Origin: Kudoa neothunni
Taxonomy: Eukaryota > Animalia > Cnidaria
Length of the DNA: 64,000 nt
Assembly: GCA_964304625.1 (NCBI GenBank)
Contig: OZ199839.1
Span: 4,203,292-4,267,291, forward strand
Direction: 5' to 3'
Positions within the stretch are counted from its first letter, which is position 1. The number at the start of each line of letters is the position of its first letter. The position numbers and the translations under genes are program-made. This document shows, in pieces, positions 1 through 64,000 of the stretch. Below the pieces are notes generated by a model, which worked only from the letters and a program-made list of their open reading frames with translations, was not told the DNA's origin and searched no databases.

Positions 1-315
1 GTTAATATATATTTTTAGGTTGTATACTTATTTGAGTGTTATTAGGCTGCATTTCTATAAGATAAACGAGAAAAAAAGAAAGAGACTAGTTATAGTTTAA
101 TGAATATTTGTGTAATAGTTATTCTTAAAACATTTTGAGCATTTCTACGAACATCTTAATTGAGTTTAATAGCCCTGAATAATATAATTCCTTAGAAATC
201 CTTAAGTATGTAAGAAACCGCATTATGTAAAAGTTACCCGTATCCAATTTTAATGTCACTTAGTTACCCCCTGTTATTTAAAATTTACCCCTGGTTGAGG
301 ACCTCTGGTCTAGAG

Positions 316-542
316 CTTTATTTCCCAACCCTTTTGGTCTAAGGATCCCTAACTAGATAAGCTAAATGAATACAAACCCCTGAATGTATTAACCACGCAT
401 ATTTATTTATATTTGCGGTACTATTGTCCCAGAATTATGTTTTTAAAGTTGGTATTATTATAGCCGAGAATTCACGAAAGACTAGGCTTTTAAGAGTAAG
501 GATCATCTTGGGGGTCCACGAACCCCAGGCTGGATAACATTG
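316..542. mobile_element. hAT (Charlie-like) MITE, with the end of a second hAT element abutting at ~293-307
   Basis: Degenerate termini ctttatttcccaacc ... ggctggataacattg resemble the CAGTGTTTCCCAACC TIR type. Flanking 8-mers gtctagag (308-315) and gcctagaa (543-550) fit the NTCTAGAN target. ggttgaggacctctg ending at 307 is another hAT-like end. Confidence 0.55.
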
Positions 543-1269
543 GCCTAGAACCTAGATGGGGTGATTTCATCATGTTAGAAATCGATTAAATATCGCCTAA
601 ATACATCAGACAAATTTTTAATGTTCATATTTAATTGTGTAAAATATTTTTAAAATTAAACTCAGAAAAAGAGAACTCTAAACTTATAATTTAATGGTTG
701 AATGAGCAGAATGTTTTGTTTGAATGAGGTTTTCGATTAAACTAATGATATTTAATCCGTTAAATAAATCACAATTTGTCGTATAAAATAGTGAATGTGG
801 TAAACCTTGTTTGGCTTTATGAATTGTTTCCAATATGAATGAGATGTGTGAAAAGAATAATAAAAAAATTCTTGCATTAGTCAAAAATATCGATTTTTTT
901 AATGCTGATTCAATTTTATAAAAGAGTTTACATATTTAAAAATTTAAAGTTAAAATTTTAGTGGTATCGGTATTGAATGTCGATAAGCTTTGGTTAGTAC
1001 TGGTCATAATATGGTATCTTGTTATCAAGAAAATATTTGCCATGATTTTCAAGTTTTTTTTAATCAAATTTTATTTTTGCATTGTATAATTCATTTAAAT
1101 GGTCTATTTATGTCTATGATCTTGTGATCGGCAACAGCCCGTTGAAGTTAATTTGACCACTTAAAGTACGATCAGATTTTCGTCGCAACAATAGCCACTT
1201 CTTTATTGGTCGATTGTACAATTTTTGATTAATTGAGTGCTTTTTTTATTGGAAATCTAATTAAAACAG

Positions 1270-4200
1270 GAGAAATGAAACAGACGGTGCAAACCCTCCT
1301 CTTAACCCACCAACCATCTCTGACAACTATACAACGTATTATCTTGGGTGTAGTTGAGTTTATTTGATTTTGGAAATCTTATAGAGATGAGTATTCGGCG
1401 TCACCGGCTGAAGGAGTAACTTCCTTGAATCAAGATAACATCACCTCTATCAAGTATACATTTCTTGCTCTCTTTTTTATAATTTTGACTGTTAGCGAAA
1501 ATACTGGAACTCGGCTTCCTTCTACCACCATTCCATCTACCGCAAATGATGACCCTTCTGTACCCACAGCTCCCTCGGTAGAGGATGACGATGAATCACC
1601 TCAAGATACACCCTCTACTAATGATGGTAGTTGATTTGATCATTCTGCACTTTTCCATTTTCCCATCATTAGAAGCTGGAAATATCACAGACATATTCAG
1701 GTCTTCTCTCAATGAGAGGGTGATCGAACTGCCCCCAGATATAGACATCCAAGGATTATACGAATTAACAACCTTAAATCGTAGCTTAAGATGTGTCGCA
1801 CCTTCCATCAATACCAATCCAATTTCTGTTTAGATCCTAATGAATTTTCTTATGGTTATGGTGGTGATGAATCATACGAATTTAGTCCTTTGCAAGATAA
1901 TCAACAAACTGGAATACTCCGCTCAAACCCCGCTGGGGTGTCCAGTGTTCCCAATGTTGTAGTTGCTACTGGTCGTGGTAATGCATCCGACGATATTCTT
2001 GTTGAACCCAGCGATTCTGCCGTTGTAAATGATAATAACTTTGAGTTGACATTAACCGATAACACTCATTCTGTGAGTGAACACTTAAATAACTTCGTTG
2101 AGTGAACATTTGTTGTAGATCCATGGCGGGCATTCCGCCTCTGACAACACAGAAGATCACTCAAGTCGAACTGCACCGTTACCGAGGACAAGGGGTGTTG
2201 TTTCCTCGGATATTTATACAAAGTATTTAGTGGCTATAACAATTTTAATTCAGCATGTATATAATGAGCAGTTACAACCAAAATGATACCGCAGACAATA
2301 CGCTCGGCGCTGAGCTCACCAATGTGACGGACACCTCAACACAACTTCCTTATCATGTAGGATCTGCCCCTTCTATCGAGTCTCGCTCGCTAGCAACCAA
2401 CACTGGTGATAGTCACCAAGGCGATTCACATAAAATCACAAAAACTCCCAAATCCAGATACTCTGCCTGGGATTGTGCTTCTAGTAGTTACTCGAAAACT
2501 TGCATCCCTGAAAGTACTGCCCGAGGACCTAATGAGCCAACCATAACCGTCTCCGAAAAAAATTACAATCCTACATTTTTCAACTCTATCGATTCCTTAA
2601 CTACAATGTATGATTCTTACTGTGTGGGATGTGTTTATTCCTTTTTAGATCCAGTCACGACCGTTTACGGGCCTATATAGATAATTTATTTGTGCCCAAC
2701 TACGTCGTCAACTATAGAGGTCATCACAATTCCCGCACGATGGTATCAATCCGATGATTTATAACTACCCTCTAATTGCGACATGCCTTAGATTAAAGAA
2801 TGCAATTTCTACGGAGACGATTATGTGATGAGTGGTAGTGATGATGGAAATGTGTTTATATGGGACAAATGGTCCAGCCAATTGGTTAATGTTTTCAATG
2901 CTGACAATAGTGTGGTAAATTGCCTTCAGCCACATCCAGTAGATTCAGGTACGTATTCGCAGCTCCTCAGGTTTTCCATATCTAATAATTAAATAAATTT
3001 TGAAAATTGTCTTAACTCTTGATTTAATGAGAAAATCAATTCTTCGGTAAACCTTTGGTTAGAATCCTACGATTTTACTATTTAATTAGACAAAAATAGT
3101 TTCGGGCGGAATATTAATTTTTTGAGAGAACCTGCTAAGAAAATAATATAAATGTCAATTTATTTTTAAAAACTTTGTTAGCAGATTTTACTTTATATTC
3201 CGCACTTCTGTTAGATTTGAATTTAAAGAAAAGTTTTGTTTGTTTGTTTGTTAAATTTATGTCGTTTTGCAGGTTGATAAAAAGTTTTATAATAATTGGA
3301 AGCTGTATTTTTTGTAGAATTATACATTCCAAGTTATTTTTCTTACTTTGTCCTGTTAACTAATTATTTGTTAGAATTTTCAGCATGGACTAGGAACTTG
3401 AAATGATAAATTAAACTTTTTGTTATGTTATTAATTGACAATTTTTTTTATTTACATCATCTTAGTATACCCATCAAAATCGAATACTTTCAGGATAAAA
3501 TAGAATCCATATAGGTTTCAGATTTTTGGGTTATTCTTTTATTTGGAGTATATTTTCTATTTATTATAAAAATTTCGGGGAGAAAATCAGAGCATTTTAT
3601 CGTTAATTAAACGCTTTATAGTTTGTATATGTACGCATATATGAACAAAGTGTCCATTTTAAATTCAAAGGCTTAGCTTAATCTTTAATATGCCTGACTT
3701 TGATCGTCTTGTGAAGGTATCAAAAACATGCGATATAATAGATAATTATTTTTTAAAAAATAAAAGTTTTGATTTGTTAAATTGATGAATATATCTAATA
3801 TAAATAAAAGTGTGTGTCTGAAAGCAGTTTATTTGTAATAAAAGTACTATGATTTACAATTATCCAATCACATCAAATATTCTTTAATTATGAATCTAAC
3901 GTTTGTTTTGATAATGGTTAATATTATATTTAAAGAATCGCTTCAAAAAATTATATTACATTGTGTCATATTAATGTTAAAAACTCAAATAGGCATGCGA
4001 TAAAAAACATTTTACAGTATAGATTCTTTTTTACATAAACAACCATACTGTAGAATAAAATCATCATATTCCCATTGTTTTCACAGTTTTTTGCTTTAAT
4101 CAAACTCAACAAATTTTTATTATTATTATTATTATTAATGAGTGAACTTTTCATAATGAGTTAAAAATAATCATTAGATTATTTTAAGTATAAAAGCTTT

Positions 4201-5585
4201 AGTGTATCATCGTCATTGATGCCAACTAACACTATCATCACTACTAAAAAAATTCATACTCATCCGAACCATGTAGACCTTTTACAAGTTCGCAAACTTA
4301 AATGAGAAACATTGATTAGATTTGTTAATTTTTATAAAACTGGAAAAGTAGAATAATTTTTATAAATATCTAACAAATTAATGAAAAATCTAACGACAAA
4401 GTAAAACCTCATTTTACTTAGAGGATTAAGTTTTTTGCAAAAAGATGCCGGTCAATTAAAAGAAATGCTTATATTGTATTGTGTTTTCATACCTGTACAT
4501 AATCAGCGTTAAGTTTTTAATTTTCAAAATTATACAAATTAGCAGAAAGGCTCATGGGAGTTAGAGTTTGGCGAAAAGTATTAAATTCCCCTCAATATTG
4601 TTGATAGCTTATTGGATTCAATTGGTTTCTGTTTTAGACGATTTTCTCTCGTTTAATTTTGATTAAAGAACTATAATAACTTGGAGGGGAATTTGTGAAA
4701 ATATATGAGGTGATCCAGTTCTACGTTTTGTATGGATTTAAGTTATTTTTAACGAGTAAAAATTGAAACAGACACAAATATGGATATTTAGATCAAATTT
4801 TATTTACCTTCGATTAACTTTTAAGATTCCTATGGAAGAGTGAACTTGATTTGGGGGTGTTAGCTTTATACTTTTAAAGAATAGATTTCACGTTTTAATG
4901 AAATCGACAGAATATTTAACTGAAAAAATATAATTTCAATTTTTGATAATTATTTAGTGATTGCTTGCAGCGGCATAGATCCCACCATCAAAATTATTGC
5001 TCCCATCAGAAGAACCGCTATCCCTATTAGAGATATCAATTCTGTAATATATTTGATATATAGAAAGCGTTCGTGAGAATAAACTCAAATTTTTATATCT
5101 TTTATGTAGATTGTTTCGCTGAATCAACAAAATCTTCGTATGACCAATAACTATTATTTTGACGCTACACCCACTATGATATTTCATGTATTGCTGGCAC
5201 TGGAAAGAATACAGCGTACTCTGGAATGTTGCTATGCACTACATTGTTTTACTCTGTTGTAGGTAATCGCGGTGATGATGCCACCAATCCAAACGACTCA
5301 TCAAATCCTGATACTTTGAGAGATGTGGATCCAGTACAAACGGCCAGGGAGGGATTTCGTAGAGCTACAAGACTTCGTAATACAGGTTTTCCTAACCTTC
5401 GCCGAGGAAGGGTTCCCAGTCGACATTCCACAGAGGATAACGTCGAACTCACTTCACACCACGATGTTGATCTGGATAATTTTTTTGAGTCAGACGTCTA
5501 TGACGATGATGACGACGAAGAATACTCTATGGATTCGTCGTCCAACTCTCAGTCCTCAACAACTCCCTCATCTGTTGATGATTGA
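1270..5585 (+). CDS. DCAF6: DDB1- and CUL4-associated factor 6-like WD40 protein (3' part, multi-exon; 5' exons presumably upstream of the window)
   Basis: Spliced translation gives a long S/T/D/P-rich linker, then YRGHHNSRTM|IKECNFYGDDYVMSGSDDGNVFIWDKWSSQLVNVFNADNSVVNCLQPHPVDS|VIACSGIDPTIKIIAP, matching the DCAF6 C-terminal WD repeats (YKGHRNSRTMIKEANF...VVNCLQPHP...SSGID). 2-kb intron at 2949-4957; acidic tail ends at TGA 5585. Confidence 0.85.
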
Positions 5586-6416
5586 TGCTTGACCAGATGT
5601 CATTCCTTCGGTCGACACCCTTTGTATTGCACATATTCATTTTTAACCTTGAATTTATACATTCATACACTCTGTCGTCAATTGCAACTCAACAGCTACA
5701 CCATTGCAACATTCTTTTCATTCATAAATCTAATAAAGCTCAACTTGATGGCTTGGTGACTATTCGACGACTTATAAATGATGGTAGAGAGTTTTGGTGA
5801 TTGGTGGCTTCTTTTTGTCTGTTTTTCATAGTTTTGTCTGTTCTCAAACTACTCGCATTAACATCAAAACATAAGAAAACTTTTTTTCTGTATTTTTACA
5901 AAGTTTTGTTTTTAATCCTCATTTGTTCTTTAAATGAATTGCTATTATTGTTGTCGTTGTGAAAAGGTGTCAGGAGTTTTAAATATATTTGCCACATTCT
6001 TTTGGAAGGCGTTAAAATTTACTGTACATGTTGTGTTTGTTTGATGAAACGTCTATTCGTCTTGTGTAGAATAATTCGTAAGATCTACAATAGGAGGATT
6101 TAGTGAGAAACCCGATTACGAGTTTATCCCTTGATTCCTTAATACCGTTGGAATTCCCCAGTCTCACAGCGATAGGCAGAACATTAATTAGTTTGACGTG
6201 TTGTTGTGACTGGCGTTTTTTGTTAAATTTTTGTAGTGTGTATATCACTGGGTATTTTGGTGGTTTCTTAGTTGAGATTGATTATTTTCCTAGGAATCAG
6301 ACATTGTTGTGGTTGTCAGCGAATCATTAAAATCAGATTTAGTGTTATTGGATCGCTGGTTTAAGACCGAATTTTGTTCAGAATCGCACTGACGATTATC
6401 TGTGATAGCGTGGAGA

Positions 6417-7350
6417 ATGGAACAATTATTGAAGGATTCACTTGACAATCCATCACAAATTACTACTGTTCTAAATAGTTCCACCACCTTCAACGACGGT
6501 CCCTTGCTACAATTCTTGAAAACTTTTGTGTCATGTGCTGTGCTTATAATATTCTCTGAGTTGGGGGACAAGACCTTTTTCATTGTGGTCATTCTGTCTG
6601 CAAAGCATCATAAATATAATGTTTTTGTTGGCTCTTTTTGTGCTCTGATTACCATGACAATACTGAGCGTGATGATGGGGTTCGCTTTTTTGCATTTTGC
6701 CTCGCCAACCATTATACGACTGATAACTTTTTGTATCTATGCTATATGTGGCTGTTATATTCTTTACGATTCCTATAACACGGATGAATGCTCTTCAAAC
6801 TCCAGCGTCTACAAAGAAGCCTCTAATGATATCGATAATATTGGATCGAAAGTAAACCAGATAGTTTGCTGGTAGGTATGTGAACTAATTTTTAGATTCA
6901 CATGGACGAAATACCAACTTTGATGATTGATAGGAAAAAAATGTTTACCATTTGAAAAGTTTTATACTATTTTAAGAATTATTTTCAAAATAACTACAAG
7001 ATATCTTAGTCCTGTACTGTTACAGGCTTACTTTTTAGTCTTCCTAGCTGAATGGGGCGATCGATCGCAGATTGCTACAGTTTTCATGGCTCGAAATCAT
7101 GTAATCTCAATCGACGTCTCTGTGTTAAATATTATCCTGTGTAGATCTTTTCCGCAATTAGTGGCGCCATTTTTGGTCATCTACTATGTACAATTTGTGC
7201 TCTAATGTGTGGTTGGATGGCGTCCAGTGTATCTATACGAAAAAGTAAAGATTGTTGTTACTTAACTACTATGTTTTTTCTTGATTATTTTTAGTTAACA
7301 TCGTTTCCGGAATAATCTTTATTTTATTCGCACTGCATAGTCTTTATTAA
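6417..7350 (+). CDS. TMEM165: GDT1/TMEM165 family (UPF0016) Golgi Ca2+/Mn2+:H+ antiporter, about 5 exons
   Basis: Both family motifs present: IFSELGDKTFF and FLAEWGDRSQ; hydrophobic helices; C-terminal exons give GAIFGHLLCT...SGIIFILFALHSLY*. ATG 6417, TAA 7348-7350. Confidence 0.9.
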
Positions 7351-7944
7351 CAGTACAACAATAGTAGAATAATTATTGTTGCTACCTGTTCATGTAATTT
7401 ATCATATTTGATAGATTTTTTTGTTGCATATTCACATAACCTTTCAATTAATTGTTATTTTGAATTTTGAATGAACGGAAATAAAATATTATTCAAACAA
7501 AGGAAGCATCTGATTTACCTGTAGAAATATCTCAAATATTACAGCAATAATATTGTTAAGTTTATTAAATGATATTTAACGTGTTTATTGCAATTATTTA
7601 ACATAGAAAAATAAGTTTTATTGTATTATAATATTGATGACAAGTATTTCAAAGATATTTATTATATAGGATCCATTGGAATACATTTTATTTTTATCAT
7701 ATTAATGTTGGGAAACCAAATGCTTAGAACATGAAGTACTGACGTGATTAATTATTATATTAGAATCATCATCAATTTCTTTCCGCTACATAAATTTTTA
7801 TCCAAAATAGTTTGCATTAATTTTTTAACTTCACTCAATTATCTGTAAAGCTCAGATTATCTTTAAATATGAATTCTAGTGACTTACTGAGATTCCTTAT
7901 TAGATACCAACAAATTCATGACAGATATCCTTTAGCTTATTTAA

Positions 7945-10900
7945 CCCTTTCACGTTCTTTTTTTTGTTTTTCTTAAAATATATATATATATATTATTAAT
8001 GGGATATTTATTATTAAAAACTTTAAATTTTAATTTTAAAGGATAATTTTATCATGCGGATTTTCTAAATTTTGTGCAGGTGCATTTAAATGCATACTGG
8101 GATTAAATGGTAAAAAAGTTGAAAATGAATAAAAGTTTCAAACCAACTATTCTAACTTTAGATTTAAAAAATAATCATTTTAAATTTCACAATTCAAAAA
8201 AAATTGTCAACAATGACTCAAAAGCATGTCTCCCATTAACCATTTCCAAATTTGTTTCATTAGTATTATTAATAATATATAAATAGATTTGTGATACAAA
8301 AATGATGCAATTTTTTTGTTATAAATTTTTTTTAACAAGTATTGGTTTGGCTTATTTAATTTCACTGATATTAGAAGACAACATGACATAATAATTTGCA
8401 AGAAAATAACACACAATATAATGAAACGTACTGAACAATTCAATCTAATTAATTTAATTTGTGATGAAATTCGTAGAAACAATTCCTTTCTTTAACCAGA
8501 AAGCAGCCCCATTTGCATTTAATTCATTTGATTTGCGTGACCTTTTGGCAAAGTTTGCATCTATCGCGTGTGGGCGTGACTCAGGGGAATGCCCATCATT
8601 ATCGGATCGGATATCGTCAGAAAGAGAGCAAGACAATTTTTCGGCTTATTGAATTTTCCAGTTTATTATCTACCGATAATGATGGTCACCTGTGCCTTAA
8701 CTTTAAGTTTTTTTTCTTTTTAACAAATATTAAAGTCTCACATACCGAACAGGTGAAATTCAGTAAACTTAATACAGAGTATTGGCGCAAGTGCGCTATG
8801 TACAAAAAACATAAATTTATTGGGGTTTAAAATAATCGGTAATTTCGATTCGTTTGCATTATTATCGGGTTATTTCAGACATGGACTCCATAACTATGTG
8901 TTTTGAAAACAATGGTGTTGAGTTTTCTAACAAAAATTTTCTGATTAAATTAATTGATTGTTTGAGTTCCGAAGTTGACACAAGCGCTTCAGGTAAAGCT
9001 ATTGATTCCTCATGTATTTTCTTTCCCTCTTCTTCAATATTGTTGGTTTCGCCATACGTTTATCTAAAAATTAAAGTTTATAAACAATTAAATAATTTGA
9101 CGAAATTCTCAACATTATTTTTATAAAAATCTTGAGATAAGTTTCATTATCTATTCATTAATATTTAAATTGGTGTATTGTACTATCAAAGTACAATGTT
9201 CAAAAAGTCTAGATTTTCTAAATCAATTTTGAATTATAGTCGATGATACGTTTTCCCATGCATGATTTAAAATTTTAATAAAACCAAAATGATATACTTA
9301 ATTAAATTTGAATTATCCATATTTATTACGTTGTACTCTTCGTATCGTAGTGAAATTTTTTTTAAATTAATTCCAAAAATATTTTTAAATTCTACGAACC
9401 AACCATTATTACCAGTAAATTTGTCAATACCTATGGATTTAACGATACTTTTTGTCTTTTCAATAATGAAGTAAGCAGAAATTACCTTTTTTTCATTTCG
9501 CATTTTAGTTATTCGTGTATAGAATAAATTAATTAACTCCGCGTACTTGTCTTCGTTTATTCTTTTGTTTGTAGCCGAAAAAATAAAATTAATAATATCA
9601 TTTTGAGAAGCTAAAATTCTATTAACAGTAGAATGTCTTGAAAATATATTATATTGGGATTGGATAATTTTATATTATTAGATGGCTTGGGAAGTTTAAA
9701 AGTCATTCCTTTTTCTCCTTTGAGTGATTTAATCGAATTATAGTATTCGATTATTTTAACTTTTCCAGCCATTGTTCGCAGATTCCTTATCATTTTTGTT
9801 TCACAGAATTCAAATAGAAGATTAGTTGAGGGTTAAACTGAACAAAATGTTACGCAGTAGCGAGATTTTAGTTTTAGCACACTGACTTAAATTTATACGT
9901 CTTTAATAAAAACTTTTGATCTTCGCTTGCTCAGTTAACATTAATTTAAATAATATAAAAGAAAAGTTTCGGTAAAAAGTTTAAAATATCCTTTATATTT
10001 AAAAGAACTTGTGAAATTACGCAATACCAAGGTTCGACTGTATTTCGCTCTCTTTTATTTTTATTGATTTACTATTTCTCTGTATAATAGCCAAGAGTCA
10101 CCATAGCTTTATTTATTCCCCAATAAAATATCTTCAAGTTAACATTTTAAGCCACCATTTTGCAGGTTTTCTAGACTCAGGTTGCTTTGAACATCGCCCA
10201 CCCTTAAATATCATCTGTTCATCTACATATAACTTCCTTTCGGTTAAATCTTTAAGCAACTTGAACTTAAATGATCTAAAAATTGTCTTATTTTCGAAAA
10301 TATACCAAAATCAGGGTTGGATTGTTTCGTTATTGTTTTTGAATTGACAAAATTTTCAAATCAACTCAAATCTACAGCGTGTGAACACGTTTGCAATTGG
10401 CTCAAATTTAAAACATGTTTGCGAATAACAACGATATCTAGGCATCCTTATTACACCCATTAAGATGAGGACCTCAATATACTTTTCTATTTCATCATTA
10501 TCGATTTGGAAACATGAGTTAGACTGTCTGGAATAAAGGTTTGCCTAAACATCAAATCTACGAAAGATTCATTGATAAATTGGTTGAAGTAATCGATAGG
10601 AGTTAAAATCCCATTTATTTCTTCCAAATAACACTCTGAATTCTCAAAATCAATAACATCATCTAACAAAATTTTCTCTATATTCCAATTAAATTTGAAG
10701 TTCGAGTTGCATTTTTCTTCGTCGGTAGCCTCCTTATGGTTTTTAGAGTAGTCATTGAATTTTTCGAAATTATAGATATTTTCTTTTTTTAACATATCTC
10801 GGGTTCTGGAATATCTCCATCGGACAGAAAAACTATTTTTTAATAAATTTTTCCACTTTTCGCAGATATGTCCGAAATATCGTATGAGTATCTCCAACAC

Positions 10901-11289
10901 GGCTGTGCCACGAGATCACAATGTGAATTTAAATGCACAGGCTACAATACTCAAATAACTATTTATTATTATAAATTTTTTTCAAAAATACTCATATATT
11001 TTATTATTTGTTATGAACAATTCGTATTATTTTTTTAATTGATATTGATAATTAACACTGATCAGTTTCAAGAGTGTAATCTTTCACGTTTGGAACATGC
11101 TCAATATATAGATGAAAAACATAACAATTTTTTTAAATTTTCAAGGAGAATTATTCATACTTTAAAAAAGAGAAGAAAATTAGATATCTCTTATGATGAA
11201 TAAAATGTGTTGTATGAAACAATAGTTAAGTGTATTAAAAGATTATGTTTTTCTTATGTGCATTCAAATGCGCACTGAACGCGAAAGGG
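7945..11289 (-). mobile_element. Decayed piggyBac transposon, internally deleted, with a nested pogo element
   Basis: TTAA|CCCTTTCACGTTC ... GAACGCGAAAGGG|TTAA (12/13 TIR match, TTAA TSD). Minus-strand remnants: TPIDYFNQFINESFVDLM (ORF 10487-10900), KIRQFLDHL...VDEQMI-FKG (~10200-10310), and the Cys-rich tail RCKLCQK..KCKWGCF..RNCFYEFHH (~8460-8575). Subterminal palindrome TGCATTTAAATGCA at 8081, with variants at ~10923 and ~11258. Confidence 0.9.
8730..10040 (-). mobile_element. pogo/Tigger-like element nested in the piggyBac (left boundary approximate)
   Basis: Minus-strand terminus TA|CAGTCGAACCTTGGTATTG at 10040. CENP-B-like HTH remnants KVKIIEYYNSIKS and KFTGNNGWFVEFKNIFGI (ORFs 9611-9793, 9267-9503). 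N-terminus resembles the 56074 element. DDE core appears deleted. Confidence 0.75.
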
Positions 11290-12888
11290 TTAATACTTTG
11301 TGCATGTTATACCTGGGTAGAATCAGTTATGATAAAGACATTTAAAAATGAACGCTAAAATAAATCACCATACTATAATATATTACCACTAAAAAAGTAA
11401 TTATGAAAAATTGTTGCAGGTTTTCTGTAAAAATGTTATCAAACAATATGTAAAACGATGGAGCAGAATGGTCTAATTATAAAAGAAATGTGCTTATCTT
11501 ACTGAAAAAATATGATATTCTGGTTGATATATTTTAATCTTCTATTGATTATAGATAAAATTTGGATTTTTACCGAAACCTCAAGGAACGTAGAAATAAT
11601 ATGATCTTGTTAAAGTCCTTTGGTTACTATAAAATAATTTAATTTCACAAATTACTGATAATATTGTCTCGTTGATAAAATTTGTTGTAAATATATTTTT
11701 TTACTTAATGATTCTATGTCGAAATCAGATTAGACTGAATGGGATGGACTCATTACTAACGAGCTGTTTGTTTATAGGGGTAGGAACCTACATATGAGGA
11801 TGCGCAAGTTGACCGGCGAAAAAATTTACTCGGACCAGGTATTTTATCGTGTTATCTCCTGATGAATGTCAAATTTATTTTTGAGAATTATATGATCCAT
11901 AAAATATCGAGGATTCTAAATTACATTATATTTTCTTATTTCGGCAGTTTTTAACGACCATAAACATTTAACAATATAATTATCGTTTTTGAGATAATTT
12001 GGTCCTAATATTATTTTAGGGCAAATTTAATATTTTCCCGTAAATAACATGAGTTTGAATAAAACAATTAATTAGTTGTATAATAGCCATTACTTTAATC
12101 ATTGGAGGACGATTCACCCGAAAATCACGAAGGGCAGAGTGGGGTCCGAATGGACCTTGAAAACTTTGGCTCATCTTTAGAATTTCTCTTCAAAAATGGC
12201 GCATTCGTAACCAGCACGCATTTAAATATTATGTTAGTCAACAAATATAAAAGGCTTAGAAATTATTGAAAACCACAATAAATCCATTCGATAATCATGA
12301 ATATTCAGTGTTGATGAAGGTTTTGAATATATAAATAATAGAATTTCTCACACATATTGATGCGAAAATATTATAAAATGTGTTACTTTAACATTTAAAA
12401 GGGTTCTTGAGGTGAAGATAAGAAAAACTTAACAGCTGATCCTGACACGGACACTCGGAAATAGCTCGCAATCTCGCCTCATATAATAGATTAACTTCGC
12501 GCCACAATTAATCTCATCATTACACTTTGCAATGTCTTCCTAAATAAAATTACTAAGAATCTTATCACGTTAATTTCAAATTTGTTGTTCTTAAATTTTT
12601 GTATTATCGCAACAATAATTTTGTTATTGCATATTAATTATGTTTTAATGTTATGAGCTGAAATGCGTTGAAACTAAACAGACTTAAAAATCAAACAGTA
12701 CAAACAAAAATAAAAAAATTTATAGAAATTTAATTAAGGAATTATTGTTGTTACTATGTCTATTTATATAAAATATAAATATATCGATAATAAGTAATTA
12801 GTGTTTATACCGCAATAAATTGTACATTCGTTTACGCAAATTAATGTTAAATCAAAAATTTCTAAATATTTTGAGATTGCATCATTAA

Positions 12889-13088
12889 CCCCTGATAGAT
12901 CATCGTATAGCGCTCTCGTATATGGTCATTATTAAGGGTTTATACGCCAATTAACCATTTTTATGATATTAATTCAAACAAAATAAATTTTAATAATTTA
13001 TGTATGAAATTTCAAACAAAAATATTTAAATTCGAGAAATGTTTTAATCGCACCGTGGCTCCACTAGCCCAACGTGGTCTATTAAGGG
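12889..13088. mobile_element. piggyBac-like MITE (~200 bp)
   Basis: TTAA|CCCCTGATAGATCA ... TGGTCTATTAAGGG|TTAG imperfect inverted termini; an internal copy of the right end (attaagggtt) at ~12931. Confidence 0.55.
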
Positions 13089-14877
13089 TTAGAGAGGTTC
13101 GAATCACGCTGGAAAATCGCAAAGTAGGCATTAAAATGATATGAGTAAATTTCATTAGAAAATAGGATAACGATTTTTATTACTCTTATTTCCAATTTTT
13201 CGATTACTAACATTTCAAATTAAGCGTTTAAGCCAAAAAAGGATTGGTTGAATCTTGCCTAAAATGTACTTGGAACATTTCAACTTAGTTTATAGTAACG
13301 TGGATGTTCTGTCGTATGCGATTAAATACTTACCGTAAAATTGTTGGATATTTCACAAAATTCATAATTTTTACAAAATAGCAAATGAATTCGGATAAAT
13401 AAATTTTTTTATACCTATCATGATTTTTTGTAACTTTACAAATGTGACTTTATTTTGAGGGACGAATGCCGATGAAATGAGACACTAAAAGTGTGAAGTT
13501 TGGATCATTCGTATAACGCTTAGTCAAATTCAACTTATGTACTTTACGCTAAGTATATTGACCTCGGTGGAATAAGAAAAGTATTTTTGACTCTGTTCAG
13601 ACACATTTTTGAATGAATTGTACGTGTTAATTCCAAAATCCACATTTACGTATTTGGACATTAAACATTGGAGATTTTCTTAATGTCTCTAACATGGCAT
13701 TGCAGTTATCATGAGTTTACGGCTCATCAAAATATAGATAAAATGGAAAGCTTTACGAAATAATCACTATGTATTACAAATTATTACAAATAACTAGAAA
13801 ACCGGTTTTAGTACATAATTGAAAGAGTCCTCAGATATACAAATAAATGAGTTTTTCGAATGCAGGATATTAATGTTGGCCGGAAAAAATATCATTCTTT
13901 CGGAGATATATTTCCAAAATCGAACTTACAAAATAATCCACCTCTAAAAGTTTTAATACCCGACTTCGATATATCAATTTAATAATTGATAGATAAATTA
14001 TTTTGTTCTAACAACTCTAATGTTTTTGTATACAGACTGGAAGTAATTGGCATTTCATTGACACAAATTTTGGAAGTTCTCCCCGAAAGACCTTCCTCAG
14101 CTAATATTTTATAGTTTAGGTCCGCTTGTAACCAACCCCATCGTTAAAAATTTCTGTATTTATATTAATTTATATTACACTCTGTAACAAAGTGATTATA
14201 ACAGCTTTTATCACTGAAAAAATATTATGCAAAAAGTAATAATAAGACGTTCTTATAAGTACGTGTTTCAAATCTCCGACGTTGACATGAATTAATTGTG
14301 ATCATTTACATAAAAAAGCCATTATACAATAATTTGTCCCCCTTCTTTACCTTTCTACGATGATATAATTTTCATGGATTTTTTCTCCATCCATCATAAA
14401 TAACCAAATACTGTTTAAAATAAATGATCATAAAAACTTAATATTTCCCAATAATGTCTGCAAGAAAATATCAGTGTTTGCTCATTATAGTTTCAGCGAG
14501 TAATAGCTGTCCTGAAAAATGACCAACGTATATATTTAAACTATTAAAAATAAAAGATTATTAATATTTTTGTTACTTTAGCCAGCAACAAAATTTCCGT
14601 TTAAAATATAACCAGTTATATGTACAATTAAATCAATTATAAGATTAATAATTCTTCTAAAGTTTTTATACTTCTCGATCTTGTATCTACGCATGTTTTC
14701 ATGCCTTATAACCATAAAAGTACTACCACCTCAAGTTTAGAAATATTAATACAAATTAATGAGCATCAGGCCTAGGATGCATAACAACTATAACTCTATA
14801 AAAATGTGAGACACTTTATAGGGTAGAAAATTAGTAAAAGAATATTTTATTAAGAATTAAAATTAAGGAATAATTGT

Positions 14878-17800
14878 TCAGACACCTAAATGAGCCGCTA
14901 CATTTTTTAAGAGTTCGGTCAGAAATGTATTCACATTCTACAAAGAACCATTACAGAAAACCTCCCAACAAAGTGGATACCTGATCAGAGGGGCCATTGA
15001 CAGAGTAACTTTTGGCTTGTTTGGCTTTGAAATAACGATGCTGTGGTTCAGCTACAGAATATTAGAATGCGTACCGTACACTTCAAATAAGGTCTTACAA
15101 TTGTGTGATAAATCTTGAGTGTTCGTGTTGCTGCCGGAAAGTTTAAGTATGGTGGCCAATGTAGAAAAAAGTGGATAACTGAATGAAGTAAACAAAGATT
15201 CCCTTATAATGTTAGAAATTTCCTTAAATCTAAAAATAGGTAGCGAGTTAAAAACTATCAGAATGTAATTGGAAACCTTTTATTAACATATTCCGGATAT
15301 GCCAAGGCCAATATTCCTGCAGAAAAAATTAAATGGTCACATTGAAGATGGTATTGAACAGCGTCGTTGCATTTTTTTATTAGAAGGTCTACCATAATGT
15401 TCACTTCATAACTTGTGAGATTGTAGCTTTTGAGAGTTTGGGCTTGAGCATCGAATATTTTATCAATTCCAACACCTAATTGTATTTTTTGTGTGAGTTG
15501 ATTCAAGAAATGAAACGACATTCACTTTGATGTTTCACCGTGGAATCCATACGCTGATTGATCAGATGAGTAATAATGCGGTCATCATTGTACAAAGCTA
15601 AAGTATGATTAGGAAATAGTTGAATAACAGCTCTATTGATAAAGTACCCATGACTAAAACAGTGTTCATTTTGTCAATTTTTGAAACAACTCTAATAATT
15701 TAATTTAGTTATTCGAAATAACGGATTATGATTTAGGAGCTAAATTTTTACGAGGAATAAATTTTTCCTGTTGAATTAGGAGTATGAGGGTTTGGTGTTA
15801 ATTTTTTGTTAGAACATGAAAGATCGTGATCCATCTTGTTAATGCAAATCAGCAAACTGAAAACAGCAATGATTAGATCAGCTATTTTTGAATGACCATT
15901 TTGCATTGACCACGAAAAATCTAATCGTTCGTCAAACGTACTTCTAGTGAAGTTGGGGAAAATTACACGGGTAGATCGCAGCTACAAATGAGAACGAGAA
16001 AGACGTGCTAAAATCGATATTTGTGATCATTTTGAATTTATTTATTATATTTCGAATTGGAGCCTCTTTGGTGATATCGGAAAAGTATTTCTGGAACTAT
16101 TAGATTGGAGAATAAAAAATCAGCATTTAGCAGACCGTAAGTGAAAATTACGGTTAGATTCGCCGGTTTATTTTGGATAAAATTTGAGAGTATACTGTAC
16201 AAAATGTTCCAACAAACCTCAGGAATATTTTCTGCGTTGGTCTAGATAGAAGTTAACAATATCATTCATCATTAATAAAGATGTAATACCTGTATTAAAA
16301 TAATTACTAAAATAAATACACAGCCTTGTAAATCGGAGAGCTAATATAAATAAGATTGATCATATATGTCGATCAGATAGTTGAATTTACATAATCAACG
16401 TTGTTTATTATTTCGTATAGGCAATTCAAACACACGCTATGTATGGGAGTTGCTGTTGTAGGGAGTGGTCATTAGTTTGCTTAGGATAACTAGCAACTGC
16501 TGGAAGTGTTTTTGTTCGCGATGGTCAATCAAAATCGAGCAAGAGTAGACTGTTAATGCGGGTATAAGAATGATTTTATTTATTTCCTCTTCAACAAGTG
16601 ACAAACGTCCGGTAGAGTCTTTGGGGAGGTTGATTTGGTTTAATTTAGAGAAAAGAGTTGATTCTAACACTTCCCCTTTAAGAAGAGAAGCAATATCAGC
16701 ACTAAAGTTTTCAACTTTTGTGTACTAGATTAAAGATCAAGAAAATCAACCTGAGTAGTTTGATGTGATCCAAAAAAAATTACATTCATAACCAACGATT
16801 TGATATCATACAACAGCAGTTTGTAAGTTTTAATAAGAGGTTTGTTTTCAAAAATTTCGTTCAGTGAACTAATTTGTGTTTCATTTTTAATATCTAACAG
16901 TTTCAATTATGATGTATTCCTTTTTAATTTTTGACTAATCCTTAAATACCATTTATTTGGAAAAATCTGTAATTGATTGAGGAAACATAACTTTGAATGA
17001 AATTTTCGTTTACAGCGGATTTGACGGAGCTAGGAATTGAACCAGTTGATGAAGTCAACGGGAATTCTTCATTGCTCAAAACATAGAGTATGTTTGCTGC
17101 GGCCGAGACAATATCTAGAACGAATTTCTTTGGTACTACCAGAAGTAGACTGATCAAATGAATTAGAATTTTGGTAAATGTATTCTTATCTACATATAAG
17201 ATAGCACAACTAATGATTAGTCAAAAGTTCATACTTATTTGGAAGGTCTCGTAAGTTACAATGCTAAGAATCCGTATGAAAAACGATAATGTTTCATTCT
17301 GGTAATCTGGATTCAGTATATCTGAATTGATGTTTGAGTATATCTAAGAGTTAGTTTAACCCTCCTATTATATTGTCAATAGAATAAAGTAAGCGTATAA
17401 ATTATGATCAAAAGAGTAATGTGAGCATATAAATTTAAGTTAAATGAATATTTGTTACATATTTTTTAAAAAAATTATAAAGTACGGTTTTCATTTCTGA
17501 AAAAACGTCATCAATCAAAAATTCATGATTTGCGGAAATCTTGGAGAGCGAAGCGTTTATCATCATATATAATTCTTCTGGTTGCATTTTGTAGCAGACT
17601 TTGTGATAGAACTGTTTGCGTAACGAGTAGAAATACGCGGTAATTTATGCGAATTACCTTTTTGAAATAAACCCAGGCTTCTTTAGCCATCTTCTTATCA
17701 AGAGCGATGTATTTCCACACATAATTGGATAGCTTAGACAAAACTTTGTTGTCACTAAATGTGAGAGTGACGATTGAATGCACAATGTTGATAATATCGA

Positions 17801-20800
17801 ATCTTTCGCTGTCTTTTATCTGTCGGGATATTCTAAATAATTTCAGTACAAAAATTTGATAAAACATATTTAACAAATCTTTGGTCAGTTATTTGTTTCA
17901 ATTTTTATATTAATTAATATATTTTCTCATAATGTTATTGTATACAATAATCGAGTAAGAAATGCTTTCAGAAGAATCTAATAATTATAAAAATCCATAC
18001 TTTACCAAATTGCTCATCCAAGGTTCCAAGTAAATTATCACAACATCTCTTATTTCATCTTGGAAGGAGTTCAAAAAGTCCAATGTGCATTGTATAAATC
18101 CGATGGTAAAGGAGGGAGCATCCATCGATATCATTTCACTTACCATAGATAGTACTGAAAGATGTGAATTACAAATCCATTCCCCTAATTATATGTATAA
18201 AAATAAAAACGTAGCATTTTCAAATTAACCTCTTGTGTTAAGATAATCTAACGAACGACCCAACTCGTATCGCTTGGCCATAATTTTGAGGAATGATACA
18301 GCTTGAAGCTTCGCTTGAATATTTTGGCTCAGGAATATTTTAAACGCCTAAAATGATACCTTAAACACACATTTTTGTAAAAAGACCTATTTACAACTGC
18401 GATAGCCTTTCCAATGAAAAAATTTTCGAAACTATTCAGCGAACACATGATTACTGATGGCTACATTCACACACATTTAGATATGCATATAAAAAATCAA
18501 AATCCGTAAAATTTAACTCACTTTACATCTAGCTTTTAAACAGATTTAACTGTTCCAAAATTTTCATTGCATTTTGTGACTCCAATTTTTTCAAAATGTC
18601 CCCATTTAAATTAATTTCAATAACTGTACCGAGAACATTCACCTAGAATCGTTACATAAAAGCATCTTAAAAGAACGACTTACATCTGTTTATAGTCGAA
18701 TATTTTATCACGTCTGTTATAACTTGTTTCGATTTTTTTCTCTCATTTAATACAGCGTATTTCAACACAATCTCATGCTTTTTTATCTACATTAATTGCA
18801 TTGTGAATCCAACTCGATCGAGTGAAAATTCATACTATCATATTCACATGTGGGGTTGTGTTGTAGGTGACAATAAAATTAATATCTGTATCATCGGTAA
18901 TGAATGTCGAAATATAACCTAAATCTGGTTTGTCGATGATATTTCCAAGTTCTTTTGCATCGTCAATAAATATGATTTTCGAATAAATCTACAGTTTATT
19001 TAATACATCGTATTATTTTATCGTTTTATACTCTCTTCAAATATGTTGAATAGTTAAAAATATCGTAAAGGTCCTTTGGAAAGTTTATCAAGTAGATTTT
19101 TTGTAAGCGAATCATAACAAACGAATCCGATTGCTCATAGTCATGAGGATTAACCAGTTTTATCTAATAAAAAATAATATTTATTGATTATGGGGTTTTC
19201 AATTACAATTTGATGCTTATTTTGAAATCCGTATGCGTCAATCACTAATATCCAAGGAGCATCATTATCAGTACGAGGTATTGTATTGAGTAGTTCGAAA
19301 AGCGAATCAAATGGTGCTTTTTGGACATTTCTATGCGATGGAATTTTGCAATAATTACCAAACTTTAAATCTAACGAATTTACTCGAATGAGGCCAACTT
19401 TAAAAGATATATCTCGGTAGAAGGATCCAATTTGGATTGAGGAGATAACTTTAGCTAAATATTAAATGATATATGTAAAATTTATTTTAAATTTTAATTA
19501 AAATTACATTGATAATGAGGTTGAGTTGGTCTTTAAAGTTGTACTGAATTTGTTGAACCATACTTTTGTTTACAAAACTACTGCTTGAGAATATGTCCGA
19601 ACTATCGTTGTTGTTGTTGTTGTTATTATTCAAACTTTTAGTGGGCCTAAATGCCTCGTTAATTATGCGGTGATAAACATCAAAATTCTCTTTCAATATA
19701 GACACGTACAAATGATTTGCTGTTAGCTTTAGGTTATTTTCAGACATAAATTGCTGTTGTAATTCGGTAAAGTGATTGACCTTAAATAAGTACTCTTCCA
19801 ATTTCTTTAACAAAGTCTTGTCTACAGATCTACAGTTGGTGATCACAGATTAGATCGGAATTGAAGAATGAATGATTACTCCACTTCTGTAAAATTTTCG
19901 TAGTTTGAAGGCAAATTCATATAACAACTGGCCAACACATCAACAATAGTGTTAGAGTTTTCTAATTTTGGTGACTTGGCAGTGGAAATACTTTTTGGGG
20001 TATACTCAATGAGGTTATCAATAAAACTAAATAATTAGTTATCGAGATAAATGTTTTCTCAGATACGTCTCCATCTTTGGAATGGATTGTTTAATATAGA
20101 AATCAAATGGCTGCATAAACTCTTCTTTTGCTCGCGATGTCTTATTGGCTATGTTTTGTAAAATCTAATCGCACAGACAAATAGTTAAAATATCACTAAT
20201 ATCTTTTTGAATGTTTGCCTACTTTGGATAATAGCGTTACTGCACGGTTCAATTTTTTCTCGAGCGCGTCATTTTTGGCATATTTAGAAATGCAGTATTG
20301 TATCTGCGGATTAAAAAATCTCAAGCAAAATATACTGGCCACTGTGTTTTTCGCATCTTCAGGATATTTCACGTGAATTGCCTATTATTGCGACCGAATA
20401 ATATATATTTTATAATACAAAGTTAATTAACTACCGTATACAACGCTTTAGCTATAATTTTCAGCTGTTCAGGTGATCTATTAAATTTTATTTTTTGCGC
20501 TACGTAACACAACCAATACTTTTCATGATAACGATACAAGGTTTTCATAAATATATTAACCAGATTTGCCAAATTGTTGCGATTATTGTTCATATTACAA
20601 GGAGCATCAATTCTTCTACTATCAACTTCGTATTCGTTTTGCGGTTCGTTTACTATCTTGTCTACCACTGGTTGAACCAAAAGACGAACGTGCTCCATGG
20701 CTTTCACCCGAAATATGCTTTGGATCAGTTTGAGTGCCCCTGACTCGGATCTAAACAGTACTTGCTTGCTAGTGGAAGATGCTACCTGTCGAAGAATTTA

Positions 20801-23800
20801 TTATTAATTTATTTTAATTTATAACCAAAACTTACTTCCTCTGTGGCAATCGACTCCACAAAATCATATAAAAGCCCTCTTTGTGTAAACAAGTCGACTA
20901 TGATAAAACCAAAATTGTCCTATTTGTATAATGCAATTTCGCTACTATTTACATTTAAAATGTTACAATATTGGCTGTGTTGCACAGCTTGAAGAAGACA
21001 GTCTCAGCCACTAGGTATCGATTCTCAATTTTTGTTATCAAAATATCTCCGATCGCGTCAGCATCAGCTTTTAATGCAAGAAAATCCCCATAGAAACGAT
21101 TACATCCAATCTAAATATAAAATAACAACCACGTGCAACCTTTGATATATTACAATCTTGTAAACGTGACAAATAATGCTGAATAGGTCGCAACTGTGCT
21201 CGTTGAGGGCATAAGTATCGAGGATTTCTAAATTTGGATAACATAATTTGAAAACTCAATTAAACATAGCCGTTCTCTCATTTATATTTTTATTATAAAG
21301 TTCCTTAAAATGTATACATTTAATATAAACAATTAACTTGTACTGATGCAAACACACTCACAACCTTATTTGAAAAAAAATCATTTAGAGATTAAACAGA
21401 TATCAGCTCGTATTTTTCAATAAACTTATGAAAAAATTAAAACATTAAAAGGACCAAATAATTTGTTGTAAGTATGGCTCTTATAAACAAAAATAGATTA
21501 AAGTGTAATTAGGGGTTATTTTTTCATAACGGAAACCCATCTAAACAGCTACCACGATAATTGTAACTTCTGAATATTAATTAAACGTCTACTATTTCTC
21601 AATTATGTCTGGCAAAAACTGAATTAATGAATGGAAAAGTAAACCAATAATTTATATTATAATTTATCGACAAAAACATAATAAATATAGATCGAAGGTT
21701 ATTTTAGGTTTATAAGAGGTTTTAAGCGCCTAAAACATTTTTTAACTTATCTTAATAATGTTTTGGTAATTAATGTTTACATTGATCTATTTTATAATCA
21801 AAGATTTTAACATCAAATAGAAAAATATGGATATACCTAGATAAGGTAATCACTACCAGAGCGACCTTACAATGGAGGTGTAATTATTATTAATATTAAA
21901 AGTTAGATTGCCTTTATAACTTTTTAATCAAATGTTTATTGAATTCTTAGTTAACACTCATACTTAAGACGAAATAAATACAGTAGGTGCCCACGACCTG
22001 TTAAGTGCCCTCGAGTCGTTATGACGCATGTGAATAAAGCAAAATTTTAATATGAGCTCTTGCAACTTAGTCTCTCCTATTTATCACTATGTTTATATTT
22101 ATATTCAAAAGTATATTAATAAAATAAAATTTTCTTATAACAATCATGTAAAGATTAAATGCGATTAATCTAGTCCAGGGGTTCCCAACTGGGGGTGCAA
22201 ACTTTGGTCTCAGGTAGTGCGAGTCTTGTTTTAGTTAGGAAGCGTTGATCTAGTCTATCCTTGACTTTAATTTGTAGAAACAAACCATTTAGACGATGTG
22301 ATGATAATACCAATGATTTCTGTCAACAAAAATTTTAACAAATAATAAATGCAATTCACACATCAGGTTTTATTGCAATCAAAATTATTTTTTATTTTAA
22401 CCATAGAGGCTGGGACGATTTTAAATATAAACATGCAGAAAACTTTCTTAATGAATCACTATATCTTAAGGAAGTGTTGCGTAACAAATGAACTATTTTC
22501 TGTACTCAAGAGAAGTAGGAGTAAGAGTTAATAATCAAGATAAATTTAATATATGTTGATATACTCAATAAAATATAACTAAAGTTTTTAGCATACTCGT
22601 TAGTTGGATTTTGCTTTGGAAAAGTTTTTAATATTTTACTGGTAAAGCTTTGGCATTCTTGAACCGTAAATCGTCGTTTCTAGATCTATGACCGTAGATA
22701 ACATTTGATAATTTCGTTTTCTGAACAATTTGTACATTTTTCTCAAATAAATTAGAGCAAAATTCATAGAAATAGTAAATTTTTTAAATTTGTTTTGGTT
22801 ATTTGTAATTTTCATTCCATTATGAGACTTCATAATGGATTCTTTATTACCCAAAATCCTGTTTAAAGAGGATAGATATTTTAAGTTAAAATTATTGAGA
22901 ATTTTAGTTTATCTGTTTTTTCCGATTCGATATTCTTTCATAATATGGCATTATATCCATTTTATCTGTCAAAGAACGTACCTTCTTGGTTTTCTTCAAG
23001 TGCCCACGAGTCGTAAATTTGAGCTAATTCTTATATACAACGAATTAAAACCAAAACTGAGGTTTTAATAACTTATTATAATTGTTGTGCTTTTATTTGA
23101 TTCATTTTAATTAGTCACAGTATTGTGTAAGTCATTAAATCATGGCAGGTGCCCACGAGTGGTAATGCGCACGAGCCGTCACCTACTGTATATTGCTAGT
23201 CTAATATTGGATAATCTTCAGAACACATGAAACAAATAATATTCCAAAAATTAATGAATGAAATATGATTTTCTTACTTTATATTAAAATATTATATAAA
23301 ACAATTAATTGTTAAAAAGTAATATCAGTTTATTTTTTAACTAAAATAAAAAATGTCTGTTATTCAGCGAAAGTCAACTCTAAAATATCTATTCCGAAGT
23401 TTTCCCCATTTATATAAGTATAAACAATATTTATCTATTTTTAGGTATTTTTAAAAATTATTTCAATATTTTCAGTTATTTTTCCATATGAAGTGTAATC
23501 AATAAGTATACTTAATATTAAAATATTATTTATGGAGTTAATTTTTTTATAGACTTCAAATATTTATAACTTTTTAACCAACAATTACTCAAACTTGATA
23601 CATATGTCAAAAATAAGTACTTTGAAAAATTAATTGAAACCGCAAGTTTAGACGAAAATGGTAATAGCGATATATTTTTTCTGATTATCTTTAAATTTAC
23701 ATATTTAGCAATAAAATGTTAAAAATGTAAATGCATGCAGATAAAGGAATTTTCCATTATGTTTTGGAGTATTCTTTAATATAAAACAGAACTTCCTGAC

Positions 23801-26800
23801 TTTCTTATTAGAGTAAATTTTTTTCATACAAAACAACCTCGACTTCATATTAAGTTGATCATAAGTAATCAAAAGATATTCTGTTCTAACAAATTTAACG
23901 TTAGCTCAATAATTTAAAAGTTAAATTCTTGTTTTATTTATAATTACCAATTTCAATTAAACTAATTGTAGTATCTTATTTAAATAAACTATTAATATAA
24001 CTATCAAGTATTTATTACTAAAAATATGATATCTGATTTAATTATTTTATTTAGGTAGATTACTGATAACCTTTAAGAAATTAGTAGTTTGTTGAGCCAC
24101 TTAATTAATTAGAAAAAATAAAAGAACATCGACGCTTTTTAACAATTAAATTATGTCTTAATTATATTCTATTCGTCAGTAGAAGTGAAAGCACTCTAGT
24201 TACAAACAATTTATCATAACTTTAATTAAATATCGGCCGATTGAAACTAACTTTCATACCATTCATAACGTCAAAAGTAACGTTCCAATTAGAAATTACG
24301 AAGGATGTTATGGTGTCTGTGAGGAGACGGTTGAGTTCATGGTTTTTTTTGAATAGTGGAAAGCTTGAAACATTCATCAGTTGTTGTAACACACTAAGAC
24401 GCAATAAGTTTTTGTAAATTTTGATATCCAATACGAAATTTGTTTCTTACCTGTTGAAATTGTGTTGTGTGGCGGTATAATAACTTTCTTTGGATGATGA
24501 TCTTTCAGGAGGCCATTTAAAATGAATAAATACATTTCTTAATGCCAAACACATAATCTGATACAGCTGTTCATTTCTAAATAACGTTAAGCTGAAAACC
24601 CTCCAGCGAATAGTATATAAGCAACCTTTTGATGGAAAGTTTGAGTGGATTATATTCCATAGAATGATTGTTATCCAAGTCGGCCAGATTGTCCAGTGCT
24701 TTGATATTTAACAATCCCGAGAGAAGAATGTCATTTATCTCACTCATCCAACCATACAGAATCTCGAAAATTTTCTGAGCATAATAACACAGTTTTAATG
24801 GCCATCTATAGTTTGGAGACTGGAACATTTTAAATATCACATTTGATATATCTCTGTAGTAGATTGGATCCACTTTCATATTAGAAAAGTGCACACCTGG
24901 GGTTATTAGCGTGTTCAGTAAAAAACAGATATTTTCATCATTTTCAGGTTTGTTGATGTGAAACAACCATTGGTTTTTGCTTTCATATAAAATATTCATG
25001 AGTTGAATAATGTTAACATAGAATATTGTAAAGTCGTTATGCTCCTAAAGGGAAAAGTTTATGATGTTTTGTGCAATTTTGTCATATATATTATATATTC
25101 ACGAGATCATATTCAAAATGTGATACCTGTTGTCTGACTAATAAATTGAAAATTGTGACTATTTTCGAAAGAAGTAAATCGGAGAATTCTGGATTTAAAT
25201 AATGACCGAAGGCTGTCATAATGCTATTGGTGGTCAAGTCTTCATTGTGATATTTATTTGTAAATAACGTCATGGCCAGCATAGCAAACCGTGTAGAATT
25301 ACTGTTTCACATCATTTCCGGAGGGTTGGAGTCAAAAATTAAATTAAACTTTAAAGAATATAATTTACTTATCTTCTTTGGTGTCGAAGGTAAGTGTGGC
25401 TACGTAAAACGAGTTGATCCTTCTTGGCGAAAACGGCGCTGACTAGATAAAACAAAAGTCAATTGACAAAATTATAATATCTTAAAAGTAATGTATCGTC
25501 TATTTTTACATTATCAGTGCCGGATTTTCTATCCAGATATTTCATAATAATAATGGGCAAACGGTTAGCAATTCCGGTATTGTAAGGAAGCGAAATTTTT
25601 GGGTTTGACACAGATTTTGAGCATGTAGTTCCAAAAACACTCGATGAAATTTCATGTGCCTTAAATGAATTAAAAATCAATTTTTTATTTATTCAAGGAT
25701 ATTATTGTATACCATTTGAAGAGCTTTTGAGTCGCATCTATTATCGGCAAGAATCTTCATCACTTGTATTTCTCCGCTATTTTTTCCAGCTAAAAATCAT
25801 ATAAATCGAACCATTAGTATAAATAATCAGATTTTTTGTTAGTTAAAAATACACATGAATTCAATTTCTGACAAATGCGAATTTCCTATCAATTTAAGCA
25901 ATTTCACAATCGACATTAATGTTTTTTCTGCACAGTGTTCTGGTTTAACACCAACTTTATCCACCCACTGATATTCAGCGGCAAGCAGGTTACAACAATT
26001 CAAAACCATCTTGCAAGCCCAAAAGTTATCAATCCACAAAAAAATATACAATGCATGCTAAAATATATTTCGATAGTGATTATTTTTTCTATTCTGCCAA
26101 TGCTGGAAAAAGTAGCTACGTTACCTCTACGGATTGAAGTGATCTGGATATTAAAGACTCTAGGCTGAGATTGATTTCCTTGATCTAAATCAAATATAGT
26201 TGATGTTGATAAAAGGTGTGTTAAATATACTTTATAATTGGGATTTCTCTTCATATATTTAAATTTTTCTTCCATAATAAATCCAATGGCTTGAACTACA
26301 TTAATGACAGTAATTTCGTTGGATTGCGTTTTGAGAACATCTTCAGCTAACACAGAAGCTAGTAAGAAACTACAAATATAATTTGAGAATTAAAATAAAT
26401 GTCTTTTATAAGCTGATATGGAAATACTGCAAGGAGATGTTCTTTTCAAACCAAATACTCATTGTTGATTCTGTATAGAGTACTTTAATAATCTTTAAAT
26501 ATAACATCGTAATATTGGAATAACAGATCAAAAGAAGAGGCGTTGTTACTTCATTTATTTCATCTGATATTTCTGGCAATGAATAATGCACTAGTAGTTT
26601 ACAAATACAAATGATGACGGTATTGATTTCTTCATATGATGAATTGGATGCATCCTAAATAGACTGAGCATAAATTGAGTTTTTAATGCAAAAATCTACC
26701 AGTAACATTTGATGTAAACATTTTTTGTATATTCGAAGACAGCTATGTAGCCACAATGTAGTTGAGTCATCAACCTGTCGATCCACTTCCTTTACTGCTT

Positions 26801-28918
26801 TCTAAAACCACGAATAACATTGTTTACAATTTTAGAAAGTTTTTGATTTTAAATACTTTACTGTTATTACTGTTGAGAGAAGTGTTTGATGTGCTTATTA
26901 GTTTCTCCTGCAAAGAGCAGCTTAGCTTCAAAAAGTAAAATAAAATGAGAATAAATTTTTAAAGTATTGAATATACGTCATTAAAGAACTCAAGAAAACA
27001 ATTGTTGAATTTGATATCCTTTATAACGGTATGGATTTTGGGCCAAGAGTCGTCATAATTTTTCTAAAAATGGTGCCATTTTAGATTATTGTTATCACCG
27101 CAGCCAATGCATACCAGACTAGAAATCAAAGCTATACATCTAACAATTGTTGTTGCATTTAAGTTTTTATATTGAATAAAAAAAGATTGGAGATAGTTCT
27201 TCCGCAGTAATACATTTGTTGAGAAGCATTGTTTTCAACAATGAAACAGCAAAATCCAAAGTGGCACCAGTTGGATGAATATTTTTTGATAGGGTAGTGA
27301 ATAATAATTTCTAATGTACCATATTGATAATCGATACAACCAGTAATAGTGCTTTCAATGTTAAATGTTACTTTTAGTCGCTCACTATAGTTGTTAAAAA
27401 GCTCGGTAGCTTTAGAGCGATGTATCAATTGTAGGTAGGTGAACATTTGGCAGAAATGATACGTGGAGATTAGAGTTAGTTCTGTGTCAGTATTTTTTCC
27501 GCTGGTTAAAACTTTAACAATGTTGTTTAGGTTAGAAATTATCTAACACGCCGATTTCAAAATGAATGTAATACTAAACATCTTTTTAATATTACATTAT
27601 CTTTTGGTAATGTGTTGTCAATGGCCAGATTGACAAATTCAGTAAATAAACGCTATAGAATTGTTCAAATCAGCAACCAAACAATCAACATAAGTTACTG
27701 GATGGAAATATATCAGTACACAGAAAAAAGCTGCTATGTTTTGGCGGTACTTGGAAGAATCCATCATTTTGTTCATTTTTTCCAGCAAACCCCACACCTG
27801 TTCCACAATAGTATTGTCAGGCTGACCGAAATGCTGGTTGAATTTTTTTGGGTTGTTCTCAACAAGTAGACTGATGGCCTATACGAAATTTTTCATTTAA
27901 TATATTTTGAGAGTTAAAAATCATAGTCTCATATCAATAAAGTTAAGAAAATTGCGTCAGCTAATGAGAAAAGCGGGAATAATCACCTCGATCGACTTGC
28001 AAATCAGTAAAACCTTTATTACTTTTTTTCGATATAAGCATACTTGAGAGGTCTGAAAAAAAATAACAGCGATTTTTGACAATCGATTATTAACCAAATA
28101 AAAAGTTAGCCAAATGTTGGAAATCCATCTCCAAACAACTATATAATGAGCCAAGAGTTTGATCGTCATCTCCTTCTTTATTTTTGCCTTTCACTCTTAA
28201 TTTTTTGTTTATACCACTGAAGAGTTAGTAAATACCGCATATTAATACACGTAGAGACCAATTCAAAATGTTTGGTACTCAACAGTCGCAAATATTTGCA
28301 TGCGTACACCTCAATATATGGGTCAAATGGCCCATCTTCATTGGTGACAATCTACGATGGATGATTGGTTCACAACGGAAATCACATACAGAAATATAGG
28401 AATTACTCGAAGTAGTATACTAATAAAATATCGCAGTTGCTGGTTTGTCAACTCAGAATAATGTTTTGGATAGTTCTACAAGGGTAAATCAAAAGATAAA
28501 TTACAAATGATTTATTACCCTTTTAAGCGATTTATAATAAAGGTAAAACCAAGATTTTTTATTCACGGCAGATTCAATTTGCCAATTAGGCTAAACGTAT
28601 ATCAATAAATATACACACAAAGAAAAACTAATTTATACTTTTGGTGTATCCAGATGGCTGAAACTTTGAATCACGTCACCAAAAAAACTTGAAAATCCCT
28701 GGTTTCCAATCTCGTCTAATGTTTTTTGAATATTTTGGTATCGATAGATAAATTCATGCTGAGATGCGATACTGAAAAAATACTAAAAAACAAACATCCA
28801 ATTCGATATATTTCTAATTACGCACAAACAGGTTTACATGTTTAGCACTGGGGTTGACGTGTGAAGATTCTCCCGGTTTAGATTTTTCACATCTTTTATT
28901 TTGCTTGTACACCCTCAT
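14878..28918 (-). CDS. NF1: Neurofibromin (RasGAP-Sec14-PH, HEAT-like flanks), many short introns
   Basis: RasGAP motifs on the minus strand: arginine finger QVLFRSESGALKL (~20750), YEVDSRRI..NNNRNNL, SIFCLRFFNPQI (~20300-20340), KILQNIAN..KEEFMQPFD (~20110-20165), followed by a Sec14-like segment (PWILVIDAYGF). Long helical N- and C-terminal regions. Stop TGA at 14878; start ATG 28918 is tentative. A ~2.9-kb intron (~21290-24200) contains a transposon. Confidence 0.85.
19607..19630 (-). repeat. (AAC/AAT)n microsatellite encoding poly-Asn inside NF1
   Basis: gttgttgttgttgttgttattatt; ORF 19487-19846 reads SLNNNNNNNNDSS. Confidence 0.8.
21981..23188. mobile_element. Non-autonomous pogo/Tigger-like element in an NF1 intron
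   Basis: TA|CAGTAGGTG ... CACCTACTG|TA termini with TA TSD; motif GTGCCC(A/T)CGA(G/C) repeated at ~21987, 22005, 23000 and 23149; decayed minus-strand coding remnants. Confidence 0.8.
22176..22247. mobile_element. 72-bp hAT (Charlie-like) MITE nested in the pogo-like element
   Basis: Perfect 8-bp TSD ATCTAGTC (22168-22175 and 22248-22255) around CAGGGGTTCCCAACT ... AGTTAGGAAGCGTTG. Confidence 0.85.
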
Positions 28919-29863
28919 TCTTTTTGGTGAGAAACGGAATTACTATCAATATAATCACCCTTTATCTAACAATCTTATGCGCGTGATTTTGTTGTACTTT
29001 TTAACACCTTATCTACTTATTTGAAAGGGTATAATCTTGAAACACTGAATGTGTATATATGATATAAGACCGAATCACTTTAATCTTATCATTTATATGT
29101 TAAATATTAAGTATAATTTATCTAAGTATTAATTTTACGTTGTTTTCGTCAACCCAGGCCTAAAGTCGAGTCAACCCTAACCAGTTTACTATTTAAGTTA
29201 TGGGATTTAAAGCTTAGTGTATGAGCGAAAAATCGAATATAGCGTTAGCTGTGAAACTAGATTTTAATTCTTCGAATTTGCATATATAAATCGTATTTAT
29301 TGTATACACATCAATGAAATACATTGAAACAATGTCAACTATATATTTTTCTGCCCTATGTCCGAATTATAAAAGAAAGCAGACAATATAAGATAGCCGA
29401 ATAATTAAGATAAAAATCTCAATAACATATCTTTTTCTGTTATCTTCCAATACAAAGGTGACAAACTTTATAGGATAATCCTGGTTTTGAAATAGATCAT
29501 TGGCTACTTTTTTCGATATTTATTATTCCAAGTAAATTGTTTTTGAAGGTTTTCTTAAAGTGAAATATGTCATATGACTATGCTACATGAATAATTCCTC
29601 AGTTCTACAAACGTTTCCAATATCAAGTAAACGATATCAAATAAATAACTTGGTGCAAATCTTATTGGCTTAACGATAATTACCATCTAAGTCGACTAAA
29701 AGTGGAAAATTTGATATACATCAGAAAACACAGCTAATTCGTTTCTCACATATACTTTTTAAGTTTTTAATAATTTTTGATCAATTATTCTAAATTTAAG
29801 AATTCTTTTTCAGTACAGTTAGTTGTATCTATAGTTAGTAATAAAGAAACGTTTAGCATAACG

Positions 29864-32171
29864 TAATGTTTCCCGACCTTTTTTATCCGTTGTTCATATT
29901 TTTTCAAAAAAAAAGATTTGATGACACATATAAATATTAAATAGATTGAATAGAATTAAACGTTAATAATGTTTATTTGTTGATAATATTTATTTTCAGT
30001 ATTATGTATAAAACTCAATAATAATTAAATTTGTGTACTTTTAATATAATTATTGTTAATATGTTAATTAAAGAATATTATTTAGAATCACTTGTGCTGT
30101 GAATTTTCAAGCTTTAATATTACCTTTTAAACAAACATTAATAAACCGCTAAGCTTGTCTTTAATCGTTTTTTCGTATTTTAATAAATGTTTTAAATATT
30201 AATTTTATGTTATCATCAGTAAAAGTTACAAATTATCAATATTTGTTTACATATTCTCCCATATTCAATGTGACGAGGGAACAATAATTTTTTATTTATT
30301 TCTCACTGTTCATAAAAAAATGTGAACAAGCATTGTAGCATGTATTCTTTTAAACTCAATATATTTAAACATAATATTTATACCACTTTTTCGAATATAA
30401 ATTTCCATTATCTAATATCAATGCTTTTTAATCCGTCTGACACTTAAAAATAATTTATTCATATGGTAATTAACTTTTTATTACAAAAAGATACTATTTC
30501 GTTATTCATTACATTGTTATATATATATTAAATAGATATAATAGTGTTTGATAATACTTTTATTTGTAATATTTAAAAATTTAATGTAAACAAGTATAAA
30601 ATATTACTGTAACATTAGTTTCTATCAAGAAAGGAATGAATGATCATATCAGAGAATAAGACGTTGACTTGGTGTAACACCGTTTGACGGAGATCTAGTT
30701 TAATGTAATTTTAGTTATATTAGTAATTAACCAATAATGTTGACTATAATATGAAAAACAAATTTTTTACAGAACAGGATTTTTTTCCATCCGCAACTAT
30801 TCTACAAATCAAATTTGTTTAACGCATAAATAAAGATTAATTATTTATCATAATTTTAATGAAAAAATTATACTTTTTAAAATATTCAACATAAACAATT
30901 TAATTATTTAATTTGGGAATAAAATATAATATACGCCCAAGGGTGTTGTTATCAATGTTTAAAAAATTACTTTTTTTAGTAAATATTTTAGGTGATAAGA
31001 AAACTATTTTTATTAAACGTTTTAATTATTTAGGTTTATGTATTAATTAATAGACATTGTCTTTTTATGAAATATACGCTTTTTAAACATAATACATTAA
31101 TGTGCTTGATGAGTACTTTAGGGAGTTATATTTTTCTATTGAATTGTAACACAGACAAACGCCGATTATCTAGAAAACTTTTGACAAATTATTTTCCTTC
31201 CATATAACGAGATTTCGGTTCATCTAACAATTATCAATATTCAAACTCAATTAAATCAAAATATAATTTATAATATCTTTCAGATAATACGATTTTCGGA
31301 TAGTCGACAGTTCTTTATATTTCACCTAAATGCGCATGCTTAATTTACAGCATATTGTTTTCGTTGTATAAAATATATTTTATTGTTCATCTAATACACG
31401 TTAATATCTTATTTTGATATAAAACCGAATTTTTTAGTTTATAATTTTTTTTATATTAATTTTGAAGTTAAAACAAACGTATAAATTCATTATCTCCCCA
31501 CAAATGGTCATGACGATATAATTTTCTTTATTGAATACTTTTTTTAAGTCGTGAATGATTTTGAAATATGTGTGGAAAAAATATATGTGCCATTCCAAGT
31601 GTTTCAAAATGATTCATTGCAATTTTATTTGTAAATTAAAAATATCACGTATTACAATCAATTATAAATACTGTTGTATACACACAAATAAAATAAAAAT
31701 GTGAATGTTATTTAAAATTTACTCCTTTCATAATTTTCTATTGTGTTCAATAAAATATTTAGAAATTTTATTTCGTTGATTATAAATATGACCGACAGAT
31801 CAATGATAAAAAAATACAAATTGGATCGTACGAAATATATTCTCATGAGAGAGCTACTTGGCACATTACTTTGTATAATACAAATCATTAATTTCGTATA
31901 ATTTGATGTAATTAACTAATAAAATTCCATCTGTAGAGTAATTTCAGATTAATAATTCGGCGAGAAAACTGAAGTGTTGTAAATACCTTTAAGTTTTAAT
32001 AGTTAATTTTGATGTGCAATGTAATTTCTAAATATGCTCGTTCCATATACATATTTAATGGATAGTTCTACTTAAGTATTAAGTAATTAAAAATCCAGAA
32101 ATTCTTCATAGACCTCCAAAAATCTGCCACAACCCACCTGTGGAGCATATGATCAACGATTGGTAAGACTG
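29864..32171 (-). mobile_element. Heavily decayed hAT-like element (possibly two fragments)
   Basis: taatgtttcccgacctttt at 29864 and ttggtaagactg|ctctagaa at 32171 resemble hAT termini. Faint minus-strand remnants ICRIVADG (~30790) and LKLH*TRSPSNG (~30690) resemble the hAT xDG and LLHxxVRWLSRG motifs. TSDs do not match. Confidence 0.4.
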
Positions 32172-32789
32172 CTCTAGAATTGTACTCTCTATTTAAATAA
32201 AATCATAGTTTTACGCATATTGTTGCAATTCATTTTAGTTCGTAGCGGAAATCCAAAGAAATTTGTAGTTTGCAGCACATCATCCCTTTTTATCAATTTT
32301 AGTGACTAGTCTGTTTACTGGTTTTCAAAATAATTTCTTTTTTAATTTTTTCTCATTTGCATGAGCATAATCTTCTTTAAATCAGATTCACAAGGTATAA
32401 TTTTGTAAAAAAGAGAAAATTTTTGCGTTGGGCATATATATTATGGTTTCTGATTCATTTCTAGCAAGAAACTGAACACCAACGTTGATATGTAAGTTAA
32501 ATAATTTTGAATTGTATATAATTAAAATGAATAAAACAAAGGAAGTTTTAACTAGTTATATAAAAGTTTAAGCTTAGCCATACACCACCATATGTTGATA
32601 TGAATTTATAAAGTGAGTAATTAGAATAAAATACAAACTTTATATTAAATATTGAAATTGTTTATGATTTTAGAATGAATTTCACATATATAGAACTCTC
32701 ATCTCGCCTAAATCCATATGACTAATTAGACCAACTGTTTTCCAAATGTTTTGTTAATAACAAGCTGGTTGGACCATTATTCATGTACA

Positions 32790-35340
32790 AAATGGTATCG
32801 TTACCATCGGTTATCCTATAGTATTATGGAGTCGGTAACTACAGAGCATTCTCAATCCGTAAAATATTATTTTTAAAACTAAGATCGGTTATTCAATTGA
32901 TAAGTGAAGTTTCTAGCATGTATTTATATTTGAATTATCTACCTATCACTATCGTCAGAGAAACATCAACCACGAGTTCTAAACAAACTTGCTCAAAATG
33001 GTAAAGCAGTTCGCAAGGCAAAAGAAATTAAAACTGAGTTTGACCAGAAAAGGCGCAAGAAACATCGATGGGGGACTGCAAAGAAAATATTATTTACCGA
33101 AAAACATATAGTAAGGTAATTAAAGTAAAGTAGGTATAGTGAGGGAATGGTAATAAGTTGTAACTGATAATGATTAAGCGTCAGCGTTAAAGAGGTACTC
33201 GTACACATATTGGAAATGGGTTTCAAAGTCATCCTCAAAGTCATCACAACTGAAACTGTGTACTGCGAACTCGAGTTCATCACATACTTCTGAACAACTC
33301 ATCTGATCCTTTCGTTGGAGGTGTTGTTTAATGTGTTCGAACACACCATCCATTGGATGCTCCTTGTTAGCATACGTAGGTGGAATGATGATGAAATTGA
33401 AGGAGAAGTCTGAGTAACATCGAGAAACATGATTGAACGCAAATTGCAACTGAGGAGAGTAGTCAGAAACGATAGTGACACTATATTTATGTTGTTCAAT
33501 AAATTTTTCCTTTATATCTTGAAGAATATTTATGTAGTTGGAGAAGACGATTTTATCCCAGTTGAGCGAAACGAATGCGTTATTGTTCTTACCCATTGCA
33601 ACTAAAACATCAAAGCTCATTTGAGTTCTGTGTTGAGAGGGTTTATTTTGTCTCAAGGTGTAACTAAAATTATCAAACATTTCGTCGTGGTAATCGACAG
33701 TGAAATTATAGACTTTTTTTCTGAGAAAAAGTACATCTTGGATGAGCTCGGATGTTTCCACGTCCATTGCGTAGCTAAATTAAAACGAAGAATAATTTAA
33801 ACTATCGTTGTGCAACTGTCCAATAATGATATTTTACCTTAACAATGAGTAAAGCTCGTTTATAGTAAAACTTCCCATCCTTCTAGTGAAAGAAGGGGCG
33901 ATATGGTGCTTAACACTCATGAACGAAGAAATGAAGGAACTTGAAACTTTCCTTTTGATGCGATTCGAAATCATATTCGATAATGTGTAAGGACTAAGAT
34001 CGTCGTGCCAGGTCAAAATATGCCGTAGATACTCTTCTTGTGTAAACGTCAACTGACTCAATTCGTCAACATTTTCGCTATGCAGACGGACAGTTAGCTC
34101 GTATTTCAGATGATAATATATCTTTTTGACACTAGCCAGTGGTAAACCTAGCTTGGCTGCAACAACTCTTGGACTTGCTCTTTTTTTCTGAATGAGTAAA
34201 TAAAAATTTAAATCAATAAGAAAAGAAGAAAAATTTGATTTTTGTATCACTCTGATAATGTCCTAATAGTCCAATAATTACTGATAAGCATACTAACGTA
34301 CACATAAATAGGAAATTTTCGTGACACATTCGCATCGTTAAAGTCAATAGATATATTAAAATATAGGAATTATTACTCGTATCAATCGCTTCATGTTTTG
34401 AATAAGAGTGGTCTCATATTCCAACTGACCGATAGAAGTAGAATCCATTTGATCAAAATGCTCACAGTCGAACTTTTATTAGAATCAGCAATGTAAACAA
34501 GAGTTGCATTGTCACAAGATATTTGTTGCTGCCACTTCATTTTTAGGCTTTTAGTTCATTTTCCAGGGTTACTATTTTGAAATAAACTATTCAAGCTGCC
34601 ACTGTTATATTTTAGGTGTGAGGCGTCGCCTTGAGTGTTGGTCGCTTTTTTTGGGAATTGCCTAGCAAATAGATTCGACCTAATGTCACGTTTTACACTT
34701 CATGATAGTTAAGAATTGTTGTAGTTATTTCACAACAACAAGAACTTAACCTTTGAATGATGATGCTATTAACAATTAGTAACGCTACATCATTTTAACA
34801 AGCCTCAAGGTTTTTTCTACATACTGATTAATCGTTTATATTAATTAATGTAAAATGCAACATTCTTGATCTGAAACGTATTTCTAAAACATGCCGACGT
34901 AAATATATCTAAGCACTCATCTGTTCATTAGATAACAAAAATAATCTTCGGTACCATCACAATGACCTAGGCCTACAATTTTTGAACACGTCTATTGAGC
35001 GTATAGAAAATATGGTTCAATATTTTTTAGCTTCACGGAAAATTTGAAATACACAGAGCCAACTAATTTTTAACTTGGCGTTTTAATTTATTCAGCACAA
35101 TGGAAAAACAAGTAAACATTTTATTTCTTTAAACCTTCATAAAAATTAATTCACTGATCTTTTCACAGCTTCAAATAATTAACGCTTTTCATACCTTATA
35201 CAAAAAAGAATAATAATTTATATGAATTTTTACATGGAAGTATTTTAAGGAGGATATATTATGAAGAGGAAGACGGCGAATCGAATAATTTTTATCGTAG
35301 AAAATAATTAATTTATTAAAAAGAACACACACTACCAATA
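32790..35340 (-). repeat. Inverted segmental duplication, copy A
   Basis: Coding, intronic and flanking sequence aligns by eye to the reverse complement of 52640-55256, e.g. ttgggaattgcctagc at ~34651 vs gctaggcaattcccaa at ~53390, and aatttatatgaattttt at ~35215 vs aaaaattcatataaatt at ~52744. Boundaries approximate. Confidence 0.85.
33174..34448 (-). CDS. Intron-containing, transposase-derived protein (Tc1/mariner-IS630 type, predicted catalytically dead), 340 aa
   Basis: Exons 34448-34377, 34187-33838 and 33774-33174 (GT-AG introns of 189 and 63 nt) join into an uninterrupted 1023-nt CDS. HTH1 SPRVVAAKLGLPLASVKKIY; HTH2 LTFTQEEYLRHIL...RKVSSSFIS; RNase H-like remnants VLFLRKKVY / VTIVSDYSP / IIPPTYANKEHPMDGVFEHIKQHL. 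Confidence 0.8.
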
Positions 35341-37430
35341 ATTATCCCAACAACATCAAAAGTCTGATCTGATTCTGCTCAATGGGCGGAATTATAATTG
35401 CACTTAGGTCACATAGAATAGCGAGCGTACATTCTAACCGAAGTTTCATCACCGAATGCAAAAACAGTGACCTTATTGATGCGTTAACTTACAATTTAAT
35501 GAATATTAATCTACACTAAATTTCCATTCCAATTATATAGTGGGCGTGAGGAGCGTTTAATGCTTTATAGGAGGTGAGAACCACATTTATAGTTTGGAAG
35601 CGTTGTTTAATTGTATCACTATTAGATCCTACAGACAAGATAATCACAAATTTCCCTTTTTGTTTGTGCATTACGTTAATATTCTATTAAATAAGAAAAA
35701 TATAATGCTGTATAAACTCCTATATTTGATGGAAGAGCACACGGAGGAATATTTTTTTTAATATTACGTACGGTACTTAAACACATAAGCATCTTCCCAA
35801 GTAATTCGGCTAACAATTTAAAAAATACGAAAAAATTGCCATCAACCTCATTTCCAATAGAACGAAAAAGTAGGTGATTAAGGTCAACACAACACTTTCA
35901 CGAACATTGCAATTTGATTGCATCGCTTTCATTTTGAATAAGATATAGAAAAATATTCATCAATAAAGTAACCCAAAATAAAGAGCTTAATTCCATGAAT
36001 AATTATTAACAAAGTTATATATTACAGGCAACATAATCTTCCTTCAAAAGTAACAAGCTGGTCATCTACAGTGACATCCCGATTTGTAGTATAACATAAT
36101 GATAGGATATAAATTAACTTAGGTAGGATAAACGTCACGAATCAAACCAAATTTTTGTTTTTCTCTGCGCTCACCAACGCTGTAGTCATCTAATTACACA
36201 GATCATGATATAGATTTGAACTTTCGAATCTATATCGGCGACGTATTTGGCTATCTTCGATCACATTGATTAGCTCCGGTTATTGTTTAACTCTATATTT
36301 TTATGCACGTCAATTAAGATTAATTTTCCTATATACTCTATATATTAAATACACTTCACGTCCTTCTAGTTTACCCAAGTGCATTATTCATTATTTATCG
36401 TAAATATTTGTATTTTAAGAAATACGTTGACCCATAACCTTAGTAAAAAAATATTAAGACATTCAAAGATATTTTTTTATACATTTAAAGGAGTGAATAA
36501 TAAAATCATGACAGAAATTCATAATGTTTTAGAAGGAAGTTTACTATCTTCAAAAATTCTATGGAATCGTCCGAATATTCTAATTTAATTATCACAATAA
36601 TAATCGGATGTTAAGGACTTATTGTTTATGTAATAACTTACCTGAACACGTTGTTTAAGTGATACAAATAGAGAAAACAGGACTCTGCCAAGCTCAAGGC
36701 TATTTCGAATTTTTACAACCATAATTCTATAAAACTAAAAATTACTAATAGCTTATCACAGATGTAAGAAAATTCAATTAATTCATTAACTAATTAAATA
36801 TTCGCATTTATAAATATTCCTAAAAGTAAAAAAATATTTTAAACATCACAAAAATCCGTGAATTTCACAATAAAAAGCTAAAGATCATTGTAATTTTAAT
36901 GGTATATTTAAACGGATTTATTATTGTGGTATTATTTTAAATTAGTTGTCATAATGATCACCATGTTCACTTTTCAAATATGGAAACATCTCTTTTTGTA
37001 TTTAAAAATCCAAAGTAAGACAATTCAAGATTTTCACTTATTATTTGGTGCTAAAATAAATAAATTTACAAATTATTAATAGAGTGTCATTTATAATCTT
37101 GGGAGTAATTTAAGCAACTTTACTACTTAATGGGATTGTGGCGCACGCATAAAATCGTATCAAACAATCTATTAGCAATGGTATCGATTCTAATGTTTGA
37201 ATGACAAAATTATCTCACTCTATATATTGAACCAAATTATTTAAATACATTATTTCCTGATTTTACAGATATTATTAAATTTTATTGTGCAATTAACTTG
37301 AAAAACATATAATTTCAACTTTTTAAACAAAATTGTATATTTTTTATTGATTTTAAATGTACAAAAATAATTATAGCGAATTTATAAAATCACAACAATC
37401 AGCTCTCCACTGAATAAACTTATTATTAGT

Positions 37431-37440
37431 CTGCGCACGC
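37431..37440 (+). promoter_or_regulatory. Candidate promoter element TGCGCACGC (NRF1/Ewg-like)
   Basis: GC-rich motif ending 28 nt before the FLII ATG in very AT-rich context; related motifs precede UTP6, NF1 and the TPR-like gene. Confidence 0.35.
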
Positions 37441-37467
37441 AATTTCTATTTACAATTTTTATTATCT

Positions 37468-40400
37468 ATGGGTGACTATTATAAGAGCATTTTGGGAATA
37501 GATTTCTCCAACTACGAATGCAATGTAATATATTGATGTGAATTATTGTCGATAAGATGCCATTTTCGGCCGATGGATAGGAATGGTTTAATAATGTGAC
37601 AGATAAAATGCAAAATTTGGAATCCATCAAAATGGATTACACACATTTATCTGATCTTGAATTTTTGTCCAAATTTCATAATTTGGTACTTTGATGGTTG
37701 ATTTGATATTTTGTTTTAATGAGTGGCTGGTGTAGGAGGAAATTAGTTGTAGAAATAATAATCTCGAGAGTTTGCCCGATAGAGAAGCTGAGCAGCCCAA
37801 CCAACTAAAAGTTCTCATTAAAATTATTTATGTCATCACGATATTTACGGATTGTGGTAGGTTTTGAAGTTATCGAAAAACCGTTTGACGTTTGAAACCC
37901 TAGAAAATTATCTAACTAGATACGATACACTTGAAACTATAGTAATATTATTTCTTTTATTAGTTTTATTTATTAGTGTTGTTAGGATTTATCAGAAAAC
38001 AATCTTGAGGATATTCCTCTCTCCATAAAAAACCAACATAATCTCATCGTGTTAAATCTATCAAAGAACAGGTAATTCGACAAATAGAGATGATTTAGAT
38101 GAAGCATTTGTCTTTTAGAATATCTTCCTTGGATCGTGATGTGATTTTTGTCGGTCATTTTATTTTTTAAAGTCGTTTCTTGTAGCTATTTACCGATATG
38201 GAACAACTAAGATTTTTGAATGTATCCCGCAATCTGCTGGGTATTTTTGGGTTTCTTTTAATTGATGTTGTATAATGTTGTCTATAGAGGAAATGCCTTT
38301 CAACATTCAATGTCAGGAGATACAACAAATGGTAGTGGTTGGCGTGAGGATAGATTTAAATTATATTTATAGGATTTAAGCTATAACCCTTTTAAAACCT
38401 TGGACTCTGAGTGAGAGTGATCTGTTGATGACTCTAATTGAATATTTAGTTTATTTCTTAATCTATCATCAATTAAAATATTGGATCTCTCCCATGTCAA
38501 TGTAAAAATTAATAATTAATGTTATTCGTCGATGTGGGGGAATTTTAGTTGCAACAATTATCTGAAAACACCAATCTTTTTACATTGTTTTGTCCCCTAA
38601 CTAACTTGATTGGTATTTCGTTCGAATTTTATTTCATTATTAATTTACTGCCACTAATATAATAGAACTCAATGTATCACATAATGAATTGAAAGAAAGT
38701 AATTTATTTTAATTTACAAATAAAAATTTGATTTCTATTGTTTAGTTCCTTTGTCTGTGTACGAGATTGTTTCGCTCAAAAAACTCAATCTCTCACACAA
38801 TAAAATAACTATGATATCGTCAAAGATTTGTATACAAATTTTAACTACATAAGACTATATGTGGCCATTAAAATTTAATCCCTTTTAAATTAAATTGCGC
38901 ATATGCAAAATTATTTTTAGCCCTCGAACACCTGAGGAAAAAAGTTACACAAATACCATGTGGTGGCCACATGAAAAAATGTATTAAAATAATTATTTAC
39001 GTTATTTTTTACATCTTGAAATCTAATAAATTTAGTAAAAAAATCAGGGATGCATTTTTGTGACGCTTATTTGCGCAAGTGTGAAGAACGGGAATAATTA
39101 TGCTTTTATGTATGTTGAATAGCGTGAAAAATTAGAGATAAACTGTTTCATTTTTCATATTTTTCTTCCCATTATTATTTTAACAGATACGATTTTGTTT
39201 TAATCTCAAAATCCATGATTTTATCATGAAATCTCTTCACCAGTTGACAGAAATATGTTAAAGTGTCAAGTTGTTATAGAAACCAAAAAATGGATGTTAA
39301 TTAATTCCTTGCTTCAAAGTATAGTAATAATGTTTATATTACCACAGATAAGCTTTTTTATATATTTTAACTAATTAAACATTATTATTTATAAGGTGGG
39401 CAGATTCAGGTATTCTTGTAACTTTTTTTCTTTTTTTGATTTTAAGCGGAAGTATTAAATATAAAACTCCATTATTTAAGTATCTTTAAGAACACCATTA
39501 TACTATAAAATACACCAAGGGGAAACAGATAATAAATTATTTTCTAGCGTTATTGATTAACAAGCGTTGATTGACCACCTCCAGGTATTCGAGGGCTGAC
39601 TATTATACAACTGTTATTTAATAAGTTAACAAATGTATTTTCATAAAAAACTAATCGAATTAATCGATGCATTATATGTTAAAAATAATTCATAATAATT
39701 AATCTTAGTCAAACTAATAGGATTAAATTCTAACGGACAAATAGTCATTACTTCCTTTTTTTATAAAAATCTAATTTTACTCCTGAATAGCCCATTTGGT
39801 TGAGCTCACTAGTTTGAGTTTGTCTTCAAATAGACTGGGAACTTTACCAGTATATTCGTTGTTTTTTCGTTTTACTTTTAATTGATTACAGTCTGCAATC
39901 ACCCACCTTGTCAGTTTGAGATGTCTATACTTGAATGGTAACTTTAAGTGTGATATTTATGGAATGTATTTTGTTTCTCAAGACAACAAACTCAATCTGT
40001 ATACAATTCCCGATAGTTTTGAAAAATTGGAGAATCTAGTATATTTTGTATAACAATTGACAAATGAGGTTCAATTTTTCGTAAAGACGACATTTATGTG
40101 TGCATTCAATGAGCTCACTTCTATTCCCAAGTCTCTGTGTGAATGCGGCCAGCTGAGCACTCTGATCGTCAATGACAACGATCTTCAAACTGTTCCCGAA
40201 GAGATTTATTATTTAAAGAACATGAAAGTCGCTTTAAATATAATCAATGCAACTTTTTAAAAAATCTATAGACCTTTGATTATCGCAATAATCCGAATTT
40301 CGTTATGCCAAAACGTCCCTCACTCGATAACGATGAATTTCGAGGAATGGATTTCTCTTATGAAAATGTGAAAAATATGGTTATCACCATGTTGAAACAG

Positions 40401-43400
40401 AAATTCAAACTTGAGCAGGAAGGTTTTTATTATTTTTTCTTTGATTATTACGATATGATATTATATGAGAGGTTCATATTTATTGTGATCTATTCATATT
40501 CTAGGACGAGAACGACTAAGAATCCAAAAAGAGGTATTTTTTCGAATTAAATTATATATGGCGGAGTTTATTTGATATTGTAATCGGCGCGATTTAATTT
40601 TAAAAAATATGGCACATGCCTGCGGCTAAAATTATTTATGCATATTTTATATTTGACTGGGAAGCTAAGATTATACTTTTAATATTTTTTTATATTGTAT
40701 ATGTGCAGTTGAAATAATTGCAAGGGTTTAGTCGACTTTTCGTACAATTAGCGCGCGCATAATATAATGTAATTACGATTTTTGCATAGTTGGAATATCG
40801 AAGGTAGTTTTTTTAACTTATTAATTTTAATAAGAAGCAAACATATTTTTATAGTTATTCATAAATTAATAGTGAATCTGCTGTAAATGCCGATACAACG
40901 CTTTTTATTTATTTGTTAGAGATTTGAAATACAGTTGAACCTCGATTATCCGGAAAATTTGGGACCATCAATTTTCATAAAAATAATGAGGCTCCAGTTG
41001 ATCGAGCATAAACAACGGTATATGTGCGCGCAGTTTTAAAATTTCTGCTTAAATGATTGTTTATTTAATTTATAAACGATTTTCACTGTTTATTAACTAA
41101 AATAGTTGAACTTCTGTAACTTAAATTAAAAATATTGGCATATCTATTAAATAAGAATATGGAAATTTAAAATAAAAATAAAAAACAATGCGTGGTTATG
41201 GGAGAAAAACACGTCTACATAGGAATATCCTACTTTATTAAAATATCGATAATTAATGTTTGTTTAATATAAATACAGGCATGTGGTCAGATATAATACA
41301 AATTTATATAAGAAATTAATGCTTAATTTAAGTTTTAAAAGAAAAATTTTTAAATAATTAATCTAGAAATACTTTTGTTTCAAATATTGCATTCGCGTAC
41401 ATGCTACATTGTATATTTCGTACGGTGATGGGTGGTACTTTTATCCGGAATTATGATTAAATAATTGTTCCGCATAATCGAACATTATCGTCACCTAATT
41501 TCAATAAGATCCAAATAAAATTTAAAATATCATCCAGATAGCGTGATTTCTGGAATATTTAGGTGCGACTGTATGTGAAAATAATCTATTCCAATTTTTA
41601 ACAATTAATTTATTATTATTAAAGGATATTAATATGATGTAAAAATATTGATTTCGTTTTTATCGACTTAATTGATTTTAAACTGATAAAATAATAACTT
41701 TTTAATTATTTGTAGAGAATTTAAAAATATTAGCTAAAAATTCAAAATATTGATTAATAGTCTTAATCCGACCATAGGTGTAAACTAGGATATTTAAAAC
41801 GCATGTCAGATAACCCTAAAATACATAAAACAAGACTTATTAGTTGGAAATAAGAGAACTCATTATAACTCAATATATTATGAATTTTTAAATTATTCTA
41901 ACGCTTTTTAACTTCGATATTTGAATGCGATCATTTTTTGGAATTAATTTTTTATATTTTTCCCCATACATTAGCAAATAATTATTATTTTAATAAGATA
42001 CCGAAACTTCATTTATAAATATTCGATTTCAACTTAGATATTTAAACGCTAAAATGAAACGCGATTGCATTTTATTGTTCGATATGAACAGATCACTGGA
42101 AAGTAAATTAAATGATAAAACGTAATTTAATAAATTGAGCTAAAAGCGAGTTAAAATTAATTGTATTAAAAATATGTAAAATAATTAAACAGAAATCGTT
42201 CTTTCATAGTTTCTAAGTTTTATTTTTTTGAAATTTACGTTATCACGAATAAGGAATATGGAGTAAGTATCGCGCCACTATTAAAAAAACTTTACTTTCG
42301 ATTAACATTATTCAAGATATTCATGATATTTTTATTTTTTTTATAATTTACTATGCTAATTTTAAAATTCCCAACATACCAATATACTGCATTTTTAACT
42401 ATAGTAAATACTGATTAGATTAATTACCAAGTACTCTGTCCATTAGTGGATTTTTATTCTGAAATGCTTATATTGTCGTCTAGAAAGAACAAGTAACCCC
42501 AGGCGCAGTCAAGGACAACGCTGAAATTCAAGTTTTTTCTATTTTACAATGATTCGTGATTGAAAATGGGTTAGAAAATAATGGATGTGGAATCGAAGAA
42601 GATGAAATTGGTTATTCGTTTTGTAGAAAATTATATTTAATATAAAATTTGTATAGAAACCTGAATCTAGTAGCTGATTTTTGTGGTGGACTACTAGAAC
42701 ATTTTTATGGGTGATCTTTTAGTTAGTTCTACTTGTGCTTCCTCTGTGCCAGAAGCACCCCTTGTTCCAGAGTCACTTCGAAAATCATTTGTTGATCAGT
42801 ATGTTTGATGAATAGTATGATATTTTATATTAATTTAAATAATTTAGATCATTTGACACTCATTTGGATGTCAAGATGCTCTTCCCCGAGCATGTCACCA
42901 GTGACGTGGGTGTTTTCAAGTTCCATATTGAATCATTCCATCCCGCTCTTATTGACAGTTCTTTAAATTCCATATTCTATTCAGGAGATTGTTATATTGT
43001 TTTGGATGTAACTGCAATTGTTTTTGTGAGATAATTATTCTCTTTGAAGAATTTTGTGGACGATCAGAATGTGCTTCAGCATAATATTTATGTGTGGATA
43101 GGAAAAAGTGCTCCTGTATTTTCGTTGTATTGACGGTGGATTGATTTGTTTCGTAAATAGCTGGAAAAAATGGCATGTGCTGCTATGCATGCTGTCAATC
43201 TTAGAACCCTCGTCAAAACCACCAATCTAACATCTGTAACTTTAATTGCTGGCTCCAACTTTTGTAATTCTTCCGTTCTGTTTTAGAGAATTGAGGAGGG
43301 ACTAGAAACACAAGAATTCCTCGATGCTTTCCATGGAATCATTGATATCCAAGAGGGTATGGGTACTCCAACCAGTTTTGTTACTAACAAAAAACAAGTA

Positions 43401-46038
43401 TGTTTTTGGGGTTGTATACGAAAATAATTAGTGGTTATTTTGTTTAAATTTAGCGGTCACAACCCAGACTTTTTGTTATCACATCTTCCTCGGCGAACGC
43501 ATTCACTATTCGGAGAGTAAAATCTATTTTAGTGAGATAAATTCTATTCAATTTTTAAGGTTCCCATAATGAGAAGTGTCCTTGATAGCGGAAGCATTTT
43601 TGTATTTGATCTTAATGTAAAGCTCTACTTGTGGTGTGGAGCTAATACAAAGATGATCCTTCGAAACAAGATCAGGTATTTATCAATAATCACAAAATTA
43701 TTATTATTCATTATTAGATTGTACCTGGAGAAAATTATTAAAAACGATAAAAAAGGTCACGCTGAGATTGTTACCATCATAGTAAGTTTAGATTTCTCGT
43801 ATTGTTGTAAATGTATTTTACTAGGAGTGTAATGAACCTGAGGAGTTTACTTCCGATTTTGAAAAAGAGTCAGTTATGTATGAGAATTATCAATATATTC
43901 CTGCAGATTTCATGAAAAAACCTATACTCTTCAATTTTCAAACTTGCAGTGGTTTGGTTTATTTGAACCAAAGTATATTCACATTCCGATGGTTGCTATG
44001 ATGTGGCGATCGTCACTGTTTGATTGAGACTTGTTTATTTGAAATATTCATAGTGAAAGCTATAAGGCAGCAATACCACAAAGAAATGCTTAAACCATCA
44101 CAAATCTATATCATGGATAACTATATGGAGTTATATGTTTGGCAGGGTCGTCTAACTGAACAAAAGGATCGTGACATGGCTTATCATGTGGCGTGTGTGT
44201 TGAAAGAAACAATAAACCGACCTCCGGGTAGTCAAATCTTTTCTATTGTTGAAGGATTTGAACCCATGATTTTCAAATCTTTCTTCAACTTGTGGAATGA
44301 TGTTATAGACACCAACTATACTTTAAGTGCTGAAGCTGTTTCAAAGAAAAATGAGGTACACACCTTTATGTCATAATATGTTATAGTTTTATTCGTCGAA
44401 TGCGTTACTTTAACTTATCTAAATAAAAATAAGTTATTTTTAATTAATTTTGACGATAAAATGTTAGATGAAATCAGCCAAACAAAAACCAAGCACTGAC
44501 AAAAAGTTGTTTACACATGAAGATTTTAACTTGCCTAAAATTGACATTGATCCTATTTTCCTATCGAGAACACCTTTAAGTTCACCCGATGAAATGGTAT
44601 TTTTCAACTTTTTATCATATTTTTTCTAAATATTCAAATTAATAGATGAACGAAATCAATGAATTAAAAAAACGTCTCATCAGCATAGAAGGCTTCGTTC
44701 TCGACAATCGTAATTTCATCAAGCTTGAACAGGAAGAATTTGGTAGATTCTCCTCTTCCGTTCAATTAATATAATTTAATGTGTAGGACATTTCTACAGC
44801 AATAGTTGTTACGTGTTCCTTTGTAAGATGAGTGAATACGATGAGGTTGAGGATGTTGCATACGAACCAAGTTACACTGTGTTTTTCTGGGAGGTAAACA
44901 ACCCTAAATCAAAAACCTTCTTGATATTTTTCCCATTATTGTATTTATTTTTGTGATGTGATATATGATATGTAGGGGAAAAATTGTTCCAAAAAAGGAT
45001 GGCTTCTTTTCAGTTTCAGGTAGTGTCCTACCAACATGATCTCGGTTTACTCGTACTTAGTTTACAGAAAAAATTCCAAGTTTCAATTCAGGCTGAAATC
45101 GAATTCGAACGCATCAAACAGCAACAAGAAAGTCAAACTTTTCTTGGGCTTTTTTATGGAAATCTAATTTACCATCGGGTATCATTTTTCATGTTATGCC
45201 ATAATAAACATGAACTGACTTAACTCAACCTAGGGAGAACGTCCTACTGAAGCAACCAAAAATGCAGACAACCAAACATCTCAGCTCTCTACTACTCGCA
45301 TGTATCAAGTTAGATCAATGGCTGAAATTATCACCTGTCGATGCGTGGAGATTGATGTTGATGCTGAATATCTCTCTACCGAATTCGCTTATATCGTAGT
45401 TCAACCGGATGAATCCAGTAAAAGTGGACATGTTTACGTGTGGATTGGAGACAACTGTGATGAACACGATTCCAAACTAGCTGTCAAGTATGGAGAACGT
45501 TTCAATCGAGATTACAACTACAATATGGTTGTGATCAACGAATTCCAGGAGTCGGACTTATTTTGGGACGTTATCGGCGGTCGTAAAGACTACAAACACA
45601 CTTGTTGTCTAAGAAATTCCACGCGGCTTTTTAGATGCACGAACGACCAAGGATTCTACGCTATTCGTGAACGTTGTGCAGATTTTTGTCAGGTTCAATA
45701 TAATTCTGTGGTTTATGCTTTGTGACTCTTCTATTATTAGATTGATCTACTCTTTGACGATGCCATGATGATTGATTCTGGGGATGAAGTATTATCTCGT
45801 TTATAATTTCATACATATATTGATTGACATTTGCATTTAGTTGTTTATTTGGATCGGAGAAAGTGCTAGCACTCTCGAGGTGAAACTCACCAAAAAGTTA
45901 GCTCCAGTTTACCTGCAGCATTTGGCGCAGGAGACAGGTTCCATCCCCAGAACTTTACGAACTGTATACATGGGCAATGAAACTATCGAATTCAAACGTG
46001 TTTTCCAAGGTTTTGATTCACTTACGACTCAATCCTAA
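37468..46038 (+). CDS. FLII: Flightless-I (N-terminal LRRs plus gelsolin repeats), roughly 35 or more introns
   Basis: Start MGDYYKSILGIDFSNY; LRRs such as DLSENNLEDIP, LNLSKNRI, LNLSHNKI; gelsolin motifs FYSGDCYIVL, LYLWCGAN, LYVWQGR, FYSNSCYVFLC, RLFRCTNDQGFYAIRERCADFCQ, FIWIGE...FKRVFQGF; stop TAA 46038. Confidence 0.95.
38921..39595. mobile_element. MITE with CCC termini (piggyBac-like) in a FLII intron
   Basis: CCCTCGAACACCTG ... CAGGTATTCGAGGG (13/14 inverted match); flanks TTAG and CTGA are not clean TTAA. Confidence 0.6.
40932..41571. mobile_element. pogo/Tigger-like MITE in a FLII intron
   Basis: TA|CAGTTGAACCTCGATTATCCGGAAA ... TTTCTGGAATATTTAGGTGCGACTG|TA; TA TSD; TIR related to the 10040 and 56074 elements. 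Confidence 0.8.
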
Positions 46039-46589
46039 TATAATGAAGAAATCATCATCAACAATTCTATAGACTTATTTTTTAAATATTTCATCGGAAA
46101 CTATATTGTGGCGCATATTATGTATTATTGATATCTAAATTTGTGTATTTAGTCACTGAAAATAAAAATTGATGATTATTATATTTTTTAGCCTGAAATT
46201 CTAATTTATAATTTACTTAACTGTTAACTTTATCAATTTAATTTACAAATACAGAAATTTAAATGGATCGAATATAAATAATTTGTTTTGCGTTATTAAT
46301 ATTGACTAAATATATAATCACAAGTGTTTACATAATATAACTAATGTGTATCCGCTTAGAACGAATTTTTATTGATAAAATTTATTGTTATTCAATCTAT
46401 AATTATATCCAAATCAGAGATTACATCATAATTGTCAATGAATAATAAATTTTTCAGGCGTAAAAAATAATTCTGCGATTAATAATCACAAAACACAACG
46501 TTAATTTTTCATTCGCATGATTACCTTTACAAAATATTCTGAGTACATTATTCCCTCATTACGTAGGTTTAAAACAAAGCACATTTTTC

Positions 46590-47060
46590 ACGAGTCACTA
46601 CAATTGCTCAGCCTGGACGATATGGCATAGAAATTGTAGTAGTGTATGGAGTAGCTTGAATACCATGAGGTTACAAGTCGGAAGCTTATTCCAGGCGTTC
46701 TTGTACTCCTAAACCGAAGTTGAGTACGAAGGTTGTGGTAATTGCAAGGATCTACGATTTATCGTGGTCTGGCTTGCAGCTGGGATAGGAGCCTGAAGGA
46801 GGGTAGATCTGGGGCGCTCACAAACGCCGGGATACAGGAACGAAATAAAAATCAATCGGGGGGGGGGGGGGTTTGCCGACGTCCGCATTCAGACGTCTTT
46901 CCTTTACAAATTCTGGGTTTGTCCAATGTATGGTTAGGGGTACAAAGGTTGCTGCTAAACGAGGATGTTTAATGGATTAAAATCCCACATTACTACATAA
47001 ACGTAAGTTGCCTTGATATGACGTTGTAGCGCTTACAGCGTAAATGAAGAAGGCCTACCA
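46590..47060 (-). mobile_element. Possible 3' remnant of a non-LTR retrotransposon (CR1/L2-like)
   Basis: Locally GC-richer island between the convergent FLII and UTP6 genes; minus strand gives LTIHW...ERRLNAD and NAWNKLP, typical of LINE ORF2 C-termini; contains a G14 run at 46858-46871. Confidence 0.35.
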
Positions 47061-47542
47061 ACCGAACTTCACAAACTAACAAGTTGCGCCATGGATTTGA
47101 CCTTGCAAACAATAACACTACAATTGCTCTTCTATAAAAGCTTTTTATCTCGCTCATTCTTTAATTTTTCATTCAATCATTAAACAATTCGGTTACAAAT
47201 TTATTTAAAAAACATGACCGCAATTCAACTTTCCCGATTCGGCATACTAGAGATTGAACATAGATAAGCCCACATATATAGACTAAATGCTAACATAATT
47301 TTTAACTATCAAAAATTTTCCATAATTACTGAACTTACAAAAAATATTAGCGTTTGTTGCATGTAAACATGTAACAATTTTAAATTTTTAAAATTTAAAC
47401 AAAAAAGGAATTATAACAAGAAATAGCAAATTAATGACAAAATTAATTAACAAATGCATTTAGATTTGGCAAAAAAGTTCAATATTCCAACGTATTCCAA
47501 ACAATTTATTACCTAATTAATTACATAAATTTAATTTAAGCA

Positions 47543-50050
47543 CTAATGGTGCATGTCGGTGGTAGTGTTCATTAGGGTGTATTTCGTGACAAAACCTTCC
47601 ACCAATGAACTCTCCAATGATTTGAGTGCTCGATTGTAGAGGTTGCTCACATGGGATAATGAAATCGTATAGGAGCTATTGAAAAGTCGTTTTTCAAATT
47701 TGATATAGGAAAGCCATTTATCAATGTTGGTAGCATCAGATGGATTATCACAAATTTTTGTTATCATCAACTCATACAATCTTTGCACAAACGGCAAACA
47801 TTGCTTAGGATTATTTTGAGTGTTTGAAAAAATTAAATAATTAGATAAACACTCAATAAAGTCAACTTCAACAGCATTGATATTAACTATCGTTTGTATT
47901 AGGCGTACAAACTCTTCATCGATAGATATGAACGGAAGCAAACACAAAAGTAGATGGTTGATGGATGACCTGTGAGATTTATAGAATATTGGGATGAAAT
48001 CTGTTGCGAATCTATTCAACAGTAGATCATCAGTTTTAAAGTTGTTGGAATTGACAATTGAATTTATCTTGTCAACCAAATTAGAAACTGACACATTGGC
48101 GTCTTCATCATTTAAGCCTGAACCGCTACGTACAAAAACATTCTGCCAACGTGATATATCCTCAAGATTGTTTACATTCATTGATTCAAAATTCAAAAAG
48201 AGTAACCATAATGCAGAGTTTTGGGGATATAACTGACAAAACTGGTCCAGCAAGCGAGACACCCGATTGCTTGAATTTCCCCCTGAATGTTTCCAACACA
48301 AAGTATAAATCTTTGCAATACTTATTGCAATGTCGCATGAGTAGGGATGGTGAAGACTATGGTTTGAAGATTCAAACAAAGATTTGATTTGTTCAATTGA
48401 TTTATCGGCCTTTATGAATTTGAAAAAGAATATATAACAGTTATTACCATACCATAACAAAACTTGATTCATCAATATTTTCATTGAACAAAAGCAACAA
48501 AGTTTTAGCAAAAAGTTGTATCAGTTCTAAAAATTCTAAGAGAATATAGCTAATTGAACTTATCAGCAATTTTTACTAGAAGTTGAATCACTGAATAATG
48601 GCTGGGATTGAACTTGCAAGAAAAGTTGTTTGACAGCAACAACACGATCTAATATTATATAGTGTAAATTAATTTCAGTAATTTATCAACAAACAGGAGT
48701 TCATATAAAATTTCATGCTATACCTATAATTCTATCATCCAACTCAAACGGACACCTACACATGGCTTCAACTAAAACTTCTAGAGAACTCATATTGATT
48801 TGATTTTCGTTATTGATTCTGCAACGCAATTACTATTGAAATAAAATAGCAGAATTACCTTTCAAACAATTTCAAAAGTAAATCAAAATGAAACATGTGT
48901 GTCTCGGTTAAATGAATAACATGGATCAAAATTTTGTTGTTGTCTAAAGATATAGTTGGCACATAGAATTTTGGTTAAAAAACTAAATTAGATACAATTG
49001 CATGCTTGTAATGCTTCTTCAATGAAACGACACAAAATTTCAACAAGTTTAGTTCCAGAAAGTTTTTTACTCTACAAATAGGAATTAGAATTTTTGGATA
49101 AAAAAATTAAATTTTACATGTATGGTCTTGGCTATTCTAAATTCCAATAACTATAAATAAATAAATAGATTGGATTAATTTATAGTTAAAGATTATTACA
49201 GCATTCCATAGGTCGACATTATTGTTTAGCACAACTACAGCCTTCTCATAAATTTTTTCTGACATTTCAAGATTTTTGTTGATTGTATACCATTTTGAGA
49301 CCATCTTCCATGCGTCTAAAAAAATAAATTTGTCAACTACTAAAGTCGTCTTAGCACAACTAATTACCGACACTTTTTAAATTTTTACGCAACATTTCAG
49401 ATACTACTTGAGAAAGCATAAAGTTTTCATTCTATTTTACATTATATAATCATTTCGTTTGTTTCAAAAATACCATCCTATAACACAAATATATGTGTTG
49501 GTCGTATATCTCTAAATCAGTCTGAAAAAATATTTAATAATTATTCGGGAAAAAGAACAAACCCCATATTTTTTATGGCAGTTCTAAATAAGAATTATAT
49601 TAATTGATCAATTTAGATATTACATTGAACATGTAATGTAAACGTTCAAATTGACGAGTTAGAAGAGCATCTCCATGAGCAAATTTTAGTTTCTATTATA
49701 GAAGCATTAGAATAATTTGTGTTGTTGTTATAAACTACTTTAATTCTTTTATTTATTAACAGCAATAATGCTGAATCATACTAACAGTAACCATGGTAAC
49801 CGTACATATTTTAATTGTGCATAAAATACTTTTATATAGGACAGAAAATCTTCTTTCTGTGGATGTCTTTTACAGACTCGATATTCGAGTTTTGTTCGCT
49901 GTTCAATTATTTTTCTTCACATCATTGATAACTGATATTGAGTAAAACGAATAAATACCTTAATTCATTTTCATCAAATATCCCTCCGCGAATCAAAGCG
50001 TCAGATAAAGATAAAAAATCTTCCAAGTTTTCTACAACTCTTTCAGCCAT
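47543..50050 (-). CDS. UTP6: U3 snoRNA-associated protein 6 (HAT-repeat SSU processome component)
   Basis: N-terminus MAERVVENLEDFLSLSDALIRGGIFDENEL|..KIIEQRTKLEYRVCKRHPQKEDFLSYI matches the UTP6 N-terminal pattern. HAT repeats (YEKAVVVLNNNVDLW, LYPQNSALWLLFLNFE, KWLSYIKFE..NLYNRALKSL..FVTKY). Stop at 47543. Confidence 0.88.
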
Positions 50051-52639
50051 TATTTAAAGTACTTTCTACAAATGTAAGGCGAATAGTCCGCTGTGACCAG
50101 TTTGGGGTTAAACGTGGTGCGTGCGCGTATTTGAATAATTCCCTATTACATCATTGTTAGTTTACTTCACATTTTGTTTATGATATAATATTTATGTAAT
50201 ATTGTTATTTTAAATATTATATGCGAACTGATCGATATGTTTGAGGAATCATCAATTATAATTTTTATTCCAACAACAATGGTGTCTTAATATATACGCG
50301 CATGCGACTATTATTAGGGAAATTTTCTAGAGTTCTAAATACATAATGCTAATAAAGGAGAAAACAAGTATTTAAAAATTGGACGTGAATTTTTTATTTC
50401 TATTGAAGAAAAATAATAATATTACTTATGGCGGAAATGATTGTTACCTTACGTAGGTGGTTCAATATTTACGAAACTGCGCACGCTACTTTGAAGAAAT
50501 AATTTTTAATTTCTTTGAAATTATAAAATTTCAAGTTATATATAACATGATCTAAAATTTAAATACTATATAAAATTGGCGGGAATGGCATAATTGGTTA
50601 TTTTAATTAATAAACATGTTTCTATCTCTCGAATATATATTTTTATGAAAAATTGAGAATGAATCTATTATCGTGGTAGCGCATTTTGCGAACTTATTAA
50701 TTTTTTCGCATATTCTAATGCTCTTTGCGAGTGACAATTTATGTATTTGGTCATTTTCTAGCTGACCATGTATGCAGATTAATCGTCAGTTTTATGTCTC
50801 TCAAATTTTAAAAGCACTGGCTATTCTAGCTATTGACACGGAAATTTTTAATACAAAATGGCTAATACGCTTGCACGATGTCCATTTTTAATCCGATAAT
50901 TCCTATTTATAGTTGATCTATCAAGTCCATTTTTTAGAATCTGCTATATTTATTTTTTACCCCTATGAGTGGTAGCGATGGGCCAACAATAGTTAAATAC
51001 AGCCAAAATTTCATTCACCCAGATATTATGATCCGGGTCAATAGCCACTTCCAATTTTAAAGTTTTTTAGAAAATGAACATTTTTTATAAATTTTTTGGT
51101 ATCGTTACTTTTGTGAGGGAGGAAATAAATAAAATCCAGAACTTAATATGTTATATGGCTTATCTATCCTTTCATTTATTTCACGAGGTTACGTTATAAA
51201 TAAAGATCTATAGTTCTTGTTTACAAATATACTTTGAGTGTAATTCGAATTTTTTAATCAGTTTCCCTGCTCACAATACGTTCATGTTGCCATAATCACT
51301 CGCATTTCTATAAAAAAACGCAGTTTTAGTCGTATTTTTTTATAATTATTATATATGGCGTATATTCGTTTTTCCAATTTGTGGAATCTATTGGGGTTAT
51401 TTTTAAGAAAAATGGGTTTATTGTAGATTTATTATTATTTTCTTATAAAATATCACATTTAATTGAAAGAGAACATTATTTTTTGTTTTATTAAGAAATG
51501 AACAGTTAACCTATCTTGGGTCTAAAAGTGTCTTCAGTGATCACTTTTGTTTATATTCATACAATAAGAATGGTTTTGTTACATTTCTATAAAAGAAAAA
51601 TTTATTATGTAGGCAAGTTAATATTTTTATAATTCCCCACACAATGACAATTTAAAATCTTGATACGATTTATTGGACCAAATCTTTTATGATGCATAAC
51701 ACACATACTTTTTACTTTGCAAAATATTTTCTAATTTAAAAAAACATGCTTAACGAGTTACTGTTAACATCGCAAATTAATTAAATCAATGAAGTAAATA
51801 GTTGTTCGAATGCTGTGGAGAAACCATCCAAATTTTACTGATCCAGTTAGATCTAATTCCAGGATAAAAATATTTTCTTATTTTTTCAAAAAATGTCTAA
51901 ATATAAGATTTAAATATTTATAACTTCACTACAGAAGTCTTATCAACTCTTTGAAGAAGTTGGAGTGTTGCAAAACACCATTCAAAATTAATCCTATCGT
52001 AAATTACCACACGTATTTTTAAAATAAATTTTAGTTTCTTTTGCTCGGAATTTTTTCCTCGCACATATCTTATACATACAATCAGTCTAAAATATAGAAA
52101 AAACGCGAAAGATTTAAATTGTACCATTTGAAGATGTTATGGGTGGAAAATACCTCACACCACTTTTCTTTAAATTTTGGAAAATATAAATAATTAGTAA
52201 ATTGGAATTACAATTTAGCTTGCTTTTACATCAAATACTTTAGTCATATTATAGGTAATAAATACCGAGTGGTTACTAAAATATCTAAATTAAGTTTCAT
52301 TTGATCTATGTTCAAATTCTGCAAATAACTCGTTAAAATTTTTCTTATCAGGCATATTGGATACGGTAAAATAATTTAAGTGATCAATATTATATGATCT
52401 ACATGTTTCTATAAAACAGAAATAGTTATGAATTAATATTATCAAACATTCGGAACGGGTTTGTTCATTATTTGTTGCTGTTATGAGCACAAAATAAACT
52501 AAGTTTTACTAGTTTTCCGCTAATAAACAGATTAAATAATTCGAAAATAAATACAAACTGGAAAGCCATTATTAACCTATAAAATATACTTTCACTTTGA
52601 ATCATAAGTGCAGTTTATGGCGTTTGGTTTTTCATTAAT

Positions 52640-55256
52640 GGTTGTTGTGTTCTTGTTAATAAATTAATTATTTGTTGGAATGAAAATTATTCGCTTCTCT
52701 GCTTACTCCTTCATAATAAATTTACTTTAAAATATTTCCATGCAAAAATTCATATAAATTATTGTATGGTGTGAATACAAGTGTAAATTATTCGGAGGTG
52801 TCAAAATATTATTGGAGGATGTGATAAGACGATCGGACTAGTTTGTATGAAGTTCGAAGAAAATATATTATCGATAAATTATGTCACCTAATTATCAGGT
52901 TTATTCCTAATTTTCTCTCGTTCTAAATAAAATTCTAAATTGTTATTCGTGATGCCGAGTAATTTAAAATGTTATTCTGAAAAGTTATCGCTTCTTTGTT
53001 TTTATATTCTCAATTTAGTTAAAAATCATTGATCACGTCATCTATAGTCTCAAAAAACAAGCCCTCATATTATTGGCCTAAGTTTTGTTTCTGCCAGCAA
53101 AGATTACTTATTGTTCATATAGTTAACATACGAGTGTTTAGATATATTTATATCGACACGTTTTAGAAAACAACATTTTTCAACTTAGAATTATTGGATT
53201 GTATATAAATTAGTGTGAGCGATTAATCAATGTGAAGAAAAAATTTTGCAGCGTGATTTTATGATGAGACGTTAATAATTTTTTGGAAGCATCATCATTG
53301 AAGGGTAAAGTTTCTGTTGTTGTAATATAACGGCAACAAATTTTAGTCACATGAAATGTAATAACGTTGGCAATGGGTCGAGTCTATTAGCTAGGCAATT
53401 CCCAAAGAAAAGCGATTATCACACAAGGCAATCTTTCACACCTTAATGTGGCAGTGGTAGCTTGAATAGTATATTTCAAAATAGAAAACCCCAAAATGAG
53501 GTGGCATTAACACATATCTTGTGAAAACGTAATTCTTCTTTACATTTCTGATCTGAATCGTAACCAGACGCTAGACTTTTCGATAAAATGGATTCTACTT
53601 CAAACGATCAACTGGATTACGAGGCAAATCTTGTCCAAAAAATGAAGCTACTGATTCGAGTAAGGTTTCTTTTATTTGTAACACACCTATTGGTTATAAT
53701 GACGCGAATGAGTCACTAAAATTTTCTGACTGTATGTGCGTTAGTATGTTTAGTAGTTATTGAACTTTTATGACATTATCGAGGTGATATTAAGCTAAAA
53801 TTTGTCGTTCTGTCTTATTGATTTAAATTTAAATACCCTCACATAGAAAAAAAGAGCAAGTCCAAGAGTTGTTGCTGCCAACCTGGGTTTACCACTGGCT
53901 TGTGTCAAAAAAGATATATTACCATATAAAATACGAGCTAACTGTCCACATGCGTAGCGAACAAATACATAATTTGAGGTCAACTGACGTTTACACAAGA
54001 ACAATATCTACGATATCTTCTGATCCGCTACGCCAAACTTCCTCCTACTAACGTATCAAATTTACTCTTCAAGCGCATCCACAGAAATGTTTCAAGTGAA
54101 TTCATTTCCAAGCTCGGAGATATTAAGGCTCATTATATCGCTCCTGCTTTCAATAAAAAAGTCGGAAAATATGCTATAAGCCATCTTGTTTCAGTGTTAG
54201 AGTAAGATACCACCATTTTGCAGTTCCACAACGAAAGTTTAAAACTATTTTCTATTTCAATATAGCTATGCAATGGACGTGGAAACATCAGAGTTGACCC
54301 AAGATGTGCTTTTTCTCAAAAGAAAAATCTTCGAAGTTGCTATCGGCAATGATAGCATACAGTTGGTAACGTTGATCTCACCCAGAATCAAAATAACCCC
54401 TCACAACGAGGAACAAACATGAACTTTGATGTCTCAGTTGCGATGGGTAAGAATAATAATACATTCATTTCGTTCAACTGGGGGAAAGAGCGACGTCTCT
54501 AACTACACAAAAAATTCTTCATGATATAATGAATAAATTTATTGAACAATATAAGTACAGTGTCACTATTGTTTCCGAATACAGCGTTGAGTTACAACTT
54601 GCAATCTATTATGTTTCTCAAAATTACGCAAACTTCTCTTTCAACTACATCTGCATTCCAATAACGTATGATTACAAGGAGCATCCAATTGATGATGTAT
54701 TTCGAACATATTGAACAACACCTCGAACGAAAGGATCAGATGAGTTTTTCCGAAGTTTGTGATGAACTCAAGTTTGCAGTTCACAATTACAGTTGTGATG
54801 AATTTGAGGATAACTTTGAAAACCATTTTCAAGATGTGTACGACCACCTTTTTAACGCTGAGGCATAATCATTATCAGCCACAACGTATTCCCATTTCCT
54901 CACTATACCTACTTTACTTACCTTACTTATCTCGCTTACATTACTTACATTATCGTCCTTCGGTTACAAATATTTTCGTTACTGTTCTACATCGATGTTT
55001 TTTGTGCCTTTTTTTGGAAAATTAAGCCATATATTCTTTGAGTTACGAACTGCTTTACTATCCTGAATTAATTTGTTGAAAACTCGTGGTTGATGTCGCT
55101 CTGACGATAATGATAGATATTGCAAGTATAAATGCATGCTAGAAAATTCATTTATCGAAATGGTAATCATTCTTGGCTTTTATAACAATATTTTACAGGT
55201 TGACAATGCTCTATAGTTTCAATTTGAAAATACTAAGGAAAACCGATGGCAACGAA
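52640..55256 (+). repeat. Inverted segmental duplication, copy B
   Basis: Reverse-complement homolog of 32790-35340, including upstream and downstream non-coding DNA. Boundaries approximate. Confidence 0.85.
53588..54868 (+). pseudogene. Frameshifted paralog of the transposase-derived gene at 33174-34448 (pseudogene or assembly indel errors)
   Basis: Same three-exon layout (53588-53659, 53847-~54201, 54265-54868) and same C-terminus (..HLFNAEA*). About five single-base indels (~53978, ~54363, ~54488, ~54512, ~54702); no nonsense substitutions seen once frames are restored. Confidence 0.75.
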
Positions 55257-56073
55257 AGCGTTAAGTCAGCGTTGTCAACCCGAGTCTGGCATCTGTGCAA
55301 ATTTTTGACAAAAAAAATAGGACAAATCAAAATTTTTGTAAAATCTAAAATAATAATTAATTATACATATATATATATATATATATTGTGTAAATTTATA
55401 ATTGACTCAGAAACTTCAGTTATGACATCGTTTGTTTGATATGTTGAAAAATTCCAGCGTTCTCATTCAAATATGACAATCTAGCGTAGAATAAAACATT
55501 TTATTTCTTCTTTGTCGCTTGGATAGTTCTGGTGGAAAGAAATATTTTTCCTTCAAAGCGTTACTCAAATATAGTTTAAGTAGAGATGTATAATATTTTC
55601 TAATAGAATAAAGACTATTTCGCTGATATAAAAAACGCTCAAAACGATTGAATTTAATCTTGTGATGCCATAATATCTTGGGCAGCTATTGTATTCAATT
55701 TCGTTTAATATACGTAATTTTAATTCCGAATTTTCAGTTTTAAATGAGTTTTCTGGTAGCACATATATAGACTTGTGGTTTCACATAAGAATATAATATA
55801 CTACTCATCATTAGAAAAATAATTTTTTCGATTAATTCATATAACTACAAAAATTCATATTTCGTTTTGATCAACAATTGTTAGCTCTTTTGGTTATAGT
55901 TTTAATTAGAAGAGCGGGAATTAACTGGATAAATATTTGCCACTAATCAATTTCACCAATATGCTTGGTAAATCTAAATATTAAATAAGATATTCCCCTA
56001 ATTAATTCATTAAACAAATTTATTCACTCGGTGAGTTATAAAATAGGATATATAAATCAAATAAAACTTGATA

Positions 56074-58086
56074 CAGTCGTGCCTCGGTATTGGGTAGTAG
56101 CCCTAATATCTCTTGTGTGTGTTTCTATTTTAGTTAAATTGGAAAATATATTAGGTATATTAATGCTAATATTATAAAATTATTGTAAAAAAAATTTTTT
56201 TAGATAAACGAAAGCGTATATTATTCGATATTGAGAAGTGATTTTGCATTGCGTAGTAATTTCAAAGTCCGGATTGCGCATTTAATTCGATAGTGCGCAG
56301 TAAAATTGACAATGTCCAGAGTGCAGCGAGATATTGATGAAAAGAATAAAATTATTAGTTATTATAATTCAATTAAATCAAATAAAAGTGCAAAAAATGA
56401 TCGTAGTGAAATTCGGACTAAGTATTCAAATGTTTTTACTTTAAATATATATATATATATATATAACGATAATTTTTGTTAAGAATATTCAATTCTCACT
56501 AGAATTCTCTCAACGGAACAAAAAATTACTGATTCCAATATTTGTAACAAGAGAAAGCGATTTTCCAGCGGTAAACATAAAGATGTCAATAACGAAGTTT
56601 ATAATTGGATCACGAATTCCCCGAAATAATAAAAAATAAATTTCTGGCGAAACTATAATAGCAAACGCATTGTCAATCGTCAAAGAAAAGAATATCGACA
56701 ATTTTAATGCCAGTAGAGGATAACTGGCTTACTTTAAAAATAGATGTGGACTTCGTTCCGTAAGACTCCACGGGGAAGCATCTAGTGTTGATTCTTCTTC
56801 AATATATGCTTGGAAATTTGGTAATAAAGGTATTCTGCAAAGTTACAAACCAAAAAATATTATCAATATTGATGAGACTGCGCTTTTTTTACCAAACAAA
56901 TTACTAAGCGAACTTACGTATTAGAAAGCAGAACAAAATGCCCGAGGATCTAAAGTGTCCAAGGAGCGTGTGTTACGGTTTTAGCATCCACGGCTTTGGA
57001 GGGTTCAAAATTATCATTATTTGTTATTGGTAAATATCAAAAGTCTCGTTGTTTTAAAAATATATCCCACCAACCAATTGAATATTTTACACAGAAAAAC
57101 TCATGAATGAACGCATCTATCTTTTTTCTAATTATGAAAAAATTTAACGATACGTTTGAAAAAGAGAATAGAAAAGTTTTAATCTTATTGGACCAATGCC
57201 CCCTCCCACCCTAAAGACATGGACGGGCTAGAAAATATTAAATTTTTATTTTTGCCGAAGAATACTACATAAATATTACAGCCTTGCGATTTAGGAATAA
57301 TTAACTCATTAAAAAGTAACTATACAAAAATTTCTCCATTCGAATAATGTATTGGATGATAATGAATAAATATTAAAAAACTATACTTTATTCGATTGTT
57401 TAAAAACATTAAAAAATGCTTAGAATAATGTTTCGAAGGAAACAATTGCTAATTGTTTTAAAAAAGTCAGGTGTTTTTGATTAAAATTATAAATATAAGT
57501 TTAATAGCATCAACAACTATTCAAGAAATTCAAGAATATGATAACATTAATGAAGGTATATTATCAAAAATTATTTTTTCTAAAATTAACTAGACTCACT
57601 TGATGATGTATCATCTGAAATTAACGAAAAAGTTCACGATGAAGCAAATTCCTCCTCCGTCATTAATTGCGGGCATAAATAATAAATCTGATAATGAAAA
57701 GGACGAAACAGACAAAGCTATAAAAAAGGTCCCTACAAAGAAAATTAGAGAAGCAATACAAACTTTAAGGGAAACTTTTATCGCGGAAGAACCAGAAGGT
57801 TTATTCGACCTCTACCCTGTAATGGGCCGATTAATCTCAATACTAAAAAAAGAGAACTCCTAACTACCATAATGGACTTTTTTCACAAAAAATAAAAAGA
57901 AACCTTCACTTAAAAATTAACTTATATTTTTATTTCTGGGATTCTATGCTTAAAAAAATTGGTTAAATTATAAAAATTACAATTTCCCTTCAATGCGCAC
58001 ACGCGAGCATCGAAATTGCATACTAATTTTGTATTGCGTAGTAAAATTGAATCCCCGATCCAATTCACAATATCGAGGTTTGACTG
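56074..58086 (+). mobile_element. Near full-length decayed pogo/Tigger transposon
   Basis: TA|CAGTCGTGCCTCGGTATTG ... CAATATCGAGGTTTGACTG|TA. Transposase remnants FNASRG*LAYFKNRCGL, LHGEASSVD, IINIDETALF, KVSKER, VLILLDQC, LPKNTT*ILQPCDLGII, IANCFKK, with several stops and frameshifts. Confidence 0.92.
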
Positions 58087-58367
58087 TAGTCCTTTTTAAA
58101 AGTATAAAGCTTAATAACAATTAATAATTCTGATGGTTTTTAAGTTTTCCCGATATATTTAATTAAATCCCAATTATCAACGAACTGTTTAATTATTTAA
58201 CCTTCGCAGTAAAAATATCGTTCTGCTGTCCAACGTGAAGATAATATTTACACATCATGATTCATTGATTGTTTGTTCTACGAAACTTTTAAGAGGTTCT
58301 TGGATACTCTAATTTCCTCTTATTGCATTTTTTAGACCATTTTGGATTTTTTTTCCAAATACCACCT

Positions 58368-58710
58368 ATGAAATTTGGAAGAAATAAAATGCCTTTTCAG
58401 CAACCTTGTCAAACGAATACCACTACAAGTAAACCAAATAACATTAAATATTCTTATCAAATATTCGGGTCAAACACTTTCATGATTACCTGTCCAAATT
58501 GCAGTTCCAACTGATCCGTGTCCAATTAAATTATTATAGTTCAACTTAGAATAAGCAATTATTGGTCCCTGATGTGGTCAAACGTTATTTTTTTAATTCT
58601 TTTAATTTAAAGTAACTTTGTTACATCCCTTCGTTCGAATGTTTGAGCCAAATAATTATACCTAGATTAATTTATCTCAAAATAGGATCATTCGCCCATT
58701 AAAATTAACA
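58368..58710 (+). pseudogene. Possible LITAF-domain gene remnant
   Basis: QIFGSNTFMITCPNCSSN* resembles the first LITAF CPxC knuckle, and a downstream LCYIP segment (~58616) resembles the LITAF CxIP motif; in-frame stops, second knuckle absent. Confidence 0.3.
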
Positions 58711-59651
58711 ACGATTAATTTAATAGATTATTTTTAGTTTAATTTCAACTTATTTAAATATAAAATAAACTTAATATTTGCTGAAAATTGGTTAACAAAT
58801 ACTAGTTACGATAACTTAGCATAATATACCACCGACATCAAATTCTTTCACAAAATTATCGCATAAACGCTTCGAAATAATTGGAAAATGACCTGCGATC
58901 ATAATTAAACCTTGTAGCATTGATATTAATGATGAAAAAAATCCAAAATATTAGTCTCATTTAGGATATAACATTTTTAAAACGAGAATATTTTCATACA
59001 TTTTCGGTATATTCTTTTCAGCCTGAATTTCCATGTATTTAGAGTTTGAGGAATGATTTATTATAAGTTACAACTGTAATTTGCCAATGGTGAACTTCTA
59101 CTAGGGATATTTTATTCTGAAATAATTCACTGCGATAATTATAAAAACATCTGTCTAAATATTTCTTGAAAAGAAATAAAAAATGATACTCTTCCCATTT
59201 TGTTGGAATCTTTGATGATTTCTAACTTTCGAAACACTATTTTACGGGTTTATAACCTTTCAAAATACAAAAAATGAACAAAATCAGGATAAAATGGACC
59301 CCGCTGGAAACACTAATTATCGTATAGCACAATGTTTCCCAACTCGGATCCAAGCTCCACCGGGTGGGGCAGTAATTTTTGAACGTTTAATGAACCGCGG
59401 GGAATCCTGAATATTGATGTGACATGGATAATGGTGAGATAATTGGATAATATGACGTACTTTGAAGTCAAAATCGCTTATTTTTTTAATGACGGTTAAT
59501 ATCATAAAAAAGTACAAAGCAATGACTAATTATATAAGAATTTATAATAATATTTAACATGCTCTTCACCTGAATACAGACAGAATGGTTTGAATCTTAA
59601 TATTGTCTCATTTAGAATCATATATCCCCTTTTTTTTGATTAACTCTAATA

Positions 59652-61648
59652 CAGTAGGTAACCAATTTAGCGCTCTTTTTAGACCCCTATTTAATTCAAA
59701 TATTGATTCTTTGTTGAATATATAATATGTTTCAAACAAGATTTTCACAAAAACTATTTTAACAAATGACTAAATAATGTAACTAAAAGTCACGTGATCG
59801 ACCATTCACGCACTTTTTTGGGAACACTCTTGGTTTGTTTATTAATTAAATCAATATATAAGGCCAAAAAACTCGTAAAATTAGAATTATCGCTGAAAAG
59901 TACAATGCTATTGAATATTACGAAATTCTCCCATCTAATGATGCGAAAGCTGCCGACGTATCACATTTTAAAATATCTACCACCTCGACTCTGAATGGCA
60001 TCCTAAAAATGAAAGACCAACTAATTAGAACCTATGGGGGTGGTTTAGAATATAAAAATAGAAAATATTTACATGCAGAACAACTTCGTTCCATCGATGA
60101 ATATGTGTATGAGTGGATTGAGTGGGCACGAAGCAAGAAGATGGAAGTAAGCGCCGCCACTATAATTAGCAAGAGAAATGAATTGGCCGAAACAAAAGGT
60201 TTACCGTCAAGAGCAACCCATGGATTGTTTTGTTGTTTTAAAAAAAGGTTCAGCACTAAAAAAATCAAGTTTCATGGCGAATCTGCTGACGTTAGTTCTG
60301 AGACCACCTAAGAATGGATAAATCGCGTTAAAACCCTTTGCGAAGGATACTCTGAAGATTGTATTTACAACGTAGATGAGACCGCCTTATTCTACCAACA
60401 GCAGTGAGGGGAATATTCCATATTTTTTTATAATAATTTTTTTAAGGTACGAGCTATGTGCGTTCGTCAGGATGCAATATAAAAGAATCAACAAAAATCA
60501 AAAATACGTCTCACCATATTACTAGGAGCATCAGTGAATGGGGAAAAATTGGAGCCATTAATAATTGGACCAAGCAAAAAACCTCGCGGTTTTAAAAATA
60601 TCACAAACTTGCCCTTATCATATGAATCCAGCAAAAAGGTCTGGATAACTGGGAACATTTTTTTTGAGGTTATTGAATAAATTAAAATGTTTGTAGGTAA
60701 TACCAGTTCACACACGAATAGTGAATTCAGCAACGTTCAACATATATTCCTCCCAAAAACTACCACTAGTGTCCTCCAGCCACTGGACAAGGAACGATAC
60801 ATTCGTTCAAATGTTTTTACAAACAAACAATGATTCATAGATATATTAATTTCGCCGAATTAGGATTGGGGACTAACTCCTCCCAATATTTTGGGGCGAT
60901 GGGTTTAATTAAGAATTCCTCGAATAGTGTCACCAAATCTACGATCGTGAATTGCTTTAGGAAAGCAGGATTCTTCTCTCTAGAATGTAAGTCATCTATC
61001 AACGATATAATGGAATTAGCTCAGGAAAATTTTTTTGGGAATGTTGAAAATTTGGATGATAACTTATTAAATGAAATAAATGAGATGATAAATGAAGAGG
61101 AAATATACGAAATTCTTGATTTTAATGAGCATCCTTCGTCGGCTGAAACGAATGACATAATAGAAATTGGTAAAATTTAGAAAATTTTAAAATTAGTTAA
61201 ATTTTTTTGAGGTTCAAATAATAATTATGGTGATGATTGATGATGTTAGGGAGCCATCCAATACATACGAAAAACCCATAAAAGATGAAAGATTTACTAA
61301 AAATATTCTCAGTTACAAAAAAGCTTTAGAATATGTGAGGGAGTTGAAATGTTTTTTTAGAGTGGACGATAATGCCAAAATATTATTTTAAATTCAGCAG
61401 GAAATTAAATCATCAAAATGCTTCCAAAAAATATCAAACAAACTAAAATAACAAATTTCTTCCCATATAAATAAGTTTCTGGTTGTTATTTTTGCGATTG
61501 AGCTTGAATTATTCTTTAAAAATTATATATATAACTAGATAGTTTTTTAGGGACGTAACCATTATTAAAGATGGCTTTTTTGTTCTGTATCTGCGCACGC
61601 GCCCTTTCATTGGTCGCGAGGGGATTACGTGAAATTTGTTTCTTACTG
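59652..61648 (+). mobile_element. Near full-length decayed pogo/Tigger transposon (second family)
   Basis: TA|CAGTAGGTAACCAATTT ... AAATTTGTTTCTTACTG|TA. Remnants IDEYVYEWIEWARSK, KFHGESADV, IYNVDETALFY, KSKIRLTILL, GEKLEPLIIG..KPRGFK, LPKTTTSVLQPLD, IVNCFRKAGF, KQTKITNFF. Confidence 0.92.
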
Positions 61649-61979
61649 TATAATGTTGATTAATTTTGTATTTATATTATTTATTTTTCGTTCATTAATC
61701 CATATAAACGAAATTCTTTCCTAATGAAAGTTGTAATACCACGAGTTTCACTTGATGCTGTTATAACGTAACGAAGAATTAACGAGGTTAATTTTTAAGG
61801 CCCATCGATGCATTAAACCAGATCTTATCCAACACATTTTAATTTTAATGAGGAAAGAAATATGTATTAATTTCTTTCAGATTTTAATTTGATGGGATCT
61901 TTATTCAAAATTATCAACAGTTTAATTAAAAAATCAATACTTTTGAAAGAGGTTGGGACACGCAACTTTTTTTCAAGAA

Positions 61980-62017
61980 AAAATGGGGCGCGATAGAAAA
62001 AGGATTGGGAAACACTG
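61980..62017. mobile_element. hAT (Charlie-like) terminal fragment
   Basis: ggggcgcgatagaaaaaggattgggaaacactg ends in the canonical GGGAAACACTG terminus; partner end and TSD not established. Confidence 0.45.
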
Positions 62018-62645
62018 GTATAGCATAACTCATCAAGAACCTTGACTGAGTTTTAACTCACCTAAAATATCAAAAAATAGTTGTACTCAAAATGTATTAA
62101 ATTTATAAAATAAAAGTTTAAATAAATTTTTGATAGAGCAATTATGTAACGAAACAGTTATTACTCATATTTAACATTGAATAGTTCTGTTAAAATTCAC
62201 TTAAAGAAACTAAAATATGAGTTATCGAGCGCCAAATCGTAATTACGATTATTTAACACAACCACGCCGCAATTAGATTGAATTTGACATCACCACTAAC
62301 GACCCATTAAAAAATTGACATAGTTCTTTATTAATTGACACTATTAAATTAATAGAAGTTTATTGGTTATCTTAGTTATTAAGCCGTAATCTTGATACAG
62401 TTAAAAATTATATCCCTCTCAAATGTAACAACATTGATTGACTCAGGCATTAGAAAAAAAGAAATATAATTTCGATCTATGAGTCGAAACTTTCCTTTAT
62501 ATATTATAACTTAAGAAGATTATACAATTATTATCAGGTTAAAACTTGACTCAACTTAAATTAAAATTATACGTCAATTCACTTAACTAATTTAAAGAAA
62601 ATCACAAATTAGTGGTGACGCAATGACTGCGCAGATAAAAACGAG

Positions 62646-64000
62646 ATGAATTCTGTCAGTGTACAGCATATACTCAATTCGATTAAGCAAAATCAATTTG
62701 AAGAAGCTTTAGAAAATTGTGAAGTATTTGATGCGACCAAACATCTCTTTGTTCACATTAAATTCTAAAAGATATTCTTGAAATGTCAAAAATCACCCAA
62801 GTCACCAAAGCTCTATACTGTGAATGTCATGAAAGCATACTGTTTGTTCAACCTCAACAGATTGGCTGAATCAAGAAAAATCTATGAGTTTGCAATCGAA
62901 TATTTTTGTAAAATTAATACAAACAATTCTCTTATTCCAATTGAAGCTTATGAGGTAATTAATTTTCAAACACAAATTTATATCTCTACACAAATAATTG
63001 ATTGTGTTGATAAGAAAATTATTAACTAAATTCATAACATAGGGTTTAAGTAGTATATACGAGAGTAAATTGGAAACAAAAATGGATCCATCAACAGGAG
63101 CAAAATTAAGTCAGATTTATGATCTCATACTTCCATTCATGAAAACCAAGTAGAAAAAGTGCTGATTTAATTTTGATTCGATTTTGTAATAGAAGTGAAG
63201 ACAAATATGTGAAATATATGATGAAAAAAATAACGTTGGCACTCAAACTAATGGACACAAACAATGTATATTATTTCTGTTTTTTCCTTTTTATCACAAT
63301 CTACTTCTAGATGATGAATGATTTTACTGAATTTTATCAAAGTTTCAGCGATGGCGCGTTTAAATCAAACGTCAACCAATTATATCAGCAAGTGACAAAA
63401 GATCTTTTGGCTAAAGTAGTTCCAATGATAGAAAATCTCTCCAACGTTAATATAGTTCAATGGATATTTTTATTCACAAAAACGTATTATTGTGGGTCAA
63501 TCATCTATGAGTTTATGGTTGAAAGTAGCCTCACAATTTTATATCTTTTCATAACCATGGTGGACTAATTTTTCTCATTTCTAGATGTATGACTTAATGA
63601 TGAATTATTACAAATGGATTAATCAAGTAGACGAGTCTGAAAATGCCAGATTTTGTTTATCAGTCGCATACGATACGTTAAAAATGTGCATAACAATGCT
63701 TAAATTTTTGAATAAGTTGTACTTGAATGAAGCTATCGATTCATTTAAAGTTAAAAACATACCATGCAATACAGAAGCAGATATACATAGTTTGATGGAC
63801 AATCTAACTATAGATGAGCAGACTAAAAAGCAACAAATAGAATCCTACACGTCAGTAGTGGTTAACCGTCTTTACGAGGCTATTCATATTTTCCACAATG
63901 ATTTTCCCAATGATAGTCAAGTTACTGAAGTCATGAACATTTTTGAAATGAAAGCGTTTCTATGTAATCAAGCTAAAAAGTTTTAATTTCGTTTCATATT
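62646..64000 (+). CDS. Unidentified all-helical/TPR-like protein, 5' part (continues beyond the window)
   Basis: ATG 62646; GT-AG exons join as MNSVSVQHILNSIKQNQFEEALENCE|IFLK...VNVMKAYCLFNLNRLAESRKIYE, a TPR-like pattern; further exons correspond to ORFs 63311-63568 and 63585-63986. Confidence 0.65.

What the first reader, a model, noticed from the sequence alone, without database searches (positions are those of the whole stretch)
33174..34448. Candidate domesticated Tc1/mariner-IS630 transposase: spliced, intact, DNA-binding but predicted catalytically dead
Seen: three GT-AG exons give a clean 340-aa ORF, whereas every recognisable transposon in the window is riddled with stops; no TIR or TA TSD could be found around it. 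Established: Tc1/mariner transposases are ~340-350 aa with a bipartite HTH and a DD(D/E) triad. Here HTH1 (SPRVVAAKLGLPLASVKKIY) and HTH2 are present. The first catalytic motif (ILFTDEKxF in DD37D/maT elements) reads VLFLRKKVY, so DE is replaced by RK. The second Asp (VSDY) and third Asp (HPMD, cf. SPDLNPLD) are separated by 37 residues, the DD37D spacing. Inference: a host-recruited, lineage-specific protein that binds DNA without cutting it, e.g. a transcription factor, a repressor of related transposons, or a non-catalytic partner in a DNA-rearrangement complex (analogous to the inactive PiggyMac-like proteins of Paramecium).
Basis: partly seen in the sequence, partly recalled or inferred. 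Interest (0 to 1): 0.85.

Follow-up and report, generated by a model that had tools for sequence, protein, structure and literature searches.

The report
Dead Tc1 transposase kept as gene
A fish parasite (very probably the myxozoan Kudoa neothunni) has kept a full-length but non-cutting copy of one of its own jumping-gene enzymes as a small, selected gene family, and the gene's two introns came with it from the jumping gene.

Summary
Observation confirmed; interpretation partly. Three GT-AG exons (72+350+601 nt) give 340 codons. The genome matches Kudoa neothunni (inferred from assembly statistics). There are three distinct loci: this one, an intact paralog on another chromosome (52-67% aa identity, same introns), and a frameshifted copy at window 53588-54868. 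A fourth, identical copy is probably a false duplication at an assembly gap. Selection is shown: no coding indels against 28 non-coding; dN/dS 0.55, neutrality rejected. No TIRs. Tc1/IS630 origin is well supported, but not DD37D/maT: the genome's own TIR-flanked DD34E elements carry both introns in the same place and phase, with the same 350-nt exon 2. The introns are therefore inherited and are no sign of domestication. The first catalytic Asp is Arg/Lys in all copies. Constraint sits on HTH1 and the dead RNase H core; HTH2, linker and clamp loop evolve near neutrally and the AT-hook is lost. DNA binding is plausible but unshown, and a PiggyMac-like partner role is unlikely. No expression data or orthologs were obtained. 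The scan noted this family before on other DNA (s1-695919, probably s1-692992).

The parts
34377..34448 (-). Exon 1 (24 codons, ATG; ends in a basic stretch that continues into exon 2, NLS-like)
   Evidence: omega 0.39
34188..34376 (-). Intron 1, GT-AG, phase 0, 12 codons before the HTH1 turn (10-11 in the local Tc1 elements)
33838..34187 (-). Exon 2, 350 nt: HTH1 (constrained), former AT-hook linker (lost), HTH2 and WVPHEL-type linker (near neutral)
   Evidence: same length and phases as exon 2 of local Tc1 elements; HMM 18.6 bits vs shuffle max 7.3; regional omega
33775..33837 (-). Intron 2, GT-AG, phase 2, directly before a Tyr codon, as in the local Tc1 elements
33174..33774 (-). Exon 3: RNase H-like (DDE_3) domain with Arg/Lys at Asp1, Asp2 kept (D104), Asp at the Glu3 site (D142); acidic tail
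34449..35340 (-). Upstream flank shared by the three paralogs (65-71% identical), no TIR; putative promoter, with a 13-nt invariant block at 34584-34572
32790..33173 (-). Downstream flank shared by the paralogs (putative 3' UTR), fading without a sharp end
53588..54868 (+). Paralog B: same three exons, ATG, splice sites and stop; six one-base indels, one 3-nt insertion, no in-register stop
1..41442 (.). Block repeated at 99.84% directly upstream of the window across a 200-N gap; carries a copy of the gene identical in its coding sequence; probably a false (haplotype) duplication

Best explanation
A domesticated, catalytically dead transposase gene. Steps: (1, shown) it descends from a Tc1/IS630-type transposase; (2, strongly indicated by intron positions) the source was the two-intron DD34E Tc1 family still present with TIRs in this genome; (3, shown by sequence) one copy lost its TIRs and its first catalytic Asp, diverged to about 15% identity, and was then duplicated with its flanks into three loci; (4, shown) the reading frame and protein are under moderate purifying selection, focused on HTH1 and the RNase H core; (5, inferred) the protein is nuclear and works as a non-cutting DNA or chromatin binder or scaffold: HTH1 for dimerisation and DNA contact, the dead core as a structural platform whose former metal site now carries three basic residues that could grip the phosphate backbone. 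It probably no longer reads the ancestral TIR and no longer builds a transpososome.
For: Exon 2 is 350 nt with phases 0 and 2 in both gene and elements; rough chance of both introns coinciding about 2e-5. Exon-wise HMM scores 18.6/17.4 bits (exon 2, copies A/C) and 14.7-19.4 bits (exon 3, copy A), above 500 shuffles; language-model neighbours are DDE_3, 0.93-0.94. Exon-2 tree with gene plus two-intron clade is 13.2 lnL better than the free quick tree, p-AU 0.78. A vs C: 0 indels in 1023 coding nt, 28 in about 1450 non-coding; neutral simulation expects 11 stops, none in 5000 runs was stop-free; ML omega 0.55, 2dlnL 20.9 against omega 1. Regional omega 0.34 HTH1, 0.23 up to ex-Asp1, 0.31 beta2-beta4; about 1.0 for HTH2, linker, clamp loop. 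Asp1 site basic in all three copies. No TIR, non-coincident ends of shared DNA. Exon 2 stays basic, pI 9.9-10.
Against: No ortholog found, though a housekeeping neighbour also found none, so the blank is uninformative. Omega 0.5 is mild. AT-hook linker and DNA-contact residues of both recognition helices are changed, so DNA binding is uncertain. hhalign was weak (prob 18%, E 0.0013), exon 3 of copy C scores only 2.6-7.5 bits, the unbiased fold was low-confidence (pLDDT 47), and the confident fold was built with a transposase alignment. Trees cannot place exon 3.
Confidence: 0.6

Rival explanations
1. Host-encoded repressor of the resident Tc1 elements: a dead subunit that poisons active transposase dimers through HTH1 or occupies their TIRs.
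For: At least 436 DDE_3 candidates with many open frames in a 40-Mb genome give a motive; HTH1, the dimerisation helix-turn-helix in mariner transposases (own knowledge), is constrained; full length retained.
Against: Only 11-20% identity to present elements; recognition helices and AT-hook changed; linker and clamp loop unconstrained; no TIR-like site near the gene.
Confidence: 0.17
2. Domesticated, but with a role unrelated to DNA: the fold is reused as a protein-interaction scaffold, like other fast-evolving pseudo-enzymes.
For: Loss of AT-hook and HTH2 basic residues; HTH2 omega about 1; very long stem branches; exon 3 has become acidic, pI 4.8-5.8 against 6.3-9.3.
Against: Conserved basic NLS-like stretch at the exon 1/2 boundary, basic exon 2, constrained HTH1.
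Confidence: 0.11
3. Non-catalytic partner in a programmed DNA rearrangement complex, like the PiggyMac-like proteins of Paramecium.
For: Full-length dead transposase in several paralogs; other dead transposase-like genes were noted elsewhere in the genome by first readers (unchecked).
Against: No domesticated active partner identified; paired-end interface segments unconstrained; I found no report of programmed DNA elimination in myxozoans in the papers read.
Confidence: 0.05
4. Not a host gene: a non-autonomous or decaying Tc1 lineage whose frame is open by chance or because it was mobile until recently.
For: Omega only about 0.5; copy B is frameshifted; flanks are about as similar as the exons at DNA level; no expression shown.
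Against: No TIRs or shared ends; the dead Asp1 predates the split of all copies, yet frames A and C stayed free of stops and indels over about 0.65 neutral changes per site.
Confidence: 0.07

Closest known systems
Two-intron DD34E Tc1/IS630-like elements of this genome (e.g. L027, L041, L049, L052; Pfam DDE_3 PF13358)
   Same: Length, domain order, both intron positions and phases, 350-nt exon 2, PP..P-x-acid motif
   Different: Elements have TIRs beginning TACAGT, intact D-D34-E and about 40-nt introns; the gene has no TIRs, a basic residue at Asp1, 63- and 189-nt introns and about 15% identity
TLEWI, intron-bearing Tc1-like genes of pteriomorph bivalves (bioRxiv 10.1101/656579)
   Same: Tc1-derived, low copy, no TIRs, spliceosomal introns, proposed co-option
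   Different: TLEWI keep a DD36E signature; here the triad is dead, and the introns are shown to be inherited from mobile elements
Drosophila Tc1/mariner-derived genes CG4570, cag (DNA-binding module only) and CG14478 (intact DDE) (PMC13548663)
   Same: Domestication of a Tc1/mariner transposase under purifying selection
   Different: Fits neither of the paper's two routes: both modules are retained at full length, but the catalytic one is dead and still constrained; selection is milder (0.55 against 0.12 for CG4570)
SETMAR/Metnase transposase domain; CENP-B (own knowledge)
   Same: Domesticated ITm-superfamily transposase with an impaired catalytic triad; SETMAR, Mos1 and Sleeping Beauty are the best structural matches
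   Different: No SET fusion; SETMAR still binds its TIR; mariner or pogo origin rather than Tc1 DD34E
Paramecium PiggyMac-like proteins (own knowledge)
   Same: Full-length inactive transposase paralogs
   Different: piggyBac origin, known active partner and known DNA elimination; none shown here
DD37D/maT elements
   Same: 37 residues between second and third acid in copies A and B
   Different: Spacing arises from insertions in a DD34E ancestor; third residue Asn in copy C; Asp1 absent

Membership tests
IS630-Tc1-mariner transposase (homology) | Bipartite HTH domain homologous to Tc1 transposases | tested here: met
   Gap-free HMM alignment over 87-91 residues, 18.6 and 17.4 bits, shuffle max 7.3 and 9.6
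IS630-Tc1-mariner transposase (homology) | RNase H-like DDE_3 domain | tested here: met
   HMM 14.7-19.4 bits for copy A; Atlas DDE_3 0.93-0.94; fold matches SETMAR/Mos1/SB, Z 12.3-12.7, from a model built with a transposase alignment; Pfam itself does not hit
Active Tc1 (DD34E) element | Intact D-D-E triad | tested here: not met
   Asp1 is Arg or Lys in either register and in all copies; third residue D, D, N
Active Tc1 (DD34E) element | TIRs and TA target duplication | tested here: not met
   None around A, B or C; the same script found TIRs on most local Tc1 loci
Active Tc1 (DD34E) element | GRPR-like AT-hook linker between the HTHs | tested here: not met
   GGDRR of the elements aligns to NVDEL / NVNQI / QIHNL
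DD37D/maT | D-D37-D triad | tested here: not met
   Spacing 37 but no Asp1, and Asn at the third site in copy C
DD37D/maT | Phylogenetic placement with maT | not tested
   No maT references in the trees; intron positions point to the local DD34E family
Domesticated transposase gene | Low copy number, no TIR/TSD | tested here: met
   Three distinct loci plus one probable false duplicate
Domesticated transposase gene | Purifying selection | tested here: met
   Between paralogs only: omega 0.55, p about 5e-6; no coding indels or stops in A and C
Domesticated transposase gene | Syntenic orthologs in related species | tested here: inconclusive
   No homolog found, but a housekeeping control also found none
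Domesticated transposase gene | Expression and splicing | not testable with these tools
PiggyMac-like inactive partner | Interaction with an active domesticated transposase in DNA elimination | not testable with these tools
   Needs experiment; interface segments unconstrained

The most novel reading that the evidence does not exclude
Kudoa has turned dead copies of its own rampant Tc1 transposases into a dedicated host control system: several independent pseudo-transposases that dock on active transposase or element ends, either to silence them or to steer programmed DNA rearrangement in its cell-in-cell development.
Probability: 0.12. Interest if true: 0.85.

Novelty: new variant of a known kind. 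Interest (0 to 1): 0.52.

Why it matters
Domesticated Tc1 transposases are few. This one keeps the whole protein with a dead but constrained catalytic fold, which fits neither of the two described routes (DNA-binding module only, or intact DDE). It is found in an animal with about 5,300 predicted genes that has otherwise shed much of its gene set, so a retained novel family is likely to do something useful. The case is also a clear warning: introns in a transposase gene are often read as a sign of domestication, and here they were demonstrably carried by TIR-flanked elements. Parent and descendant sit in the same genome, so binding and interference tests are direct.

Tried and rejected
Pfam scan of each exon: no significant family. 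Word-index and full phmmer searches with exon 3: nothing real; P0001 is a repeat-summing false hit. Single-sequence fold: pLDDT 47, fold searches uninformative. Inverted-repeat and TIR-remnant searches: only AT-rich chance matches. Subfamily HMMs (two-intron vs intronless) do not discriminate: A scores higher with the intronless, C with the two-intron profile; the exon-3 tree is saturated. Conserved block 35340-35220 has no shared reading frame. The match between window 40988-41515 and the region near copy C is a common dispersed repeat, not synteny. DD37D/maT reading rejected; introns-as-domestication rejected; identical upstream copy rejected as evidence of recent mobility. Sphaerospora molnari (40.17 Mb, 40 contigs, 7 chromosomes) rejected as the source in favour of K. 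neothunni.

Full report
Observation. The minus strand carries three exons of 72, 350 and 601 nt (34448-34377, 34187-33838, 33774-33174) separated by GT-AG introns of 189 nt (phase 0) and 63 nt (phase 2); each exon is open in register and the total is 340 codons plus stop. Intron 2 is a multiple of three but holds two stops, so splicing is needed.

Source. The genome has 40,260,978 bases in 4 contigs, the second of 12.04 Mb, and the window is about 30% GC. This matches the Kudoa neothunni assembly: 40.2 Mb, N50 12.0 Mb, GC 30.4%, three chromosomes plus mitochondrion, about 7x HiFi coverage, 5,316 proteins, few RNA reads (PMC12239612). The identification is an inference from these numbers.

Copies. 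Exon searches find four places. A is the finding. A' lies in a 41.6-kb block repeated at 99.84% across a 200-N gap just before the window, with 16 mismatches and 41 short indels, mostly in homopolymers, and none in the coding sequence; it is most likely a false duplication. C (contig 1, 15688263-15689545) is intact with the same ATG, splice sites and stop and 67/52/59% identity per exon. B (window 53588-54868, plus strand) keeps the same signals but has six one-base indels. The three share about 900 nt upstream and 400 nt downstream, with ends that fade and do not coincide, and no TIR. That unit of about 2.6 kb is larger than most of the local elements (typically 1.3-1.6 kb), so the copies look like segmental duplicates of an already immobile gene.

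Origin. Pfam and database searches see nothing, but language-model neighbours are DDE_3 proteins. The genome holds at least 436 DDE_3 candidates, several with open 346-366 aa frames, all those read being DD34E. One subfamily, flanked by TIRs that begin TACAGT, has two introns of about 40 nt. Its first is phase 0, 10-11 codons before the HTH1 turn (12 in the gene). Its second is phase 2, directly before a Tyr codon 18 codons ahead of Asp1 (17 in the gene). Exon 2 is 350 nt in L027, L041, L049, L052 and in the gene. Related elements in two public contigs show the same layout. Profiles from these and other local elements score exon 2 at 18.6 (A) and 17.4 bits (C), gap-free and above all 500 shuffles, and exon 3 of A at 14.7-19.4 bits; exon 3 of C is weak. 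With these transposases as alignment, AlphaFold gives pLDDT 76 and the model matches SETMAR, Mos1 and Sleeping Beauty best. That result is biased by the alignment; the single-sequence model had the same order of strands and helices but pLDDT 47. Trees put the gene on a very long stem and cannot place exon 3; for exon 2 the tree joining it to the two-intron clade is the best found and is not rejected. The intron match is the main evidence for descent from that subfamily. It follows that the introns were inherited, and that the 37-residue spacing is 34 plus insertions of two and one residues, not a maT signature.

Catalysis. At Asp1 the copies read LFLRKK, LFLKRK and LFLKRR, so the site is basic in either register; Asp2 is D, E, D and the third site D, D, N. 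By established knowledge of DDE enzymes, two-metal catalysis is not possible without Asp1. The loss predates the duplications.

Selection. A and C differ at about 28% of coding bases yet have no indel or stop, against 28 indels in about 1,450 non-coding columns and 11 expected stops. Counting methods give dN/dS 0.40-0.58; a codon model gives 0.55, with 2dlnL 20.9 against neutrality, and 0.50 on the A and C branches. By region, with branch lengths fixed: exon 1 0.39, HTH1 0.34, the stretch up to ex-Asp1 0.23, beta2-beta4 0.31, C-terminal helices 0.50, but HTH2, the following linker and the clamp loop about 1.0 (ten regions, small counts). Copy B is unresolved. Its omega (0.71) differs neither from 0.5 nor from 1. 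It has no in-register stop where 6.5 are expected if it had been neutral throughout (P 0.0005), five of its six one-base indels are insertions, and error bursts of that density occur in the duplicated block. Its flanks, however, show no excess of one-base indels. It is a recent pseudogene or an intact third copy with consensus errors.

Mechanism. Shown: transposase origin, dead site, immobility, selection on HTH1 and the RNase H core. Inferred: a nuclear protein (conserved basic stretch at the exon 1/2 boundary; exon 2 pI about 10) that binds DNA or chromatin, or scaffolds a complex, without cutting (0.6). In mariner transposases HTH1 mediates dimerisation and the linker and clamp loop build the paired-end complex (own knowledge). 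Their release from constraint, with the loss of the GGDRR AT-hook and of the basic residues of the HTH2 recognition helix, argues that the ancestral TIR is no longer read and no transpososome is built. Rivals: repressor of resident Tc1 elements (0.17), DNA-independent scaffold (0.11), decaying or non-autonomous element (0.07), PiggyMac-like partner (0.05).

Comparison. It works like a domesticated ITm transposase (SETMAR domain, CENP-B, Drosophila CG4570/cag/CG14478 in PMC13548663, bivalve TLEWI in bioRxiv 10.1101/656579), but keeps both modules with a dead yet constrained catalytic fold. It is not an active Tc1 element and not DD37D/maT. By the criteria of PMC13548663, orthologs with synteny and expression are still missing. 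Two papers hold Kudoa, Tc1 and transposon together; in the one I read (S. molnari preprint) the domestication described is of MULEs, and I found no description of this family.

Limits. Several searches with this place were sent in the same batch or afterwards (among them). The blank for orthologs is uninformative, since a housekeeping neighbour also found none.

Verdict. A real, selected, catalytically dead Tc1-derived gene family: a new variant of a known kind, interest 0.52.

Noticed in passing
L027, L028, L033, L036, L038, L041-L043, L049, L052 (genome-wide): A diverse, TIR-flanked DD34E Tc1 subfamily carries two conserved spliceosomal introns of about 40 nt (one copy group with a GC donor); relatives with the same introns occur in two public contigs (L057, L058).
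   Followed up: yes
L041, L045, L052, L053: Tc1 copies with an inverted repeat of about 790 nt at 93-94% identity that mirrors the catalytic exon.
   Followed up: no
window 1-41442 and the 41.6 kb before the window: Tandem near-identical block across a 200-N gap; probably an unpurged haplotype, so every finding in it will be reported twice. Indels cluster at 3.9-5.0 kb.
   Followed up: partly
window 53588-54868: Paralog B has six one-base indels but no in-register stop; pseudogene or assembly error unresolved.
   Followed up: partly
window 40929-41575: Dispersed repeat of about 650 nt with inverted ends, at least 40 copies at 72-80% (244 candidates): MITE-like.
   Followed up: partly
window 31500-32100: Older dispersed repeat of about 600 nt or more, some 40 matches at 64-80% identity, just downstream of the gene.
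   Followed up: no
window 6402-7205, 44020-45725, 47543-48511, 60009-61180: Neighbours: GDT1/TMEM165-like antiporter, gelsolin-repeat protein, HAT-repeat protein, and a broken Tc5/CENP-B-type (pogo) transposase.
   Followed up: partly
window 35340-35220, 34584-34572, 34221-34207: Non-coding blocks better conserved among the paralogs than their surroundings (about 80% between A and B; 13-nt and 15-nt invariant runs, the latter near the intron 1 branch region); possible regulatory or splicing signals.
   Followed up: partly
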